Part shown: one piece after another, positions 1 through 64,000 of the stretch
Layout: each line of letters begins with the position of its first letter
How positions within the stretch are numbered: position 1 is the stretch's first letter
NCBI GenBank assembly: GCA_965204745.1
Contig: OZ242010.1
Span: 4,160,001-4,224,000 of the forward strand
Direction: 5' to 3'
Origin: Candidatus Latescibacterota bacterium
GTDB lineage: Bacteria > Latescibacterota > UBA2968
DNA: 64,000 nucleotides
Notes under the pieces: generated by a model
What the model saw: the letters and a program-made list of their open reading frames with translations, nothing else
What the model was told of the DNA's origin: nothing
Databases searched by the model: none
Position numbers and translations under genes: made by a program

Positions 1-1136
1 AAGTTGGCAAAAAAACCGAGCACTTTGTCTTTTTTATCCGCCTCGCGGTAAGCCAGATATTTGACGAACCCCCGCGCGATGGTTCTGACCATAATTTTCG
101 GATAGTTGTCTTTGAGCGAGGCTTTTGCAATCGCGGCGTAGTTTTGCGCGATCTGCGTTTGAACGACGCGGTCGCCTACGCGAATGCGAACGCGCTGCGT
201 GCGCGGAATGGAGGATTCGTATTTGGGCAGGGCCACGCGCAACCAGTATTCGACATCGCCGATGGGACGCACGCGATAGCGGCGACGCGATATATCGACG
301 GCGATTTTGTTGGCCTCCTCGTCGCGTTTGAGGTCGTCTTCGTACAGGGGCAGGTCGATTTCCTCTTCCACTTTGCGGGGGATGAAGCCGATTTCCAAAA
401 AGAGCACGAGTTCGCCATTGCCCGCGGACTTCATATCCGGCATGCTATTGAACGAGACGAGGCGCGTGTCTGTTCCCTCGCCATCGAGCACTGCGGCCAT
501 GTGTTCGAGGTCCGTCGCGACGGTTTGCGGCGGGGCGATGTCGAACGTCTTTTCGTAGTGCGAATACGCGTCTCGCGCGTGTTGGTAGGAAACGTAAGCG
601 TCGTTGAGTTCGCCGGTGGCTTCGTAAAACAAGCCGGTGATGTAGTGGATGAACGCGTCGTTTTTGTAACTCGCCTGCCCGTTGTGAATGGCGTATTGGT
701 CGAGTTTTAGATTGGCTTTGCGGCATTCGACAAGCGCGTCTTCCGGCAGGCCCAAATACCAGTAATTCAACGCCCGGTAGTAGTGGACCGCGACCATCTC
801 AAAGCTGTCGCCCCGGTACTTGCGGATGGCGTCATTGGTCACGAGGGCCGCGGCTTCGCGGGAAATAGAGCGCGTGAAGAGTTTGTCCGAGAGCCGCTCC
901 GCGGCTGCGAAATACCGGTTGGACATCGCGTAGTGCCCCTCGTAGTGGGCGAGGAGCCCTTTTTCGAGGTGGTAGAGCAATTCATTCCCGCGTTTGGGGG
1001 CCTTTTCAATTGTTGCATTGGCCGCTTCGTAATTGCGCGTGCGAAGGCTGGTGCGGTAATCACCCGAAAAGTGAGAATAGGTGGCGCAACCTTGCAACGC
1101 GATGCCCAGCAACAATGTGAGGAAAATGGTTTTCAT
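1..1136 (-). CDS. COG3014-like TPR lipoprotein (runs off left edge)
   Basis: Not in the ORF track because its stop lies outside the window. Read by hand from ATG 1136: MKTIFLTLLLGIALQGC (lipobox), then ...LLYHLEKGLLAHYEG...VTNDAIRKYRGDSFEMVAVHYYRALNY...EDALVECRKAN, typical of COG3014. Confidence 0.75.
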   Translation of the reverse strand, partial: MKTIFLTLLLGIALQGCATYSHFSGDYRTSLRTRNYEAANATIEKAPKRGNELLYHLEKGLLAHYEGHYAMSNRYFAAAERLSDKLFTRSISREAAALVTNDAIRKYRGDSFEMVAVHYYRALNYWYLGLPEDALVECRKANLKLDQYAIHNGQASYKNDAFIHYITGLFYEATGELNDAYVSYQHARDAYSHYEKTFDIAPPQTVATDLEHMAAVLDGEGTDTRLVSFNSMPDMKSAGNGELVLFLEIGFIPRKVEEEIDLPLYEDDLKRDEEANKIAVDISRRRYRVRPIGDVEYWLRVALPKYESSIPRTQRVRIRVGDRVVQTQIAQNYAAIAKASLKDNYPKIMVRTIARGFVKYLAYREADKKDKVLGFFAN

Positions 1137-1180
1137 CTCGTTTGTCCCGGTTGGGAGTTTTTGATGCTGTCATGTATTAA

Positions 1181-1197
1181 CGCAAAAGCCGTGCCAA
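1181..1197 (-). promoter_or_regulatory. sigma-54 promoter (-24/-12)
   Basis: Minus strand TTGGCACGGCTTTTGCG is an exact TGGCAC-N5-TTGC, about 45 bp upstream of the lipoprotein ATG. An IHF-like site (~1213-1225) and TGTGACAATTTTGCACA (~1262-1278) lie upstream. Confidence 0.75.
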
Positions 1198-1708
1198 TGT
1201 GCCCGATTTTTTTAAGCTGTTGAATTTTAGGAAGATGTGACTAAAAAAAGAAATTGAGATGTGTGACAATTTTGCACAGGTGTGAATTTTGACAACAGCC
1301 GGAGAAGCAAAAAGCAGCCACGGAACGCGATGAACATGTCCGAAATTGAGCAAAAAAGTCTTCAAGTTCCAAGTTCAAGACATGGCGACGGTTTTTATCG
1401 ACAGAAGCATAAAAAAAGATATTCAACATATAGCGACATTTTTTTGCATCCGCGTCAAAAATAAAAATGACGGGAAAACGCAGGGAAGTCAACGAGAAAT
1501 TGCCAAATCAAGAGCGTACTCATTGACTACGCCGAGAATGGCACACTAGATCCTATCACCCGGAGATGTGCATATAGATGAAATCCAGCGTATTTTTGAG
1601 CGACTAGGTCTCGATAAACCCGTAGCAGATTTGGCGCCAATTAGGGCGGCCTAACTGTTTTGTGAACTGTTGGTGTGGATAACCCCATCGCTGTGATGCG
1701 ATTCCGCC

Positions 1709-1737
1709 TTGACCTTTGGCGTAAAATATACTATTCT
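1709..1737 (+). promoter_or_regulatory. sigma-70-like promoter
   Basis: TTGACC-17 bp-TATTCT upstream of the DUF5131 gene. Confidence 0.5.
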
Positions 1738-1824
1738 TATGTGCAGTAATTGGTTGCGGACTCAACTGAATCTGCGTACCATCCGTTAGTCAGAAATGGC
1801 AGAATGCACACGGGAGCCGACGGC

Positions 1825-2661
1825 ATGTCTCGCAAAAGCACCATTGAATGGACCAACAGCACTTGGAATCCGGTCACGGGTTGCACAAAAGTGAGCGCGG
1901 GATGTGACCATTGTTATGCCGAACGCCTTTCCGAGCGTTTTCGCGGCGTCAAGGGCCATCCTTTCGAGGGTGGCTTTGATCTTACCCTGCGGTCCGAGCG
2001 TCTCGAGCAACCGTTGCGCTGGCGGCAGCGACAACTCATCTTCGTCAATTCGATGAGCGATCTTTTTCACAAGGACATTCCCACCGAGTACATCGCCCGC
2101 GTATTCGACACGATGGAACGTGCGGACTGGCATACCTATCAGGTGCTCACCAAGCGCAGTTCCCCGATGCGCGATTTCATCCATCAGCACTACTCGGGTC
2201 AACTGGCGCCCCCGCATATCTGGCTCGGCGTCTCTATCGAAAATGCCGCGGCCATGACGCGCTTGCGACACTTGAAACAGACCAACTCCTCTGTGCGCTT
2301 TGTCTCATTCGAGCCGCTGATCGGCCCTCTCGGCGCGGTGAATTTGGAGGGCGTTCACTGGGTCATCGCCGGGGGCGAGAGTGGGCCGGGCGCGCGTCCG
2401 ATGCATAAGGAATGGGTGCGATCCTTGCGCGACCAGTGCCAAGCCCAGCGCGTGGCCTTCTTCTTCAAGCAATGGGGCGGGCGCACCCCCAAAGCGGGCG
2501 GCAACACGCTCGACGGACGCCAATGGCTGGAATATCCACAAATGGAATCCGAGCAACAACTCGGCATGCCATTACAAGTGGCTGGCGCACCAACAGACGA
2601 CAGGAACGACCTGCCCGACGTGGGGCCTTGGGCACAGGAGAAACTAATGTGTCTCCGCTGA
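1825..2661 (+). CDS. DUF5131 / phage Gp37-Gp68 family protein (three-Cys motif) with TcmP-like C-terminal stub
   Basis: SxIEWTxxTWNPVTGCTKVSAGCDHCYA (CX6CX2C), FVNSMSDLFH, SFEPL, WVIAGGESG, FFFKQWGG. Confidence 0.9.
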   Translation: MSRKSTIEWTNSTWNPVTGCTKVSAGCDHCYAERLSERFRGVKGHPFEGGFDLTLRSERLEQPLRWRQRQLIFVNSMSDLFHKDIPTEYIARVFDTMERADWHTYQVLTKRSSPMRDFIHQHYSGQLAPPHIWLGVSIENAAAMTRLRHLKQTNSSVRFVSFEPLIGPLGAVNLEGVHWVIAGGESGPGARPMHKEWVRSLRDQCQAQRVAFFFKQWGGRTPKAGGNTLDGRQWLEYPQMESEQQLGMPLQVAGAPTDDRNDLPDVGPWAQEKLMCLR

Positions 2662-3283
2662 TGTGTTGAAACAAGGCGCGAGACGCATTCAATAAAAGCA
2701 AGCGCGATTGGTTTTGCTAGGTTCTGTTAACATTTTATTTTTTTGACGTATGCACAGAGTAGCAACTGTGTTGCTTGCTCATTTAAGGCGTTTGGTCCTA
2801 CAGCCTCGTTGGTTGCCTCCGATGCCTTCGGCGACTTACTTTTTTTTAACAGCAAAAAAAAGTAAGCAAAAAATGCCGCTCTCAAACGCCGAGGGGCTTG
2901 CACAGCGCAAAGCGCTTTTGTAACAGAACGATATGCGCCAGCCTGCAAGGTGGGTTGCATAATGGATGTTGGTTGCGAGACGGCCTTGCGCGCTGTGCGT
3001 GATGGCTTTAGCTGATGGTCTTTTGCGAGAGCACTTATTGGGATGCCTTCTTTGAACTGCGGAACGTCCGTGAATACGATGAGCGTGGTAGCAAAAACGA
3101 GAAAACTGAAGGATCAACTGTTCCAGTTTCTCAAACCGAGAGCATATTCTGCGATAGGGCTTGATTTTCCCGATAAACCGCTCAAGCTAGTTGCAGTGCT
3201 CGTAAATGTCAACACAACCTAACCGCCAAAGGGGTTGGGCGGACTGACCACTGACCACTGACCACTTGTTTTCCTGCCTCCCG

Positions 3284-3763
3284 ATGCTTCCCAACCTAAC
3301 CATACATCCCCCTCGCGCTTCTGATGGCGAAGCACTCCACGCCTTGGTGCGGGCGATTGGGGCGCGATGTGTGGTCGATGTGTGGGCCGAGCGCGTGTCC
3401 ATATCCCTCGGGCAGACGCTCATCGCGGTGCAGGGCGAGGAATGGATTGGGTTTGTCGCGTGGCAACAGGATGAGATGCAAGCCGTGATTGTGGGATTGG
3501 GGGTGCGTGCGAATCACCGGCGTTTTGGCGTGGCGACGGCGTTGGTCAATGCGTTGGCAGAACACTTGCGAGCCGCGGGTTCGCGCTTGGTGGAAGCGGT
3601 TGTGCCATGCGACAGAATGGTCGCGACAGGCGTGTTTGAAGCGGCCGGCTTTCGGCACATCGGCACGCACGCCAAGGGCGATGCGATTTTTGAACGCAGA
3701 TTGGGCAGGCAACGGGCAGATGGATTTGGAAAAGGAGACGAAAAATTATGGCAACGGCGTTGA
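3284..3763 (+). CDS. GNAT family N-acetyltransferase
   Basis: Motif A-like LGVRANHRRFGVATALV and FEAAGF; start uncertain. Confidence 0.7.
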   Translation: MLPNLTIHPPRASDGEALHALVRAIGARCVVDVWAERVSISLGQTLIAVQGEEWIGFVAWQQDEMQAVIVGLGVRANHRRFGVATALVNALAEHLRAAGSRLVEAVVPCDRMVATGVFEAAGFRHIGTHAKGDAIFERRLGRQRADGFGKGDEKLWQRR

Positions 3764-4527
3764 TTACGGGGGCGTCAAGTGGGATTGGGTTGGCGTTGGC
3801 ACGGGTGTTTGCGGCCGATGGGGTGGATGTGATTTTGTCGGCGCGGTCAGAGGATAGGTTGCGCGAGTTGGCAAACGAGGTGCGGGAAACATATCGCGTC
3901 AAGGCGCGGGTGATCCCGGCGGATTTGTCGCGGCCGGGCCAGGCCCAGAAAATTTATGATCGCGTGGTGGCAACCGGGTGGCAGGTGGATTGCCTGGTGA
4001 ACAATGCCGGGTTTGGGGTGTACGGGGATTTTGCAGAGACGGATTGGATGGCAGAGGCGGCGATGGTGCAGGTGAATATCGTCGCGCTGACGCAGTTGAC
4101 CAAATTGTTTTTGCCGGAGATGATCGCCCGAGGCAGGGGAAAAATTTTGAATGTGGCTTCGACTGCGGCTTTTCAACCCGGCCCGATGATGGCCGTGTAT
4201 TTTGCGACCAAGGCGTATGTGTTGTCGTTTTCAGAGGCGATAGCCCATGAATTAAGGGGCACGGGCGTGCATGTGACCGCGTTGTGTCCTGGCGCGACAG
4301 AGACGGGTTTTCAACGCTCGGCAGGGGCGACGGGCTCGCGCGTATTTGATTCGCGCAAGTTGCCCACGGGCGCGGATGTCGCAAGGTATGGGTACAAGGT
4401 GTTGCAAAGGCAGAAGCGCGTGGCGGTTCACGGGGCGATCAACAAAATGCTGGCATTCGGCACGCGCCTCTTGCCCAGACGCGCCGTGGTGGCAATTACA
4501 AAAATGCTGATTGCCAGAAGTGAATAA
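3748..4527 (+). CDS. short-chain dehydrogenase/reductase
   Basis: TGASSGIG, NNAG, YFATK (YxxxK). Confidence 0.95.
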   Translation: MATALITGASSGIGLALARVFAADGVDVILSARSEDRLRELANEVRETYRVKARVIPADLSRPGQAQKIYDRVVATGWQVDCLVNNAGFGVYGDFAETDWMAEAAMVQVNIVALTQLTKLFLPEMIARGRGKILNVASTAAFQPGPMMAVYFATKAYVLSFSEAIAHELRGTGVHVTALCPGATETGFQRSAGATGSRVFDSRKLPTGADVARYGYKVLQRQKRVAVHGAINKMLAFGTRLLPRRAVVAITKMLIARSE

Positions 4528-4534
4528 AGATAGC

Positions 4535-4623
4535 CACGAGCGGGGTACAACTGGCGACAGCCAGTTCAAAGGCACAAAAGTCACGAGCGGGGTACAACTG
4601 GCGACAGCCAGTTCAAAGGCACA
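4535..4623. repeat. 2x 42-bp direct repeat (period 47) with internal hairpin
   Basis: CACGAGCGGGGTACAACTGGCGACAGCCAGTTCAAAGGCACA at 4535 and 4582; variant near 42288. Confidence 0.9.
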
Positions 4624-4725
4624 GAATGGATTTTGCCCTTTTTGTGTTTCTGTGCCTCTTGTGGCTATTTTGCGTCTTGCGTCCCGATCTATTCAGGAGC
4701 CACAACAGGCACAAAGGGGAGAGAA

Positions 4726-5253
4726 ATGTTGATGCAAAGCGAGATTGCCGGCATGGGACGTCGCTTGTTGGCGACGGCGTTGGATTTTGTGATTTTGATG
4801 GTGGCCCTGCCCGTGATGACGCGCAATGTGCCATTGTCGCATCCGGCACTTTGGTGGGCGCTGGTTTTTGCGGTTGCTGTGGTGTATTCCGCGCTCTTTG
4901 GCGTGCTGATGGGCCGAACCCCGGGCAAGATGGTGTTGGGGTTGCGCGTGATCGATGCTCAGGGGCGGGGATTGAATTACGTGCAGATGTTCCTGCGTGC
5001 GGTGCTGAAGTGGTCGTTGTTTTTCGCGCTGTTTTTCGCCATGTCCCTGTTGACGCCTGCGGAATTGTACCAGCATCCCGCAGATGGCGAGGAAATCGCT
5101 ACAGTGGAGACAGGCCCCGCGCTCGCCTTGTCGGCTGTGATGGTGATCGGCACTTTGGGCTGGTTGATATTGATCCATCTCGCACGCCGGCATCCGGATG
5201 GACAAGGGTTGCACGACCGCGCAGCGGAAACGTATGTGATTAAGACGGGATGA
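4726..5253 (+). CDS. RDD family membrane protein
   Basis: AGMGRRLLATALD, GRTPGKMVLGLRVID, QGLHDRAAETYVI. Confidence 0.85.
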   Translation: MLMQSEIAGMGRRLLATALDFVILMVALPVMTRNVPLSHPALWWALVFAVAVVYSALFGVLMGRTPGKMVLGLRVIDAQGRGLNYVQMFLRAVLKWSLFFALFFAMSLLTPAELYQHPADGEEIATVETGPALALSAVMVIGTLGWLILIHLARRHPDGQGLHDRAAETYVIKTG

Positions 5254-5350
5254 AAGAGCAGTTGAACGCGAAAAACATATCGCCTCTCAATCTAATGAAC
5301 ACAAAAAGCCGCCGATAGCTAGGGTACCGGCGGCTCTGGGTTAGTGGTCA

Positions 5351-5587
5351 ATGCGAATTAAGAGTAGAAAGCGAGTAAGAAGCAAGCCGCAACCCATCAT
5401 CCAAAGACATGAACGAGTCATCCATTATAGAATCGCCCTTGAACTTGTCTTAAAACGAACGATGGATGCCCCTCCTCCGGCTCTTTCCCGCAACGGAGAG
5501 ATGTTATTCCCCCTTGTATCTTCCTCGCAGGCACAGGCGTAGCCTACAACGGAGCGTAGCGAGTAACGGGGGCCAGGGGGTAGGTCT
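5351..5587 (-). mobile_element. partial MITE (one ATGCGAATTAAG end)
   Basis: Starts ATGCGAATTAAGAGTAGAAAGCGAG like the copy at 48159; second terminus not found. Confidence 0.7.
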
Positions 5588-5588
5588 C

Positions 5589-5632
5589 AAAAAGTAAAGC
5601 CCGAGTTCACTGGGAACCCGGGCTTTACTTTT
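5589..5632. terminator. bidirectional intrinsic terminator
   Basis: AAAAGTAAAGCCCG...CGGGCTTTACTTTT between convergent genes. Confidence 0.75.
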
Positions 5633-5655
5633 CCCTTTCACGTCTTTCGCATTTG

Positions 5656-5850
5656 TCAGCCTGTCGAACCAAAGTTATCGGCGAAGATGAAGAAATCGGC
5701 AGAGTCAATTTGACCATCGCCATCGCATCGGGGGTCATATCGCTCCTGACCGAGCCGCGATCCAAACTTATCCGCAAAGGTCAAGAAGTCGGCGAAATTC
5801 ACATCGCCATCGCCATCGCTGTCTGTGGCGGTCAGGGAACAGGCTTTCAT
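5656..5850 (-). pseudogene. orphan EF-hand/dockerin-like C-terminal fragment of an adhesin
   Basis: DGDGDVNFADFLTFADKFGSRLGQERYDPRCDGDGQIDSADFFIFADNFGS is near-identical to the C-terminus of the 15102..23879 protein. Confidence 0.8.
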
Positions 5851-8591
5851 TGGAAGTGGGAGGCGGGATAGAGGCTTCGGATGTAGGGTTCAATGGCTTG
5901 AGAGGTCGTGCGCGTAGCATTTTGCTCGATGACGTTCCCTCTGACGAGGGCCTCGTTCCGGAAGAAGAGGACGTATCGAATGATCAGGATTATATCCGAG
6001 AACAGCCTCACATCGCCATCGCCATCCACATCGAGAATGTTCTGATTGACCAACGTGTCGAGGTAGGGTTCAATTTCTTGAGCGGTCGTGCGCGTGGCAG
6101 TTGGCTCGATGACGTTCCCTCTGAGGAGGGCCTCGTTCCGGAAGAAGAGGACATATCGAATGACCAGGATTATATCCGAGAACAATCTCACCCGGCCATC
6201 GCCATCCACATCCAAGTTGGCACTCGAGGTTTCGTCATCGATAATCGTCCCTGTGCCTTGCGCCGTGCTTATGGTCGCATTGGTCGCACTGCTCAGCGTC
6301 ACGATCACGGTCTCGTTCTGCTCATCATCCGAGTCGTCGGTCACAGAAACAGCGATAGTCTGGCTGGTCGCGCCTATCGCGAAGGTCAGGGTTCCTGCGG
6401 TAAGCGCGGTGTAATCCGTCCCCGAAGTCGCGGTGCCCGTGCCCGCGTCTGCATACGCCACCGTCACCTGTGCCGTGTGCATCGGGCTTAGGTACACCTG
6501 AAAGGTCAGGGTCGCACCGGTCGCGCCTTCAATCACGCTTGGCGAACCGATACTCAGCGCAGGCATGCCATCGTCATCGATAATCGTCCCTGTGCCTTGC
6601 GCCGTGCTTATGGTCGCATTGGTCGCACTGCTCAGCGTCACGATCACGGTCTCGTTCGGCTCATTATCCGTGTCGCCGGTCACAGTAACAGCGATGGTCT
6701 GGCTGGTCGTGCCTGCCGCGAAGGTCAGGGTCCCTGCGGTAAGTGCGGTGTAATCCGTCCCCGAAGTCGCGGTGCCCGTGCCCGCGTCTGCATACGCCAC
6801 CGTCACCTCTTTGCCGCTCACCGCATTCAATCTAACGGTGAACGTCAGGGCAGTGCCCTCAACCGCACTCGGCGAACTAATCGAGAGCCTCGGCGGCGCG
6901 TCATCATCTGTGATCGTCAGGGTCTCGGAAGATGATAGCACCGCCATATTGCCACCCGTCACCGTTGCAGACACGGTCACTTCCTTGTCAGGCGCATCGG
7001 TCGTATCGTTCACCGAGGTGATCGTCACGCTGCCCGTGCTCGTCGTCACATTCGCCGCGAAGGTCAGCGTGGTCGTGGTCGATAGCGTAAAATCGCCCGC
7101 AACCGCAGGCGACACAGCCATCGCTGAAACCGTGACCGTCGCCGCCGTGGTTGCAACGCGATCTAGCGTCGCCGTGATCGTGGAAACCTGGGCATTCTCC
7201 GTAATCGACGCAGGAGTCAAAACCAACGTCACGTTCGGCACGTCGTCATCGACAAGCGTCAGCGTCACATCAGTGACCGATCCCGTGCCTACGCTGTTGG
7301 TTAGCGTACTCGACACGGTCACCGTCTTGTTCCCCGTAGCATCGGCGTTATTCACCCCTGTGATCGTCACGGTGCCCGCGCTCATCGTTTGCTCCGCCGC
7401 GACGGTCAGCGTGGCCTGCGTGCTTATCGTGTAGTCGCCCGCAACCGCAGGTGACACAGGTGCCACTGTCACCGTAATCGTCGTCGGATCGCTTGACGTG
7501 TGAGACAGGGTCGCGGTCACGGTCGAGATACCGCCGTTCTCTGAAATCGACGCAGGCGATACAACCATCGTCACGTCCGGCGGGTCGTCGTCGTCCTCCA
7601 GCGTTATAGTGCCGGTCACACTACCCGCGCCTTGGGTGTTGCGCGACACACCGGACAGGTCCACGACGCGATTAGGCTCGTCTCGGGTGTTGTCCACCGA
7701 TGTGATGACCACCGTATCCGACGCGTTTATCGTGTCCCCGGCCGCGATGGTGATCGTCGAATCCGTCGCCGACACCTCGTAAGCACCGGCCAACGGGCGC
7801 ACCGTGATCGTCGTCGCCTCGTTCGATGGGCGCGATAGCGACGCCATCACTGTCGAAACCGCGCCGTTCTCCGAAATCGACGCGGGATTCGGCGTCAGCG
7901 TCACCATCGGCGCAAGGTCGTCGTCGGTGATCGTCAAAGTTGCCCCGGCCACCCTGCCCGCGACTTGGCTGTTGTGCATCACTGCGGACATGGTCACGTC
8001 GCGATTAGGCTCGTCTTGGGTGTTGTTCACCGCGGTGATGACCACCGTGTCCGAAGCGTTCGCGGTTTGCCCGGCCGGTATGGTGATCGTCGAATCCGCC
8101 GGCACCGTGTAAGCATCCGCCATCGGGCGCACCGTGATCGTCGTCGCCGCGCTCAACGACCGTGCCAGCGTCGCGGTCACAGTGCTCATCCCGCCGTTTT
8201 CCGAGATCGACGAGGGCGTCAGTGCCAACGTCACGACCACGGGTTGGAGGTTAAATTGCACGGTGGTGTCCATGCCGGCATACTTCAAGGCCGGATACTG
8301 ATTCGTCGCGCCAAAGTACCACGGATCGTCGTTGCCGGCTTGTCCGTCGATGTTGGCGTTCCAACTGGAGTAGATGCCGATGTAGTCGTTGGGGCGCTGG
8401 AGGTCGGCGGTGGCGTAGCCCGTGCCGCCTGCGCTGGTGTTATGGTAGCTGAGGAAGGTGTCCCAGTAGCTGTTGGACACGCTGCCCGGGGAAACAACGT
8501 TGCCTATTAGCCCACCGACATTGCTTCCTGTGCCGCTGACCCTGCCTGTGGAATACGAGTTTGTTATAGAACCGCCAAACCGAGCTCCCAC
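5847..8591 (-). CDS. adhesin A, C-terminal part (Ig-like/Calx-beta repeats, 2x EF-hand-like LDVDGDG module)
   Basis: Calx-beta-like TATSGTDY...GTLTFAAG...DxxxEPNETVIVTLS..GTIIDDD; continues the 8564..11308 ORF through a frameshift near 8655. Confidence 0.85.
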   Translation of the reverse strand: MGARFGGSITNSYSTGRVSGTGSNVGGLIGNVVSPGSVSNSYWDTFLSYHNTSAGGTGYATADLQRPNDYIGIYSSWNANIDGQAGNDDPWYFGATNQYPALKYAGMDTTVQFNLQPVVVTLALTPSSISENGGMSTVTATLARSLSAATTITVRPMADAYTVPADSTITIPAGQTANASDTVVITAVNNTQDEPNRDVTMSAVMHNSQVAGRVAGATLTITDDDLAPMVTLTPNPASISENGAVSTVMASLSRPSNEATTITVRPLAGAYEVSATDSTITIAAGDTINASDTVVITSVDNTRDEPNRVVDLSGVSRNTQGAGSVTGTITLEDDDDPPDVTMVVSPASISENGGISTVTATLSHTSSDPTTITVTVAPVSPAVAGDYTISTQATLTVAAEQTMSAGTVTITGVNNADATGNKTVTVSSTLTNSVGTGSVTDVTLTLVDDDVPNVTLVLTPASITENAQVSTITATLDRVATTAATVTVSAMAVSPAVAGDFTLSTTTTLTFAANVTTSTGSVTITSVNDTTDAPDKEVTVSATVTGGNMAVLSSSETLTITDDDAPPRLSISSPSAVEGTALTFTVRLNAVSGKEVTVAYADAGTGTATSGTDYTALTAGTLTFAAGTTSQTIAVTVTGDTDNEPNETVIVTLSSATNATISTAQGTGTIIDDDGMPALSIGSPSVIEGATGATLTFQVYLSPMHTAQVTVAYADAGTGTATSGTDYTALTAGTLTFAIGATSQTIAVSVTDDSDDEQNETVIVTLSSATNATISTAQGTGTIIDDETSSANLDVDGDGRVRLFSDIILVIRYVLFFRNEALLRGNVIEPTATRTTAQEIEPYLDTLVNQNILDVDGDGDVRLFSDIILIIRYVLFFRNEALVRGNVIEQNATRTTSQAIEPYIRSLYPASHFQ

Positions 8592-11308
8592 CAGACCGCC
8601 AGTATTGCTCTCTCCGCTGAGGGAGGCATTGGAGTAGCTAGTGGAGATGGTAAGACTCCATTATACAGGTAGCCTACCAATCCGCCGCTGGAAGTGCCGG
8701 TGGCGCTGACCTTGCCTGTGGTGTAACAGGCGACGACTTCGCCGCGCATGGTGCCTACCAGAATGCCGACCCATTTCCACGCCGCAACGTCGCCATCGAT
8801 TACGCCCAAGGATTCGATGCGGGAGGTGTTGGAGATTGCGCCGAACAGCCCGACGTCGGTGACGCCGCTACGGCTGATGAGCAGGTTGCTGATGGTAAAG
8901 CCGTTGCCCTTGAAATCGGCTGTGTAATTGTTGCCGGAGTCGTCGCCGATTGGCTCCCAGCCTTGGCCGCTGTTCCAGTAGGTGGCGTCTGCTGAGGTGA
9001 TTGCGCCATCGTTGTTCTCGTCAAAGTCCAAGTTGGCGAGCAGTTCGTAGCCGGTGCATCCCGAGAGGCAGCCCATGCGGGCACTGCTGCTGGTGTCGCG
9101 GCCGGGAAAGGCAGCGTCATAATCGGCGTGGGTAGCGTCGCCATTGCCGTTTAGGTCGTGGCGAATGGCGTTGAGTTGCGCCAGCGTGGTGATAGCGATG
9201 AGGCCATCGCCATCGGTATCGTAATTGGTGAGGCCTGTAGCACCTATGACCTCGACCGAGGATCCATCGCGGGCACCGGTCTTGGTGGCAAGGACACGCA
9301 CTGTGTAGGTCGTCCCCGTCGTCAAGGGAATCTTGTAGCGCGTAGCCGTGGTGGTGGCTTGACGCGCGGCGTCGTAGCTTTGCATGCCGGATTTCCACTG
9401 CACGGTGTATCCCGTCGCACGACTCGCCGCACGCCAGCCCACGTACAAAGTGTCCGCATTGGACGTCACTGCCACACGCGTCGGTATGCCCGGTTGCAAC
9501 GCAAGTTGCGCGGTGGTGTCCAGGCCGGCATACTTCAACACGGGGTACTGATTCGTCGCGCCAAAGTACCACGGATCGTCGTTGCCCGTTTGCCCGTCCA
9601 GATTTTGGTTCCAGTTGGCGTAGATGCTGCCGGTATAGCCGGTGGGGCTTTGGAGTGCGCTGGTGGTTTGAGCTCCCGTGGTGCTGCTGCTGGTGCCAGC
9701 GGTGGTGCTCTGCCCGGAGGTTTGGGTGTCCCAGTAGCTGTTGGTCATCGGGTTGGCTGAACCCGTCTGTTGTCCCGCCAAGCCGCCGGTGGCTGTGGTG
9801 CCGGTGCTGGTGTTGGAAACAGCGCCGATAGCATAGACGGCGCTTATCGAGTTGGCGTTAGTGACCTGCACTTGACCTATCAGGCCGCCCGCTTTGACGC
9901 CGGAGCCGGTGCCGGAAACGTTCCCTGTTGCGTAGCTGGAGCGCAGGTATTCGCCACTACCGAGATCCATCGATCCGATCAGGCCGCCCATTCTGAGGCT
10001 TTGGAGGTTGGTGGAACCGTCACCGGTGCCGTTGCCGGAAACGTTCCCGGTCGCGTAGTTGGCGTAGCTGGGACCCTGCATAAAACCTATCAGGCCGCCC
10101 ACTTGGCCGTTGCCGGTGCCGGTGACATTCCCGGTCGCGTAGCTGACGCTGACCCGGCCAGAGACCTGACCGATCAGGCCACCGACGAGGCCGGCACCGG
10201 AGCCGGTTTGGGTGACCGTTCCAGTGGCGTAGGTGGAGTCGACGCTACCGTCGGTTCCACCGATCAGGCCGCCTAAGAAAATCGTGTTGTCGCTCGCTCC
10301 GGTCACATTGCAGGTGGCGTGGCTATCGCTGACGGGCGCAGAGGCGTAGCCCAACAGACAGCCGAGATAGCCGATATTGCCACTGCTGGTGGTGTGGGTT
10401 ACGGAGCCGCCGGCGACGTAGCTCCCGCGCACCGCGCCGCCGCTGAGGCGACCCGCCAGAGCACCGGTTCGACCATAGTTTAAACCGGAGGTGGGAATGA
10501 AAGTGCGAGTGTTGGTGATATTCACGTCCAACAAGCCCACATCTCTAATCGTGCCGCTGACATCGCCGAACAGACCGACGAAACCGCCGCCGGTGGCAGT
10601 GCTGGTGTTGGAATTGATAAACAAGTTGGAAATGGTGTTGTCATTGCCGTCAAAGGTGGCGGTGAAGACGGTTGCAGCACCGGTGGCCGCAACACCGATG
10701 GGCGTCCAGCCGGCGCCGCTGTTCCAGTAGGTGGCGTCTGCTGAGGTGATCTGGTCATCGTTGTTCTCGTCAAAGTCCAGGTTGTTCATCAACTCGTAGC
10801 CGGTGCAGTTCCCGGAAGGGCAACCCATGCGGGTGCTACTGCTGGTGGAGCGGCCGGAAAAAGCGGCGTTGTAGGCAGTCGTATCGGCGGTCGAGGCACT
10901 TGCGTCTATGGCACCATCGCCGTTGAGGTCCCAGCGAATGGCATTCAGTTGCGCCAAGGTGGTGATGTCAATCAGGTTGTCGTTGTCCGTATCGTAGTCG
11001 GTTTGGGCAAAAGCCGGCCCTGATGCCACCAGCATGCCCAACGCGACCAGGGCCAAAAAATGAGCGGATCGGGAGGTCATTTTGTCGCTCCTCCCGAGGG
11101 GGGGGGGGGGGGGGGGGGGGTACACTGTACTGATCATCCTAACAGATTGTTTTGCAATAAAATAGAACCACACGCCAAGATGAGAATGGGCGACATGAAC
11201 CCCTCTTTTTTTTGGAGAACGGTGGCCTCCAAACAGGTTTGAACAACGTTGAAAAATGGCGGTCAACATACAAAACCTCCTAAAAAATATAACGAGTTGT
11301 GCAGGCAT
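8564..11308 (-). CDS. adhesin A, N-terminal part (signal peptide, GLUG-like beta-solenoid, FN3 domain)
   Basis: Signal peptide ...LALVALGMLVASGPAFAQ (alternative start 11080 with GGAGG RBS), repeated SYATGNV/VGGLIG units, FN3-like YTVQW...YTVRV. Confidence 0.85.
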   Translation of the reverse strand: MPAQLVIFFRRFCMLTAIFQRCSNLFGGHRSPKKRGVHVAHSHLGVWFYFIAKQSVRMISTVYPPPPPPPLGRSDKMTSRSAHFLALVALGMLVASGPAFAQTDYDTDNDNLIDITTLAQLNAIRWDLNGDGAIDASASTADTTAYNAAFSGRSTSSSTRMGCPSGNCTGYELMNNLDFDENNDDQITSADATYWNSGAGWTPIGVAATGAATVFTATFDGNDNTISNLFINSNTSTATGGGFVGLFGDVSGTIRDVGLLDVNITNTRTFIPTSGLNYGRTGALAGRLSGGAVRGSYVAGGSVTHTTSSGNIGYLGCLLGYASAPVSDSHATCNVTGASDNTIFLGGLIGGTDGSVDSTYATGTVTQTGSGAGLVGGLIGQVSGRVSVSYATGNVTGTGNGQVGGLIGFMQGPSYANYATGNVSGNGTGDGSTNLQSLRMGGLIGSMDLGSGEYLRSSYATGNVSGTGSGVKAGGLIGQVQVTNANSISAVYAIGAVSNTSTGTTATGGLAGQQTGSANPMTNSYWDTQTSGQSTTAGTSSSTTGAQTTSALQSPTGYTGSIYANWNQNLDGQTGNDDPWYFGATNQYPVLKYAGLDTTAQLALQPGIPTRVAVTSNADTLYVGWRAASRATGYTVQWKSGMQSYDAARQATTTATRYKIPLTTGTTYTVRVLATKTGARDGSSVEVIGATGLTNYDTDGDGLIAITTLAQLNAIRHDLNGNGDATHADYDAAFPGRDTSSSARMGCLSGCTGYELLANLDFDENNDGAITSADATYWNSGQGWEPIGDDSGNNYTADFKGNGFTISNLLISRSGVTDVGLFGAISNTSRIESLGVIDGDVAAWKWVGILVGTMRGEVVACYTTGKVSATGTSSGGLVGYLYNGVLPSPLATPMPPSAERAILAVWWELGLAVL
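11098..11120. repeat. G23 homopolymer tract
   Basis: 23 consecutive G (poly-C on the coding strand); the paralogous position (~23688) has G5. Confidence 0.9.
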
Positions 11309-11386
11309 GGCTTTTGCCTGCGGGCAAAAAATAACGACGGTGGAGACAAGTTAAGGTACCACATTGTTTTTTGTCAAGGAAATTTT

Positions 11387-11779
11387 GGACCTACCCCTGG
11401 CCCCGTTACTCGCAGGAAGGAGGGAATGGCGACAGGGTGTGCGAGGGATTGTGTGTAAGGGTTTTTGGATTTTCATGGCGTGATCCATTCGCCCAAAGCC
11501 ATCAAAACAGCCCTGGATGCAAACCTTTAAGAAAGCCATGCGCTCCCCCTTTCCTTGTAGGAAAGGGGGCCGGGGGGATAGGTCTATGGCGGTAGGGCGG
11601 TGGGGGGTAATCCGCGCAATCCCCTAATCCGTTTAATCCGCGATTCAGACACGGGCAACGGGGTGGAGCGGATGGGCACGCTCATCGCTCTAAAACAAAA
11701 TGTCAACAGAACCTCGTTCATGTCTTTGGATGATGGGTTGCGGCTTGCTTCTTACTCGCTTTCTACTCTCAATTCGCAT
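11387..11779 (+). mobile_element. partial MITE / composite repeat
   Basis: GGACCTACCCC...GGGATAGGTC core, nonamer TAATCCGCG block, and right end CTACTCTCAATTCGCAT. Confidence 0.7.
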
Positions 11780-11807
11780 TGTCAGTAGTCAGTAGTCAGT
11801 AGTCAGT

Positions 11808-12991
11808 GGCGTTGTTGCATAAATGTTGTCGTGGCAAAGTTCGTCCCTTTCCCGCGAGATTTAAGCCCCTCTTTCTCTGGGATAGGACACGGGTTTCGCG
11901 ATCCTCATCATGCGATTGAGCACCGCACATCCCAACCGCGCTTCCGTTTCTTGGTTCTCCTGATTTCGCGCACGCAACTGCCGCCCAATGCGTTGTTTGT
12001 AGCGGCATAGTTGGGTTTCAACGACCGAGCGACGATGATAGCCACGGGTGCGTTTCCACTGTCGGCGGCCTTGACGCCGGATGGCTCGGATGATTTCATC
12101 GCGGGCGAGGCGGGGCGCCTTCCTGTTTCCGTGTTGTTCAATTTTCGCGTCATGGCGCGGGGGAATCAGAGGTCGGATGGGGGCTCTTTGTTTGGGGGAA
12201 GCCAAGAGGTTGAAGACCTTGCGTTTGTCATAGCCGCCATCTGCGCCCATCATATCACAGGGGCCAGGACTTGATCGAGCAAGGGTTTGACCTGCGAAGC
12301 GTCATCAACGCTTGCCGAAGTCAGGGTCTGTGCGACAAGCTCGCCGGTGGCCTCATCGACGCCGATGTGCAATTTGCGCCAAGTCCGGCGCTTGCAAAAG
12401 CCGTGTTGACGCACCTTCCATTCCCCTTCGCCATACCCTTTCAGGCCGGTAGAATCCACCACGAAGTGGATCGGCGCATGATGGGATTGGACAGGTAAAT
12501 CCACATTCAAATCGCCCTGTCGCCGGCAGAGGGTCGTATGATCGGGCACACGCAAAGCCACCCCCATCAATGCCAGGATGGACTTGAGAAACCCCTCGGT
12601 TTGACGCAGGGGCAAGGCATAGACCAAGCGCACCATCAATGCCGTTTGAATAGCCAAATCTGAAAAGGTGTTTTGCCGCCCCCGTTGCGTTGGCCCTTGA
12701 TGGTACCACCCCCGAAGGGCTTGCGGCGTGATCCAAAACGTCAGACTGCCCCGCTGCTTGAGACCGGCCTCGTAGGCCGCCCAGTTCCGGATCCGATAGA
12801 CAGGCGCACAGCGCGGGCGACGCGGGCGACGCGGGGACTTGACGGCGGGTTTGGAAGCGGTTATCTTGGGCATGACAGGTTCCTGGTGAGAAAGGGTGAG
12901 TTGTTTTGGTGATCTATATGCCCAATCTACGAAGGAGCCTGTCTTTTTGCAATCCCAACTTGCAGGAAATTGCTATTTATGCAACAACGCC
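11808..12991 (-). mobile_element. IS5 family (IS903 group) insertion sequence
   Basis: 17-bp TIR GGCGTTGTTGCATAAAT / ATTTATGCAACAACGCC; 9-bp flanks GTAGTCAGT and GTTGTCAGT. Confidence 0.92.
11861..12873 (-). pseudogene. IS903-type DDE transposase, frameshifted near 12253
   Basis: YRIRNWAAYEAGLKQRGSLTFW, DSTGLKxYGEGEW, WRKLHIGVD and ADGGYD, YHRRSVVET are split across two frames. Confidence 0.88.
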
Positions 12992-13146
12992 GTTGTCAGT
13001 TGTCAGTTGTCAGTTGTCAGTTGTCAGTTGTCAGTTGACTAATTCTAACGAACATAGCGGTGGGGAGCGAGCGGGGACTGACCACTGACTACTTGGGTGG
13101 TAGGGTCAGGTGGGGGCTGACCACTGACTACTGTCAGTTGTCAGTC
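12992..13146. repeat. (GTCAGTT)n heptamer array plus ~118-bp dispersed element C
   Basis: About 6 heptamers, followed by a near reverse complement of 48042-48159 / 48599-48716. Confidence 0.85.
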
Positions 13147-13289
13147 CACCCCGCTCCATCAGGCCCCCGTGCTTGTCCTCTTATCCGGCAATGGAAACTG
13201 ACTGCTCCTTCTCCTTGACTTCCCGCATCCAAATCCCTACCATGCTGACCGCGATGCCAGTGCCGAATCCTCGAGTCTCGTCTTTTGCT

Positions 13290-14018
13290 ATGACTACCGT
13301 TCTGCGTCTCAACATCTGGAGCGGCCCTCGAAACGTCTCGACCGCGCTCATGTATGCCTTCGCGCAACGGGCTGACACCTGCGTCATCGACGAACCCCTC
13401 TACGGTCACTACTTGCGCGTGTCTGGTGCCAAACACCCGGGCGCACGCGAAGTCATGGCGCACATGGACTGCGACGGGGAAAACGTCATTCGCAACATCG
13501 TACTCGGCCCATCACCTCGTCCGGTGCTCTTCATGAAACAGATGGCCCATCACCTCGTCGAAATTGACCGCGACTTCTTCAACCACACGCACAACATCCT
13601 GCTCACGCGCGACCCCATCGACATGTTGCCCTCACTCGCCAACCAACTCGCCACGCCCACCTTGCGCGACACCGGCTACAAAATGCAGGCCGAACTCTTG
13701 CAAACCTTTCGCGCCATCGGTCAAAATTACCCGGTCCTCGACGCCCGCGAACTACTCAAAAATCCGCAACGCGTACTCGCAAAACTCTGCGATGCCCTGA
13801 ACCTGCCCTTTGACCCGGCCATGCTCACATGGCAGGCAGGCCCTCGGCCCGAAGACGGTATTTGGGCAAAACACTGGTATCACAATGTCCACAAATCCAC
13901 GCGCTTTCAGCCCTATCGCCCCAAACCCGACCCCTTCCCCGAGCACCTGCGCCCGCTCCTCAATATCTGCCAACCCCATTACGACCAACTCTACGCCCAT
14001 GCCATCAAAGCGGAATAA
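13290..14018 (+). CDS. sulfotransferase-like P-loop protein (BCAT-associated family)
   Basis: WSGPRNVSTALMYAFAQR, DEPLYGHYL, FMKQMAHH, DGIWAKHWY. Confidence 0.85.
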   Translation: MTTVLRLNIWSGPRNVSTALMYAFAQRADTCVIDEPLYGHYLRVSGAKHPGAREVMAHMDCDGENVIRNIVLGPSPRPVLFMKQMAHHLVEIDRDFFNHTHNILLTRDPIDMLPSLANQLATPTLRDTGYKMQAELLQTFRAIGQNYPVLDARELLKNPQRVLAKLCDALNLPFDPAMLTWQAGPRPEDGIWAKHWYHNVHKSTRFQPYRPKPDPFPEHLRPLLNICQPHYDQLYAHAIKAE

Positions 14019-14025
14019 TCGTCTC

Positions 14026-14934
14026 ATGTCCCTCCAACTGCCCGACCCGCGCAACGAAAACATCCTCATCCATGTCGGCGGTGAATTGTTGCCGCGGGAA
14101 GACGCCAAAATATCGGTCTTTGACAGCGCGGTTCAAGGCGGCGACGCGGTTTGGGAAGGCTTGCGCGTGTACGAGGGCAAAATTTTTCAACTCGACGCGC
14201 ACCTCGACCGGCTCTGCGATTCGGCCAAAGCCATGGCATTTTCGGACATCCCCTCCCGCGCCGCGATCAAAACCGCGATCTTTGACACCCTCAAAGCCAA
14301 TGCCATGCGCGATCAAGTGCATATTCGGCTCACCCTCACCCGGGGCAAAAAAACCACATCCGGCATGAGTCCGCACTTTAACCAATCCGGTTCTTGCCTC
14401 ATCGTGCTCGCAGAATGGAAACCGCCGGTTTATGCCGCTGAGGGCATCCGCCTGATCACGGCCTCTGTGCGCCGCAATCCGCCGATGTGCATCGATTCCA
14501 AAATCCACCACAACAATTTGATCAACAACATCCTCGCCAAAATCGAGGCCAATGTCGCGGGCGTTGACGACGCGATCATGCTCGACATTTTTGGGTATGT
14601 TTCCGAAACCAATGCCACCAACATCTTCATCGCCAAAAACAACGCGCTGATAACCCCCCATGCGGATTCCTGCTTGCCCGGCATCACGCGCCGCGTCACA
14701 ATCGACATCGCACGCGCCGCGGGCATCGACGTCACCGAGCGCAATGTGTCCCTCTCCGAGGTCCATACAGCCGACGAGGGCTTCACCACAGGCACGATGG
14801 GAGAACTCTCGCCCATCCTCAAAGTTGACGGGCGCCCCATCGGCACTGGCAAACCGGGCCCCATCACCAACCACCTCCGCCAACAATACGCCGAACACAC
14901 CGCCACCCAAGGCGACCCCATCCCGTTTTTTTGA
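14026..14934 (+). CDS. aminotransferase class IV (branched-chain/D-amino-acid type)
   Basis: SVFDSAVQGGDAVWEG, SETNATNIF, LPGITR, TGTMGEL. Confidence 0.92.
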   Translation: MSLQLPDPRNENILIHVGGELLPREDAKISVFDSAVQGGDAVWEGLRVYEGKIFQLDAHLDRLCDSAKAMAFSDIPSRAAIKTAIFDTLKANAMRDQVHIRLTLTRGKKTTSGMSPHFNQSGSCLIVLAEWKPPVYAAEGIRLITASVRRNPPMCIDSKIHHNNLINNILAKIEANVAGVDDAIMLDIFGYVSETNATNIFIAKNNALITPHADSCLPGITRRVTIDIARAAGIDVTERNVSLSEVHTADEGFTTGTMGELSPILKVDGRPIGTGKPGPITNHLRQQYAEHTATQGDPIPFF

Positions 14935-15011
14935 ACTCGCTATCGACTGATTTCTACACTTTTGGGCGACCACGCCCTAATTTTGTCGTTCCGTCCATAC
15001 AAATTATGCCC

Positions 15012-15055
15012 ATAAAAAGCCCTCCTGTTTTTCGCAGGAGGGCTTTTATTTTTTT
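15012..15055. terminator. bidirectional intrinsic terminator
   Basis: AAAAGCCCTCCTG-loop-CAGGAGGGCTTTT plus T tract between convergent genes. Confidence 0.8.
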
Positions 15056-15101
15056 ATTTCCGGCCCTTGCCTTTGGTTCTCGCTTTCGCATCTTTCGTCG
15101 T

Positions 15102-18100
15102 TCAACCTGATGAGCCAAAGTTATCGGCGAAGATGAAGAAATCGGCAGAGTCAATCTGACCATCGCCATTGAGATCGCACCGGGCGTCGTATCGCTCCTG
15201 ACCGAGCCGCGAGCCGAACTTGCTGGCAAAGATCAAGAAGTCGGCGAAATTCACATTGCCATCGCCATCGAGATCGGGCGAGGGGAGCGAGACTTCGAGC
15301 GTGAAGGGCAACGAGGCCACATCGCCATCGACGTCCAACGCGCTCAAGGTGTAGGTCGCCTGGGCCTTCGCCTCACTCGGCAGACCGGAAAGGGTGCGCG
15401 TGGTCAGGTCAAAATTCAGACCATCAGGGAGGAACGGTAGCAGGATATAGACCAACATACCATCGCCACTGCTCGCTTGCGGGAGCATGAGGGACGCGAT
15501 CTCTTGGTTGACGAGATAGCTTTGTGCGGCGATAGTCGTATCGCCAAAGGTGGGCATCAGATCCGGGACTGCAAGGGTGAACGTGAAATGCGCCTCATCG
15601 CCATTGCCATCTGTGGCGGTCAGCGTGTAGGTCGTCTCGTCCATCGCCTTGATCGGTGTGCCAGACACGATGAGCGTTTCGGCATCAAAGGTCAAGCCAT
15701 CGGGCAACGCGGGGGACAATGCGTAGGTCAGCGGTTCATCGCCACCGGTCGCTTGCGGCAGCGTCAAGGACGCGATCTCTCGATGTTGCATATAGACCTG
15801 TGCGGCGACGGTCGTATCGCCGAAGGTCGGTATCGGATCGGTCGTCACAGAGAGGGTGAACATCAGGGTGGCCTCGTCGCCATCGCTGTCTGTGGCGGTC
15901 AGGGTATAGGTCGTTTCGGCTATCGCCTCGAGCGGTGTGCCAGACAACACTCGGGTCTCGGCATCGAAGTTCAAGCCCTCGGGCAGAACCGGGGTCAGTG
16001 CGTAGGTCAGCGGGGCATCGCCACCGGTCACTTGCGGAAGCGTCAAGGACATGATCTCTTGCTTCCGCGTATAGGCTTGGGCGGTCACACTCGCATCGCC
16101 AAAGGAGGGCGCCACGTTCGCAACGACGGTGAGGAAGAAACTCAGGGTGTTCTCATCGCCATCTTCATCTGTGGCGGTCAGGGTGTAGATCGCTTTTTCT
16201 ATCGCCGTGGTCGGCGTGCCAGATAGCTCCCGCGTCTCGGCGTCAAAGGTCAACCCCTCGGGCAGACCCGTCAGGCTGTAGGTTAGGTCCCCATTGCCAT
16301 CTATTGCCACGGGCAAGGTCAGCGGTTCAATGGCCTTGTCTTGCCGATAGCTTTGCGGATCAACCGCCTCGGTGAAGGTCGGCTCCGTATCCGGATCCGG
16401 CTCTGGCTCTGGATCCGTCGGATCTGTGGGCGCCTGGTCGTCGTTGGTGATCGTCCCGGTGCCGGTCGTCACAGCCAAGGCCGCGTTGACCGCGTTGCTC
16501 AGCGTCACAACCACGGTCTCATCCGGTTCTACCGCCGCATCGCCGATGACCGAGATGTCGATGGTCTTGCTGGTTTCGCCAACCGCGAAGGTCAGGGTCC
16601 CTGCGGCGAGCGCGTCGTAGTCCGTCCCCGAAGTCGCGGTGCCCGTGCCCGCGTCTGCATACGCCACCGTCACTTGTGACCCACTCGCAGAACTCAGCGA
16701 AACCGTGAAGCGGAGGGTGGGGGTCGTCCCTGCCGCGCCCTCGGCCACGCTGGGCGAATCGATGCTTAGCATGACCGCGTCATCGTCGATGATCGTACCG
16801 GTGCCGGTGAGGGTCGCGGCACTGCCGTAGAAGATGGCGCCGTTCGGGTTGCTCAGGCGCACGGCCACGGTCTCATTGGGTTCATCCATTGAATCGTCGA
16901 GCACGGAAACGTCAAAGGTCTGGCTGGTCACGCCTGCCGCAAAGGTCAGGGTCCCTGCGGTAAGCGCGGTGTAATCCATCCCCGAAGTCGCACTACCCGT
17001 GCCCGCGTCTGCATACGCCACCGTCACCTCTGCCGTGTGCGCCGGGATTAGGTACACCCGAAAGGTCAGGGTCGCGCTGGTCGCGCCTTCAATCACGCTG
17101 GACGAACCGATACTCAGCGCAGGCATGCCATCGTCGTCGATAATCGTCCCGGTGCCGGTGAGGCTCGTAGCACCGCCATCAAAGGTGGCATTGACCGGGT
17201 TGCTCAAAGTCACCACCACGGTCTCGTTCGGCTCATCATCCCCGTCGTCGCTCACAGAAACAGCGATAGTCCGGCTGGTCACGCCTGCCGCAAAGGTCAG
17301 GGTTCCTGCGGTGAGCGCGGTGTAATCCGTCCCCGAAGTCGCGCTACCCGTGCCCGCGTCTGCATACGCCACCGTCACCACCTTGCCGCTTTCTGCATTC
17401 AATCTGACGGTGAACATCAGGTCATTGTCCTCAGCCACACTCGGCGAACTGATCGAGAGCATCGGCGGCGCGTCATCATCGGTGATCGTTACCGACGCCC
17501 CGGTCACGCTCCCGGTGCCTTGGCTGTTGGTCATTGCGCCCGTCACCGTCACCGTATTGTCCGCCGCGTCTATGTCGTTGTCCACGCCGGTGATCGTCAC
17601 CGCATCCGTGTTCGTCGTCGCGTCCGCCGCGATGACGATGGTGTTGTCCGAACCCACCGTATAGACGTTTGCCACCGCCGCCACTGTGATCGTCGTCGCC
17701 GCGCTCGATGGATGCGACAGGGTCGCGCTCACCATCGCCACGCCGCCGTTCTCCGAAAAGGACTGCGGCGACGCGCTCAGGGTCACGTCCGGCGGATCGT
17801 CGTCGTCTGTCAGCGTCACAGTGCCGGTCACATTGCCCACGCCTTGGGTGTTGCGCGCCACACCGGACACGGTCACGTCGCGATTAGGCTCGTCTCGGGG
17901 GTTGTCCACCGCTGTGATGACCACCGTGTCCGACGCGTTCGCCGTGCTCCCTGCCGCGATGGTTATCGTCGAATCCGAACCCACGGTATAAGCACCCGCC
18001 ACCGGGCGCACCGTGATTGTCGTGATCGCGCTCGACTTGTGAGACAGCGTCGCCGTCACCGTCGAAACCGCGCCGTTCTCTGAAATCGACGCGGGATTCG

Positions 18101-21100
18101 ACGTCAACGTCACCGTCGGCGCGGCCTCATCATCGGTGATCGTCAGCGTCACGTTAGACGATAGCGACGCCATATTGCCACCCGTCACCGTTGCAGACAC
18201 GGTCACGCTCTTGTCCGGCGCGTCAGTCGTGTCGTTCACCGATGTGATCGTCACGGTGCCCGTGCTCGTCGTCGCACTCGCCGCGAAGGTCAGCGTGGTC
18301 GTGGTCGATAGCGTAAAATCGCCCGCAACCGCAGGCGACACAGCCATCGCTGAAACCGTGACCGTCGCCGCCGTGCTTGCGGTGCGATCCAGCGTCGCCG
18401 TGATCGTCGAAACCTGGGCATTCTCCGTAATCGACGCCGGAGTCAAAACCAACGTCACCTGCGCCACGTCGTCATCGGTAATCGTCAGTGTCGCAGCAGT
18501 GACCAATCCCACGCCCACGCTGTTGGTTAGCGTACTCGACACGGTCACCGTCTTATTCCCCGTAGCCACGTTGTTGTTCACCGTCGTGATCGTCACGGTG
18601 CCCGTGCTCATCGTTTGCCCCGCCGCGACGGTCAGCGTGGCCGGCGTACTCAGCGAGTAGTCGCCCGCAACCGCAGGTAATACAGGCGTATGTGAAACCG
18701 TAATCGTCGTCGCCTCGCTCGACGCGTGAGACAGGGTCGCTGTCACGGTCGAGATACCGCCGTTCTCTGAAATCGACGCAGGCGACAAAACCATCGTCAC
18801 GTCCGGCGCGGCCTCATCCTCTGTGATCGTCAAAGCCGTGCCGGTCACACTGCCCGCGCCTTGGTCGTTGCTCACCGCAACGGACACGGACACATCGTTG
18901 TTCGGCGCATGGATCGGGTTGTCCACGGCCGTGATCTCTACAGTGTCCGCCGCGTTCGCCGTGCTCCCGGCCGCGATGGTGATCGTCGAATCCGAACCCA
19001 CTGTGTAAGCACCCGCCACCGGGCGCACTGTAATCGTCGTGATCGCGCTCGACGAATGCGATAGGGTCGCCGTGATCGTCGAAACACCACCGTTCTCTGC
19101 AATCGACGTGGGTGCCAGCGTCAGGGCCACTGTCGGCGCATCCTCATCGTCGGTGATCGTCAGGGTCACATCAGCCGGGGCCGACGCCATATTGCCACCC
19201 GTCACCGTTGCAGACACGGTCACGCGCTTGTCCGGCGCATCAGTCGTGTCGTTCACCGATGTGATCGTCACGGTGCCCGTGCTCGTCGTCGCACTCGCCG
19301 AGACGGTCAGCGTGGTCGTGCCCGATAGCGTAAAATCGCCCGCAACCGCAGGGGCCACCTCGGTCGCTGAAACCGTGATCGTCGTCGCCATGGTTGCGGC
19401 GCGATCTAGCGTCGCCGTGATCGTGGAAACCTCGGCATTCTCCGAAATTGACGCCGGAGTCAAAACCAACGTCACCAGCGGCACGTCGTCATCGGTAATC
19501 GTCAGCGTCGCAGCAGTGACCGATCCCGCGCCCACGCTGTTGCCCACCGTGCTCGACACGGTCACCGTCTTGTTGCTCCCCAAAACCACGGCGTTGTCCA
19601 CCGTCGTGATCGTCACAGTGCCCGTGCTCGTCGTTTGCCCCGCCGCGACGGTCAGCGTGGCCGGCGTGCTCAGCGTGTAGTCGGCCGCAACCGCAGGTAA
19701 CACAGGCGTAGGGTCAACCGTAATCGTCGTCGGATCGCTCGACGTGTGAGACAGCCTCGCGGTCACGGTCGAGACACCGCCGTTCTCTGCAATCGACGCA
19801 TCAGACAAAATCATCGTCACGGTCGGCGGATCGTCGTTGTCTGTCAGCGTCACAGTGCCGGTCACACTGCCCACGCCTTGGTCGTTGCGCGCCACACCGG
19901 ACACGGACACGTCGCGATCAGGCGCGTCTCGGGTATTGTCCACCGCTGTGATGACCACCGTGTCCGACGCGTCCGCCGTGCTCCCGGCCGCGATGGTAAT
20001 CGTCGAATTCGAACCTACGGTATAAGCACCCGCCACTGGGCGCACCGTAATCGTCGTGATCGCGCTCGACTTGTGAGACAGCGTCGCCGTCACCGTCGAA
20101 ACCCCGACGTTCTCTGAAATCGACGCGGGATTCGGCGTCAACGTCACCGTCGGCGCGGCCTCATCATCGGTGATCGTCAGCGTCACGTTAGACGATAGCA
20201 CCGCCATATTGCCACCCGTCACCGTTGCAGACACGGTCACGCGCTTGTCAGGTGCGTCAGTCGTGTCGTTCACCGATGTGATCGTCACAGTGCCCGTGCT
20301 CGTCGTCACATTCGCCGCGAAGGTCAGCGTGGTCGCGGTCGATAGCGTAAAATCGCCCGTAACCGCAGGGGCCACAGGGGTCGCTGCAACCGTGACCGTC
20401 GCCGCCACGGTTGCGGTGCGATCTAGCGTCGCCGTGATCGTGGAAACCTGGGCATTCTCCGCAATCGACGCAGGAGACAAAACCAACGTCACCAGCGGCA
20501 GGTCGTCATCGGTAATCGTCAGCGTCGCATCAGTGACCGATCCCGTGCCCACGCTGTTGGCCACTGTGCTCGACACGGTCACTGTCTTGTTCCCCGTAGC
20601 CTGGGCGTTATTCACCGCCGTGATCGTCACGGTGCCCGTGCTCATCGTTTGCCCCGCCGCGACGGTCAGCGTGGTCGCCGCGCTCAGCGAGTAGTCGGTT
20701 GCAACCGCAGGTGACACAGGCGCCACTGTCACCGTAATCGTCGTCGCCTCGCTCGACGTGCGATTCAGGGTCGCGGTCACGGTCGAGACACCGCCGTTCT
20801 CTGCAATCGACGCAGGCGCCACAACCATCGTCACGGTCGGCGCAGCGTCGTCGTCCGTCAGCGTCAAAGTGCCGGTCACACTGCCCGCGCCTTGGTCGTT
20901 GTTCGCCACACTGGACAAGGTCACGTCGCGATCAGGCGCGTCTCGGGGATTGTCCACCGCTGTGATGACCACATTGTCCGACGCGTTCGCCGTACTCCCG
21001 GCCGCGATGGTAATCGTCGAATCCGAACCTACGGTATAAGCACCGGTCACCGGGCGCACCGTAATCGTCGTGATCGCGCTCGACTTGTGAGACAGTGTCG

Positions 21101-23879
21101 CTGTCACCGTCGAAAGCGCGCCGTTCTCTGAAATCGACGCGGGATTCGGCGTCAACGTCACGTCCGGCGCGGCCTCATCATCTGTGATCGTCAGGGTCTC
21201 GGAAGACAATAGCGACGCCAGATTGCCACCCGCCACCGTTGCAGACACGGTCACTTCCTTGTCAGGCGCATCGGTCGTATCGTTCACCGATGTGATCGTC
21301 ACGGTGCCCGTGCTCGTCGTCATACTCGTCGCGACGGTCAGCGTGGTCGTGCCCGATAGCGTGAAGTCACCCGCAACCGCAGGCGACACAGCCATCGCTG
21401 AAACCGTGATCGTCGTCGCCGCGGTTGCGGGGCGATCCAGAATCGCCGTGATCGTGGAAACCTCGGCATTCTCCGTAATCGACGCAGGAGACAAAACCAA
21501 CGTCACCAGTGCCACTTCGTCATCGACAATCGTCAGCGTCGCAGGAGTGACCGACCCCGTGCCCACGCTGTTGGATGGCGTGCTCCCCACGGTCACCGTC
21601 TTGTTCCCCGTAGCCACGGCGTTATTCACCGTCGTGATCGTCACGGTGCCCGTGCTCATCGTTTGCCCCGCCGCGACGGTCAGCGTGGCCGGCGTGCTTA
21701 GCGTGTAGTCGCCCGCAGCCGCAGGTGACACAGGCGTCACTGACACCGTGATCGTCGTCGCCGCGCTCGACGTGTGAGACAGAGTCGCCGTCACGGTCGA
21801 AACCTCAACCGTCTCAAAAATCGACGCCGGGGACACAATCATCGTCACGGTCGGCGCATCGTCGTCGTCTGCCAGCGTCAAAGTGCCGGTCACACTACCC
21901 ACGCCTTGGTCGTTGTGCGCCACACTGGACATGGGCACGTTGCGATCAGGCTCGTCTCGGGTGTTGTTCACCGCTCTGATGACCACCCAGTCCCACACGG
22001 GCGTCGTGGCTCCGGCGAAGATGGTGATCGTCGAATCCGTAACACCCGGAGATTGGGATTGGGTTATAACCGTGTAAGCACCCGCCACCGGGCGCACCGT
22101 AATCGTCGTCCACGCGCTCGATGGACGCGATAGTGACGCCGTGACCGTCGAAACCGCGCCCTCCGAAATCGACATGGGATTCGGCGTCAGCGTCACCGTC
22201 GGTTCAGGGTCGTCGTCCGTCAGCGTCAAAGTCACATAGGTCAGAATGCCCTCGACTTGGCTGTTGCGCGCCACACCGGCTATGGGCACGTTGCGATCAG
22301 GCTCGTCTTTGGTGTTGTCCACCGATGTGATGACCACCGTATCCGTCGCGTTCGCCGTGCTCCCGGCCGCGATGGTGATCGTCGAATCCGAACCCACGGT
22401 ATAAGCACCCGCCACCGGGCGCACCGTGATCGTCGTCGCCGTGCTCAACGACCGTACCAGCGTCGCGGTCACGGTACTCATCGCACCGGTTTCCGAGATC
22501 GTCGAGGGCATCAGTGCCAACGGCACTATCGAGGGTTGGGTATTAAATTGCTCGGTGGAGTCCATGTCGGCATACTTCAAGACCGGGTACTGATTCGTCG
22601 CGCCAAAGGCCCACGGATTGTCGTTGCCGGGTTGTCCGTCGAGGTCGCTGTTCCAGTTGGCGTAGATGCCGGTGTAGCCGGTGGGGCGTTGTAGATCGCT
22701 GGTGGAGTGGCCCGTGCCGGCGGCGCTGATCCTCTGTCCGCTGGTTGAGGTGTCCCAGTAGCTGTCGGTTACGCTACCGCTACCGGTGCTGCTCGTGGCC
22801 CCTACTAATCCGCCGATTTGGATGGCTCTGGTGTTGGTTGTGATGACCCTACCGATGGCGTAGGAGTTTATTACATCGCCCCCAGACCTATTGCCCAGCA
22901 GTCCGCCGACCGCGCCGTGCCTACTCGTTCCGACGACTTGGGCAGTGGAGTAGCTGGAGTAGATACCTATACTGAGTCTTTCTCCGGATTCTTGTTCGCC
23001 GATTAGTCCCCCAGTATTATTTCCACCCTCCACCTTTCCAGTGGTATAACAGGCGACAAGTTTGCCAGATAAATTGTAGCCGACCAGAATGCCGGTCCGG
23101 GTTCCTCCCCTGACATTGGCGTTGGTCACGCCCAGGGTTTCGATGACACCCTCATAGATTGTGCCGAACAGACCGGTAAATTGGGTGCTACGGTTGATGA
23201 ACAGGTTGTTGATGGTATGTCCGTTGCCCTTGAAATTGCCTAGGTAAACAAAAGTTCTAAGAGAGCCGATGGGGATCCAGCCGGCGCCGCTGTTCCAGTA
23301 GTTGCCGCTGTGGTCGTTGGCGTCCACATCGCCGTCGCTGTCGCTGTCAAAGTCCAGATCGTTGAGCAGTTCGTAGCCGATGCAGGTCCCGGAAGGGCAA
23401 CCCATCCGGCCGGTGCTGGTGGTGTCGTGGTTGGGAAAGGCGGCTTTGTAATGTGTGGTATCGGCAAGGGTTACGGCCTGGAAAATGAACGTTACGATAC
23501 CATCGCCGTTGAGGTCGTAGCGAATGGCGTTGAGTTGGGCGAGGTTGGTTACATCGATGTAGCCGTCATTGTCCATGTCGTAGTCGATGATGGTTTGGGC
23601 AAAAGCCGGCCCCGATGCCACCAGCATGCCCAGCACGATCAGGGCCAACAAGCGAGCGTAGCGGGGCATCATTTTGTCTCCTCTCGAGGGGGACACTGTA
23701 TTGATCATCCTAATTGACTGCTTTGCAATGAAATAGAACCACACCCAAAGACGAGGATGGGCGATATGAACGCCACTTTTCGCAGGGGAATAGGAGCTTC
23801 CAAACAGGTTTGAACAACGTCGAAAAATGGCGGTGATCATCTGAAGCCTCCCAAAAAATAGAACGAGTTGTACAGGCAT
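15102..23879 (-). CDS. giant adhesin B (GLUG-like N-terminus, tandem Ig-like/Calx-beta repeats, putative-Ig He_PIG-like domains, EF-hand/dockerin C-terminus)
   Basis: 2925-aa ORF; signal peptide after alternative start 23672; LPxGLxFDxxTRxLSGTP repeats; C-terminal DLDGDGNVNFADF...DLNGDGQIDSADF. Confidence 0.92.
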   Translation of the reverse strand: MPVQLVLFFGRLQMITAIFRRCSNLFGSSYSPAKSGVHIAHPRLWVWFYFIAKQSIRMINTVSPSRGDKMMPRYARLLALIVLGMLVASGPAFAQTIIDYDMDNDGYIDVTNLAQLNAIRYDLNGDGIVTFIFQAVTLADTTHYKAAFPNHDTTSTGRMGCPSGTCIGYELLNDLDFDSDSDGDVDANDHSGNYWNSGAGWIPIGSLRTFVYLGNFKGNGHTINNLFINRSTQFTGLFGTIYEGVIETLGVTNANVRGGTRTGILVGYNLSGKLVACYTTGKVEGGNNTGGLIGEQESGERLSIGIYSSYSTAQVVGTSRHGAVGGLLGNRSGGDVINSYAIGRVITTNTRAIQIGGLVGATSSTGSGSVTDSYWDTSTSGQRISAAGTGHSTSDLQRPTGYTGIYANWNSDLDGQPGNDNPWAFGATNQYPVLKYADMDSTEQFNTQPSIVPLALMPSTISETGAMSTVTATLVRSLSTATTITVRPVAGAYTVGSDSTITIAAGSTANATDTVVITSVDNTKDEPDRNVPIAGVARNSQVEGILTYVTLTLTDDDPEPTVTLTPNPMSISEGAVSTVTASLSRPSSAWTTITVRPVAGAYTVITQSQSPGVTDSTITIFAGATTPVWDWVVIRAVNNTRDEPDRNVPMSSVAHNDQGVGSVTGTLTLADDDDAPTVTMIVSPASIFETVEVSTVTATLSHTSSAATTITVSVTPVSPAAAGDYTLSTPATLTVAAGQTMSTGTVTITTVNNAVATGNKTVTVGSTPSNSVGTGSVTPATLTIVDDEVALVTLVLSPASITENAEVSTITAILDRPATAATTITVSAMAVSPAVAGDFTLSGTTTLTVATSMTTSTGTVTITSVNDTTDAPDKEVTVSATVAGGNLASLLSSETLTITDDEAAPDVTLTPNPASISENGALSTVTATLSHKSSAITTITVRPVTGAYTVGSDSTITIAAGSTANASDNVVITAVDNPRDAPDRDVTLSSVANNDQGAGSVTGTLTLTDDDAAPTVTMVVAPASIAENGGVSTVTATLNRTSSEATTITVTVAPVSPAVATDYSLSAATTLTVAAGQTMSTGTVTITAVNNAQATGNKTVTVSSTVANSVGTGSVTDATLTITDDDLPLVTLVLSPASIAENAQVSTITATLDRTATVAATVTVAATPVAPAVTGDFTLSTATTLTFAANVTTSTGTVTITSVNDTTDAPDKRVTVSATVTGGNMAVLSSNVTLTITDDEAAPTVTLTPNPASISENVGVSTVTATLSHKSSAITTITVRPVAGAYTVGSNSTITIAAGSTADASDTVVITAVDNTRDAPDRDVSVSGVARNDQGVGSVTGTVTLTDNDDPPTVTMILSDASIAENGGVSTVTARLSHTSSDPTTITVDPTPVLPAVAADYTLSTPATLTVAAGQTTSTGTVTITTVDNAVVLGSNKTVTVSSTVGNSVGAGSVTAATLTITDDDVPLVTLVLTPASISENAEVSTITATLDRAATMATTITVSATEVAPAVAGDFTLSGTTTLTVSASATTSTGTVTITSVNDTTDAPDKRVTVSATVTGGNMASAPADVTLTITDDEDAPTVALTLAPTSIAENGGVSTITATLSHSSSAITTITVRPVAGAYTVGSDSTITIAAGSTANAADTVEITAVDNPIHAPNNDVSVSVAVSNDQGAGSVTGTALTITEDEAAPDVTMVLSPASISENGGISTVTATLSHASSEATTITVSHTPVLPAVAGDYSLSTPATLTVAAGQTMSTGTVTITTVNNNVATGNKTVTVSSTLTNSVGVGLVTAATLTITDDDVAQVTLVLTPASITENAQVSTITATLDRTASTAATVTVSAMAVSPAVAGDFTLSTTTTLTFAASATTSTGTVTITSVNDTTDAPDKSVTVSATVTGGNMASLSSNVTLTITDDEAAPTVTLTSNPASISENGAVSTVTATLSHKSSAITTITVRPVAGAYTVGSDSTITIAAGSTANASDTVVITAVDNPRDEPNRDVTVSGVARNTQGVGNVTGTVTLTDDDDPPDVTLSASPQSFSENGGVAMVSATLSHPSSAATTITVAAVANVYTVGSDNTIVIAADATTNTDAVTITGVDNDIDAADNTVTVTGAMTNSQGTGSVTGASVTITDDDAPPMLSISSPSVAEDNDLMFTVRLNAESGKVVTVAYADAGTGSATSGTDYTALTAGTLTFAAGVTSRTIAVSVSDDGDDEPNETVVVTLSNPVNATFDGGATSLTGTGTIIDDDGMPALSIGSSSVIEGATSATLTFRVYLIPAHTAEVTVAYADAGTGSATSGMDYTALTAGTLTFAAGVTSQTFDVSVLDDSMDEPNETVAVRLSNPNGAIFYGSAATLTGTGTIIDDDAVMLSIDSPSVAEGAAGTTPTLRFTVSLSSASGSQVTVAYADAGTGTATSGTDYDALAAGTLTFAVGETSKTIDISVIGDAAVEPDETVVVTLSNAVNAALAVTTGTGTITNDDQAPTDPTDPEPEPDPDTEPTFTEAVDPQSYRQDKAIEPLTLPVAIDGNGDLTYSLTGLPEGLTFDAETRELSGTPTTAIEKAIYTLTATDEDGDENTLSFFLTVVANVAPSFGDASVTAQAYTRKQEIMSLTLPQVTGGDAPLTYALTPVLPEGLNFDAETRVLSGTPLEAIAETTYTLTATDSDGDEATLMFTLSVTTDPIPTFGDTTVAAQVYMQHREIASLTLPQATGGDEPLTYALSPALPDGLTFDAETLIVSGTPIKAMDETTYTLTATDGNGDEAHFTFTLAVPDLMPTFGDTTIAAQSYLVNQEIASLMLPQASSGDGMLVYILLPFLPDGLNFDLTTRTLSGLPSEAKAQATYTLSALDVDGDVASLPFTLEVSLPSPDLDGDGNVNFADFLIFASKFGSRLGQERYDARCDLNGDGQIDSADFFIFADNFGSSG

Positions 23880-23955
23880 GGCTTTCGCCTGCGGGTGCCA
23901 AATAACGATGGCGGAGACAAGTTAAGGTACCACGTCGTTTCTTGCAAGGGGAATT

Positions 23956-24495
23956 GGGACCTACCCCCTAACCCCCTTCCTGCGAGGAAGGGGGAACTGT
24001 GAGCGGTTTTGCGAGGGGAATGGCGAGCGGTTTTTTGGGGTTCATGGCATTATCCATTCGCGCAAAGCCATCAAAACAGCCAGGGAGACAAACCTTTAAG
24101 AAAGCCATGCGCTCCCCCTTTCCTCGTAGGAAAGGGGGCCGGGGGGATAGGTCCTGCGAGGTGGGACCTACCCCCTAACCCCCTTCCTGCGAGGAAGGGG
24201 GAACTGTGAGCGGTTTTGCGAGGGGAATGGCGATAGGTTTTTTGGGGGTTCATGGCATTATCCATTCGCGCAAAGCCATCAAAGCAGCTAGGGATACAAC
24301 CCTTCAAGAAAGCCATGCGCTCCCCCTTTCCTCGTAGGCACAGGCGTAGCCTACAATGAGCGAAGCGAATAACGGGGGCTGGGGGGATAGGTCTATGGCG
24401 GCGGGGCGGTGTGGGGTAATCCGCGTAATCCCCTAATCCGTTTAATCCGCGATTCAGACACGGATGGGCGGAGCGGAAGGGCACGCACGGGCGGT
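23956..24495. repeat. tandem copies of palindromic core repeat A plus nonamer block
   Basis: Two ~200-bp GGGACCTACCCCCTAACCCCCTTCC...GGGGGGATAGGTC units, then TAATCCGCG-type nonamers. Confidence 0.85.
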
Positions 24496-24551
24496 TGAGT
24501 AAAAAAAAAGAATATTCTGCGATAGGGCTTGATTTTCCCGATAAACAGCGA

Positions 24552-26492
24552 TTACCGAACATCCGGATTTTTGCCAATGGCGAGGAGGATGATTGGAATG
24601 GCGATCAGGCCGAGGGCGAGGCCCATCCAGCCCGGGTAAAGCAGGGAAGAACCCAGATAGCCCACAATGCCCGCGACGCTCATCGTTGTAAGCGCGTAAG
24701 GAAGTTGTGTTTTGACGTGATCTATGTGGTCGCACGACGACGCGATGCTCGCCATCACCGTCGTATCGCTGATGGGCGAGCAGTGGTCGCCAAAGATCGC
24801 GCCATCGAGCACGGCTGCGGCGGCCAAAATGGTCAGGGGCAATCCCCCCAACGCATGCGCCAAGGGAACCACCGTCGGGATGAGAATCGCCATCGTCGTC
24901 CAAGATGTGCCAATGGAAAACGCGACAAGGGCGGCGAGGAGAAAGATCAACAGCGGCAGCAGGCCGGGGGAAACGAACGGGGAAAGAGCCGCGGTGAGAT
25001 AGGTCGACGTGCCCGCGGTCGCGCAAACTTCTTTGATCGCCCAGGCGAGAATGAGAATGACTATCGCATACCACACCCCCACGATCCCGCGTGCCCACGT
25101 CGAAACCGCATCGCCCAAAGAAATAGCGCGCCTGCCCGTCTCGACATGCGTGCGCGTAATCGCAATGGCTATGGCGAGCGCGGAGCCGAGCATCGCCGCG
25201 ACAAAGAGCACCTGCGAGGTCTGGGCATTGGAAAAACACGCACTCCAAAACGCATTGCTCATCAGGCCATGATCGCGCCGCGCAGCAATGACATCCGCAT
25301 GATCCCACGTATCGACAGCCATGCCCCCAATCACGGTCGCAATAACGAGCAACACCGGCAACACCGCGGCCCACCAAACCGGACGCACGCCTTGGGCAGG
25401 CCCGACCTGCGCCCGGCCCGTCATCGGCGCGGCACCGGGGCGGATCACCTGACCCGTCGTCTGCGCGCGGCGTTCTGCGGAAAGCATCGGCCCGTAATCG
25501 CGGCGCAGACACGCAGACAGGAGAACAAAGACCAGGGTGAGCAGGCAATAGAAGCGCAGGGGCAGGGCCGCAAAAAAGAGTTGGTACCCGGACAATCCCG
25601 TGTCGAGTTCGGTCATCAGATCCTGAAACAGGCTGACCTCGTATCCGATCCAAGTGCTGATGATCGCAACCCCCGCAATCGGCGCGGCGGTCGAATCGAC
25701 AATGTACGCGAGTTTTTCGCGCGAAACCCTGAACCGATCCGCAATGGGCCGCAGGGTGGAGCCGACCACGATGGAATTGGCATAGTCGTCAAAGAAAATG
25801 GCGAGGCCCATAAAAAATGCCGCGACGCGCGTTGCGCGGGCGCCCTCTGCGCGCCGAGAGAGCATATCGGCAATGCCGCGATTGCCACCCGAAAGCGTGG
25901 TCACGCGCACCATCCCAATCAGGCCTGCGGTGAACGCGAGAATGTACAGTTGAAACGCGCTCGACAACGGCATCCAAACATAGTCCACCAGAGATTTTTG
26001 CACCGCGATCACGGGCCACAAATGCAGGGGTTCGCCCAACGACGCGAGAAACCCACCCGCGAGAATCGCCAGCGACAACCCGAGAATCAACCGCCCGCTG
26101 ACAATCGCCACCACAATCGCAGCAACGGGCGGAAAAACGCTCCAAGCCGTGACCCGCGCGATCACCTCTTCGCACTGCTTTGACCCGCGCACGGCGATGA
26201 GGTGATACCCCGCAGATGTCGCCGCGCCGCGCAACGCTATCGCCTGCCCGGAATCCGGCACAGCGGATCGGCGTTTCCGCGCTTCGGCAAAGGCGTTCTG
26301 CAAAACGCGATCCGCATCGGGCGACAAGGTCCACGGATGCGCCCCGAGTTGCCCTGCCAATTTGGGAATGGCCTTCAACAATTGCTCGTGCAAAACGCCT
26401 TCCCGATTGGCCGGCAAAACAGCGATGAACACCGCCGCGAGCGCGATCCCAAAAACCACACGCACAATCGGATTTTGTGAAAATATCGACAT
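24552..26492 (-). CDS. Na+/H+ antiporter NhaC family transporter
   Basis: FFDDYAN, REKLAYIVDSTAAP, GTSWTTMAI, GAIFGDHCSPISDTT. Confidence 0.92.
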   Translation of the reverse strand: MSIFSQNPIVRVVFGIALAAVFIAVLPANREGVLHEQLLKAIPKLAGQLGAHPWTLSPDADRVLQNAFAEARKRRSAVPDSGQAIALRGAATSAGYHLIAVRGSKQCEEVIARVTAWSVFPPVAAIVVAIVSGRLILGLSLAILAGGFLASLGEPLHLWPVIAVQKSLVDYVWMPLSSAFQLYILAFTAGLIGMVRVTTLSGGNRGIADMLSRRAEGARATRVAAFFMGLAIFFDDYANSIVVGSTLRPIADRFRVSREKLAYIVDSTAAPIAGVAIISTWIGYEVSLFQDLMTELDTGLSGYQLFFAALPLRFYCLLTLVFVLLSACLRRDYGPMLSAERRAQTTGQVIRPGAAPMTGRAQVGPAQGVRPVWWAAVLPVLLVIATVIGGMAVDTWDHADVIAARRDHGLMSNAFWSACFSNAQTSQVLFVAAMLGSALAIAIAITRTHVETGRRAISLGDAVSTWARGIVGVWYAIVILILAWAIKEVCATAGTSTYLTAALSPFVSPGLLPLLIFLLAALVAFSIGTSWTTMAILIPTVVPLAHALGGLPLTILAAAAVLDGAIFGDHCSPISDTTVMASIASSCDHIDHVKTQLPYALTTMSVAGIVGYLGSSLLYPGWMGLALGLIAIPIILLAIGKNPDVR

Positions 26493-26525
26493 CCAAACAT
26501 CTCCTCTCGTTTAGCCACGAGGAGC

Positions 26526-26558
26526 AAAAAAGCGAGCGATACTCCCGTGCTCGCTCGC
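26526..26558 (-). terminator. intrinsic terminator
   Basis: Minus strand GCGAGCGAGCAC...ATCGCTCGC followed by TTTTTT. Confidence 0.6.
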
Positions 26559-26769
26559 CTCACGTTATTCTCCTCAATCGCTACTGCGCGTTTCGAGTTC
26601 AAACCCCGAGCGGCTTCCACTCAGACACGCCTAAACTCGCTACAAATATCGGGAATGCGAATACTGCCCCAGCAGTTTTGGGTCAACTCAGCAGACTCTG
26701 GCGGAAACGCGCCATGTGTAATGGACTCATTGGTCGGATCACGGAGCACGGCACTCATCCTAACTTTGA

Positions 26770-26872
26770 AAAAATAAATACAGGGACACCTGAAGGCATC
26801 CCTGTAAAAAAATGATAATAATCGAGCTACCGTTAATCCTGTCTGCCAGGCGGTATCTCGATGGGTTTTAAT
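26770..26872 (-). ncRNA. candidate ~100-nt small RNA
   Basis: Own TTGACA-17-TACTGT promoter (26906-26878), a long hairpin at 26821-26862, a 12-bp terminator stem at 26779-26806 with U tract, and no ORF. Confidence 0.45.
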
Positions 26873-26976
26873 ATAAAACAGTAACTAATCCTCCTATATT
26901 TGTCAACAACTAATCCTCCTGCGTTTGTCACCATCCCATCGGGTAATTTTTCTTTGATTGTACGCTGCGTTGTAGG

Positions 26977-27822
26977 CTACGCCTGTGCGCGCTTTTTGTC
27001 GCGTATGGTAAAAAAGTGTTGCATCGATTTTATTCGCATTTCTGCTGCCTCGTAGTATTCTCGTTCCACTTCGATGCCGATGAATTTTCTACCGACTTCG
27101 AGCGCGGCGATACCCGTAGAACCAACGCCCATGAACGGGTCGAACACCGTGTCATTTTTATCGGTGGCGATGTCGATCAGGTGCTTTAATAGTTTGATGG
27201 GCTTTTGCGTTGGGTGCTTGGGATGCGCGAGTCTTTCCGGCCCCATACATATCGGCGATTCAAAAAAATTGTGCATTTCGCTTTGTTTGCCAAAATTCCA
27301 TACATGTCCCTTGTTCCACATACAAACGATGAGCTCACAACTGTTCAAAAAGCCCGCCTTTCTAAACTTGGGAACGGGATTGGTTTTATGCCAAACAAAA
27401 AACTGAAAGGTATCAAAAATGGGATCGAATATTTCATGCCATCTGCCGATCAAATTATACGAGCAGAATGCAAAGATATTTCCCGTCGGTTTTAGAATCC
27501 GCACGAAGTCGTCTTTCAGATCGGCCGGGTCAAAGTTTTTATCCCACTCGGCGAGGTCATTGTTTATATCAGATCGCCAATCGAATTTGATATTTCCCGT
27601 CGAATACGGACTCAAGTTATAGGGCGGATCTGTCAAAATAAAATCGACGGAATTATCGGGCATGTCTTTCATCGCATGGAAGCTGTCTGCATGGATCAAT
27701 TTATAGGTGCCGTCGGGGTCATCGACTTGACCTACGTGACGCGCTTCAAACCCCGTCGCGTATGCTTCAACGGAACTCCGCACGATTTGACGGACGGACT
27801 TTTGGGCATCAACTGTTCTCAT
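26977..27822 (-). CDS. beta-class amino-DNA methyltransferase with N-terminal restriction-endonuclease-like stub
   Basis: ILTDPPY, HPTQKP, FDPFMGVGSTG; the first ~39 aa resemble the N-terminus of TdeIII-family REases. Confidence 0.85.
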   Translation of the reverse strand: MRTVDAQKSVRQIVRSSVEAYATGFEARHVGQVDDPDGTYKLIHADSFHAMKDMPDNSVDFILTDPPYNLSPYSTGNIKFDWRSDINNDLAEWDKNFDPADLKDDFVRILKPTGNIFAFCSYNLIGRWHEIFDPIFDTFQFFVWHKTNPVPKFRKAGFLNSCELIVCMWNKGHVWNFGKQSEMHNFFESPICMGPERLAHPKHPTQKPIKLLKHLIDIATDKNDTVFDPFMGVGSTGIAALEVGRKFIGIEVEREYYEAAEMRIKSMQHFFTIRDKKRAQA

Positions 27823-27914
27823 CTGTTCTCTCCGCAATACTCGCTTGACCGAATCCGCCAAGTGTCCGTCAACTCCAACGCCACAATCGACACCTTCGCC
27901 ACGTTATTCTCCTC

Positions 27915-28124
27915 TCACCGCTCCCATTCGATATGGTCGTTGATACCGTACTTCTCGTAGAGATTCAAAACATCCGTGCAAAAATCCATTATTTTTGCGT
28001 CTCCCTCTGCTTTCGCAACCTCGTATAAACGGATAAACATTCTCTTGGCGGTCTCTGTCTGGTCGAGAAATTCTTGGCTGAAATCACGCGAAGTACGCTC
28101 GGTTTGTTCATTTTTAATCCACAT
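27915..28124 (-). CDS. small hypothetical protein
   Basis: 69 aa with a strong AAGGAGG RBS, co-oriented within the RM operon. Confidence 0.65.
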   Translation of the reverse strand: MWIKNEQTERTSRDFSQEFLDQTETAKRMFIRLYEVAKAEGDAKIMDFCTDVLNLYEKYGINDHIEWER

Positions 28125-28176
28125 GGCTTGCTACCTCCTTTGTGTTTATCCAAGGGTGTTGGCGATTTTCATAGGA

Positions 28177-28866
28177 CTACTGGCTTTCGCCTATGAGTTG
28201 CTTGAAATCCTCAATGAAATGCTCAAACAGTTTGACTTTATCGCTTTCCTCAATGTCTGCCTCTGTTAGCACATAACTACCATCGAGGTCAACCTCTACA
28301 ATAGCTCTTCCCTTTTTTGCAGGAAATTTACTCGTCAAAGTTCCATCTTCATCAGGGGTGATAAAATAGACCTTGATGTGTTTCGTAAATTCATCTGCCA
28401 GAAGTTTGAGTTTCCAATATCCCGTTTGGGCAATTCGCTCTCGCAATGTAACTTTGATTGAGAGGAGAGCGATTATCCTCTGGTTTTTAGGATTGTAAAC
28501 GGCGATATCAACATCGGGTAGATGTAACCCAAATTCGTTGAAATCAACGGCCAAATTTCGCTTAACTCGCTTCAGGTCTTGCGGCAGGTTTTTCCGTCTC
28601 TCCAAGTGATTGCCATTAATCACCTTCATGCCGAGGGCTTCAATGGAATCTGTGATAATATGTTGGATCAATTTTTCAAAATTCTTTCCCTTAAAAGCAC
28701 GCCAACTCTGTTCATGATCACCATAGGGTTTATCTTCCAAAAAATCCTGCTTATGACGCTCTTTGGCATCCCGTAAAAGTTGGGAAACCGATTTGTAGGC
28801 TTTCGCCCCCTCCATCACCAGCGTCTGCCTGTACATATCTCTTAAATCCGAAAAATCCATGGTCAT
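28177..28866 (-). CDS. BsaWI-family type II restriction endonuclease
   Basis: QSWRAFKGKNFEKL, LPDVDI...SIKVTLRERIAQTGYWK (PD..SxK with CCGG-family RER). Confidence 0.82.
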   Translation of the reverse strand: MTMDFSDLRDMYRQTLVMEGAKAYKSVSQLLRDAKERHKQDFLEDKPYGDHEQSWRAFKGKNFEKLIQHIITDSIEALGMKVINGNHLERRKNLPQDLKRVKRNLAVDFNEFGLHLPDVDIAVYNPKNQRIIALLSIKVTLRERIAQTGYWKLKLLADEFTKHIKVYFITPDEDGTLTSKFPAKKGRAIVEVDLDGSYVLTEADIEESDKVKLFEHFIEDFKQLIGESQ

Positions 28867-30207
28867 CTACTCCTTTAAGCCGATAACGATATACTCCGTT
28901 GGATACGCTTCTGAATTTGCCTTATCGTTGCTCGCAAATCTACCCGTTTTTTTATCGCGTTTCTGTGGGAGTATCTTGAGAGGAATTTCCCGTTTTATGA
29001 GCCGATCCAGTTTGAAGCCCGAGTGTTGCAGGGACTCGGCAAATGCTTCGGCATTGCGTATATCAACGCCCTTTAGCTTCGTATTCCCGATGACATAGCA
29101 ACACCTACCTCCCGGTTTCAAGATTCTAAAACTCTCATCGAAGACCTCCTGCATATCTATAAAAAAGGCTTCAATTTCTTTTGCCTTTTTTTTGTTTTTA
29201 GACACCATTTCGTCGACAATGTCAGAGGCAATCTGACTGGATAGCGACTTGGATTCGTACTGTTTATAGGATGTCCCAATGAACTGTTTTCTGTACTCTT
29301 TTAGATCATCAGCTAAATCTAGCCAGAGTGTTGAAAGTTGATGGAGGTCTGCATATTCGTAACTCGTCACATAAGGGCTTGAACTGACAATTAAATCGAC
29401 GCTGTCAGCGGGAACTGCTTGGGCCTTGGCTGAACTTATTTGGACGTTTAGGTAATGCTCCAGATTCTCTTTTATAGGAGATGGAACGACTTCGTAGAAA
29501 TAGGCATTTCCTTTTAGCATTTTTGACAGATGCCTTTTAATCGCATCAGCGGGAGGCGTGGGCCGCTTCTTCATATCCCTTGTCGGTTTCGTACTGCTCT
29601 GGCTCCAAATTGAACATGTTTTGAGAACGTGACTCAACGCGACTAAAAAGAAAGACCGAATGGCTCGGTCAGGTTCATCGAAAATTAAGACGAGAATTTT
29701 CCCTATTTTATTCCGCGCTTCTTCCGTGAACCAGTAGTCAATTCGTTCTAAGTGTTTTTCTGGAATTTGAGGTTGTATTTCATTTTGAAAAAAAAGGCAA
29801 CCTTGATCGTCATCGCGGAACTCACAAATTTTTGACAGAAACAGTTTCGCTTTTTTTTCTAAATAGTCGGGCTTGATAGGCGTTGCTTTCGCTTTGGTTA
29901 CCAAATGGGCGACTTTATTTATATCTGTGCCACTAGCGTGGAGACCTCTTGATATCGCGCTGACAATCGTCGTTCCAGACCCCATGAATGGGTCGTTTAT
30001 GCTCGCCGACCCATTGGTGATATAGCAATCCATCAGTTGCTCTACCAACTGCGGAATAAACTTGGCGGGATACCGGTGGTAGCCATGCGTCCATTTCCCG
30101 GTGTCTGATGGCTTGCATCCGTTGAACGACCAAGCCTTATCAACGGGGGTCTGGTTAAACCATTCGAGAATCTCATTGGGAGACATAAATGAACCTCCAT
30201 TGCTCAA
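28867..30207 (-). CDS. alpha-class N4-cytosine DNA methyltransferase
   Basis: THGYHRYPAKFIPQ, N-terminal DPFMGSGTT, C-terminal motif IV reading SSPY-VTSYEYADLH. Confidence 0.88.
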   Translation of the reverse strand: MSNGGSFMSPNEILEWFNQTPVDKAWSFNGCKPSDTGKWTHGYHRYPAKFIPQLVEQLMDCYITNGSASINDPFMGSGTTIVSAISRGLHASGTDINKVAHLVTKAKATPIKPDYLEKKAKLFLSKICEFRDDDQGCLFFQNEIQPQIPEKHLERIDYWFTEEARNKIGKILVLIFDEPDRAIRSFFLVALSHVLKTCSIWSQSSTKPTRDMKKRPTPPADAIKRHLSKMLKGNAYFYEVVPSPIKENLEHYLNVQISSAKAQAVPADSVDLIVSSSPYVTSYEYADLHQLSTLWLDLADDLKEYRKQFIGTSYKQYESKSLSSQIASDIVDEMVSKNKKKAKEIEAFFIDMQEVFDESFRILKPGGRCCYVIGNTKLKGVDIRNAEAFAESLQHSGFKLDRLIKREIPLKILPQKRDKKTGRFASNDKANSEAYPTEYIVIGLKE

Positions 30208-30227
30208 AGCGGTTTATGTGCTACAAA

Positions 30228-30890
30228 CTATTGCAGGTCCTCTGTAATCCGTTCAAGTCTTCGGAGATTGTGTTGCTCAACAAAATTTTCGCGCAGAATA
30301 TATGCGACATCCAATTCGTGCAACACAATGGCTTTGCTCTTGTCGATTTTCTCATTTTCTAAGGTCTTGTCTTTATCAGGCGTGAGAAAGAACATTTTGA
30401 TGTGTCGCGTAACAGGGCAGGAACGCAACCTTAACTTCCAATATGCGGTTTGGGCAATGCGCTCGCGTAGCGATATCTTACAGGAAATAATGGCTTTTAC
30501 GGAGGCATCAGAAGGATCGTACACGACGATATCAGCATCCGGCATGTGGCACCCATAAATGCCTAAATCAACTAAAATATTGCGCTTAACTTTACAAAGT
30601 ATTGTGTCATTTTGTTGTTTTTCAAGAATTGAGCCTCGAATCAACTCGAGCGGGATCCCTGCATCGTCGATCAGTCTCGAGAGAATGTGGATCATGAGCT
30701 TCTCGAAATTCTGACCATTCCACGAACGCCACGATTGACCCATGTCACCTTTGAAATCATCTTTCTCCTTTTCCCGCACGTACAATTTTTCGACTTTCTC
30801 CAAAAAGGTGGGCAGATTTTCGTAGGCTTTTGGATTGCGTTTGACCTCTTCGTCGTAGAGATCCTGAAGGTCTTCAAATTTAAATGGCAT
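30228..30890 (-). CDS. second BsaWI-family restriction endonuclease
   Basis: QSWRSWNGQNFEKL, MPDADI...SCKISLRERIAQTAYWK. Confidence 0.8.
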   Translation of the reverse strand: MPFKFEDLQDLYDEEVKRNPKAYENLPTFLEKVEKLYVREKEKDDFKGDMGQSWRSWNGQNFEKLMIHILSRLIDDAGIPLELIRGSILEKQQNDTILCKVKRNILVDLGIYGCHMPDADIVVYDPSDASVKAIISCKISLRERIAQTAYWKLRLRSCPVTRHIKMFFLTPDKDKTLENEKIDKSKAIVLHELDVAYILRENFVEQHNLRRLERITEDLQ

Positions 30891-30906
30891 TTAGGTAACT
30901 CCTTTG

Positions 30907-31170
30907 TCATTTCGTCAAGGATGGCGAAGTATCCCCGCGCTTGTCATTGGATTCTTCTGCGCGGAGTTTTTTTAGAAGATCAATCCAAACTGCAGCCTTG
31001 ATCACTGTTTCCAGTACATGATCTACGATGATCCATTTTTGTATAACCTCGCTCCAATACGCTCTTACATTGGGAGTGGTAGCCTCTTGAATCTGTATGC
31101 GTACCCAATCTATATCTGTTGCCAGTGATCTCCGGTACTCCTTAAGGTCAATTATTACTTTTTTATTCAT
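30907..31170 (-). CDS. small hypothetical protein (first gene of RM operon)
   Basis: 87 aa with AAGGAGG RBS; TTGACT/TATTGT promoter-like elements upstream. Confidence 0.6.
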   Translation of the reverse strand: MNKKVIIDLKEYRRSLATDIDWVRIQIQEATTPNVRAYWSEVIQKWIIVDHVLETVIKAAVWIDLLKKLRAEESNDKRGDTSPSLTK

Positions 31171-31411
31171 CTACGCCTCCTTTTGAACTGTTGCCACAAT
31201 ATCACTACAAGAGATATCAAAGTCAATTATTGTTTTGCGATTCATCAACGCCTTGACGAGACGGCTATCCTCGCCATATCCCAGGGTATCATTGAGAATA
31301 TTCTCATTTCCTACGGGAGAGTACATATCATCCTCCTAAAATGTCGCGCTTAACGTTGCAAAGCACAGCGCGGGATTTCGGTATTGCAGCCATCCGCCGA
31401 TCCTCTCTCAT

Positions 31412-32425
31412 TCACATCTCTGCGAGTTTGGCGATCAGATCCACGCATCGGTTGGAGTATCCCCACTCATTGTCGTACCACCCGCACACTTTCACCATGT
31501 TGCCGGCCATGACGGTTGTGATCATCGAATCGAAAATGCACGAATGGGCATTGCCCACGATATCGGCGGACACGATGGGGTCCGCGGTGTATTCCAAAAT
31601 GCCTTTCAACCGCCCCTGTGCGGCCTGCTCGAAAGCGCGGTTGACCTCGGTTGCGGTGACCTCTTTTTGCAACACCGCGACAAAATCGGTAAATGACCCA
31701 TCCGGCGTGGGCACGCGCACGGCCATGCCGTCGAGTTTGCCATTGAGTTCGGGAATCACCAGGCCCACGGCACTCGCCGCGCCCGTTGTGGTCGGAATCA
31801 TCGACAGGGCCGCAGACCGCGCCCGCCGCATGTCCGAATGGGGCGCGTCAATGAGGCGTTGATCGCCCGTATAAGCGTGAATGGTGGTCATCAAGCCGTG
31901 GTCAATGCCAAACGACGCGTGCAACACACTCACCATCGGCGCCAAACAATTGGTCGTACACGAGGCATTGGAAATCACCGTGTCGCCTTTTTGCAACACA
32001 TCGTCGTTAATGCCCATCACCACCGTGGGCAAATCCCCTTTGGCGGGCGCGGAAATGATCGCCTTTTCGGCGCCATTTTCCCCCAGATGGGCCTGCGCGG
32101 CCTCCTTGTCCGTGAAAAAGCCCGTGGATTCGACCACCACCTCCACGCCCAAGGCGCGCCAGGGCAACTGGCCGGGATCGCGTTCAGACAACACCGCCAC
32201 GGCTTTGCCATCCACCACGAGCGCGTCGTGCCCTTCGCCCGTGCGATGCGCCACTTGCCCGGGATACCGCCCGTGCGTGGAATCGTATTTGAGCAAATGC
32301 GCCAAACTCGCGGCATCGGTCAAGTCATTGACCGCCACCACATCTACGCCCCGGGCCATTGCCGCGCGAAACACCAACCGCCCAATCCGTCCAAATCCGT
32401 TGATCCCCACTTTCAGTTCCGCCAT
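31412..32425 (-). CDS. gap: glyceraldehyde-3-phosphate dehydrogenase type I
   Basis: [27 protein letters not shown]. Confidence 0.98.
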
Positions 32426-32440
32426 AATTTCCTCCAGATC

Positions 32441-33481
32441 TCATCCAAAAAACACTTTGGCGATGTCGTAAAGCCCCATATCCACGGTACGCAATTTCGA
32501 CACGGCCTCTTTCAAATCAATCGCGATGATGTTTTGACCGCGCAATGCGACCATCTTGCCAAAATTGCCCTCGCCTATCAGGTCGATGGCCGCAATCCCA
32601 AATCGCGTGCTCAATACGCGATCATAAGCCGAGGGGCTGCCCCCGCGCTGGATATGGCCCAACACGGTTGCGCGGCTTTCATAGCTGGTTCGCCGCTCGA
32701 TTTCATCGCTCAACAAATTGCCAATGCCGCCTAGACGCACATGCCCAAAAGCGTCTTTTTCGCCGGACTGCAACACCATGCTGTCGTCTTCGAGCTTCGC
32801 GCCTTCGGCCACCACCACGATGCTAAATGTCTTGCCGCGCGCGTGGCGTTTGCGGATGGTATCGCACACGTCGTCCAGATCAAACGGCACTTCCGGGATC
32901 AAGATCACGTCCGCGCCCCCTGCGATACCCGATTCCACGGCGATCCACCCGGCGTGGCGCCCCATAACTTCTACGACCATCACGCGGTTGTGCGATTCCG
33001 CGGTGGTGTGCAGGCGGTCTATGGCTTCCATCACGATATTGATGGCCGTGTCAAACCCAAAGGTCTGATCCGTGCCATCCAAATCATTGTCAATCGTCTT
33101 GGGCACGCCGACCACCTTGATGCCCTCTGCGCTGAGGCGATAGGCCACGCCGAGCGTATCGTCGCCCCCAATCGCGATCAGCGCGTCCAAGCCCATTTTC
33201 CTCATGCCATCTCGAATGAGCGCGCCGCCGTCTGCCCCGTCTTGATACGGATTGGTTCGCGACGATCCCAAAATCGTGCCCCCGCGCGGTAAAATCCCCG
33301 AGACAGTGTCCAAAGTGAGCGGCTGCGACCTCCCTTCGAACATCCCCTTCCAGCCTTCCAACACCCCGATCATTTCGTAATCGTAAGTTGCAATGCCCTT
33401 GCGAACGATGGCGCGGATCACCGCGTTCAACCCCGGGCAATCGCCGCCGCCGGTCAGGATACCAACGCATTTTATACCCAT
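32441..33481 (-). CDS. pfkA: 6-phosphofructokinase (PfkA family, GGDD/PKTIDND signature)
   Basis: TGGGDCPGLNA, GGDDT, PKTIDND, MGRHAG, LGHIQRGG; ATG 33481 with GGAG RBS. Confidence 0.95.
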   Translation of the reverse strand: MGIKCVGILTGGGDCPGLNAVIRAIVRKGIATYDYEMIGVLEGWKGMFEGRSQPLTLDTVSGILPRGGTILGSSRTNPYQDGADGGALIRDGMRKMGLDALIAIGGDDTLGVAYRLSAEGIKVVGVPKTIDNDLDGTDQTFGFDTAINIVMEAIDRLHTTAESHNRVMVVEVMGRHAGWIAVESGIAGGADVILIPEVPFDLDDVCDTIRKRHARGKTFSIVVVAEGAKLEDDSMVLQSGEKDAFGHVRLGGIGNLLSDEIERRTSYESRATVLGHIQRGGSPSAYDRVLSTRFGIAAIDLIGEGNFGKMVALRGQNIIAIDLKEAVSKLRTVDMGLYDIAKVFFG

Positions 33482-33539
33482 GAAATCTCCTTTGCAAAAT
33501 CTCAAAATAAACGCTCTCGTGCGATTTTCAAAGGCTTCA

Positions 33540-33568
33540 AGTGTATAAAATTGTGGCATCCATGTCAA
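33540..33568 (-). promoter_or_regulatory. sigma-70 promoter of pfkA-gap
   Basis: TTGACA-17 bp-TACACT. Confidence 0.65.
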
Positions 33569-33919
33569 GCCTGCCGTGAGGGAATCGGTGAATCGAGATA
33601 CGACTGCGATAGCAGTTCATCGACGAATCAGCGAATCGGCAGAACCGGGGCCAACTGACCGTTTTTCAAGCCAAGTCACCACAGGCATCGCCCTACATTT
33701 CTATCCTCGTCTCTTACCGCTTACCTCTCGCGTCTGCCCTCTTGTTGGGCGGTCGGACGAACGGGTGGGGACTGACCTCTGCTTCCATCTTCGGGCACGC
33801 ACACGGCGGGGCTGGGGAGCGGCGGGGATCGCACGGGTGGCTGGGCGGAGCGGATGGGCACGCACCCGGCAGGGCGCGGTGGCGGGGTTGTCTCCCCTCT
33901 CCCCTCTTGTATCTTGGAA

Positions 33920-34150
33920 GTAAGGGTTAATTAGGAGTTGCGCCCTCGTATCGAGATAAGCCATCTTGATGCCCGGCTCGGGGAAGGCCGGCCCCTCTTG
34001 AAGGCGATGACCTTGTAGGTAAGATAGGCCCCCCGACCGCCGGGTCTATGCCGAAGAGTATCTAAGCCCCTTGAGGCTGCATATACAAGACCGGTAGACT
34101 TGGCGTCAATGGTCGGGACGCGACCCCGAGCGCGCACCAGATCCCTTACA
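33920..34150 (+). ncRNA. IS110 bridge RNA
   Basis: Two internal loops whose guides match the target (CCCCTCT 33992-98; AGGTAAG 34017-23) and the donor (AGAGTATCT 34055-63; ATACAAG 34083-89); ends approximate. Confidence 0.85.
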
Positions 34151-34174
34151 ACCCCCTCATCACAGGAGGCCCCC

Positions 34175-35182
34175 ATGTCGAAATCTCACCCCGCTTTTGC
34201 CGGCATTGATGTCAGTGCCCGCACGTTGTCCGTTGCCCTGTCCAGACCCGGACAAGCTGTCATGCAAGCGACCTTTGCCAATGATCCCCAAGCGCATAAG
34301 CGGTTGCTGAAGTGGCTCACGAAGGGCGGGCACATGGTCTCTGTGTGCCTCGAAGCGACCGGGCTTTACAGTTTGGGGGTGGCCTTGGCCTTGCATCGGC
34401 ATCGCCACACAAAGGTCATGGTCGTCAATCCCAAAGCGATGAGCAAGTACGCCCAAGCCTGCATGCAACGGGCGAAGACGGATGCGAAGGATGCGTTGTT
34501 GATCCTCGACTATGCCGAGCGCATGCCTTTTGTGCCTTGGCAAGCGCCGAGCGAGCAACGGCTTCAACTGCAAGCCCTCACCAGACGCATTGACCAACTC
34601 AAGCAGGAGATCATCCGCGAACAGAGCCGCAACCACGCGCAGAGCTACCACATCCGCAGCACACGTCTCATCGCACGCGATATTCAGGTGAATATTCGAC
34701 ACTTCAAACGCCGGATTGCATACTTGGAAAGCCAAGCCCTCGATCTCGTTTTGCACGATGAGCCCCTCAAGCGTGCCTACCAACGCCTCTGCTCGACGCC
34801 TGGCATCGCGCAAACGAGTGCCTTGCGGCTCTTGGCCGAGTTGACCCTTTTGCCAGAGGAGATGCAACCGCCCCAGTGGGTCGCACATGCAGGCCTGGAT
34901 CCCAAACCCAAACAATCCGGAACCGCCAATCCACAAAGACGCATCTCGAAAACCGGGAATAAGTACCTCCGCCATGCCCTCTATATGCCTGCCTGGGTGG
35001 CCATCAGACACGAAGGCCATGTCAAAGCCTTCTATGACCAACTCATCGCCCGCGGCAAGAAACCTTTGCAGGCTATCGTTGCGGTGATGCGAAAGTTGCT
35101 CCATTCGATCTGGGGCATGTTGCGCCATGACCAAGATTTTGAGGGCGAAAAATTCTATCGAATCACCCCGAAAACCCCTTGA
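34175..35182 (+). CDS. IS110 DEDD recombinase/transposase
   Basis: GIDVS, CLEATG, KTDAKDA, AGLDP..QSGT (catalytic Ser), ISKTGNKYLRHALY; AGGAGG RBS. Confidence 0.96.
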   Translation: MSKSHPAFAGIDVSARTLSVALSRPGQAVMQATFANDPQAHKRLLKWLTKGGHMVSVCLEATGLYSLGVALALHRHRHTKVMVVNPKAMSKYAQACMQRAKTDAKDALLILDYAERMPFVPWQAPSEQRLQLQALTRRIDQLKQEIIREQSRNHAQSYHIRSTRLIARDIQVNIRHFKRRIAYLESQALDLVLHDEPLKRAYQRLCSTPGIAQTSALRLLAELTLLPEEMQPPQWVAHAGLDPKPKQSGTANPQRRISKTGNKYLRHALYMPAWVAIRHEGHVKAFYDQLIARGKKPLQAIVAVMRKLLHSIWGMLRHDQDFEGEKFYRITPKTP

Positions 35183-35242
35183 CCTTTTAAGAGAGTATCT
35201 TACCTCTTACCGAAAGGCGGGGCGGAGAGGCGAGGAACTGAA

Positions 35243-37528
35243 TCATATTCCAAATCCCCCCCTGCGGTGCTCGATTTTTATCTGCGGAATGTCTTTGATA
35301 TTGAGCTTAAAAAAGAAGCCCTTGTTGAAGCCCGTGGGGTACCACGAAAATCGGGCTTCCCAGCAGTGGAGGTCGCGGTACAGGGAGAGGCTTTGCGCCG
35401 AGAGGTTGGCATCGGGCAAAATCTCCACATTGACCGCATAGTCTATCCGCAACATTTGAAGGGGATTGACGCCCAAATCCGCTTTGACCCACGAGGTTTT
35501 GCTCGATGTTGTGCCGAATCGCCGCATGGCAATGTAGTGCGAGAGGTTGAATCGCCACGGCCCGGTGCCGGAAAAATCGCTGTACAAATCGCGTTCAAAG
35601 CCAAAATCCGCATCCGAGTAATCGCGGGAGGTCGAAGAATGAGACGGTTGCGTGCGCGGATCAGCGTGACCGCCGGCAAAGCGAAAATTGGAGGTGACGG
35701 TGAGGTTTTGCAAGCGCGGGTGCAAGAGGGACCTGGCGCCCGCATCGTCGTAGAGCCTGTGCGTCATGGCAATGCGAACATCCACGCGGGAGTCCGGTTT
35801 GAGGGATGCGCGGGTGCGGAGGGAACGCCATTTTTGCGCGGGCGCGTCAAAATCGTAGCCGGTAGCTATGTTGAGCGTGGCCAGGGTAAAGCGATGAAAG
35901 TCGTCGCCGCGTTGGGTTTTGAGTTCGAGCGTATTGCCGATAGACAAGTTGACGCTGCGCCTGGCGTCATGCCACTTGCGATTGCCCCCAAAGCCAAACG
36001 CGCCGCCAAAGATGCTACCGGTCTGGCTGTAATTGAAATTGATCTGGGGGTGTAACCGATGCCGAATGCCGCGCAAGCGTCCGAGGCGCGGTTGGAAAAT
36101 GCCGTACAATGTCGTACCCGTTGCGATAGCCGCGCTGTAAGACGTGCGCCGCGTGGTCGAATCCGCGTCGCTGCGTATCAATTCCTCGCTGAGATTCAAA
36201 CTCGGCGTGAGGTCGAGCCAGCCCATGGGCCGGTGCTGGCTGTTGACCGTGAGGAGGTTTTGCAGGGAAACGCGCGCGGTATTGGACGTCGGATCTGGGT
36301 TGCGCGTGAAGTTGTTGCCCAGGTTGCTCGAAAATCCGTAGTAAAAAGCGCGATACCACGGGCCTGTGGCAGAGTCCTCGCCGCCAAAGATGCGGCGTCT
36401 GGGTTGTCGAAAACCGATGCGGGGAAAGCCCTGAAAGCTGTTGGTCTTTTTGTTCAAATCTCGGTAGTAAGTCAGGCTACCGTCGATGCTGCGCCCGGAT
36501 TCGGGCCAGCGTTTGTCAAACGACAAACTGGAGCGCAGTTGCTGGTTGAGATAGCGATACAAATTGTCGCTGTTGCGGCGGTCAAAGCTGGTGCTGGTGG
36601 AAAATTGCCCGCGCCCTCGGATGTTGGTCGTGGCATTGAGGCGGTGCTGGTGTTGCAGGTTGACGCGCCAGTCGTGGGCCGTGCCGGTCGTTGAGGTGTT
36701 GCGGTCGTAGCCGAGATCCACCGCGCCGCTGAACCTGTTTCGCACTGCGTACGCGCCCCGGGATTCGAGCAAGAAGCCTCCGCGCTCTCGAAACGTGCCC
36801 TTCACAGTGGCATCCCAATAGTCACTCGACGCGAAATAGTACCCGAGATTGCGGACGAAAATCCCATCCCGGCTGTTGTTGCCCACCCCCGGCGTGAGCA
36901 AGCCGGATTGCCGCCCTTGCTTGACCGGAAAAACGAAAAAGGGCACCCAGAAGACCGGGACAGGCCCAATGCGGAAGGTGACGGAGCGACCGATGGCTTT
37001 GTCATTTTGCAAAATGCGTACATTCTTGCACGAGAAGTCGTAGTGGACGTGATCGCGGTCGCAGGTGCTCAATGAGAGGTCATACGCATTGAGGGCGTCT
37101 TGGCCTTCGAGCGCGATTTGGGCGCCGCGGTAGTATTTTCGCTGGTGGGATGCGCGCCCGGTTCGCACGCGCCCGCGTTCCGTGTCGAGGTTGTAGCGCA
37201 TGTACGCGCCTGAGATGCGTTCCGCGCCGCGAGTGAATTGGGGCAGGCCCAGGGTTTTTGCCCCTGTGGAATCGGGCAGGGCGCGCGCCGTGACCGTGCG
37301 GGTATTTTGATCGTAGGTGATGTGCCCGGCTTTGAGCGCGATATTGCGGTAGCGCAAGGTGGCATTGCCCACGAGTTCCACCTGCTCGTCCCGCACGCGA
37401 TAGACGACCTCATCCGCGTCAAACGCGATGGAATCCCCCGGCGCGTTTTCCGGCACTTGCCCCCATCCCTGCGTGGCGCATAAGACCCATAGCGCGACGA
37501 GGCATAATTTTTTTTTTCCCATCGTCAT
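35243..37528 (-). CDS. lptD: LPS-assembly protein LptD-like
   Basis: Signal peptide, OstA-like N-terminus, STCD..H, RQSGLLTP..G, C-terminal RDLHCWE. Confidence 0.85.
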   Translation of the reverse strand: MTMGKKKLCLVALWVLCATQGWGQVPENAPGDSIAFDADEVVYRVRDEQVELVGNATLRYRNIALKAGHITYDQNTRTVTARALPDSTGAKTLGLPQFTRGAERISGAYMRYNLDTERGRVRTGRASHQRKYYRGAQIALEGQDALNAYDLSLSTCDRDHVHYDFSCKNVRILQNDKAIGRSVTFRIGPVPVFWVPFFVFPVKQGRQSGLLTPGVGNNSRDGIFVRNLGYYFASSDYWDATVKGTFRERGGFLLESRGAYAVRNRFSGAVDLGYDRNTSTTGTAHDWRVNLQHQHRLNATTNIRGRGQFSTSTSFDRRNSDNLYRYLNQQLRSSLSFDKRWPESGRSIDGSLTYYRDLNKKTNSFQGFPRIGFRQPRRRIFGGEDSATGPWYRAFYYGFSSNLGNNFTRNPDPTSNTARVSLQNLLTVNSQHRPMGWLDLTPSLNLSEELIRSDADSTTRRTSYSAAIATGTTLYGIFQPRLGRLRGIRHRLHPQINFNYSQTGSIFGGAFGFGGNRKWHDARRSVNLSIGNTLELKTQRGDDFHRFTLATLNIATGYDFDAPAQKWRSLRTRASLKPDSRVDVRIAMTHRLYDDAGARSLLHPRLQNLTVTSNFRFAGGHADPRTQPSHSSTSRDYSDADFGFERDLYSDFSGTGPWRFNLSHYIAMRRFGTTSSKTSWVKADLGVNPLQMLRIDYAVNVEILPDANLSAQSLSLYRDLHCWEARFSWYPTGFNKGFFFKLNIKDIPQIKIEHRRGGFGI

Positions 37529-37658
37529 AAGCTCGAGACCTGCACCCCGTTCATTGTAGGGAGGGATACGAAGAAATCGCGTTGACTTTTATGGCGAAAT
37601 TTGGTCTTATTATATACCAAAACTTGGACAAATTGCGTATTTTATGACTTTGCTATGG

Positions 37659-37745
37659 GCGGACGTGGTGGAATTGGAAGACACGCCAGATTTAGGATCT
37701 GGTGGGCACAAGCCCGTGGGGGTTCGAATCCCCCCGTCCGCACCA
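37659..37745 (+). tRNA. tRNA-Leu(TAG)
   Basis: Acceptor GCGGACG/CGTCCGC, anticodon arm CCAGA-TTTAGGA-TCTGG, long variable arm, GTTCGAATC, encoded CCA. Confidence 0.96.
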
Positions 37746-37770
37746 ACATTCAATGGAAAGCGAGGAATAG

Positions 37771-39033
37771 GTGGTCGCATTTTTAAGCGAAGATCGCGTG
37801 CGTGCGATTCGGGCGCGGTTTGGGTCGCCGGTGTACGTGTACGACCAGCACACGCTCGAAGCGCAGGCCGATGCCGTGTTGCACTTTCCCAATGCGTTCG
37901 GCCTGACCGCGCGCTACGCGATGAAGGCATTGCCCAACAAAGCCGTGATTCGCATTTTGACGCAAAAGGGCTTGCACCTCGACGCGAGCAGCGGGTACGA
38001 AGCCGAGCGCGCCATGCGGGCCGGCGTGCCGGGGCCTCACATCATGCTCACGGCCCAAGAGATGCCGGAAAATGTCGCGCACTTGATCGAGCAAGGCGTG
38101 ATTTTTAATGCGTGTTCGCTGAATCAGTTGCGAGAATTTGGGGACATGTTTCCCGGGCGGTCCCTTTCCGTCCGCATCAACCCGGGCATCGGCTCTGGGC
38201 ACAGCAACCGCACTAATGTGGGCGGGCCTGCGTCGAGTTTTGGGATTTGGCATGCGTACATTCCCGACGTGCATCAACTATGCAACCAGCGCGGGTTGAC
38301 CATCGCCGCCGTGCATACGCATATCGGGTCGGGCAGCGATCCCGAGGTGTGGGAACGGGTGGCGTTGATGGCATTGGACATTTGCACCGGCTTTGAACAC
38401 GCGACTACCTTGAGCCTGGGCGGCGGGTACAAGGTCGGGCGCGTGCCGGGAGAGGCATCCACGGATTTGCAGGTCATTGGCCGGCATGTGGCCGAGGCGT
38501 TTGAAATGACCGCGGGCAAGACGGGGCGGCAGTTGCATCTGGAGGTGGAACCCGGCACGTATCTCGTCGCCAATGCCGGGGCCATCGTGGCAACCGCGAT
38601 TGATGTGGTGGATACGGGCGCGCACGGGTACCGCTTTATCAAGACCGATACCGGCATGACCGAGGTCATTCGACCGAGCATGTACGGCGCGCAGCATCCC
38701 ATCCATGTCGTGCCTGCCCGAGCCGAGGCGCGCGGAGTTGGCGAGTACATCGTGGTGGGGCACTGTTGCGAAAGCGGCGATGTGCTGACGCCCGCGCCCG
38801 GCGATCCAGAGGCGTTGTCGCCGCGTCAACTCGCCCAGGCAAAGGTGGGCGATGCCGTGGTCATCGGCGGCGCAGGCGCGTATTGCGCGGGCATGTCGTC
38901 CAAAAATTACAATTCCTTTCCAGAAGCGGCCGAGGTGTTGATAGGCAATGATGGCGATTTGCACCTGATTCGCAAGCAACAGACATTGGATCAAATTTTG
39001 GCGAATGAGGTGTTGCCGGATTTTTTGCAATGA
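37771..39033 (+). CDS. lysA: diaminopimelate decarboxylase
   Basis: YAMKA, HTHIGSG, LGGG, EPG, GHCCESGD, GAY. Confidence 0.92.
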   Translation: MVAFLSEDRVRAIRARFGSPVYVYDQHTLEAQADAVLHFPNAFGLTARYAMKALPNKAVIRILTQKGLHLDASSGYEAERAMRAGVPGPHIMLTAQEMPENVAHLIEQGVIFNACSLNQLREFGDMFPGRSLSVRINPGIGSGHSNRTNVGGPASSFGIWHAYIPDVHQLCNQRGLTIAAVHTHIGSGSDPEVWERVALMALDICTGFEHATTLSLGGGYKVGRVPGEASTDLQVIGRHVAEAFEMTAGKTGRQLHLEVEPGTYLVANAGAIVATAIDVVDTGAHGYRFIKTDTGMTEVIRPSMYGAQHPIHVVPARAEARGVGEYIVVGHCCESGDVLTPAPGDPEALSPRQLAQAKVGDAVVIGGAGAYCAGMSSKNYNSFPEAAEVLIGNDGDLHLIRKQQTLDQILANEVLPDFLQ

Positions 39034-39049
39034 CTTCTTTCGCCACCTC

Positions 39050-39270
39050 CTTCGGTGAGACGTAAGACGGGAGAAGTGAGAGGTGAGACAACCCCGCCAC
39101 CGCCCAAGGGCGATCCCCACCGCTCACCCTATCCGCCCGTGCGTGCCTCGCCTCGCCACCCATCCGCCCGTGTGATTCCCGCCGCTACCCCTGTCCTCCC
39201 GTGCGTGCCCTTCTTCTTCACTCCGCCCAAGTGCGATCCCCACCGCTCCACCCAGCCACCCGTGCGTGCC
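39050..39270 (-). repeat. dispersed G-rich repeat family D with heptamer tail
   Basis: Reverse complement GGCGGTGGCGGGGTTGTCTCACCTCTCAC...TCTCACCGAAG; related copies at 33790-33905/35201-35215, 44965-45070, 45880-46010 and 24460-24495. Confidence 0.75.
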
Positions 39271-39417
39271 TGTCCGAAGCAGGGACTCGTTGAAGTGTCC
39301 CAGTTTCAAATTGGTATAAGTAATCCAGCGACTGAAACGGATCGCTTAGCCCATCGCTTCTTTTAACTTGTCCGTCCGCTGTAAATAGCTTATTTATAGT
39401 TTATATAGGAGGACAGC

Positions 39418-39861
39418 GTGAGAGCATTGATCCAGCGGGTTTGCAAGGCGACGGTGCGCGTTGAAGGGCGAACCGTCGGGCATATTGATCGCGGGCTTTT
39501 GATCTTGTTGGGCATTGACGTGGATGACAGTCCGCAAGCCCTGCACTACGTCGCGGAGAAATGCGTCCATCTGCGAATTTTTGAAGATGTGCAGGGCAAG
39601 ATGAACCTGTCCCTAATCGACACGGGTGGGCAGGCGTTGGTGGTCTCGCAATTCACGCTTTGCGCCGAAACCCGAAAGGGGCGGCGGCCCAGTTTTAATC
39701 GGGCCGCGCCGCCAGAGGTCGCCAACGCCATGTACGAGCAATTCGTCCAGCACTTGTGCGATTTGGGCATTTGCGCGGAAACCGGCGTTTTTGGCGCGTC
39801 TATGCAAGTCGAAATTCACAATGATGGCCCGGTGACCCTGATGATCGAGTCCGAGACATGA
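39418..39861 (+). CDS. dtd: D-aminoacyl-tRNA deacylase
   Basis: MRALIQRV, VSQFTL, KGRRPSF, NDGPVT. Confidence 0.97.
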   Translation: MRALIQRVCKATVRVEGRTVGHIDRGLLILLGIDVDDSPQALHYVAEKCVHLRIFEDVQGKMNLSLIDTGGQALVVSQFTLCAETRKGRRPSFNRAAPPEVANAMYEQFVQHLCDLGICAETGVFGASMQVEIHNDGPVTLMIESET

Positions 39862-40460
39862 AAAAACTCATTCTCGCTTCTGCTTCGCCTAGACGTGCAA
39901 ACCTGTTGCGCTTGTTGGACATGCCCTTTGAAATCGCGCCGAGCAATATCGACGAAACCCTCGACACCAGTTTTCCACCCGCGGATCATGTGCGGGAAAT
40001 CGCGCAGCGCAAAGCCCACGCTGTCGCCCCTCGGTTTGACCGCGCACTCGTTTTGGGCGCGGATACGGTCGTGGTGCTAGAAAACGCAATCCTCGGAAAA
40101 CCGCGCGACGCCAACCACGCCCGCGCCATGCTCGCGCAACTCTCGGGAAAAACCCATCGGGTCTATACGGGCATGGCCCTCGCGGATACGGAAACCGGGC
40201 GGACCCTTACCGAAGTCGCCATCACATCCGTCACTTTGCGCGCACTCTCGGCGCAAGACATTTCGCGCTATGTTGCCACAGGCGAATCCCTGGACAAGGC
40301 CGGCGCGTATGGGGCACAGGGCCGCGCATCCGCGTTTATTCAATCCGTGTGCGGTTGTTTTTACAATGTGGTGGGCCTGCCGCTCGCGCAATTCTGGACG
40401 CTTTATCACCGCTTGACCGGGCAATCGCCCTGGGCCGCCATCCCCGAAATCCCTTCATAA
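39858..40460 (+). CDS. maf: Maf family nucleoside triphosphate pyrophosphatase
   Basis: LILASASPRR, GADTVV, LGKP, DKAGAYG, NVVGLP. Confidence 0.96.
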   Translation: MKKLILASASPRRANLLRLLDMPFEIAPSNIDETLDTSFPPADHVREIAQRKAHAVAPRFDRALVLGADTVVVLENAILGKPRDANHARAMLAQLSGKTHRVYTGMALADTETGRTLTEVAITSVTLRALSAQDISRYVATGESLDKAGAYGAQGRASAFIQSVCGCFYNVVGLPLAQFWTLYHRLTGQSPWAAIPEIPS

Positions 40461-40469
40461 AATTTTGCC

Positions 40470-41714
40470 ATGGCCGATACAAAACGAGACATCGCCGAGT
40501 TGCTCAAAACGCAGCGCGAAAGTTTGGGTCTGAGCATTGACGAAATTTTCGAGCGCACGCGGATCGCGCCCGGGTTTTTGCAAGCATTTGAAGATGGCAA
40601 TTTCGACGTGTTGCCCCGCGCTTATGCGCGCCTGTTTCTCAAGACTTATGCGCGAGAACTCGGCCTCGACGCCCAAGACATCCTCACTCGTTTTGAAAAA
40701 ATTATCGCGACGCAACCCGCTCCTCCCCCGGTACAAGCCTCGCCAAAACACCGCTTGAACCTCCGACTATCCTCCCTCCTGCTGATCGCATGCGTGCTCA
40801 TCATGGCGGCGATCATTATCCTCAACCTCAGGCAAAAAACAGAACTCACGCCGCCGCTCGATCCAGCACCTTCGCAACCTCCGATTGCACAACCGCCCGC
40901 GGAGATACAACCCACACTGCAAGACAGCGCGCAACAACCAGACGATCCAACTTCGGCGTCGCTCGATACGTTGCAAATAACGCTACCCGAATCGGAAGCC
41001 AATGGGGTTGCGCCTCCATCCGAAAATCAAGAGACACCATCGCCCGCGCAAAGCGATACAATACAAATAACGCCATCCGAATCAGAAACCACGACGGCGT
41101 CTCAACCGGCAAATCAAGAGATGCCATCGCCCGTGCAAAGCGAAACAGGGCAACCAACGCCATCCGAATCAGAAGCGGACACGGCGGTAGCAAATCAAGA
41201 GATGCCATCGCCTGCACAAAGCGAAACAGGGCAACCAACGCCATCCGAATCAGAAACCACGGCGGCGTCTCAATCAGAGAATCAAGAGACACCATCGCCC
41301 GAATCGGAAAACGATGTAGGGGCGTCTCGATCAGAGGATCGAGACACGTCATCGCCCGGGCGCGAACCCGGGGGTTTGGGACCACCTGCGCCCGATGTGT
41401 TGACCACGTACAATCTGCCCCTCCCCGTCGTCATAGCCGATGGCGAGCGCATGATCCTTTCCTGCGTTGCTACCGAGAACACATCGCTATCCATCACTGC
41501 TGACGGGCGCGCTCTTTTTGAAGGTGTGTTGCCGGCCGGTAGCGCGCATCGTTGGCGGGCCAGCGATCACTTTCAGATCTATGTGCAGCGCGCCGGCGCG
41601 ATTTCGCTCTCCTTGCAGGACGCGCCCATCGAATCCGCCAGCCCACCTGACCGCAGCCTTCGCCTGAATATCTCGCGCACCTTTATTCGCGTTGAAGAAG
41701 TGGAAGAGAGGTGA
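40470..41714 (+). CDS. rodZ: RodZ-like HTH membrane protein
   Basis: N-terminal HTH (LKTQRESLGLSIDEI..YARLFLKTYARELGL), TM helix, low-complexity linker, DUF4115-like C-terminus. Confidence 0.8.
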   Translation: MADTKRDIAELLKTQRESLGLSIDEIFERTRIAPGFLQAFEDGNFDVLPRAYARLFLKTYARELGLDAQDILTRFEKIIATQPAPPPVQASPKHRLNLRLSSLLLIACVLIMAAIIILNLRQKTELTPPLDPAPSQPPIAQPPAEIQPTLQDSAQQPDDPTSASLDTLQITLPESEANGVAPPSENQETPSPAQSDTIQITPSESETTTASQPANQEMPSPVQSETGQPTPSESEADTAVANQEMPSPAQSETGQPTPSESETTAASQSENQETPSPESENDVGASRSEDRDTSSPGREPGGLGPPAPDVLTTYNLPLPVVIADGERMILSCVATENTSLSITADGRALFEGVLPAGSAHRWRASDHFQIYVQRAGAISLSLQDAPIESASPPDRSLRLNISRTFIRVEEVEER

Positions 41715-41734
41715 GAGGCAGTTGTCAGTTGTCA

Positions 41735-42212
41735 ATGCGAATTAAGCGTTGGATCCATCGCGTGCTTGTCCTTTCGCTACTCGGTGGATTCAATCCCTCT
41801 CGGTCCCGTCTCAATGGTCAACCAAGATCGAGACGTTTATTGGGACCTACCCCCCTAACCCCCCTTCCTGTGAGGAAGGGGGGAATGGCGAGAGGGTTTG
41901 TGAGGGATTTGCGCGAGAGGTTTTTGGGGTTCATGGCGTGATCCATTCGCTCAAAGCCATCAAAACAGCTAGGGATACAAACCTTCAAAAAGCCATGTGC
42001 TCCCCCTTTCCTTGTAGGAAAGGGGGCCGGGGGGATAGGTCTATGGCGGCAGGGGGAATAACATCTCTGCGTTGCGGGGAAGAACTGGAGGAGGGGCATC
42101 GTTTGTTTTTAGACACGTTCTAAGGGGCGATCCGATACTGGATGACTCGTTGAGGTCTTTGGGCGATTGGTCGAGGCTTGCTTCTTACTCGTTTTCTACT
42201 CTTAATTCGCAT
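41735..42212 (+). mobile_element. MITE, complete copy
   Basis: TIR ATGCGAATTAAG / CTTAATTCGCAT, 5-bp direct flank TGTCA. Confidence 0.8.
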
Positions 42213-42476
42213 TGTCAGTTGTCAGTTGTCAGTTGTCAGTCCCCACCCGACCACCCAACCTGAAGTGAGCCACACGAGGCGATTAGCCACGAGCGGGGTA
42301 CAACTGGCGATAGCCCGTTCAAAGGGGCTTGCCTCTTGCCTCTTGCCTCTCACCTCTCACCTTTTTAGGCGATAGCCCGTTCAAAGGTGATCAGTGAGTG
42401 TAGGTCTTCTCCCGTCTTGCCTCTCACCTCTCACCTTTTTTTTAACTCCCATTACTCGCTCCTTTGAGACTCCATA

Positions 42477-44921
42477 ATGGCGCGTTCTTTTGCACACATC
42501 GTTCCTTTGGGCACGTCCTTGGGTACGTTCACCTATCGCATTCCCGACGACCTGCAATCCGACTTAAAAACGGGTTGTCGCGTGCTCATCCCCTTTGGGG
42601 AACGCTGGGTCACGGGCATTGTCGTCGGGTTTTGCGAAACGTGTGACCTCGCGCCCAATCAGATCAAGGCCATCGCCCAAATTCTCGATCCCTATCCCCT
42701 CATCACACCTGCGATGCTCGAGCTGTGTCAATGGGTGGCATCGTATTATTTGTGTAGCCTCTCCGAGGTGCTTTCCGCTGCGTTGCCCTCGGGCATTCAC
42801 TTGGATAGCGGGCAACATTTCGCCATTGATGAAGACTTTGACGCAGCGATCAGCGGCCTGCTTGCTCCGCGCCAGCGCGAGGTCGTGGCTATCCTGAACG
42901 ACCTCGGCTCCGCGTCGATGCGCCAACTGCAAAACCGATTGGGCAGAACCGGGGTGCAGTCTGCGGTGCATGGCCTGTTGCAGCGCGGGCTCGTGCGTGC
43001 GTTTCAAAAAATGTCCGCGCCAAAGGTGAGGCCCAAAACCCAACGCCTGGCCGAGCTCGTGCCCAGCGATCCGCGCTGGTTTGATCTGGAATTGCCCATT
43101 CTCGAAAAACGCGCGCCCCGCCAAGCGCAATGTATTCGCCGCCTGCGCGTAGCAGAGCAACCCCTGGCGGTCACGCAACTGGCCGCAGAGGGGATTTCCG
43201 CACGCGTGCTCAAAGAGTTGGTCAACCGCAACCTCATTCGCTTTGTGGACAGAGAAATCGTGCGCGACCCCTATATGCATGTCGATCTGCCCCCTCCCGA
43301 ACACGTCACGCCCACACCCCATCAAGCGCGGGCCATCGCGGCGATCAACGAGTGCATCGACCAAAGCGCATTTCGGGTTCACCTCTTGCGCGGCGTGACC
43401 GGCAGCGGCAAAACACTGGTCTATATTCGCGCTGTGGCCCATGCCCTCGCGGCGGGCAAAGGCGCGCTCGTTCTCGTTCCGGAAATCACGCTCACCCCGC
43501 AAACCGTGCGCCGGTTTCGCATCCACTTTGGGGATCGGGTCGCGGTCTTGCACAGCGCGTTGTCGCGCGGAGAACGCTACGACGCGTGGCGCGAGGTTCG
43601 CACGGGCAAACGCGCAGTCGTCATTGGCGCGCGCTCCGCCGTGTTTGCACCGGTCAAAAACCTGGGCCTCATCGTCATTGACGAAGAACACGACGCGTCC
43701 TACAAACAGGACGACCCTGCGCCGCGATACAATGCCCGCGATGTCGCCATCATGCGCGCCCGGTTGCAAAACCTACCCAGTGTGCTCGGATCGGCGACCC
43801 CGTCCTTGGAATCGCACCACAACGCGCAGACCGACAAATTCAGCGCGCTCACCCTGCCCGAGCGCGTGGATAGCCGCTCCTTGCCCCAGATCACCCTCGT
43901 GGATATGCGCTATGAGGGCGGCGGCTTGTTTTCCCGGCCGCTCCGGGAGAAAATGCGCGAGCGCGTCAAAAAGGGGCAGCGCGTCATCTTGTTGCAAAAC
44001 AGACGCGGGTACGCGCCCGCGGTTCAGTGCGCGGCGTGCGGGCAGAGCATCCAGTGCCACCACTGCCACGTCACCTTGACCTATCACGCGGCCCAACGCC
44101 TGATGCTGTGCCACTATTGCGGTTATGCCAAGCCCTTGCCCCGGGCGTGTCCGTCTTGCAACAGCGGCAATTTTTTGTTGCTCGGCGCGGGCACGCAGCG
44201 CGTTGAAGAAACCCTCAAGGCGCAATTTCCCGGGGTGCGCGTGTTGCGAATGGACGTGGATACGACGAGCCGCAAGGGCGCGCACGACCGCATCCTCGAG
44301 TGCTTTGCCCAAGGCGGCGCGGATATTTTGCTCGGCACGCAGATGATCGCCAAGGGACTCGATTTCCCCGGCGTGACCCTCGTCGGCGTCATCTCTGCGG
44401 ACACGGGCATTCACCTGCCGGATTTTCGCGCCAGCGAACGCACGTTTCAACTGCTCACGCAGGTCAGCGGTCGCGCAGGGCGCGGCGATATTCCGGGCGA
44501 GGTGGTCATTCAAACCTATATGCCCGACGGCGAGGCCGTGCAATGCGCGCAGCACCACGACTTCGAGACCTTTGCTCAACGCGAACTCCAAGCGCGCCAA
44601 AGCCTGGGGTATCCGCCCTTTGGGCGCATGGCCTTGTTGCTGTTCAAGGGCAAAGACCAACACGCGGTCGAGCACGCGGCCGGGCAGTGCGCCCACAGCC
44701 TGCGCGCCCATACCCCGCCCGAAGTCGAAATCATGGGCCCGGTACAAGCCCCCCTCTCGCGCATCCAAGGCACGTATCGCTGGCAGGTCTTGCTCAAATC
44801 CGATTCGCACAACCGCCTCAACACCGCGCTCCGCCATGCCGCTGTAAAATTCGGCCCCAACAAACGCGGCACCAGCGGCGTTCGCCTGGCGATCAACGTC
44901 GATCCGGTATCCATGTTATGA
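42477..44921 (+). CDS. priA: primosomal protein N'
   Basis: GVTGSGKT, DEEH, GSATPS, paired CxxC zinc motifs, QVSGRAGR. Confidence 0.98.
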   Translation: MARSFAHIVPLGTSLGTFTYRIPDDLQSDLKTGCRVLIPFGERWVTGIVVGFCETCDLAPNQIKAIAQILDPYPLITPAMLELCQWVASYYLCSLSEVLSAALPSGIHLDSGQHFAIDEDFDAAISGLLAPRQREVVAILNDLGSASMRQLQNRLGRTGVQSAVHGLLQRGLVRAFQKMSAPKVRPKTQRLAELVPSDPRWFDLELPILEKRAPRQAQCIRRLRVAEQPLAVTQLAAEGISARVLKELVNRNLIRFVDREIVRDPYMHVDLPPPEHVTPTPHQARAIAAINECIDQSAFRVHLLRGVTGSGKTLVYIRAVAHALAAGKGALVLVPEITLTPQTVRRFRIHFGDRVAVLHSALSRGERYDAWREVRTGKRAVVIGARSAVFAPVKNLGLIVIDEEHDASYKQDDPAPRYNARDVAIMRARLQNLPSVLGSATPSLESHHNAQTDKFSALTLPERVDSRSLPQITLVDMRYEGGGLFSRPLREKMRERVKKGQRVILLQNRRGYAPAVQCAACGQSIQCHHCHVTLTYHAAQRLMLCHYCGYAKPLPRACPSCNSGNFLLLGAGTQRVEETLKAQFPGVRVLRMDVDTTSRKGAHDRILECFAQGGADILLGTQMIAKGLDFPGVTLVGVISADTGIHLPDFRASERTFQLLTQVSGRAGRGDIPGEVVIQTYMPDGEAVQCAQHHDFETFAQRELQARQSLGYPPFGRMALLLFKGKDQHAVEHAAGQCAHSLRAHTPPEVEIMGPVQAPLSRIQGTYRWQVLLKSDSHNRLNTALRHAAVKFGPNKRGTSGVRLAINVDPVSML

Positions 44922-45104
44922 AAAGCGAAAACCAACCACCGCTGACCACGGCTGAATCCGGGTATAGGAACGCACACGGCAGGGCAGGGGAACGGAGGGT
45001 AGCGGCGGGGATCGCACTTGGGCGGTGGCGGGGCGGTCTCACCTCTCCCGTCTTCCCTCTCACCGAAGGGAGTTGGGCGGGGAGCGGAGGAGATCGGAGA
45101 TACC

Positions 45105-45863
45105 ATGAGCCTTAAACGAGCACAGATCGCTGTTGAAACTGGGGATGTCGAAACCTTGAAGCGGCTGATAGCAGCTAATCCGGAACTGGTACATCTAACC
45201 ACTGCGGACAACCCCCGCACGCTTTTGCACACGCTTTGCGACTATCCCGGGCACAGGCCGCGTTCCCGCCTGACCGCGGAGATTTTGATTCGCGCTGGCG
45301 CAGATGTCGATGCGCGAGCCAAGTTTGAGGGCAAGACCGATCCCGGGGAGACGCCCTTGCACTGGGCGGCCAGCAGCGACGATGTGGACATGATCGAATT
45401 CCTGCTCGACAACGGCGCGAAAATCGACATAGATGGCGGTGTGATTGCCAATGGAACGCCGCTTTGGGAAGCCGTGGTCTTTTGCATGCCCAATGCCGCG
45501 GCGAGGCTGATCCAACGCGGGGCCACGTACAATTTGATGATCGCCGCAGGCGTTGGGCGGCTCGATCTCGTCGCGGAATTTTTCGACGCGCAGGGCGAGA
45601 TAACGGAGCGTGCGGGCACGTTGCCCGGCTGGTCAACGCCTCGACCTGCGCGAGACTGCATCGACAGCGCGTTTGGCATGGCGTGCCGCAATGGTCACTT
45701 GGAAACCGCCCAGTGGCTGTTGCAAAAGCACCCGGATATCAATCGCAAAAACCCCGTTGGCGAAACCCCGTTGGATCAAGCCGTAAGCCGAAAGCACGTG
45801 GCAGTGGCGGCCTGGCTGACATCTATCGGCGCGAAACAGCGCGAAGCAACCACGGATAGGTAA
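45105..45863 (+). CDS. ankyrin repeat protein
   Basis: GETPLHWAAS..D..MIEFLLDNGA, GTPLWEA, GETPLDQA. Confidence 0.9.
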   Translation: MSLKRAQIAVETGDVETLKRLIAANPELVHLTTADNPRTLLHTLCDYPGHRPRSRLTAEILIRAGADVDARAKFEGKTDPGETPLHWAASSDDVDMIEFLLDNGAKIDIDGGVIANGTPLWEAVVFCMPNAAARLIQRGATYNLMIAAGVGRLDLVAEFFDAQGEITERAGTLPGWSTPRPARDCIDSAFGMACRNGHLETAQWLLQKHPDINRKNPVGETPLDQAVSRKHVAVAAWLTSIGAKQREATTDR

Positions 45864-46038
45864 TCGGCTAACCGGTCAGGAGTGGGGACGGGAACGCACG
45901 GGCGGCGGGGTGGTCGAGGATGGGCTCGCACATGGCGGGGCAGGGACGGGAAGGGGACGCACGGGCGGTGGGGTGGTCGAGGATGGGCTCGCACTTGGGC
46001 GGCTGAAGGGCGGGGCGGACTGACAAAGGAGAGAATCT

Positions 46039-46983
46039 ATGGCTCGCGTGGGACTCGTCGGACATGGTGATTTTCAAAAGCACGACACGCACGGAGCGCA
46101 TCCGGAGCGCGCGGAGCGGTTGCAGGCATTGCACGACCACTTGGATGCCACGGGCCTCGCGCAAGACCTCGTGGACCTTGCCCCGCGGCACGCGGCTATG
46201 TCATGGTTGGAAAAGGCGCACGCGCCCGAGTACATCGCCCATGTGAAAGCGCGATGCGCGCAGGGTGTTCCGTATATGGGGGATTTTGAGACCATGTTGT
46301 GTCCCCTGTCGTTTGACATTGCGCGCCTGGCCGTGGGCGCGACTTTTGAAGCGGTTGACGCGGTGATGGCCGGGCGCGTGGATACGGCTTTTTGCGCGGT
46401 GCGACCGCCCGGGCACCACGCCGAGCGCGATCGGGCCATGGGATTTTGCCTGTTTGGCAACGCGGTCATTGCCGCGCGATACGTCCAAGAAACCCATCGC
46501 ATTGCGCGCGTGGTCATTGTCGATTGGGACGTGCATCACGGCAATGGCACGCAACACATCTTGGAGGCCGACCCCTCGGTGTTTTTTTTTAGCATCCATC
46601 AATTCCCGCATTACCCCGGCACGGGCCGCACAGACGAAATCGGCATTGGCGAGGGCGAGGGGTTCACCTTGAACGCCCCCGTGCCCGCAGGCAGCGATGA
46701 CGACCTGTACTTGCGCGTGTTCGATGGCGTATTCTTGCCCGCGATGCACGCATTCCAACCGCAGTTCGTCATTGTCTCGGCCGGGTTTGACGCGCACCGG
46801 GCAGACCCGTTGTCCGGCACGCTGGTGACGGAATCCGGCTTTGCCGAGATGACCAAGCGCGTGTTGGCCGTTGCAAACGAACACGCACGCGGGCGGCTGA
46901 TCTCGGTCTTGGAAGGCGGCTACGACTTGGGCGGCCTGTCCCGCAGCGTCGCAGCACATCTCGGAGTGCTCATGGATGGATAA
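46039..46983 (+). CDS. histone deacetylase family protein
   Basis: HPERAERL, RPPGHHA, DWDVHHGNG, SAGFDAH, LEGGY. Confidence 0.96.
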   Translation: MARVGLVGHGDFQKHDTHGAHPERAERLQALHDHLDATGLAQDLVDLAPRHAAMSWLEKAHAPEYIAHVKARCAQGVPYMGDFETMLCPLSFDIARLAVGATFEAVDAVMAGRVDTAFCAVRPPGHHAERDRAMGFCLFGNAVIAARYVQETHRIARVVIVDWDVHHGNGTQHILEADPSVFFFSIHQFPHYPGTGRTDEIGIGEGEGFTLNAPVPAGSDDDLYLRVFDGVFLPAMHAFQPQFVIVSAGFDAHRADPLSGTLVTESGFAEMTKRVLAVANEHARGRLISVLEGGYDLGGLSRSVAAHLGVLMDG

Positions 46984-47881
46984 TTCAGCGAACAAAACTC
47001 TGGTCGCATTTCAAGGCGAGTACGGCGCGTTTAGCGAAATGGCGGCGCGTTCCTATTTTGGCGAGGATGTGCAGGTTGCGCCACAGCGCGATTTTGCGTC
47101 TCTATTTGCAGGGGTCGAACGCGGGGATTGCACGCACGGGATGGTGCCCATTGAAAATTCGTTGATGGGTAGCATTCACGAAAATTACGACCATCTGTCC
47201 GCGCACAATTTGCAGATTGTGGGCGAATTGAAATTGCGAATCGTTCACAACTTGATCGTGAATCCCGGGGTCGCGTTGGCGGATGTGCGCTCTGTTTATT
47301 CCCAAGCCCCTGCCCTGGCGCAATGTGCCGAGTTTCTCGCGTCGTTGCCGCGGGTCAAAGCGGTGATGGCGTCCGATACCGCGGGCGCGGTGAAGGCATT
47401 GAAGGCGTCGGGCGCGCGCGATGCCGCCGCGATTGCGAGTGCCCAAGCAGCCGTGGATTACGATCTGGAAATTCTACGTGCGGGCATCGAGGACGACCAT
47501 CAAAATTACACGCGGTTTTTGGTGGTGACAGCACGGGCGTTCGCGCCCGAAAAGCCGGCCATCACAGGCCCTGCAAAAACGTCGATTGTGTTTGCGATGA
47601 AAAACGTGCCGGGCGCGTTGTTCAAAAGTTTGAGCGTGTTTGCCTTGCGCGATCTCAATTTGCTCAAAATCGAATCCCGCCCCCTCGCGGGCAAGCCCTG
47701 GGAATACGCTTTTTCGCTGGATATCGAAGGCCACCTCGGACAAGAACCCTGCGCCCGCGCCATCGATCACCTGCGGGAAATCGCAACATTCGTCAAGGTG
47801 CTCGGCTCGTATCGACAAGGCGATGCGGTCGAAGGGGAAATCGTAAGACGCGAGATGAAAGGCGTAAGACGTGAGACGTAA
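46976..47881 (+). CDS. pheA: prephenate dehydratase
   Basis: FQGEYGAFS, PIENS, NYTRF, KIESRP (ACT domain). Confidence 0.95.
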   Translation: MDNSANKTLVAFQGEYGAFSEMAARSYFGEDVQVAPQRDFASLFAGVERGDCTHGMVPIENSLMGSIHENYDHLSAHNLQIVGELKLRIVHNLIVNPGVALADVRSVYSQAPALAQCAEFLASLPRVKAVMASDTAGAVKALKASGARDAAAIASAQAAVDYDLEILRAGIEDDHQNYTRFLVVTARAFAPEKPAITGPAKTSIVFAMKNVPGALFKSLSVFALRDLNLLKIESRPLAGKPWEYAFSLDIEGHLGQEPCARAIDHLREIATFVKVLGSYRQGDAVEGEIVRREMKGVRRET

Positions 47882-48041
47882 GACGTGAGACGGGAGACGT
47901 GAGACGTGAGAAGCCACCCAACCCCCTTCGCCTTTCATCCGCTTTCATCCGTGTTGCGTTTCGCTTTTCGCCTTTCACCTCTTGCCTCTCACCTCTCACC
48001 TTTTTGAGCATCGCCCCTACGAAGGGGGTTAGGTGGGGCGG

Positions 48042-48765
48042 ACTGACAACGGACAGTATTCAGTGGTCAGCCCCCACCTGACCCTACCGCCCAAGTAGTC
48101 AGTAGTCAGTCCCCGCCCGCGCCCCACCGCTATGTTCGTTAGAATTAGTCAACTGACAATGCGAATTAAGAGTAGAAAGCGAGTAGGAAGCAAGCCGAGA
48201 CCAATCGCCCAAAGACATGGACGAGTCATCCATTACCGAATCGCCTTTTAGAACTCGTCGTAAAACAAACGATAGATGTTCTTCCCCTTCCTCGTAGGAC
48301 CTATCCCCCCGGCCCCCTTTCCTACAAGGAAAGGGGGAGCGCATGGCTTTTTGAAGGTTTGTCTCCCTGGCTGTTCTGATGGCTTTGAGCAAATAGATCA
48401 CGCCCTGGAAACCCAAACCCCTCGCACAACCTCTCGCCATTCCCCCCTTCCTCACAGGCACAGGCGTAGCCTACAACGAAGCGTAGCGAGTAACGGGGCC
48501 AGGGGGGTAGGTCCCAATAAATGGATGCAACGCTTTATTCGCATTGACCACTGACCACTGACCACTGACCACTGACCACTGACCACTGACCACTGACCAC
48601 TGACAACGGACAGTATTCAGTGGTCAGCCCCCACCTGACCCTACCGCCCAAGTAGTCAGTAGTCAGTCCCCGCCCGCTCCCCACCGCTATGTTCGTTAGA
48701 ATTAGTCAACTGACAACTGACAACTGACCACTGACCACTGACCACTGACAACTGACCACTGACAA
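48042..48765. repeat. 118-bp direct repeats (element C) and (TGACCAC)n arrays bracketing a MITE
   Basis: 48042-48159 matches 48599-48716 (1 mismatch seen); about 8 heptamers at 48545-48600. Confidence 0.88.
48159..48544 (-). mobile_element. MITE, complete copy (opposite orientation)
   Basis: ATGCGAATTAAG...CTTTATTCGCAT; flanks TGACA/TGACC. Confidence 0.78.
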
Positions 48766-48769
48766 CGCC

Positions 48770-50269
48770 ATGAACCTTCACAACTATGACGCAGTGATCA
48801 TCGGAACGGGATTCGGCGGTAGCGCGTGCGCGTATGCGTTGGCCGTGGCCGGGATGAAGGTGTTGGTACTGGAACGCGGCGCGTGGGCACGGCGCGATGC
48901 CGGGGATTGGGACCCGCGTGCGGTGCTGATCGAAAAGAGCTATCGAGGGCCGTCGCCGATTTGCGTCAGGCAATACGAGGATCGGGGGTTTTCCGATGTG
49001 GTCGAGAACGAAGTGGTGGGCGGGATGTCCGTTTTTTATGGCGGGGCATCGCTCAGGTTGCGCGAGCGCGATTTGGAGGCGTGGCCCATTTCGTATTCGG
49101 ACTTGGCGCCGTATTACGACAGTGCGGAACGCCTGCTAGAAGTTCACGGCGAAGCGGGCGCAGATCCGTGCGAACCCCCGAGAGCGGGCGATTATGCGTA
49201 TCCACCCATCGCACTCACGCGGCCCGCACAGCGCGTTTGGGATGCCGGGCGCGCCTTGGGGCATCGGCCCTTTCGCATGCCGATGGCGATCAATTTTTCC
49301 AACCAGGCGCGCACGCTTTGTGTTCGGTGTTTGACCTGCGATGGATTTCCCTGCCGCATCGAGGCCAAAAACGATGTCGCGATGACCTTGCTCAACTTGG
49401 CACAGGAGGCCGGGGCCGAGGTCGTGACCGGCGTGCAGGTCGCACAGCTCGTTTGCAAGCGCGGGCGCGTGCAGGCGGTGGCGTGCGTGAATCGGCGGAC
49501 CAAAGCGGCGTTTGACGTGCCTGCTCCGGTTGCGGTTGTCGCCGCGGGCGCGTTGCAAAGTCCGGCGATTTTGTTGCGGTCGGGGCTGCGCCGATTTCCG
49601 CAGGGCGATTTGATCGGGCGTTTTTTGATGCGCCATTGCAATGCGGTTGTGGCAGGTGTGTTTCCCTTTCGCACCAATCCCGAGGGCACGTTTCACAAGC
49701 AGGTGTGCTTTTCCGATTTTTACGAGGCGTGCCGGGATTTGGACGGGCGCGCTGTCGGGGTGATTCAGGATATTTACACGCCGCCGTCCATTGCGTTGAA
49801 GCACCACGCGCCGTTTGGATTGAAGCATCTGACGGGACTGGCGGCTGGTCTGTTGCAAAATTTGTTGTGCATTGCCGAAGATGAGCCCCTGCCCGAAAAC
49901 CGCGTTACACTGGCCGATGAGAAGGATGCGTTTGGCATCCGGCGCGTGCGAGTCGCGCATCGCTATACGCCGCGGGATTGCGACCGCCGCGATTATCTCG
50001 TCGCAAAGGCCAAGGGGATTTTGCGCGCGGCGGGCGCGCTTTTTTTTTACGCGTACCGCATCGATACGTTTTCCCACGGCGTTGGGTCCGTGCGGATGGG
50101 CACTGACGCAACGACGAGTGTGTTAGACGCGAATTGCCAGTTCCGCGGGCTGGACAATTTGTTCGTAACCGACGGGAGCGCGTTCCCCACCTCGGGCGGC
50201 GTGAACCCGAGTTTGACTATCGCGGCAAATGCACTGCGGGTGGGGGATTGTATTTTGAAGAGCAGGTAA
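48770..50269 (+). CDS. GMC family FAD oxidoreductase
   Basis: IIGTGFGG..A..L, VLERG, HGVGSVRMG, DGSAFPTSGGVNPSLTI. Confidence 0.93.
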   Translation: MNLHNYDAVIIGTGFGGSACAYALAVAGMKVLVLERGAWARRDAGDWDPRAVLIEKSYRGPSPICVRQYEDRGFSDVVENEVVGGMSVFYGGASLRLRERDLEAWPISYSDLAPYYDSAERLLEVHGEAGADPCEPPRAGDYAYPPIALTRPAQRVWDAGRALGHRPFRMPMAINFSNQARTLCVRCLTCDGFPCRIEAKNDVAMTLLNLAQEAGAEVVTGVQVAQLVCKRGRVQAVACVNRRTKAAFDVPAPVAVVAAGALQSPAILLRSGLRRFPQGDLIGRFLMRHCNAVVAGVFPFRTNPEGTFHKQVCFSDFYEACRDLDGRAVGVIQDIYTPPSIALKHHAPFGLKHLTGLAAGLLQNLLCIAEDEPLPENRVTLADEKDAFGIRRVRVAHRYTPRDCDRRDYLVAKAKGILRAAGALFFYAYRIDTFSHGVGSVRMGTDATTSVLDANCQFRGLDNLFVTDGSAFPTSGGVNPSLTIAANALRVGDCILKSR

Positions 50270-50515
50270 AAAAGCCTCACCAGTGGCGTGACAATTTTAC
50301 GTGATGTAAAAAAATAAAAAGTGTCAGCAGTGCTGACACAAATTCAACCGAATGTCGCCGCAGTGCTCAAAGACGTTTATTTGTTGGCGTTTCTCGACTT
50401 ACCGACCGACCACTGCAAGCCAAATTGCAAGCGTTCTATTTGCAATGCGAAGCCGCAAAAGAACGCGGCAAATGAGCTTTGAAAAATATTCTGACGCTTT
50501 GCGAGAAAGATAGTC

Positions 50516-51478
50516 ATGGACGATTTGTCTTTTCAGAAACCGCGTATATGTATTCTCGGATGCGGGCGGATCGGCGCGCTTCATGCCCAGAATTTGCGGG
50601 GGAGGGCCGCGTTGTATTTTTGCAGTCGGTCGCGGGACAGCGCGCAGAAGTTTTATACCGCATTTCACGGGCACGGGATGTTTGGCGATCTGGATGCGGT
50701 CTTGGCGAGCGACATAGATGCGGTGGTGATCGCGTCGCCGCCGGATCAGCACGCGGATCAAGTGGTCGCGCTGTTGGCGGCGGGCAAGGCCGTGCTGGTC
50801 GAAAAACCGATGTGCGTTTCGCCAGAGGAACTCGCGGAGATCGAGGCGGCGTTGGCGCAGGTCGAATCGCCTTTGTTGATGGTCGCCGAGAATTATTATT
50901 ACAAACCCTCGCTGGCACGGCTCAAGCACCTGATTGCACGCGGTCACATCGGCGAGGTGCGGGCGGTGTCCGTGAAAAAACTCGCGATGCAACAGGCGCG
51001 GGGCTGGCGCAGTGCGTATGGCGCGCTGTTAGAGGGCGGGATTCATTTTGTCGCGCTGATTTCGGATTTGTTCGACGCCGCGCCCGAAGAGGTGGAGGCG
51101 ATTTTCCCCGGGTATTCCGGGCGCGGGGCAGAGCGCGAATCCGCGTTGCGGATGGTGTATGACAATGGCGCGTGTGGCGAGTTGCATTACTCATGGCAAA
51201 CGCGGAGTTTGACAAAAGGCGTTTTTCAGCATTCGCATATCGAAGGCACGCACGGGCGAATCGCTTTTGAGAGCAATGGCTTGTATATTTACCAACGCGG
51301 GTTTCGGATCGCGTTGCCGGGGCTGAAGGATTTGATGGGCTATCGCGCGATGACAGATGATTTTTTGGCCTGCTTGCACAACCGCACGCGCGATCCGTAT
51401 TCAAATTTTGCACGCGCAAAACGCGAGTTGGAGATCGTGTTTGAGGCGTATAGGGATTCAGTGGTCAGTGGTCAGTAG
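50516..51478 (+). CDS. Gfo/Idh/MocA family oxidoreductase
   Basis: LGCGRIG, IASPPDQH, VLVEKP, GALLEGGIH. Confidence 0.92.
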   Translation: MDDLSFQKPRICILGCGRIGALHAQNLRGRAALYFCSRSRDSAQKFYTAFHGHGMFGDLDAVLASDIDAVVIASPPDQHADQVVALLAAGKAVLVEKPMCVSPEELAEIEAALAQVESPLLMVAENYYYKPSLARLKHLIARGHIGEVRAVSVKKLAMQQARGWRSAYGALLEGGIHFVALISDLFDAAPEEVEAIFPGYSGRGAERESALRMVYDNGACGELHYSWQTRSLTKGVFQHSHIEGTHGRIAFESNGLYIYQRGFRIALPGLKDLMGYRAMTDDFLACLHNRTRDPYSNFARAKRELEIVFEAYRDSVVSGQ

Positions 51479-51632
51479 GCAGCGGATGATGAAATTCGGG
51501 AAGGAGCGAGACGTGATCGAAGAATGGCGGAGACATGCCGGTGACGCCTATTGATTAGCAGTAAGCAGCAAAGGCCACGGGCGACGCCTATTCTAAAGTC
51601 GCCCAAATTTACTCTCTTATTGGAGGTATCTG

Positions 51633-52718
51633 ATGACAAAATTCGGAATGGTGTTTTTGATGCTCGCAACACTCCTCGTTTCATGTTCTGATTCTGAAAA
51701 GATTGAAACAGAACAGTCGGTTGCGTCCGATTCAGCAAAGGTTGATTCAGACGCATTGGCGTGTGTGAACAAAGGTGGCAAGTGGGGGTTTATCAATAAG
51801 GTCGGTGAGATCGTTATCAATCCGCAATTTGGCTCTGCGGGAGATTTTTCAGAAGGGTTGGCGGTGGTGAGAATCGGTGGCAAGTTTGGGTATATCAATA
51901 AGGCCGGCGAGATCGTTATCAATCCGCAATTTGACGGTCAACCGGGGCCTTTTTCAGAAGGATTGGCACCTGTGGTAATCGGTGGCAAGGTGGGGTATAT
52001 CAATAAGGCCGGCGAGATCGTTATCAATCCGCAATTTTACTCTGCGTGGTCTTTTTCAGAAGGGTTGGCGGTGGTGAGAATCGGTGGCAAGGAGGGCAAG
52101 TGGGGGTATATCAATAAGGCCGGCAAGATCGTTATCAATCCGCAATTTGACTGGGCGGAGCCTCTTTCAGAAGGGTTGGCACTAGTGGAAATCGGTGACA
52201 AGTGGGGGTATATCAATAGGACCGGCGAGATCGTTATCAATCCGCAATTTGACTTTGCGGGGTATTTTTTAGAAGGGTTGGCGGGTGTGAGAATCGGTGG
52301 CAAGCCTAATGATATTGGATTGCTCGTCGGTCGCAAGTATGGATATATCAATAAGGCCGGCGAGTTTGTTATCAAACCGCAATTTGACGATGCCGAGGAT
52401 TTTTCAGAAGGGTTGGCGGTGGTGAATATCGGTGACAAGTATGGATATATCAATAAGGCCGGTGAGTACGTTATCAATCCGCAATTTGACGATGCCGAGG
52501 ATTTTTCAGAAGGGTTGGCGGTGGTGAATATCGGTGACAAGTATGGATATATCAATAAGGCCGGTGAGTACGTTATCAATCCGCAATTTGACGATGCCGA
52601 GGATTTTTCAGAAGGGTTGGCACTGGTGAACATCGGTGGCAAGTATGGGTTTATCAACCGGGCCGGTGAGTTCGTTATCAAACCGCAATTTGACGATGCC
52701 AAGGATTTTTCCAAATGA
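51633..52718 (+). CDS. WG (KWG Leptospira-type) repeat lipoprotein
   Basis: Lipobox LLVSC; about 9 GKWGYINKAGEIVINPQF...FSEGLA repeats, including exact 108-bp duplications. Confidence 0.93.
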   Translation: MTKFGMVFLMLATLLVSCSDSEKIETEQSVASDSAKVDSDALACVNKGGKWGFINKVGEIVINPQFGSAGDFSEGLAVVRIGGKFGYINKAGEIVINPQFDGQPGPFSEGLAPVVIGGKVGYINKAGEIVINPQFYSAWSFSEGLAVVRIGGKEGKWGYINKAGKIVINPQFDWAEPLSEGLALVEIGDKWGYINRTGEIVINPQFDFAGYFLEGLAGVRIGGKPNDIGLLVGRKYGYINKAGEFVIKPQFDDAEDFSEGLAVVNIGDKYGYINKAGEYVINPQFDDAEDFSEGLAVVNIGDKYGYINKAGEYVINPQFDDAEDFSEGLALVNIGGKYGFINRAGEFVIKPQFDDAKDFSK

Positions 52719-52787
52719 TCGCGGGTTTCTGGGCGGCGCCTCTTTCAAAGTCGCCCCATTTTTTTTGTAGCCCGGGGGATAGGTCCC

Positions 52788-54371
52788 ATGAACGACGCAC
52801 AACAACCCATCAATGCCCTGCCCCAAGGGTATCGGCTCCAGGAATATGAACTGGTGCGCGTGCTCGGTTTTGGGGGATTCGGCATGACGTATTTGGGTTT
52901 TGACCACAACTTGGACAAAGCCGTGGCGATCAAGGAATATCTGCCTTCGGATATCGCCATCCGCACAAGCAATAACAGCGTCGTGCCGCAGGCGAGCGAG
53001 TTTCAAGGCGACTTTGAGTGGGGCCTGGAACGCTTTTTGGACGAAGCGCGTACCTTAGCCCGATTTGACCATCGCCATCTCGTCAAGGTGCATCGCTTTT
53101 TTGAAATGCACAACACGGCGTATATCGTGATGGAATACGCCGAGGGCGAGACTTTGTCCGAGTATCTCAACCGCAAAGGGGTGCTAACCGAATCAGAACT
53201 CAAGGCGATTCTGCATCCGATTCTCAAGGGCTTGGCGGCGGTGCATCGTGCAGATTTTCTGCATCGGGACATCAAACCTGGCAACATCGTCATTCGCGCC
53301 GAGGATCGCTCGCCTGTGTTGATCGACTTTGGCGCGGCGCGGCAAGCGGTGGGTGCAAAGAGCCGTTCTGTGACCTCCATTGTGACTCCGGGCTACGCGC
53401 CTATCGAACAATATGAAAGCCGGGGCAATCAAGGGCCTTGGACAGATATTTATGCGTTGGCGTGCGTGTGCTATCGCGCCTTGACCGACGATGTGCCGAT
53501 TCCGGCAATGGATAGGGTGCGCCGCGATCCGCTGATTCCGGTTTCGGATCGGTGCAAGGGCCGTGCGAGCCACCAATTTCTCGCCGCCATCGATCACGCG
53601 CTACAAGTAGATGAGACTGCCCGTCCGCAAACAGTATCCGAATGGCGCGCCGAGCTGGGCGACACGCCTGTTGATGTTCCGCCGCCGGTTCCGGCTCCGC
53701 AAATCTCGTCACCGTACGTTGTTGAGCATCCTGAGCCTGCACACGCTCAAGAACCGGTTAAGGAATACAAGGGATTTAGCCGCGTGATGTGGATCGCCTT
53801 GGGCGTGCTTATGCTCGTGTTTATGGTCCTTGAAATTTCTGATTATGTTGAGGAACAACGCAAAGCAGAGATTGCACGCCAAGAGGAAATTGCGCGCCAA
53901 GAAGAATTAGCACGTAGGAGGGCAGAGGAAGCAAGAAAGGCGGAAGAAGCAAGAAGGGCAGAGGAAGCAAGAAGGGCGGAGGAAGCAAGAAGGGCAGAGG
54001 AAGCAAGAAGGGCGGAGGAAGCAAGAAAGGCAGAGGAAGCAAGAAAGGTTGAAATTCCCGATGCCAACCTTCGTGCTGTGATTGAGTACGAGTTGTACAA
54101 GGCACGCGGTGCGCCGATCACACGGGCGGACATGACGCACCTGACGCGGATAGAAGCGTCAGATGCGCGCATTAATGATTTGACAGGGCTTGAGTTTGCA
54201 ACCGGGCTGACAGGCTTAAGCCTTCCCTTCACCCAGATATCGGATATCGCCGCGCTATCGGGATTAACCAACCTGATATCGTTAGACCTTTACGACAACC
54301 CGTTGAGTGCCACATCAATCAACACGCACATTCCGGCCCTTCGGGCCAGAGGGGTTTCGGTGGATTTTTAG
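52788..54371 (+). CDS. Hanks-type Ser/Thr protein kinase with TM helix, EEARRA repeats and internalin-like LRR
   Basis: LGFGGFG, AIKE, HRDIKPGN, DFG; TM helix; 18-bp repeats; VEIPDANLRA...LSGLTNLISLDLYDNPL. Confidence 0.93.
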   Translation: MNDAQQPINALPQGYRLQEYELVRVLGFGGFGMTYLGFDHNLDKAVAIKEYLPSDIAIRTSNNSVVPQASEFQGDFEWGLERFLDEARTLARFDHRHLVKVHRFFEMHNTAYIVMEYAEGETLSEYLNRKGVLTESELKAILHPILKGLAAVHRADFLHRDIKPGNIVIRAEDRSPVLIDFGAARQAVGAKSRSVTSIVTPGYAPIEQYESRGNQGPWTDIYALACVCYRALTDDVPIPAMDRVRRDPLIPVSDRCKGRASHQFLAAIDHALQVDETARPQTVSEWRAELGDTPVDVPPPVPAPQISSPYVVEHPEPAHAQEPVKEYKGFSRVMWIALGVLMLVFMVLEISDYVEEQRKAEIARQEEIARQEELARRRAEEARKAEEARRAEEARRAEEARRAEEARRAEEARKAEEARKVEIPDANLRAVIEYELYKARGAPITRADMTHLTRIEASDARINDLTGLEFATGLTGLSLPFTQISDIAALSGLTNLISLDLYDNPLSATSINTHIPALRARGVSVDF

Positions 54372-54473
54372 TTCAGTGGACAAGGCTTGAACGTTTTGGC
54401 GGTTGTAAGGCTTGTGGGGCGTGCCTACGGTTCGCCCCAACTTCACAAGGAGATGGTTAGCTAAAAAAATACA

Positions 54474-56915
54474 ATGAATTTCGATCACTTCATCACACAG
54501 GTTCGCCGAGACTACGGATATGCGGGGCAGGTCGTGCATGTGGAAACCCTGCCCGCGCAAGACGCGCTGTTTGCCGATGATGACTGCGCGCTGCATCCGG
54601 CGATTGCCGATGCGTTGACGCAACAGGGCATTGATCGGCTCTATACGCATCAGGCCGAGGCCATGTCCGCACTGCGGCGCGGGGAACACATTGTGGTGGT
54701 GACGGCGACGGCGAGTGGCAAGACCTTGTGTTATCAGATTCCGACATTGGAAGCCCTGTTGGACGATCCGCACGGCACCGCGCTATATCTCTTTCCGACC
54801 AAAGCACTGGCGCAGGATCAAGCGCGGGGCCTGGCGCGGTTCGGCGACTTGAACGCGCAGTTGAAGTTTGCGATGGGGACTTATGACGGGGACACGCCGT
54901 CCAATCTCCGCAAGACATTGCGCGAGGAAGGGCGGGTGATTTTGAGCAATCCGGATATGGTCCACGGCGGGGTGTTGCCCAATCATCCACGGTGGGCGCG
55001 CTTTTTTCAGCACTTGCGCCTCGTGGTCTTGGATGAAATCCACACGTATCGCGGGGTGTTTGGCTCGCATGTCGCCAATGTGTTGCGCCGCCTGATGCGA
55101 ATTTGCGCGCACTACGGCGCGCATCCGCAAGTCGCGTGTTGCTCCGCGACCATCGCCAATCCCAAAGCACACGCCGAGGCATTGACCGGCAGGCCGATGT
55201 CCCTGATCGACCGGGATGGATCGCCGCGGGGCAAACGGCAATTCGTGTTCTGGAACCCGCCTTTTTTGCAGGGGTCGACGAGTGACCGGCGCAGTTCAAA
55301 TACCGAGGCGCGGTGGTTGCTCGCCAAACTCATCCACAACCGGGTGCAGACCATTGCGTTTGTGCGGGCGCGCACGGCTGCCGAGGTGCTCTACCGCTAT
55401 GCCCAAGAGGATTTGTCCCGCGTGAACCCGGTGTTGGCCGGCGCGATTCGGGCGTACCGCGGCGGGTACTTGCCGTCTGAACGCCGGGAAATCGAGCAAC
55501 TGTTGTTCGAAGGCGCGCTGTTGGGCGTGGTCAGTACCAATGCGTTGGAGTTGGGCATCGACATCGGCAGCCTAAATGCGGCGTTGATCGTGGGGTACCC
55601 GGGCAGTGTGTCCAGCATGTGGCAACAAGCGGGGCGCGCGGGCCGCTTGTCCGAGACGGCACTGGTGGTTTTCGTGGCGCACAACGCGCCTATCGACCAA
55701 TTTTTGATGCGCGACCCGGCCTATTTTTTTCGACAATCACCCGAACACGCGACTATCGATCCCGACAATCCGCATCTCGTCGTTGGGCATCTGCGCTGCG
55801 CGCTACGCGAGTTGCCCATCCGCGGCGAAGAGGGCGAGGTGATGGGCGAGTTCACGGGCGCGCTGTTGGAGATTTTGTCGGACGAGGGCATGGCGCGGCA
55901 GATCGACGGGCAGTGGTTTTACAGCCGCGGCGGGTACCCTGCCGCAGAGATGGACTTACGCAACATCGGCGAGCCGACCTATGCGATTGTGGCAGACGCC
56001 GCCGAAGGCCCGCAGGTGATCGGGGCCTTGGACGAAATCAGCGCGTTTTTTCAGGTGCATACGCACGCGGTTTATTTGCACAACGGGCAGACGTATTTCG
56101 TGGATCACCTCGACACAGCGCGCAAAATCGCCCGGGTAACTCAAAAGGCGTTGGACTATTACACGCAGGCGGTTGACGAGACGCGCATTGCCGTCAATGA
56201 CGCGGAGGTGTCGGGCGCGTGGCGCGTGAGCGAGGTGTGTTTTGGCGAGGTGTCCGTGTCGTCTTTGGTGACGATGTTCAAGAAGGTGAGGTTCGAGGAC
56301 CGCGACAGCATTGGGTGGGAAAATATCGACCTGCCCGAGCGCACACTCGATACCGCGGCCTGCTGGGTCGTGCCCCCGCAAGCAGGGCTGAATCAGTGCC
56401 GGCAGTACGGGCGCGTGCCATCCGAGGGCCTAAAGGGCATCGCCAATGTGATGGGCGAGGTATTGCCCCTGTTTGCGATGTGCGACGCGATAGATATCGG
56501 CACGACGGTCGAGAGTTCCAACACGGGCCGGCCCACGGCCTTTGTGTACGACCGGTACCCGGGGGGGATCGGGTTTGCCGAAAAGGCCCATGAGATGATC
56601 GAAGACGTGATGACGGCGTGTTGGATGGTGGTGTCCGAGTGCGAGTGCGACGAGGGATGTCCCTCGTGCGTGGGCGCGCCCTTGCCCCCCGGCGGCGATG
56701 GCAATACCCGAGGGGCCATTCCAGACAAAGAGGCCGCGCTCGTTTTGCTACACGCGATGTTGGAAAAAGAGCCTTATGTGCCGCGCCAGCCGCGCCGCGC
56801 GTTTTCCCGTGCAGGGGATGGCACCGAGCGGGTTCATGCGGCGATACCGGTGCGGCCCTTGGCGGCAAATGTCGAGGCGAAAATTCGGAAAAAAGTAAAG
56901 GGGTTTCGGCGATGA
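54474..56915 (+). CDS. DEAD/DEAH-box helicase with DUF1998 (MrfA/YprA/SftH-like)
   Basis: TATASGKT, DEIH, SAT, QQAGRAGR, C-terminal YDRYPGGIG and CECDEGCPSC. Confidence 0.93.
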   Translation: MNFDHFITQVRRDYGYAGQVVHVETLPAQDALFADDDCALHPAIADALTQQGIDRLYTHQAEAMSALRRGEHIVVVTATASGKTLCYQIPTLEALLDDPHGTALYLFPTKALAQDQARGLARFGDLNAQLKFAMGTYDGDTPSNLRKTLREEGRVILSNPDMVHGGVLPNHPRWARFFQHLRLVVLDEIHTYRGVFGSHVANVLRRLMRICAHYGAHPQVACCSATIANPKAHAEALTGRPMSLIDRDGSPRGKRQFVFWNPPFLQGSTSDRRSSNTEARWLLAKLIHNRVQTIAFVRARTAAEVLYRYAQEDLSRVNPVLAGAIRAYRGGYLPSERREIEQLLFEGALLGVVSTNALELGIDIGSLNAALIVGYPGSVSSMWQQAGRAGRLSETALVVFVAHNAPIDQFLMRDPAYFFRQSPEHATIDPDNPHLVVGHLRCALRELPIRGEEGEVMGEFTGALLEILSDEGMARQIDGQWFYSRGGYPAAEMDLRNIGEPTYAIVADAAEGPQVIGALDEISAFFQVHTHAVYLHNGQTYFVDHLDTARKIARVTQKALDYYTQAVDETRIAVNDAEVSGAWRVSEVCFGEVSVSSLVTMFKKVRFEDRDSIGWENIDLPERTLDTAACWVVPPQAGLNQCRQYGRVPSEGLKGIANVMGEVLPLFAMCDAIDIGTTVESSNTGRPTAFVYDRYPGGIGFAEKAHEMIEDVMTACWMVVSECECDEGCPSCVGAPLPPGGDGNTRGAIPDKEAALVLLHAMLEKEPYVPRQPRRAFSRAGDGTERVHAAIPVRPLAANVEAKIRKKVKGFRR

Positions 56916-57964
56916 CCATGGATGATCGGTTGAAGAATTACTTGGAAACCTGGGTGCCCCGCATCGACGCGGAGATGTATCGGTTTTTGCCGATGAATAA
57001 AGAGCCGGTGGATTTTTTGTACGCGCCCATGCGCGATTATCCGCAGCGAGGGGGCAAGCGGTTTCGGTCCGCATTGGTGCTGTTGGGCATTGGCGCGTTT
57101 GGCGGGGATCCGACGGTGGGATTGCGAACCGCGGCGGCGTTTGAGTTGTTCCAGTCCTTCGCACTCGTTCACGACGATATCGAGGATGCGTCTTTGATGC
57201 GGCGCGGCAAGCCGTGTTTGCACCTGATGCACGGGATTCCCCTGAGCATCAACGTAGGAGACGCGCTGTACGCCAAGGTGTTTGAAATTTTGCAGGCCAA
57301 CCGCGAGGTTTTGGGCGATGCAATCACGCTCGATTTGTTGCGCGAGATGATTGTGGGCGCGCAACAAACTTTTGAGGGGCAGGCGTTGGATATCGGGTGG
57401 ATCGACGCGGAAGTGATTCCGAATGTACACGAGTTTATCGAAATGTTGCGGCGCAAGACCGGGTGGTACAGCGGGCGCGGGCCGTGTACGATGGGCGCGA
57501 TGATCGCGGGCGCGGATGGGGCGATGAAGCGGGTGATCGGCGATTTTGGCGAGGCCATTGCGGTCGCGTTTCAAATCCGCGATGATTTGCTCAATCTCTT
57601 GGTCGAAGACGCGGACGAGGCGATGGCCCCTGCGATCACGTCCGGCGGCTATGGCAAGGAGCGCGGCGGCGATATCGCCGAGGGCAAGCGCACGTTGATG
57701 GTGATCGATTTGCTCAACCGATGTACGCCCGAGGAGAATCGCGAGGTGCGCGATATTTTGGATCGAGATCGGGAAGCGACTTCGCAAGACGAGGTGGAGT
57801 GGGTGATCGAGTTGATGGCGGGGTACGGTGCGATAGAAAAGGCGCAACGAGTTTGCCACGCCCGCGCCGAATCCGCCGAGGCGCGCCTCGCGCATTTGCC
57901 ACCTTCGGAATCGCGCGAGGTGCTCAGGGACATGTGTTCGTTTTTGGTGGAACGCGCGTTTTAG
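56912..57964 (+). CDS. polyprenyl diphosphate synthase
   Basis: GGKRFR, LVHDDIED..RRG, GQALD, FQIRDDLL; ATGA overlap with the helicase stop. Confidence 0.95.
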   Translation: MTMDDRLKNYLETWVPRIDAEMYRFLPMNKEPVDFLYAPMRDYPQRGGKRFRSALVLLGIGAFGGDPTVGLRTAAAFELFQSFALVHDDIEDASLMRRGKPCLHLMHGIPLSINVGDALYAKVFEILQANREVLGDAITLDLLREMIVGAQQTFEGQALDIGWIDAEVIPNVHEFIEMLRRKTGWYSGRGPCTMGAMIAGADGAMKRVIGDFGEAIAVAFQIRDDLLNLLVEDADEAMAPAITSGGYGKERGGDIAEGKRTLMVIDLLNRCTPEENREVRDILDRDREATSQDEVEWVIELMAGYGAIEKAQRVCHARAESAEARLAHLPPSESREVLRDMCSFLVERAF

Positions 57965-58023
57965 GTTGCCTTCTTCCTGATGTGGTCAGTCCCTGCCAGT
58001 CACCCCAAAATCGAGATGTGAGA

Positions 58024-58052
58024 CCGTAGGGGCGGTGCCCCTGTGCCCGCCC
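58024..58052 (+). repeat. GTAG-family REP-like palindrome
   Basis: CCGTAGGGGCGGTGCCCCTGTGCCCGCCC. Confidence 0.55.
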
Positions 58053-58071
58053 GTTTGATGATTTACTGAAA

Positions 58072-58402
58072 ATGCGAATAAAGCGTTGAATCCATTTATT
58101 GGGACCTACCCCCCTGGCCCCCCTTCCTCACAGGAAGGGGGGAATGGCGAGAGGTTGTGCGAGGGGTTTGGGTTTCCAGGGCGTGATCTATTCGTTCAAA
58201 GCCATCAGAACAGCCAGGGAGACAAACCTTCAAAAAGCCATGCGCTCCCCCTTTCCTTGTAGGAAAGGGGGCCGGGGGGATAGGTCCTACGAGGAAGGGG
58301 AAGAACATCTCTCGTTGCAGAGAGGAGCCGGATGACTCGTCCATGTCTTTGGGCGATTGGTCTCGGCTTGCTTCCTACTCGCTTTCTACTCTTAATTCGC
58401 AT
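58072..58402 (+). mobile_element. MITE, complete copy
   Basis: ATGCGAATAAAG...CTTAATTCGCAT, exact 5-bp direct flank TGAAA. Confidence 0.82.
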
Positions 58403-58417
58403 TGAAAGGAGACATCC

Positions 58418-59077
58418 ATGAAGTTTTTTATCGACACGGCCAGTTTAGACGCGATCCGCGAGGCGCAAGCCATGGGCGTGCTGGATGGCGTGACGACAAA
58501 TCCGTCGTTGATGGCGCAGGAAAAGGGGGAATTTGAGGATATTATCCGCGCGATTTGCGCGATTGTCGATGGCCCGGTCAGCGCGGAGGTGGTGAGCACG
58601 GACACCGAGGGCATGATCGCCGAGGCGCGCCGCAATGCAGCGATTCACGAGCAGGTGGTGGTGAAAATTCCGATTACGCCGGATGGGCTCAAAGCGATCA
58701 AGGCGTGTTCGGACGAGGGGATTCGCGTGAATGTGACCCTGTGTTTTTCCGCAACCCAAGCCCTGATGGCGGCCAAGGCCGGGGCGACTTATATCAGCCC
58801 ATTCATCGGGCGGTTGGACGATTTGGGGCAAGATGGCATGGAATTGATTCGCACCGTGCGCCAGATGTACGACAATTACGGATTCGCCACGCAAGTGCTC
58901 GCCGCGAGTTTGCGCTCGCCCAAACACGTCGTGGAATGCGCCCTCGCCGGCGCGGATGTGGCGACGCTCCCGCCCGACGTGTTGGGCAAGTTGCTCGCGC
59001 ATCCCCTAACCGACATCGGCTTGGAACGCTTCCTCAACGACTGGCACGCATGGCAAGCCGCGAAATCCGGGAGATAG
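58418..59077 (+). CDS. fsa: fructose-6-phosphate aldolase / transaldolase family
   Basis: MKFFIDTA, GVTTNPSL, VVVKIP, NVTLCF, SPFIGR. Confidence 0.93.
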   Translation: MKFFIDTASLDAIREAQAMGVLDGVTTNPSLMAQEKGEFEDIIRAICAIVDGPVSAEVVSTDTEGMIAEARRNAAIHEQVVVKIPITPDGLKAIKACSDEGIRVNVTLCFSATQALMAAKAGATYISPFIGRLDDLGQDGMELIRTVRQMYDNYGFATQVLAASLRSPKHVVECALAGADVATLPPDVLGKLLAHPLTDIGLERFLNDWHAWQAAKSGR

Positions 59078-59328
59078 GCTATGACGCGGTACGAAACAAA
59101 GACTCAGAGAAACTGGGAGAGAAAGCAACAAGCATTCAAGGCAACACTGCGGCGTTGCAATGCCGTTGCACGCGAAGAATACCCCTGTGCTCAAATCTTC
59201 GTCAGTTCATTGGCCTCATCTTCTAATGCGTCTCGATAGTGCGAACGGGTTGACATTGGCCCCAAACCGCTCGTTGCGTGCGGCGTAGAGCCTATCGCGT
59301 GTCCTGTGGGGTTCGAGTTAAACGCCTG

Positions 59329-59508
59329 TTAAGGGACGGATACTGCACGTATTTTCGGCTTTTTTGCCAACTCGTTACGCAATGCACGAGACTGGTGCCG
59401 GTAGAACGCCAACCGCTCTTTTATCGTTCTGTCCTTGAGTTGCTCATGGTGTTCATCTCGAATACGGCGCACCATCTCAACCGCATCAAACGTTTTTTTC
59501 GCGCCCAT
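59329..59508 (-). CDS. 59-aa partner of PIN protein (putative antitoxin)
   Basis: Read by hand (below ORF cut-off): MGAKKTFDAVEMVRRIRDEHHEQLKDRTIKERLAFYRHQSRALRNELAKKPKIRAVSVP; overlaps the PIN stop. Confidence 0.7.
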   Translation of the reverse strand: MGAKKTFDAVEMVRRIRDEHHEQLKDRTIKERLAFYRHQSRALRNELAKKPKIRAVSVP

Positions 59509-59962
59509 AGTTGGTCACCTCGCGCGGAGAGTAAATCTGTAACGGTTTATAGCCAAGTTCCATGTTCACGGCGGTGAACATGCGTATCTTATCGAAGTGT
59601 ACAATGTGTTTGAAGTTCCAGCTAACCAATACATCTACTTCTGCGACCGAAGCCAAGGCGATATGCAACGCATCATCGAAAAAGTTGGTCGTCAGAATCC
59701 GCCTCTTTAGGTAGGTTTCAGCAAGTTGCACAGCTTCCACTGTGACGTTGAGAAATTCAGGATTCAGAGTCAAAAGTTTCGAGTAGATATCTCTAACAGG
59801 CTCAGGAGCATCTCGGATCTCTGCGTCAACGACTTCAGATACAACCGGCCTGAAGTTGCCCAAACGGAAATCCTTCATCAGCCCGTTTGACCAAGGGGCG
59901 AACTCATCGTCATGGGAGCCGCCAATGACAGAAGTATCAATATATACGCGCTGTAATTTCAT
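59486..59962 (-). CDS. PIN domain (VapC-like) protein
   Basis: VYIDTSV, E in VVDAEI, DDALHIA, LVSWNFKH. Confidence 0.9.
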   Translation of the reverse strand: MKLQRVYIDTSVIGGSHDDEFAPWSNGLMKDFRLGNFRPVVSEVVDAEIRDAPEPVRDIYSKLLTLNPEFLNVTVEAVQLAETYLKRRILTTNFFDDALHIALASVAEVDVLVSWNFKHIVHFDKIRMFTAVNMELGYKPLQIYSPREVTNYGREKNV

Positions 59963-60028
59963 GTAGGCTCAATGTATGGCATCGGTGAGTTTCTGCCAAA
60001 GGCAACCGCGGAATGCAAATTAAAAGTG

Positions 60029-60913
60029 TTAGGGCATCAGGAGAAGAATCATGCGAATAAGAGCAAAAAGCCGATGAAAGAGATAATCGACATGCTCACT
60101 TTTGGCGAGTGGTTCTTGATCCGTTTCAGAATGGCGTATTTGGAAGCGATTGCCGATCTTCGTCAGTTCTTTGGCCTCCCTCTCCAATGATTCTCGGAAT
60201 TTGGGAGAGGATGGGCCGGCCGTGCGATCAAGGCGAGACGTGATCTGCGCCTTCTTGTCCGATCCGTCGCCCAGCGTCTTTAGCCGCTCCCACGCATCCC
60301 ATAGAGACTCTAAGGCTTCACGGCGTATTGCCTCGTCGGAGTCGGAAAATTTGCGCTTTGCCACATCCAACATACGATTAAGTTCAGCATCGCCCGTACT
60401 AAACTCAATCGAAGCAAGTTCCTCGCGTAGTACGGACGGCGCGAGTCGTTCGATTTCGCCTTGCCATGTGAGTTCGTAGGCGAGGCCGTTACGGCGAAAT
60501 ATCCGATTGATGTCATCTCGAAATTCGGCCTGACCGGCTTCGATATCGAAGTCCAGATGATCGTGCTTAAAAAATTCGTGATACCCGTTGCGGATGGACT
60601 TGCCAATACACCGCCAGCAGAACTCAATCATGTCGAGGATATCCAGGGTTCGCGGTGGCTTTTTATCCTCCCAAGGGTCATCCTCCTTTTCTTGCAAATT
60701 CGGGATATCGGCTTCCATAGCCAGTCTAAAGGCCCTTTTATCGGTACCGATAATTGCTCCACCATCCTCGCAAAGAATTGGATATTTTGCACCGAATGAA
60801 CCGTCATCAATCCGGGCCTGGATAAGAACCTCGATACCCTTCCATACGGGGTTGCTGATTTCTTCGTTTTCTCGGGGAGTTTCTCCTTCTTCTCGCTCAC
60901 TGAAATACATCAT
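60029..60913 (-). CDS. AbiJ-NTD4 plus HEPN-like domain protein
   Basis: YFSERE..., DGSFG..YP..CEDG, INRIFRRNGLAYEL, LWDAWERLKT, GNRFQIRHSE. Confidence 0.78.
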   Translation of the reverse strand: MMYFSEREEGETPRENEEISNPVWKGIEVLIQARIDDGSFGAKYPILCEDGGAIIGTDKRAFRLAMEADIPNLQEKEDDPWEDKKPPRTLDILDMIEFCWRCIGKSIRNGYHEFFKHDHLDFDIEAGQAEFRDDINRIFRRNGLAYELTWQGEIERLAPSVLREELASIEFSTGDAELNRMLDVAKRKFSDSDEAIRREALESLWDAWERLKTLGDGSDKKAQITSRLDRTAGPSSPKFRESLEREAKELTKIGNRFQIRHSETDQEPLAKSEHVDYLFHRLFALIRMILLLMP

Positions 60914-61116
60914 GAGATTATCCTCCTTGGTTTATGTCGCGTTTTTTTAGCGATTTTTGCGACAATACTATGAACGGGTTAGACAGCGGTGCTGTTATGA
61001 TTCTTCCTGACCGAAGGCACTGCCGCACCCGCCGAGCGATTGGTCTGCGGGTGCGGTGCGGAACGAATACCGCATGTATTTCTGTCCGTGCAGGGAAAAG
61101 GACAATTTATTTTTTT

Positions 61117-61134
61117 TTGACATTTCGTTGTCAA
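61117..61134. promoter_or_regulatory. palindromic operator overlapping -35
   Basis: TTGACA-TTTCGT-TGTCAA perfect inverted repeat upstream of the AbiJ-like gene. Confidence 0.5.
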
Positions 61135-61338
61135 CCCCTTTTCGCGCCCGCGGCGTAGGGTGCGTTTCTGATCCGCGGGACTGGAGGGATAGGCGGTGAT
61201 GACGTGCCCATCTCGTATTACGACCTTGCATTTGTAATCAGATTTGAAATGCTATTTATCGACCTGCTCAAGAATCACCTTTTCCATTATAGCCGTAATG
61301 CCCTCACGCAGTTCAACATGCCTACGTAGGAGCCGTCC

Positions 61339-62511
61339 CTACATATCCTTCTTTGCCTCATTGACTATGTAATCAATCGCTCCAGCCATCTCTTGACGGC
61401 GGGAGAATAATGTGCCATTCGGATTTACCAGTTTGGCATCCACTAGCAAGCCGTGTTCACTCTTGCGGCCTATCGAGGCTTTACGGATGAACTCTGCCAG
61501 AGGCTTCCAAGAATCATACTTATTCTCATTCATCCATAGATGGTAACATCCGGCAAGTACTCGAACAAACGTAACGTTATAGGCGAATGTTATGGCACGT
61601 AATTCAGGGATTTCCGGATTGTCTATCTCGCCGGACAGGAAGCCGCTATATTCCTCTCTGGTAGCAGGCATGAATTGGTCTGACCAGACACGGCAACGGT
61701 TGCATAGATCATCAAAGTTCTGCATCTGCATATAGTGTTCATTGAGATCTCGGCTGACACGTTTGCCATAGCCAACTGCCAAGCTCTTTAAGATTGTTGC
61801 CAGTTGATTGATGGCCAAGAGATGTTGGCTGGATGTAGCCACCGAGGAGCGTTCCATCTCCACTCTCCCCTTGAACACGCGACTATTATCGGCGAGCCAG
61901 ACTGCCACCCGGTTGAAAGCGTCGCGCTGGTCGAATCTTGTAACGGTGTTGCTTTCGATGCGCTTGGTCTTCGACGCGTCCACGAACATCTGCCGCAATG
62001 TCTTGATATCATCCTCTGCGTAGAGGACGACGGTCATTGAAGCTTTTCGCAATGATTCCAACTTGTCGGCACGCCGATCCGCATTCGATAGCTCGTCGAG
62101 AACATCTTGTATAGCGCGCCGTCGATGTTGACCGTCGAATATCCGCATGGTGTTGGCACGATTGGCACGGATACACAACTCACCGAAGTTTGGATTGTCC
62201 GACTCGCCTTGTTCATTAAGGTAAGGCTTGAACTCCAACGCGTCGAGCGCAATCCCAAGCATCAGTGCTCCCAGCAACCAATCGTCTTTTTCCGCTAGGT
62301 ATCTTTGAATGTTTCTCGCATGGCTGGGCGTAAGGCGGCGGTTGGCATCTCTGACCATGCTATCATCCACGCGCTGTGGTAGCAGGCCATCGAGCGTCTC
62401 AAAATCGAGTGCAAAATAATACACATCACGGCCACCCTGATGAAACCGGTGCGCGGGGACACGCAGACTGTATTGATTGTTTATAGGGCGTATGTTCAGT
62501 GCCATTTTCAA
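61339..62511 (-). CDS. DndB / DGQHR domain protein
   Basis: QGGRDVY, ANRRLTPSHARNIQRYL, FDGQHRRRAI, QMFVDA. Confidence 0.88.
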   Translation of the reverse strand: MKMALNIRPINNQYSLRVPAHRFHQGGRDVYYFALDFETLDGLLPQRVDDSMVRDANRRLTPSHARNIQRYLAEKDDWLLGALMLGIALDALEFKPYLNEQGESDNPNFGELCIRANRANTMRIFDGQHRRRAIQDVLDELSNADRRADKLESLRKASMTVVLYAEDDIKTLRQMFVDASKTKRIESNTVTRFDQRDAFNRVAVWLADNSRVFKGRVEMERSSVATSSQHLLAINQLATILKSLAVGYGKRVSRDLNEHYMQMQNFDDLCNRCRVWSDQFMPATREEYSGFLSGEIDNPEIPELRAITFAYNVTFVRVLAGCYHLWMNENKYDSWKPLAEFIRKASIGRKSEHGLLVDAKLVNPNGTLFSRRQEMAGAIDYIVNEAKKDM

Positions 62512-62540
62512 ACCTCCAATTTTTTGTGGCGATAACTGAC

Positions 62541-64000
62541 CTAAGCGATGCTCGCTTCTGCCTGCTGTATGATGTAATTGATCGCTTGGACTACAGGCCC
62601 TTGTTGCGCGATTGGAGAAATGCCTCCGGGTGCAACCACGCCTGCGTCCACCAAGAGAGAACCTTTATTTATGCCCGGTTTCAGTGAGGCCCCCCGGAGA
62701 AAGTCTGCCAATGGTTTCCAATCGCGACCGTCTTTTATCCATTCGTGATAGCAACCGGCAAAAATCCGGATAACCGTGGCGTTATACGCCATAGTTTCGG
62801 CACGCTTCTCCGGGATGTCGGAGTTGTCAATCTCGCCAGCCATAAGATCGTTGTATTCAATTCGGGCAGCAGGCATAAAATCGTCGGCCCACGTCAAGCA
62901 ACGCTCGTACAGCGAGTCAAGGTCCAGCATGTATGCGTCGTTGCGATCCTTGCTAACACGACCTTTGTAGCCAACCTCTAAGGTTTTCAGTGTTATCGCC
63001 AATTGGTTGATGGCAATTATATTGTGACTACTCCTGGGAACAGAAACACGCTCCATCTCAACGCGCCTGACAAATAGGTCACTATTTTCCTCAATTTGCA
63101 ACGCGACCAGGTTGAAAGCGTCTCTCTGGTCGAATCTGGTTACTGTATTTCGTTCTATGGACCTGGTTTGTGCCGCGTCTGCGAACATCTGCCGTAGGGC
63201 ATCGATGTTGTCTTCGGCGTACAGCATGATGGGCAGAGAATCTTTTTTGAAGTCTGAAAGTTTTTTATTGCTCGCGTTATGGGAAAGAGTTTGGAGCGCG
63301 TCCTTGATAGCGCGGCGGCGGTGCTGGCCGTCGAACATCTTCATGCTATCAGTACGGTTGGTGAAAATAGTGAGTTCTCCTACGGAGGTTTCGGCATCAG
63401 AATCAGGCATATATGAATCGAAACTCACATCGTCCGGGGATATCCCTAGTAACAGCGTTCCCAGCAACCAATCGTTTCGGTTCTCCAGATATTCTTGAAT
63501 TTTCTTTGCGTGGCTTGGTGTCAGAGGGCGGTTAGCGTCCTTGACCACTCTATCATCCACGCGGTCAGGTAGCAGGTTATCGAGGGACTTAAGATCCAAC
63601 GTGAAGGCGTACACGTCACGTCCGCCCTGCCGGAACTTATGAGCCGGCGTCTTAAAAGGCATCAGCTCACTCCTGATATTTTCCACAGTTTGACTCCGCT
63701 TAGACTCGTTAATCTCCTTGAGCACGCCGGCAATGTCGGTTAAACGATCCACAGCGTACTCCAGTTCAATATCTTGGTTGCCGGGGTGCGACACCTTATT
63801 GCGTGCATCGGTAATCGCATACAGGGCCTCCAAAGGTTTGCTCCCGTGCTTAAAGGCATTGTGGAACACATCCCGCCAATAGACCTTAACAAGGTGCGGA
63901 AATTCATTGATGTCTATTGTCTCCTCAATGCTTCGGCCCTCGTGGAGGTTCTGTTCGAATTGGTTGTACTGACCATCTCGCAACACAGATCTTATGCAGT
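62541..64000 (-). CDS. Swt1-like HEPN fused to DndB/DGQHR domain (5' end beyond window)
   Basis: D..F..LV..YWRDVF...ARNKVSHP (RxxxxH), then FDGQHRRRAI; the frame stays open to base 64000. Confidence 0.85.
   Translation of the reverse strand, partial: CIRSVLRDGQYNQFEQNLHEGRSIEETIDINEFPHLVKVYWRDVFHNAFKHGSKPLEALYAITDARNKVSHPGNQDIELEYAVDRLTDIAGVLKEINESKRSQTVENIRSELMPFKTPAHKFRQGGRDVYAFTLDLKSLDNLLPDRVDDRVVKDANRPLTPSHAKKIQEYLENRNDWLLGTLLLGISPDDVSFDSYMPDSDAETSVGELTIFTNRTDSMKMFDGQHRRRAIKDALQTLSHNASNKKLSDFKKDSLPIMLYAEDNIDALRQMFADAAQTRSIERNTVTRFDQRDAFNLVALQIEENSDLFVRRVEMERVSVPRSSHNIIAINQLAITLKTLEVGYKGRVSKDRNDAYMLDLDSLYERCLTWADDFMPAARIEYNDLMAGEIDNSDIPEKRAETMAYNATVIRIFAGCYHEWIKDGRDWKPLADFLRGASLKPGINKGSLLVDAGVVAPGGISPIAQQGPVVQAINYIIQQAEASIA

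Follow-up and report, generated by a model that had tools for sequence, protein, structure and literature searches.

A probable bridge-RNA-guided IS110-group insertion sequence, distantly related to IS621 and resident in heptamer arrays of an uncultured lineage

Bridge recombinases are under development as programmable genome-writing tools, and mechanistic work has dealt mostly with IS621 and a few close relatives. In the IS1111 group of seekRNA elements, the RNA lies downstream of the gene and the inverted repeats are subterminal. The element described here has the same protein family and the same RNA-guided choice of target as these and differs from them in carrying its RNA upstream of the gene. 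With IS621 of Escherichia coli (Durrant et al. 2024, PMC11208160; Hiraizumi et al. 2024, PMC11208158) it shares two Pfam domains and five catalytic residues, an RNA whose coding DNA lies ahead of the gene in the left end, a pair of internal loops in each of which the 5' guide has the sense of the top strand and the 3' guide is complementary to that strand, a CT core that is part of all four pairings and, as predicted here, a promoter split across the circle junction. The target-loop handshake dinucleotide of wild-type IS621, AU, is also that of the element. The donor 14-mers are one base apart (AGAG... here, ACAG... in IS621). This difference had been stated in the original prediction, and it is real, since the Methods of PMC13396178 give the IS621 donor as ACAGTATCTTGTAT.

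The two systems also differ. The protein is distant from that of IS621 (phmmer E 5.8e-36), and the element is found in a heptamer tandem array, whereas the title of Choi et al. (2003) names REP elements for IS621. The right target guide of the element is a contiguous 7 nt, and its left target guide matches one base past the core. A covarying helix appears to enclose both arms in the RNA of the element, whereas that of IS621, compared here by its description rather than by a base-by-base alignment, consists of arms in series ending at nt 177. Excerpts of PMC12288879 and of bioRxiv 10.64898/2026.03.19.712850 describe insertion of ISPpu9 and ISPpu10 of Pseudomonas putida into multi-copy intergenic repeats, as seen here, and IS110 elements can reach many copies because such intergenic targets are repeated. 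The ISPpu targets given in these excerpts are REP-type or single conserved intergenic sequences, in contrast to tandem heptamers, and ISPpu9 has seven copies as compared with 52 for the element. A search of the literature, with supplements outside its scope (the orthologue tables of Durrant et al. may list the element or its relatives), returned nothing combining IS110 with Latescibacter or IS110 with heptanucleotide and, among the papers listed, none that, judged by title, dealt with a bridge RNA and a three-way junction.

The element lies in a 64-kb stretch of DNA, referred to hereafter as the window. It comes from an uncultured lineage; its relatives are labelled Latescibacterota, and the reads are from sponge and marine metagenomes. 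Its parts are as follows.

33899..33905, + strand: left target half (LT) CTCCCCT, the last heptamer-array unit; host DNA outside the element
33906..33907, + strand: left CT core copy; CT/CT in 52/52 copies, a single CT in the empty-site contig
33906-35198, + strand: IS110-type insertion sequence, 1,293 bp including one CT core (1,291 bp + CT)
33908..34174, + strand: left non-coding end (LE), predicted to encode the bridge RNA, 267 nt; starts with the right donor half TGTAT
34164..34169, + strand: ribosome-binding site AGGAGG, five bases ahead of the ATG
34175..35182, + strand: recombinase gene, 335 aa + TGA (ORF 34175-35179), from Pfam, NCBIfam and structure matches
35192..35198, + strand: left donor half (LD) AGAGTAT, the final bases of the element
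35199..35200, + strand: right CT core copy; CT/CT in 52/52 copies
35201..35205, + strand: right target half (RT) TACCT; the host heptamer array runs on as CTTACCT CTTACCG

The recombinase matched PF01548 (DEDD RuvC-like, N-terminal; 1.2e-24, 87.3 bits, cut-off 29), PF02371 (C-terminal Tnp domain; 4.8e-20, 72.2 bits, cut-off 21.3) and, at 213.8 bits (cut-off 140), the NCBIfam model NF033542, 'IS110 family RNA-guided transposase'. Among solved structures searched with phmmer the best match was the ISCro4 recombinase (9t56, known here as a PDB chain; 7.6e-40, residues 7-326), and IS621 (8wt6) scored 5.8e-36. In the 8wt6 alignment the catalytic residues D12, E60, D103 and D106 (DEDD) and S248-G249 fell on D11, E60, D102, D105 and S241-G242 of IS621. 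Identity to IS110 elements of E. coli plasmids was ~32% by tblastn, and blastn of the whole element (word 11) gave no DNA match in 5,426 E. coli genomes. The protein has both the domains and the catalytic residues of the IS110 family and is a distant relative of the IS621 recombinase. A second IS110 family aimed at other heptamer classes was considered and rejected, as all 57 genomic PF01548 matches belong to this one family.

The ends, guides, hairpins and stems named in the original prediction were all located letter for letter, the left end as CTCCCCT-CT-TGTAT at 33899-33912 and the right end as AGAGTAT-CT-TACCT at 35192-35205. The two termini of the element, TGTATCTT... and ...AGAGTAT, do not form an inverted repeat, and target duplication is limited to the shared CT core dinucleotide (52/52 copies; one CT in the empty site), as in the IS110 group. 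The element also shares with the bridge-RNA members of the IS110 group a long stretch of non-coding DNA at its left, ahead of the gene. The genome carries 52 full-length copies, which fall into four subfamilies (A-D) and all lie in pyrimidine-rich heptamer arrays; 37 were at least 99% identical (30 of them 100% identical over 1,294 bp, the 7 others at least 99%), 8 were at 96.1%, 2 at ~95% and 5 at ~89%, and there were 25 partial HSPs besides. The element had been called intact, and 51 of the 52 copies have a full-length ORF; the natural target had been called new, and it is made up of two adjoining units of a heptamer tandem array. A comparison of insertion orientation with replication was dropped, since two arms could not be usefully told apart in the cumulative GC skew (its minimum lay at 0.74 Mb and its maximum at 5.47 Mb).

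The left end contains four guide segments, each followed on its 3' side, where it is the second of its loop, by a candidate handshake dinucleotide.

33992..33999, + strand: left target guide (LTG) CCCCTCTT, which reads in the sense of target positions 3-10
34017..34023, + strand: right target guide (RTG) AGGTAAG, reverse complement of core + right target, CTTACCT
34024..34025, + strand: target-loop handshake candidate, AT, predicted to pair with positions 7 and 6 of the donor once strands have been exchanged
34055..34063, + strand: left donor guide (LDG) AGAGTATCT, identical to right end + core (35192-35200)
34083..34089, + strand: right donor guide (RDG) ATACAAG, reverse complement of core + left end, CTTGTAT
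34090..34091, + strand: donor-loop handshake candidate, AC, its A predicted to pair with the T at target position 7

All four guides match the element's own donor and target, as had been proposed. For the LTG, given as CCCCTCT at 33992-98, sequence and place were right and the match is longer, an 8-nt run reaching one base beyond the core, to 33999. Matches in the target loop are contiguous (LTG 8 nt, RTG 7 nt), and those in the donor loop span 9 nt (LDG) and 7 nt (RDG). The LTG, which runs in the sense of target positions 3-10, has the bottom strand as its predicted partner, and the four guides together follow the published strand rule of IS621. Chance matching was assessed by shuffling the left end (267 nt) at the mononucleotide level 50,000 times and scoring each shuffle for the four 7-mers predicted from the flanks. 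Single 7-mers occurred in 366-1,090 shuffles each, two together in 47, three in 2 and all four in none; the product of the single 7-mer frequencies is ~2e-8.

Guides and flanks change together among the copies. Subfamilies A and B combine guides CCCCTCT and AGGTAAG with flanks CCCCT-CT-TACCT. Subfamily C (copy 1297034) has guides TCCCTCTC and AGGTGAG and flanks TCCCT-CT-CACCT. Subfamily D has CGCCTCT or TGCCTCT with AAGTAAG, and flanks CGCCT, CACCT or TACCT-CT-TACTT; its RT matches the guide in 4/5 copies, and its LTG CGCCTCT is also found in F. RTG-flank pairs include AGGTGAG with CT-CACCT, AAGTAAG with CT-TACTT and AGAAAAG with CT-TTTCT, among others. In the LT of the 45 A and B copies, -1 to -3 do not vary, and C stands at -4/-5 in 41. 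In nine more distant lineages target-loop changes likewise track flank changes, with targets unrelated to heptamers (e.g. AGCAT-CT-CATGC, ATAGT-CT-CACCT and TTCGG-CT-AACGT). The original prediction had staked itself beforehand on the ends and flanks of other copies and on the effect of loop changes. CT cores and the same ends were found in 52/52 copies, with flanks that match the target loop, and where the target loop differs, in the genomic subfamilies and in the more distant lineages, the flanks differ too.

For 13 representative guides the summed complementary run averaged 14.2 with the cognate target as compared with 7.7 for 156 non-cognate pairings, and the own target ranked first for 12 guides (three tied) and second for one; L058 and L031, in which the left flank or ends are missing, were left out of this table. 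Misfits were copy 602780, which has a D-type loop with C-type flanks (RTG run of 3), two A copies at CT-CCCGT, four A and B copies at TACCT-CT-TACCT, and lineage L067, with no LTG run under the scoring used. Donor covariation was seen only in lineage L066, where the right end is GAAAAC-CT, the guide GGAAAACC and the handshake GT.

Occupancy of heptamer sites in the genome was graded. Perfect 12-mer sites were occupied in 20 cases and free in 5 (80%), whereas A-to-G variants, in which a U·G pair is kept, were occupied in 17 and free in 65 (21%; Fisher p = 1.2e-7 against the perfect site). TACCT-CT-TACCT sites were occupied in 4 cases and free in 83, and TGCCT-CT-TGCCT sites in 0 and 241; where the left target half has mismatches, occupancy was 0-5%.

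A 1,736-nt metagenome contig (run X3, from a separate study) is a precise empty site, in which 33904 is joined to 35198 with 1,293 bases skipped, one CT is retained and the 199 + 203 flanking bases show 0 mismatches. With no mismatch in ~400 bp of flank, the populations with the filled and the empty site are very close. Copy identity and this contig suggest that the element was recently mobile. The circle junction, AGAGTATCTTGTAT, had 0 occurrences in the genome, and the RE-LE joint (35198 back to 33908) was found in none of the contigs of four runs, contigs being a form of data that drops rare forms. An X4 record joining 35220 back to 33890 via 33 other letters proved to be another genomic arrangement, not the circle.

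A putative promoter would be completed by circularization.

35179..35184, + strand: -35-like hexamer TTGACC, in the right end, overlapping the stop codon
33910..33915, + strand: -10-like hexamer TATCTT; the putative promoter is complete only in the circular form

The claimed 18-bp spacing of these hexamers in a circle was borne out. Across the junctions of 11 related loci the arrangement is TTGAC-17 bp-TA(T/C)CTT (TATCTA in L032), as compared with 18 bp here; TTGA(C/A/T) stands at a constant distance from the core in 11/11 of these, and hexamers and 17/18-bp spacing are conserved in 12 loci.

The first base of the target-loop handshake pairs with donor P7 in 21/21 rows of the comparison, including L066 (donor AC with GT). 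That of the donor loop forms a Watson-Crick pair in 15/21 rows, a wobble in 5 and a mismatch in 1. Position 7 is T in the target as well as in the donor, and each loop would therefore form a pair with its own DNA too, through its first handshake base. Pairing of the handshake with cognate DNA reduced recombination in IS621, according to an excerpt of the work on that element.

The left-end RNA is predicted to fold into two arms preceded by a stem-loop.

33948..33972, + strand: 5' stem-loop GTATCGAGAT / ATCTTGATGC, from the single-sequence MFE
33976..33983, + strand: long-range closing helix P0, 5' strand GCTCGGGG, from MFE folds and pair changes
33986..34030, + strand: target-binding arm (RNAalifold); its internal loop holds both target guides
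33986-89 / 34027-30, + strand: target-arm basal stem GGCC/GGCC (RNAalifold)
34001-04 / 34011-14, + strand: target-arm hairpin AAGG/CCTT (RNAalifold)
34032..34117, + strand: donor-binding arm; its internal loop holds both donor guides, and it also has a stem GCCG/CGGT
34032-38 / 34111-17, + strand: donor-arm stem CCCGACC/GGTCGGG, from alignment fold and pair counts
34039-47 / 34096-104, + strand: donor-arm stem GCCGGGTCT/AGACTTGGC, which contains GTCTA/TAGAC, from alignment fold and pair counts
34065-68 / 34075-78, + strand: donor-arm hairpin AGCC/GGCT, from alignment fold and pair counts
34124..34131, + strand: helix P0, 3' strand CCCCGAGC, from MFE folds and pair changes

These include the two hairpins (AAGG/CCTT and AGCC/GGCT) and the closing stems (GCTCGGGG/CCCCGAGC, CCCGACC/GGTCGGG and GTCTA/TAGAC) that had been claimed. 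In the alignment, 85.5% of cells in the model structure were paired as compared with 75.0% in shuffles, and both sides had changed in 27/40 pairs as compared with 14.0 (0/500 shuffles reached 27), counts that lean towards the model structure because the alignment was fitted to it; slid controls gave at most 48.5% pairing. Helices 2 and 3 of the target arm were 100% paired, helices 4-8 of the donor arm had both-side changes in 16/24 pairs, and the 5' stem-loop showed one one-sided change, U-G to C-G, in subfamilies C and D. A covariance model had its only hit in the window at 33972-34139 and also found left ends outside its training set, on an E. coli plasmid (34.3 bits) and a Salinibacter plasmid (33.5 bits); Rfam 15 models run over 33700-35400 gave no match at E <= 1. 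Helix P0 was 67.6% paired across the alignment, probably an underestimate, because the MAFFT alignment (A1, from which L032, with its large hairpin insertions, was omitted) misaligned distant ends and model-based realignment (A2) was a partial cure. Single-sequence folds are cleaner evidence for P0 than alignment pairing. A covarying long-range helix thus appears to enclose both guide arms. Of the proposed IS621 layout, the protein, the guides and the strand rule stood, whereas the RNA appears not to follow the IS621 plan in every respect.

The guide matches could be by-products of the element's ends and of pyrimidine-rich repeats if the recombinase itself recognized the heptamer repeat, as a classical site-specific enzyme would. 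CT and a pyrimidine-rich context are common to all targets, low-complexity C/T runs are common to helices and guides, and arrays are so abundant that some matching is cheap. Such chance agreement hardly accounts for guides and flanks that change together in four subfamilies and in nine further lineages with non-heptamer targets, for the first rank of the cognate target with 12/13 guides, for four matches in 0/50,000 shuffles, or for an occupancy gradient that follows base-pairing, U·G included, and we regard protein recognition as extremely improbable. A genuine bridge-RNA element could instead have fallen silent, its copies remaining from an earlier burst and its empty site marking an older strain difference rather than continuing movement. 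The absence of a circle junction from the genome and from the contigs of four runs, handshake positions that pair with cognate DNA (inhibitory in IS621, according to the same excerpt) and a spacer that exceeds by one the 17 bp found in every relative would agree with this. The 30 identical copies and 7 at 99% or more, ORFs intact in 51/52, 80% occupancy of perfect targets and an empty-site contig without a flanking mismatch, from a very close population, make silence unlikely.

The RNA itself may be read in another way. The G run of P0 could alternatively pair locally with a C run at 34031-35, giving a serial IS621 layout of a 5' stem-loop, a target arm closed by CGGGG-AA-GGCC / GGCC-CCCCG and a donor arm, with P0 absent from the active complex. 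RNAalifold chose this local stem on the MAFFT alignment, it was 90.4% paired in 23 sequences, its bulged A's would correspond to the A that is flipped out of the target-arm stem in IS621, and an E. coli relative closer to IS621 folds serially. The stem is, however, nearly invariant, with both sides changed in 1/5 pairs, and its C run is also required by the covarying basal stem of the donor arm (helix 4). P0, in contrast, changed on both sides in 7/8 pairs, e.g. from GCTCGGG/CCCGAGC to ACTCTGG/CCAGAGT, ACCTCTGG/CCAGAGGT, TTGCTGG/CCAGCAG or TCCCGGG/CCCGGGA, and is present in the MFE of 16/19 sequences. We consider the serial layout possible, though we incline against it. In the enclosed form, the target and donor arms may be branches of a three-way junction closed by 33976-83/34124-31 rather than serial, and the donor arm may lie inside what in IS621 is the 3' strand of the target-arm stem.

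We conclude that the feature is very probably an intact insertion sequence of the IS110 group, IS110 family, that moves by bridge-RNA-guided recombination. It is an additional distant member, with an informative natural history, of an already known kind, and it leaves the known bridge-recombinase mechanism unchanged. By analogy with IS621, from which transcription, circle, catalysis and the order of steps are taken, the element would exit as a circle with its right end joined to its left end via CT. The join would set TTGACC 18 bp upstream of TATCTT, and the resulting promoter would drive a left-end RNA of ~200 nt, with a predicted start near 33922, ~7 nt past TATCTT, and a 3' end no earlier than 34131, and probably also the recombinase gene behind it. 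The RNA would fold into its target-binding and donor-binding arms, in each of which the 5' strand of the loop would bind the bottom strand, and the 3' strand of the loop the top strand, of a site of ~12-14 bp with CT at its centre. The DEDD/Ser recombinase would then recombine the circle junction, AGAGTAT-CT-TGTAT, with genomic CCCCT-CT-TACCT, strands being exchanged at CT. The many heptamer arrays of the genome would have supplied sites for spread to 52 full copies, and target-loop mutations would have given rise to subfamilies homing to other heptamer variants.

The element offers a distant orthologue with a compact, fully legible guide set, a donor nearly identical to that of IS621 and several naturally retargeted variants with known cognate sites. 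Its 52 insertions and several hundred free near-cognate sites in one genome are a natural read-out of mismatch and wobble tolerance, and the occupancy gradient is an in-vivo specificity profile obtained without experiment, with single-base target-loop changes splitting the element into heptamer-specific subfamilies. For donor AGAGTATCTTGTAT and targets CCCCTCTTACCT, CCCCTCTTGCCT, TACCTCTTACCT and CGCCTCTTACTT, the prediction is that the A loop would prefer the perfect site to the wobble site and the latter to a left-half mismatch, and that the D loop would swap specificity, to CGCCTCTTACTT. That the lineage combines a topological variant of the bridge RNA with a genome that is a natural reprogramming experiment is a joint reading to which we give even weight for and against; a different RNA scaffold topology is possibly on offer. 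If the joint reading is correct, the three-way junction would fix the relative geometry of both guide loops, and a G run switching between the local and the distal C run might act as a conformational gate. The element is an example of an RNA-guided element exploiting, and diversifying along, a short tandem-repeat family.

An IS110-type insertion sequence, occupying 33906-35198 when one CT core is counted, was characterized. Its left end (LE), 267 nt in length, houses the four guide segments of a predicted bridge RNA. All strings and coordinates of the original prediction were borne out, with the sequence and a motif locator in agreement, and the small hairpins AAGG/CCTT and AGCC/GGCT, together with the three stems it had named, were all found in the sequence.

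Features of the element (window coordinates)
33899-33912: left junction, CTCCCCT-CT-TGTAT (sequence and motif locator)
33992-33998: left target guide (LTG), CCCCTCT; the match to the target extends one base further, to 33999
34017-34023: right target guide (RTG), AGGTAAG
34055-34063: left donor guide (LDG), AGAGTATCT
34083-34089: right donor guide (RDG), ATACAAG
34175-35179: recombinase ORF, 335 aa, with AGGAGG five bases 5' of the ATG
35192-35205: right junction, AGAGTAT-CT-TACCT (sequence and motif locator)

The four 7-mers predicted from the flanks never occurred together in 50,000 shuffles of the LE, and three occurred together in only 2. The recombinase matches PF01548 and PF02371, as well as NCBIfam NF033542 ('IS110 family RNA-guided transposase'; 213.8 bits, cut-off 140), and its matches to solved structures are to ISCro4 (7.6e-40) and IS621 (5.8e-36). 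Residues D12, E60, D103, D106 and S248-G249 align opposite IS621 D11, E60, D102, D105 and S241-G242, which the IS621 structure paper gives as essential. Of the plasmid-borne relatives, a Salinibacter element is nearest, at 52% identity, with E. coli plasmid elements at ∼32%. By all testable criteria the element is an RNA-guided insertion sequence of the IS110 group that would work like IS621, supporting the bridge-RNA interpretation put forward earlier.

The source genome is a single contig of 5.48 Mb. Comparison of the element with this genome by blastn gave 77 HSPs, 52 of them full length: 30 at 100% identity, 7 at 99.1-99.9%, 8 of subfamily B (96.1%), 2 of subfamily C (∼95%) and 5 of subfamily D (∼89%); the window copy is of A type. 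The 335-aa frame is preserved in 51 of the 52, in keeping with the claim of an intact element. CT is present at both junctions of all 52 copies, and the element's own family accounts for every one of the genome's 57 PF01548 matches. All insertions fall in tandem arrays of pyrimidine-rich heptamers, for example CTCCCCT, CTCTTAC and CTCTTGC; the 14-bp target is two neighbouring heptamer units, supporting the new natural target that had been proposed.

Of the 45 A and B copies, 41 have CCCCT as the 5 bases immediately left of the core; on its right, 24 have TACCT and 17 have TGCCT. The A/G alternative in the right target half faces a U of the RTG, with which either base can form a pair, A-U or G·U. 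Site occupancy follows pairing strength, the perfect 12-mer being occupied more often than its G·U variant (Fisher p = 1.2e-7). Two A copies at CT-CCCGT are an exception to the guide fit.

Occupancy of candidate sites in the source genome
Perfect 12-mer: 20 occupied, 5 free
G·U variant: 17 occupied, 65 free
TACCT-CT-TACCT: 4 occupied, 83 free
TGCCT-CT-TGCCT: 0 occupied, 241 free

A B copy followed by an A copy was observed head-to-tail on the minus strand, with one heptamer unit between them (G000:C1:1121592-1124182, in the source genome); a heptamer unit regenerated beside an insertion can be reused as a target. TRF detected 1,195 period-7 arrays in this genome, covering 42,366 bp. Their units fall into several families, AACTGAC (199), ACCACTG (142), ACTACTG (113) and the pyrimidine-rich CTCNNCY set, the only one that the element uses. 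Examples in the window lie at 3243-3266, 11781-11807, 12992-13037, 42212-42436, 47863-48003 and 48545-48766. These arrays may be similar to the short heptamer tandem repeats found in certain cyanobacteria. The window copy is intergenic and breaks no ORF, lying between 32441-33568 (-), phosphofructokinase-like from a reading of its translation, and a 761-aa ORF at 35243-37528 (-). The intergenic DNA to its left (33576-33905) is G-rich, with imperfect GGGNGGN-like repeats, and the left border ...GCGCGGTGGCCTTCTCCCCT is conserved and common to many other copies. The heptamer arrays may be part of a larger composite repeat.

The guide-flank test named in the original prediction was run, and flanks were found to change with guides both within the genome and across lineages. 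The subfamily C copy at 1297034 has LTG TCCCTCTC and RTG AGGTGAG, and its site is TCCCT-CT-CACCT. In subfamily D the LTG is CGCCTCT or TGCCTCT and the RTG is AAGTAAG, at sites CGCCT/CACCT/TACCT-CT-TACTT, the right half agreeing with the guide in four of five copies. The LTG base past the core (U in A, C in C) tracks target position 10. In two complete Latescibacterota-labelled chromosomes, with recombinases 76-84% identical to that of the element, a group with RTG AGAAAAG sits at CT-TTTCT, and one with LTG CTCGCCTCT at CTCGCCT-CT, also in heptamer arrays. Among 168 genomes searched across the phylum, 12 had matches, the window's own genome included; of the 20 other genomes of the genus, only 2 did. 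In lineages at 48-64% identity the targets are very different, and the loops of each lineage mirror its target. When 13 representative guides were scored all-against-all by summed complementary run, the mean was 14.2 for cognate targets and 7.7 for the 156 non-cognate pairs; 12 guides scored best with their own target, three of them in a tie, and the remaining guide ranked its own target second. The left guide of one related locus, L067, does not fit its target. The copy at 602780 (G000:C1:602780-604073, L091) is chimeric: it combines an LE bearing a D-type target loop (TGCCTCT/AAGTAAG) with flanks of the C-type target, TCCCT-CT-CACCT, and a 3' part like that of subfamily B. This suggests a recombinant or gene conversion product between copies.

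The donor is nearly universally conserved across the loci examined, consistent with the statement of Durrant (PMC11208160) that the second loop is the more conserved. It differs by one base from the IS621 donor, which is printed in PMC13396178. In related locus L066, which has the right end GAAAAC-CT and LDG GGAAAACC, the dinucleotide that follows the RTG is GU instead of AU, consistent with the 'handshake' rule of the IS621 structure paper (PMC11208158). In all 21 rows the target loop's first handshake base pairs with donor position 7; that of the donor loop forms a Watson-Crick pair with target position 7 in 15 rows, a wobble in 5 and none in 1. Two loci of one genome (L075 and L080, G041) have AT at the left junction and CT at the right, and a Salinibacter plasmid locus (L032) has AT at both; in all three the LTG ends in AT, a natural non-CT first core base. 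Such a base is reportedly tolerated by IS621.

RNAalifold of 19 sequences recovered both arms and their hairpins, with two-sided changes in 14 of 30 predicted pairs. In single-sequence folds a long-range helix, its letters differing by lineage, encloses both arms in 16 of 19. A covariance model built with this helix recovered all training loci and also found the LEs of an E. coli plasmid element (34.3 bits) and a Salinibacter element (33.5 bits). In the model-based alignment 85.5% of cells were paired, against 75.0% in shuffles, and two-sided change affected 27 of 40 pairs, against 14.0 (reached by 0 of 500 shuffles); with slid partners, pairing was at most 48.5%. The long-range helix itself shows two-sided change in 7 of 8 pairs, yet only 67.6% pairing, partly because of misalignment. 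A rival local stem, CGGGG/CCCCG, is 90% paired but near-invariant, so that the alignment speaks neither for nor against it. IS621 RNA is described as arranged in series (5' stem-loop, target arm at nt 34-98, donor arm at nt 110-177), and an E. coli element nearer IS621 (protein 1.9e-70) also folds serially, its fold energy being no better than that of shuffles. The enclosing helix predicted here may therefore be a clade-specific variant of the bridge RNA, for which we judge the chances about even.

Contigs of four public sequencing runs, from four studies, were compared with 33700-35400. A 1,736-nt contig of run X3 joins 33706-33904 to 35198-35400 with zero differences, skipping exactly 1,293 bases; it is the empty site, CTCCCCT-CT-TACCT, of the window locus. 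A 1,258-nt contig of run X4 contains the element, again with zero differences. No joint of the right end (RE) to the LE was present in the contigs of the four runs, which cannot reveal rare circles, and the RE-LE junction 14-mer has 0 occurrences in the genome. In a circular form, TTGACC (35179-35184), which overlaps the TGA stop codon, would precede TATCTT (33910-33915) with an 18-bp spacer. At 11 related loci, a 17-bp spacer across the junction separates TTGA(C/A/T)N from TA(T/C)CTT (one TATCTA). The run of T residues at 35185-35188, flanked by TTGACC and AAGAG, is 4 in A copies, giving the 18-bp spacer, and 3 in the 8 B copies, some D copies and all distant relatives, giving 17 bp; the shorter run also occurs in contigs of runs X3, X4 and X5. 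Its length might tune promoter strength. A published account has excision restoring a sigma-70-type promoter, and the excision circle of this element would likewise rebuild a junction promoter.

In article main texts, no paper was found linking IS110 with Latescibacter* or heptanucleotide repeats. New aspects are the host lineage, the use of heptamer arrays as targets, the scale on which the element has expanded, the joint diversification of guides and targets inside one genome, the gradient of occupancy and, possibly, the topology of the RNA.

Follow-up and report, generated by a model that had tools for sequence, protein, structure and literature searches.

What do two neighbouring DndB-like genes do where the genes of DNA sulphur modification do not accompany them? 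The question is raised by the end of a 64,000-nucleotide stretch of DNA (contig OZ242010.1, the whole stretch being called the window below) from a Candidatus Latescibacterota bacterium, in which one gene, called here A, encodes a DGQHR/ParB-like protein with a HEPN head and the next one, B, encodes a relative without this head. We propose that A and B most likely form an unnamed candidate anti-phage module that has no link to DNA sulphur modification. Gene A runs out of the window; its full-length product is the 528-aa protein P0001, which is 100% identical to the in-window part and has 43 additional N-terminal residues (the 5' 43 codons lie beyond the window). The features considered are as follows.

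62541..64000, minus strand: gene A, with HEPN_Swt1, DGQHR/ParB-like and C-terminal helical domains (ORF, Pfam).
63663..64000, minus strand: portion of the Swt1-like HEPN of A that falls inside the window, from P0001 residue 44 to approximately residue 155 (Pfam, AlphaFold model).
63786..63803, minus strand: HEPN catalytic motif RNKVSH, of the Rx4H type, R109-H114 of P0001 (sequence).
62958..63647, minus strand: DGQHR/ParB-like (DndB PF14072) domain of A, P0001 residues 161-390 (Pfam, E 3.1e-39).
63309..63332, minus strand: DGQHRRRA of A, D266-A273, presumed nucleotide-phosphate-binding loop (sequence, alignment).
62544..62957, minus strand: C-terminal, mostly helical domain of A, residues 391-528 (A/B alignment, model).
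62506..62540, minus strand: A-B spacer of 35 nt, with GGAGG 7 nt 5' of the B ATG (sequence).
61339..62505 including the stop codon, minus strand: gene B, DGQHR/ParB-like paralog without HEPN, 388 aa (ORF, Pfam).
62113..62136, minus strand: DGQHRRRA of B, D124-A131 (sequence).

The original prediction, made from the DNA letters, described two adjacent and co-oriented paralogs. Both minus-strand ORFs were confirmed, and their proteins are 53% identical (198/375 residues, E 6e-137), a paralogy that is far beyond chance and is also visible in the DNA as repeats of 70-73% identity. The motifs announced as common to the two proteins (QGGRDVY, DANRxLTPSHA, FDGQHRRRAI and NTVTRFDQRDAFN) were each found in A and in B. 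ORF A covers 62541..63998 inside the window, with an open 5' end (485 aa). ORF B was listed as 61339..62511 and its start was placed at the ATG at 62505, because GGAGG lies 7 nt before this codon and homologues have MALxI N-termini. The short spacer with its GGAGG suggests that A and B belong to one operon.

The N-terminal HEPN with an intact RNKVSH, likewise predicted for the upstream paralog, is recovered by Pfam on the full-length protein: P0001 passes HEPN_Swt1 (PF18731) with 29.7 bits for a cut-off of 27.5 (E 8.4e-7, residues 17-139), the in-window fragment alone staying below it (17.4 bits, E 0.0057). Relatives match the same family with E 1e-10 to 1e-12. In the AlphaFold model of A, residues 11-150 are all helical, with block pLDDT values of 75-94. 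R109, N110 and H114 are invariant in 32/32 aligned family members and RNxxxHP occurs in 114 of the 117 full-length members among the matches listed. Judged by these residues, A has the Rx4-6H motif that serves as criterion for the HEPN superfamily.

Both proteins contain the DGQHR core. In the window, Pfam DndB (PF14072) matches A with E 2.5e-39 and B with E 9.3e-43 (135.8 and 147 bits, cut-off 29.1), and the DGQHR model TIGR03187 is passed with 101.9 bits by A and 103.9 by B (cut-off 58.85). The DGQHRRRA loop is invariant in the alignment of the A family and in 25/25 B-family sequences, and it is present in 120/120 family members among the matches listed; a predicted NTP switch in A and B would operate through this GxxR-type loop. 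The C-terminal domain of A is also common to B and gives no alignment with Salmonella DndB. Searches of solved structures with both models returned no significant fold match.

A comparison of the two families gave 96 conserved columns in common, including DGQHRRRA, and 8 fixed differences. Since every conserved core residue is kept in B, B is not a degenerate partner, and the sequences do not show an evident split into a "sensor" and an "effector" subunit. Domains for DNA recognition occur in B-like relatives (Mrr_N, and KorB HTH as a weak match); together with the conserved core of B, they make a co-sensor or targeting role the better fit. Consequently, of the two roles suggested for the effector-less paralog, we retain that of co-sensor and set aside that of inhibitor.

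Related loci were found with peptide patterns from A in a set of one genome per species (185,579 species). The 29 loci obtained are close relatives (45-76% identical), mostly from Chloroflexota MAGs, so that the conservation of the pair is established for this clade only. The two-gene architecture is conserved there: a tandem pair is present in 25/29 loci, namely 17 intact pairs with a HEPN-bearing A, one pair split by an IS and seven pairs with a HEPN-less A. The remaining loci contain two single genes, one truncated single gene and one degraded copy. In the seven HEPN-less pairs, both paralogs and all the motifs are retained; RNA cleavage therefore cannot be the universal output, and the HEPN cannot be regarded as the core of the system. 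More broadly, 898 homologues were collected in the first search (E<=1e-3). Among the matches listed (62-100% identical), PF14072 and PF18731 occur together in 112/120, and the only name given by the source for these 120 proteins is "DGQHR domain-containing protein".

In the phylogenetic tree, A cores (26 rows, support 100/99) and B sequences (26 rows, 96/81) form separate clades, and the HEPN-bearing A sequences are gathered in one clade (19 rows, support 100/99) which is mirrored by their B partners. The distance matrices of A and B are correlated (r=0.857, Mantel 0/2000): the two proteins co-diverge. We propose that the duplication of a DGQHR-type ParB/Srx-fold protein, presumably NTP-binding, from which they derive is old.

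The computed results thus comprise the domains present, the conserved residues of the catalytic motif and the nucleotide loop, the conservation and co-divergence of the pair, its modular variants and, as described below, mobility and independence from dnd and dpd genes. We suggest that a defence or conflict function is somewhat more likely than not. Our leading and still tentative explanation, to which we give almost even weight, is that A and B are a self-contained, laterally mobile two-gene conflict module, directed against phages or other mobile elements, in which a sensor is coupled to a HEPN. The specific mechanism from sensor to HEPN is possible but rather doubtful in its details. Both paralogs together would constitute a switch that depends on nucleotides and serves to bind or scan DNA, in parallel with the ParB-like domains of SspE, GmrSD/BrxU, DndI and Menshen NsnA. 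The state of this switch would change upon a foreign signal, which could be DNA that is invading or modified, or a disturbed pool of nucleotides; the Swt1-type HEPN domains at the N-terminus of A would then be brought together or unmasked. HEPN sites work as dimers. The active HEPN would cleave RNA and the infected cell would stop growing, as in abortive infection, A being the effector-bearing subunit and B a co-sensor or DNA-targeting subunit. This scheme supposes a physical association of A with B, a dependence on NTP, a trigger, an RNase activity and a defence phenotype; the heteromer and its gating of the HEPN, which the original prediction had put forward, are pure inference. In the literature, we found no phage-protection experiment on any family member.

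The alternative that survives best, although we consider it unlikely, is that the DGQHR pair is itself the effector, as a ParB/Srx-type nickase or an NTP-degrading enzyme (akin to type IV restriction or nucleotide depletion), the HEPN being an optional back-up co-effector gained once in one sub-clade. It would account for the HEPN-less pairs (7/25), complete in genes and motifs, and for the single clade that HEPN-bearing A sequences form within the A cores. Relatives with Mrr_N or HARE-HTH, domains typical of modification-dependent restriction proteins, point in the same direction, and nuclease or NTP-degrading roles have been proposed, in the available text, for ParB-superfamily proteins including DndB (PMC10853773, PMC12839542). 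However, a nuclease activity of DGQHR proteins was not found in the literature, and the strict conservation of the HEPN catalytic residues wherever the domain is present speaks for a primary rather than vestigial role in the HEPN clade. In fact, this explanation overlaps with the sensor-to-HEPN module more than it excludes it.

The cassette is laterally mobile, as shown by computation. Indeed, copies from Nitrospinota and Latescibacterota are nested among Chloroflexota copies, and the G+C content of the pair is below that of its flanks in 22/25 loci (mean difference -5.8 points; 0.50 against 0.57 in the window). Three copies are decayed (L009 split by an IS, L022 truncated and L029 degraded), which is typical of defence genes. 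Its parts are also shuffled: its HEPN head (41-50% identity) is fused elsewhere to DUF499, DUF4268, UDG and Mrr_N, and its core (44-59% identity) to Mrr_N, HARE-HTH and, weakly, to KorB HTH. PADLOC defence models match 6/112 flanking ORFs, within two ORFs of the pair in 5/29 loci (a raw count); they comprise HEC-02, PDC-M44B, a CBASS-type cyclase fragment, PDC-S34 and PDC-S44, with PDC-S32 in the window, and constitute a modest defence-island signal. Toxin-antitoxin modules (HicB, HigB with HTH, TumE) are frequent near the pair.

Mobility, the low G+C signature of a cassette, tight linkage in a probable operon and these nearby modules would also suit an addiction pair of the toxin-antitoxin kind, in which the HEPN RNase A is the toxin and B neutralises it through a mixed oligomer that separates the HEPN heads, the whole being a selfish cassette with or without a role against phages. 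HEPN toxins controlled by a partner protein have been described, according to the accessible part of a preprint. We nevertheless judge this improbable: an antitoxin of 388 aa that keeps all the catalytic-type residues of its partner is unlike known antitoxins, the HEPN-less pairs contain no evident toxin, and B lies downstream of the putative toxin gene.

A third possibility is that the pair consists of DndB-like regulators. They would bind DNA and regulate transcription, or how extensively DNA is modified by the products of genes at other sites of the genome, in the way that DndB acts on the dnd operon. Homology with DndB extends over the ParB-like half (hhalign of B with Salmonella DndB: probability 98%, 28% identity, about 210 columns, B residues 11-240), and DndB has been described as an ATP-modulated repressor (PMC4507180). 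However, neither protein reaches the equivalog cut-offs of DndB (TIGR03233, 66.9 bits for A and 69.4 for B against 328) or DpdB (NF041060, 33.3 and 31.9 bits against 300), and the C-terminal 150 residues cannot be aligned with DndB. Moreover, the partner genes are absent. The Dnd, Dpd and Ssp modification models of PADLOC match 0/42 other ORFs of the window, Pfam Dnd models match none of the 116 flanking ORFs of related loci, and tblastn with Salmonella DndC, DndD and DndE gave 0 matches at E<=1e-3 in 656,651 bases, covering up to 10 kb in the 29 loci and the 64-kb window. The TGT gene that adjoins the pair at L023, the only adjacent one, was considered as dpdA and rejected, being the housekeeping Tgt equivalog (484.4 bits, cut-off 306.75). 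Finally, it is not obvious why a regulator should have a duplicated partner, or an active RNase in the form of a HEPN head. We therefore hold this explanation very improbable, and we consider that A and B very probably form a module of their own, with no relation to phosphorothioation or deazaguanine modification of DNA.

These results bear on several claims of the original prediction. The absence of dnd and dpd genes, noted at first on one side of the pair, extends to the window and to the related loci, where a canonical dnd/dpd operon upstream, named beforehand as counter-evidence, was looked for and did not occur; a lack of conservation of the pair, named likewise, did not occur either. That the architecture is not a recognised named system also stands, PADLOC 2.0 matching A, B and P0001 (E<=0.01 or 0.001) only with the DndB and DpdB protein models, whose partner genes are absent. 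By contrast, only one of the two downstream neighbours is as announced: the ORF at 60029-60913 matches AbiJ_NTD4 (E 1.8e-14) and, over its full length, PADLOC PDC-S32 (E 3.5e-54), whereas the proposed PIN at 59486-59962 has no match in Pfam (even at E<=1), NCBIfam or PADLOC. Since AbiJ-like and putative PIN genes travel with the pair in 0/29 loci, we regard both as unrelated neighbours and not as part of the system.

The flanking genes are variable and mostly housekeeping, and the only conserved neighbour is a helicase (5/29 loci) whose strongest resemblance is to HelD/HelR, motors that recycle RNA polymerase (182-206 bits, short of the cut-off of 419), always accompanied by an acidic, Trp-ended tail on B. 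A housekeeping, non-immune factor of nucleic-acid transactions, linked for instance to transcription or repair, could be read from this context, but it is scarcely credible given the patchy distribution, cross-phylum nesting, low G+C and decayed copies, the effector-type domain shuffling of the pair, and the finding of only 29 loci among 185,579 species by a scan that reaches close relatives only.

Within the sensor-to-HEPN module, a bolder and quite unlikely version can be formulated, which we call paralog exchange. At rest, A would pair with the HEPN-less B, keeping the HEPN heads monomeric and silent; foreign DNA or nucleotides would then induce an NTP-dependent re-pairing or assembly in which two A heads fire as an RNase, the same core being re-wired to other outputs and inputs. 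If true, this would represent a novel type of HEPN nuclease gating. One output could be a HelD-like motor that the acidic Trp-ended tail of B recruits, and readers of the Mrr_N or HARE-HTH type could provide inputs, the whole forming a modular family of ParB-clamp immune sensors.

ParB-like NTPases (DUF262/DGQHR) recur in defence, for example in SspE, GmrSD/BrxU, DndI, Menshen, Dazbog and PD-T4-2. To our knowledge, how they sense and signal is understood in only a few of these systems. The cassette is a compact two-gene case in which the same fold is present twice, with and without a predicted RNase output, and for which natural variants exist whose output is missing or replaced by a helicase or by DNA-reader domains. 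If A and B defend, DndB-type proteins can act outside DNA modification, solo "DndB" genes should be annotated as sulphur-modification proteins only with caution, and the control of a HEPN nuclease by a ParB-type nucleotide switch can be studied in a tractable system. If they do not, they still represent a widespread, mis-annotated family, with the 898 homologues mentioned above.

Among known systems, DndB and DpdB share with A and B the DGQHR-type ParB/Srx-fold domain, as indicated by PF14072 and TIGR03187, and a DndB-like protein binds ATP and GTP according to the accessible text of one preprint. They differ by an identity of about 24-28% only, far from the equivalog cut-offs, by the C-terminal ~150 residues (the hhalign alignment with DndB stops at B residue 240), and by the dndCDE and dpdA partners, which are absent here; A and B are moreover duplicated into an obligate-looking pair to which a HEPN head is added.

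The logic proposed here resembles that of SspE, GmrSD, BrxU and DndI, where the sensing of DNA, or of its modification, by a ParB-like NTPase governs the nuclease to which it is fused (PMC10952713, PMC11662687); DUF262 is likewise presented as an NTPase sensor activating a fused nuclease (PMC10952713, PMC12065111, PMC11662687), and the Menshen paper (PMC12065111), in its accessible part, describes a helical domain following the ParB-like domain in such proteins and in DndB. Those proteins are single chains with DGQQR and a C-terminal DUF1524 HNH DNase, whereas A and B are two paralogous subunits with DGQHR and a predicted N-terminal HEPN RNase. Pfam detected no DUF1524/HNH in A, B or P0001, PADLOC gave no match of A or B with the GmrSD, SspE, BrxU or DndI families (E<=0.01), and the fold searches ranked SspE (E 0.93) and BrxU (E 0.53) at non-significant levels only. 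Menshen NsnA and Dazbog also include a ParB-like NTPase component, required for defence and proposed as sensor; according to the text available to us, the Menshen partners are an ABC/OLD-type ATPase and a variable effector, and A and B have no PADLOC match with Nsn or Dzb (E<=0.01).

As an architecture, the fusion of a Swt1-type HEPN with a ParB-fold domain was already on record in 2013. In the consulted parts of these sources, Table 1 of Anantharaman et al. 2013 lists Swt1/Abi2-family HEPN fused to a ParB-fold domain ("mostly active", "Saro_3948" architecture) and Makarova et al. 2013 mention frequent fusions of DUF262/DGQHR domains with HNH, PD-(D/E)xK or HEPN. There, the Swt1-HEPN-ParB fusion appears as a table entry only, without a paralogous partner, a system or a mechanism. 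Among plasmids, the 46 records that a PLSDB search returned were all distant, at 23-26% identity.

The closest validated analogues, DARNA (formerly PD-T7-3) and PD-T4-2, were not cited in the original prediction. DARNA, described in the accessible text of a preprint as an abortive-infection tRNase that ssDNA and phage SSB activate and in which HEPN dimers assemble into an oligomer, begins with a HEPN whose Rx4H motif (R117/H122) lies at nearly the same position as R109/H114 of A, followed by a nucleic-acid-sensing C-terminal part. That part is not described there as ParB-like, DARNA is a single gene forming a homo-dodecamer, and PADLOC gave no PD-T7-3 match for A. PD-T4-2, from E. coli ECOR65 (Vassallo et al. 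2022), combines a ParB-like DUF262 with a HEPN and was validated against T4 in its native strain. Its HEPN is assigned to PF18735, that of A to PF18731, and a paralogous pair is not described for it in the part of the source available; A and B have no PD-T4-2 match in PADLOC-DB 2.0 (E<=0.01), whose models for this system are presumed present, as PD-T4-4 and PD-T4-6 are. On the available text, PD-T4-2 appears to be the nearest experimentally supported combination of ParB-like and HEPN domains.

The final 2.7 kb of the window is occupied, according to the ORF listing, by two co-oriented minus-strand genes, referred to here as A and B and together as the pair:

62541 to beyond 64000, minus strand: gene A, stop codon at 62541, 485 codons inside the window
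63786-63803, minus strand: RNKVSH (Rx4H) motif of A, read from the sequence
61339-62505, minus strand: gene B, start set at the ATG at 62505

A protein search returned an identical database protein of 528 aa (P0001), so that only 43 N-terminal residues of A lie outside the window. For B, the ORF listing gives a TTG start at 62511, but we prefer the ATG at 62505, which a GGAGG precedes by 7 nt; B homologues have an ATG at the matching position in 23 of 25 loci, with mostly a MALxI-type N-terminus. The two genes are separated by a 35-nt spacer and their products share 53% identity in an alignment of 375 residues (E 6e-137). The original prediction of adjacent co-oriented paralogs therefore holds, and all the motifs that it quoted were found in both proteins.

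Both A (E 2.5e-39) and B (E 9.3e-43) pass the Pfam DndB model, and both, at 101.9 and 103.9 bits, exceed the 58.85-bit cut-off of TIGR03187, the model of the DGQHR domain. For the in-window fragment of A, the HEPN Pfam score is 17.4 bits, below the cut-off of 27.5; full-length P0001 scores 29.7 bits over residues 17-139, above it, which confirms the predicted N-terminal HEPN with its intact RNKVSH. The AlphaFold model of A (mean pLDDT 68.7, pTM 0.43) is confident only in this N-terminal helical domain (block pLDDT of 75-94 over residues 11-150), and that of B has a pLDDT of 72.8 and a pTM of 0.59. Considering the Pfam and TIGR03187 matches, the RNKVSH motif and the helical N-terminus of the model, A is composed of a Swt1-type HEPN, a DGQHR/ParB-like domain and a helical C-terminal domain; B has the same layout minus the HEPN head.

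Searches of known structures gave little more. The PDB fold search with both models returned no match at E<=0.001, and its chance-level matches included SspE (E 0.93), BrxU (E 0.53) and a ParB-N domain (E 0.48). In BFVD, the A model had three matches at E<=0.001, one of them named DUF262, and the next rows were GmrSD N-terminal-domain proteins (E 0.013-0.025, low TM scores of 0.15-0.27), a result that agrees with the fold assigned from sequence and contributes little beyond it. Against PDB sequences, phmmer with P0001 found no match at E<=1 and the B-family profile chance matches only (E>1), and the ESM Atlas search with the database protein P0103 returned DndB-type clusters only and no structure.

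Residue conservation concerns both domains. R109, N110 and H114 are invariant across 32 aligned A proteins. Of the best 120 database matches, 117 are full-length members, and all of these but three (114) carry RNxxxHP; two of the three exceptions are over-long gene calls. DGQHRRRA is invariant in the aligned A and B proteins and was found in all 120 members listed. Since A and B have in common 96 columns in which the same residue is at least 90% conserved, against fixed differences at 8 positions only, B is not a decayed copy. Judging from these alignments, both subunits are probably capable of the ParB-like core activity, whatever its nature.

An exhaustive search of 1.84 billion representatives produced 932 matches at E<=1e-3 and 96 at E<=1e-30, and domain fusions were counted in 28 scanned proteins. 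The HEPN head (A residues 5-157, 41-50% identical) is joined to DUF499 (3/28), DUF4268 (3/28), a uracil-DNA-glycosylase-fold (UDG) domain (1/28), Mrr_N (1/28) or DUF7662 (1/28), and in other proteins to unassigned regions; the DUF499, DUF4268, UDG-fold and Mrr_N fusions are P0188, P0237, P0266, P0230, P0234, P0243, P0249 and P0260. The Swt1-type HEPN head behaves as a portable effector module on DNA-related domains. The core (44-59% identical) is in turn found with a C-terminal Mrr_N (P0129), a C-terminal HARE-HTH (P0131), a C-terminal weak KorB HTH match (P0126) or unassigned C-terminal extensions, and most of these extended forms score slightly nearer B than A. A constant core on which effector heads and DNA-reader tails are exchanged is typical of conflict systems, and the pattern points to DNA as what the core may read.

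Related loci were collected from a scan of one genome per species using peptide patterns from A itself, and the 29 loci obtained are close relatives (45-76% identical). They come mostly from Dehalococcoidia and other Chloroflexota MAGs, with 2 from Latescibacterota, 1 from Nitrospinota and 2 from Caldilineaceae.

Gene organisation in the 29 related loci
Intact HEPN-bearing A, then B: 17 loci
A split by an IS transposase between HEPN and core, then B: 1 locus (L009)
HEPN-less A, then B: 7 loci
Single gene: 2 loci (L020, L025)
Truncated single gene: 1 locus (L022)
Degraded copy: 1 locus (L029)

Considering the first three types, the tandem pair is present in 25 of the 29 loci; the two-gene architecture is thus conserved within the sampled clade, a count that says nothing on more distant DGQHR proteins. 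At L009 (7820-11116), an IS with a DDE_Tnp_1_4 transposase (8552-9874, opposite strand) parts the HEPN from the DGQHR domain, and this insertion is a natural knock-out of the A fusion. In the HEPN-less loci, tblastn detected no separate HEPN gene at E<=1e-5, and three upstream ORFs had no NCBIfam match. A search for longer proteins found no fused A-B protein and returned two B-like proteins of 701 aa, each extended at the C-terminus by an unassigned stretch.

In the maximum-likelihood tree (54 sequences, support given as ultrafast bootstrap/SH-aLRT), the A cores and the B proteins fall into separate clades of 26 rows each (100/99 for A, 96/81 for B). Within the A clade, the HEPN-bearing proteins, including the IS-split copy, make up one subclade (19 rows, 100/99), and the branching of the B partners repeats that of the A partners, even within the HEPN-less group. 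The pairwise distances among A cores correlate with those among B proteins (r=0.857, 26 pairs, Mantel 0 of 2000; r 0.69 for the 19 HEPN-type pairs), which is evidence of co-inheritance, not of physical contact. From the separate clades, the mirrored topology and this correlation, the A/B duplication is old, and both genes have been inherited and transferred together.

We propose that an A/B assembly would use its two DGQHR cores to read DNA or nucleotides, and that this reading step would then free the HEPN RNase of A and lead to growth arrest. As HEPN sites need two heads, the assembly state would be a natural control point. Since HEPN-less pairs exist, the core must also have its own output or another partner. 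The same pairs bear on a second reading, in which the DGQHR core is itself the effector and the HEPN a back-up; set beside the near-constant RNxxxHP motif, we regard it as unlikely, although it is the most probable of the rival readings.

All-against-all clustering of the ORFs of the 29 loci gave one conserved neighbour only, an SF1 helicase family (755-808 aa, 5 loci). On either flank of the pair, two ORFs per locus were scanned with Pfam (116 ORFs), and 112 of the 116 with PADLOC. According to Pfam, these ORFs are mostly housekeeping, with some TA modules (HicB, HigB plus HTH, TumE) and transposases. PADLOC matched 6 of the 112 flanking ORFs, in 5 of the 29 loci, to defence or candidate-defence models: HEC-02A and HEC-02B (L003), PDC-M44B (L005), a CBASS-type cyclase fragment (L014), PDC-S34 (L015) and PDC-S44 (L017). 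In raw counts, and with a PDC-S32 match in the window itself, the defence-neighbour signal is modest. That A and B form a TA-like addiction pair seems to us improbable in spite of their tandem arrangement, considering the retained core of B and the HEPN-less pairs.

The window also encodes, downstream of B:

60029-60913, minus strand: AbiJ-like protein of 294 aa (AbiJ_NTD4, E 1.8e-14; PADLOC candidate PDC-S32 over its full length, E 3.5e-54)
59486-59962, minus strand: ORF of 158 aa without domain match

The AbiJ-like gene, which had been called as AbiJ-HEPN and is upheld as such by its AbiJ_NTD4 match, lies 425 nt downstream of B and has an RFQIRH (Rx4H) motif in the C-terminal part of its product. 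Because it is present in none of the 29 related loci, it is a separate defence candidate within the low-G+C stretch of the pair, and we rejected it and the supposed PIN gene, on the same 0/29 count, as parts of the pair's system. The PIN call itself did not stand: the 158-aa product has no match in Pfam (E<=1), NCBIfam or PADLOC, and the call was based solely on the look, by eye, of an N-terminal acidic strand. A gap of 66 nt separates this ORF from the AbiJ-like gene upstream of it, and the two may be co-transcribed. Of a direct repeat of 41 nt (80% identical), one copy lies in the spacer after a transaldolase-like gene (59195-59235) and the other in the 3' part of the AbiJ-like gene (60156-60196); the repeat did not prove to be an obvious AbiJ gene remnant (tblastn E 0.088).

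Neither protein is DndB (A 66.9, B 69.4 bits against an equivalog cut-off of 328) or DpdB (33.3 and 31.9 bits against 300). The B-family profile aligns with Salmonella DndB over the ParB-like half (B residues 11-240, probability 98%, 28% identity), but not over the C-terminal 150 residues. PADLOC detected Dnd, Dpd or Ssp modification genes in none of the 42 other window ORFs, and the window and the 29 loci (656,651 bases in total) had no tblastn match to Salmonella DndC, DndD or DndE, in agreement with the predicted lack of visible dnd and dpd genes; the DndB query gave 55 HSPs in the same set, which are the A and B genes themselves. In one of the 29 loci (L023), a tRNA-guanine transglycosylase gene (12797-13999) begins at the last base of the B ORF, stop codon included, which recalls DpdA-DpdB; a DpdA-like partner was rejected, as this protein, at 484 bits against an equivalog cut-off of 306.75, is the housekeeping Tgt. 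That the pair is a DndB-like regulator of a modification system located elsewhere is, despite the shared ParB-like half, quite improbable given the scores far below the equivalog cut-off.

Similar names occur in the comparison loci. In the canonical Salmonella dndBCDE cluster (L033), a second 'DGQHR domain protein' gene lies about 2 kb past dndE on the opposite strand (15998-17053, minus). On plasmids, genes that bear the annotation 'DndB' or 'DGQHR domain-containing protein' (L030 6941-8224, L031 7037-8341, L032 8959-9855) stand alone, dndCDE being absent within 7-9 kb, and their annotation as sulphur-modification genes looks unsafe. The Edwardsiella and Sulfitobacter plasmid copies adjoin psiA, antirestriction, ParB and strawberry-notch genes, a leading-region-like company.

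In 22 of 25 loci the pair is poorer in G+C than its flanks (mean difference -5.8 points); the values in the window are 0.50 for the pair and 0.57 for the flanks, and the low-G+C stretch starts near 59.2 kb. Copies from other phyla nest among Chloroflexota copies in the tree. With the three decayed copies, these features give the pair the signature of a mobile accessory cassette. The plasmid (46 records) and phage (23 records) collections contained distant DGQHR/DndB genes only (23-26% identity, none covering 80% of the query). No tRNA that could mark an island boundary was found at 50-64 kb of the window and no Rfam family at 58-64 kb, and promoter and terminator scans gave no excess over shuffled expectation. 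Beside this signature, and even with mostly housekeeping flanks, it is hardly credible that the pair is a housekeeping factor.

Elsewhere in the window, a second low-G+C island (26000-32000, 0.43-0.50 against about 0.58) contains two genes that resemble type II DNA methyltransferases (26980-27861 and 28870-30207, both minus; PADLOC E 9e-52 and 6e-58) and is probably a restriction-modification locus. Other features are as follows:

1750-2658, plus strand: strong match to the PADLOC candidate-system proteins PDC-M41B (E 5e-103) and PDC-M30B (E 8e-101)
15105-23879, minus strand: single ORF of 2925 aa, no PADLOC match
52788-54371, plus strand: Ser/Thr kinase, long repeat of the RRAEEARKAEEA type, leucine-rich region at the C-terminus; PADLOC mad6 and PD-T4-6-like kinase matches
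54474-56915, plus strand, after the kinase gene: SF2 helicase of 813 aa, generic BrxH/SngC/DpdF-like PADLOC matches

The kinase and SF2 helicase matches probably reflect generic family resemblance.

The conserved SF1 ATPase adjoins the pair in 5 of the 29 loci, downstream and overlapping B in three of them, upstream and divergent in two:

L009 12345-14711, L013 12840-15134, L019 12876-15197: HelD/UvrD-like SF1 ATPase, downstream of B
L017 7441-9867, L026 7571-9838, both minus strand: HelD/UvrD-like SF1 ATPase, upstream

It is GajB/UvrD-like by PADLOC, and its nearest NCBIfam models are the RNA-polymerase recycling motors HelD/HelR (182-206 bits, below the cut-off of 419). An acidic, Trp-ended tail of B is present in exactly these five loci and in none of 20 other B proteins, that of the window included. 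Such tails presumably resemble the docking tails of single-strand-binding proteins, and this one may be a docking peptide. As the B of the window has no such tail, we predict no helicase upstream of its A.

In PADLOC-DB 2.0, A, B and P0001 matched DndB and DpdB protein models only, and we found in the literature no account of a paired DGQHR cassette or of a HEPN-DGQHR fusion as a system, so that the original view of an architecture without a system name still stands. The components have precedents: a Swt1-type HEPN fused to ParB is a table entry, 'Saro_3948', in PMC3710099, and in PMC3632139 a general remark mentions DUF262/DGQHR domains fused to HNH, PD-(D/E)xK or HEPN. In SspE, GmrSD/BrxU and DndI, according to PMC10952713, PMC11662687 and PMC12065111, the ParB-like DUF262 is an NTPase: DNA or its modification sets the state of this domain, which in turn switches the fused HNH nuclease; a preprint describes a DndB-like protein that binds ATP and GTP. 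Two systems come close: PD-T4-2, listed with DUF262 and HEPN and validated against T4, and DARNA, in which an N-terminal HEPN is joined to a DNA-sensing domain and which is triggered by ssDNA together with phage SSB. By analogy, the pair would fit the known theme of a ParB-like NTPase sensor with a nuclease effector; new in it are a core of two paralogous subunits, a Swt1-HEPN head and, as an option, a helicase with its matching tail.
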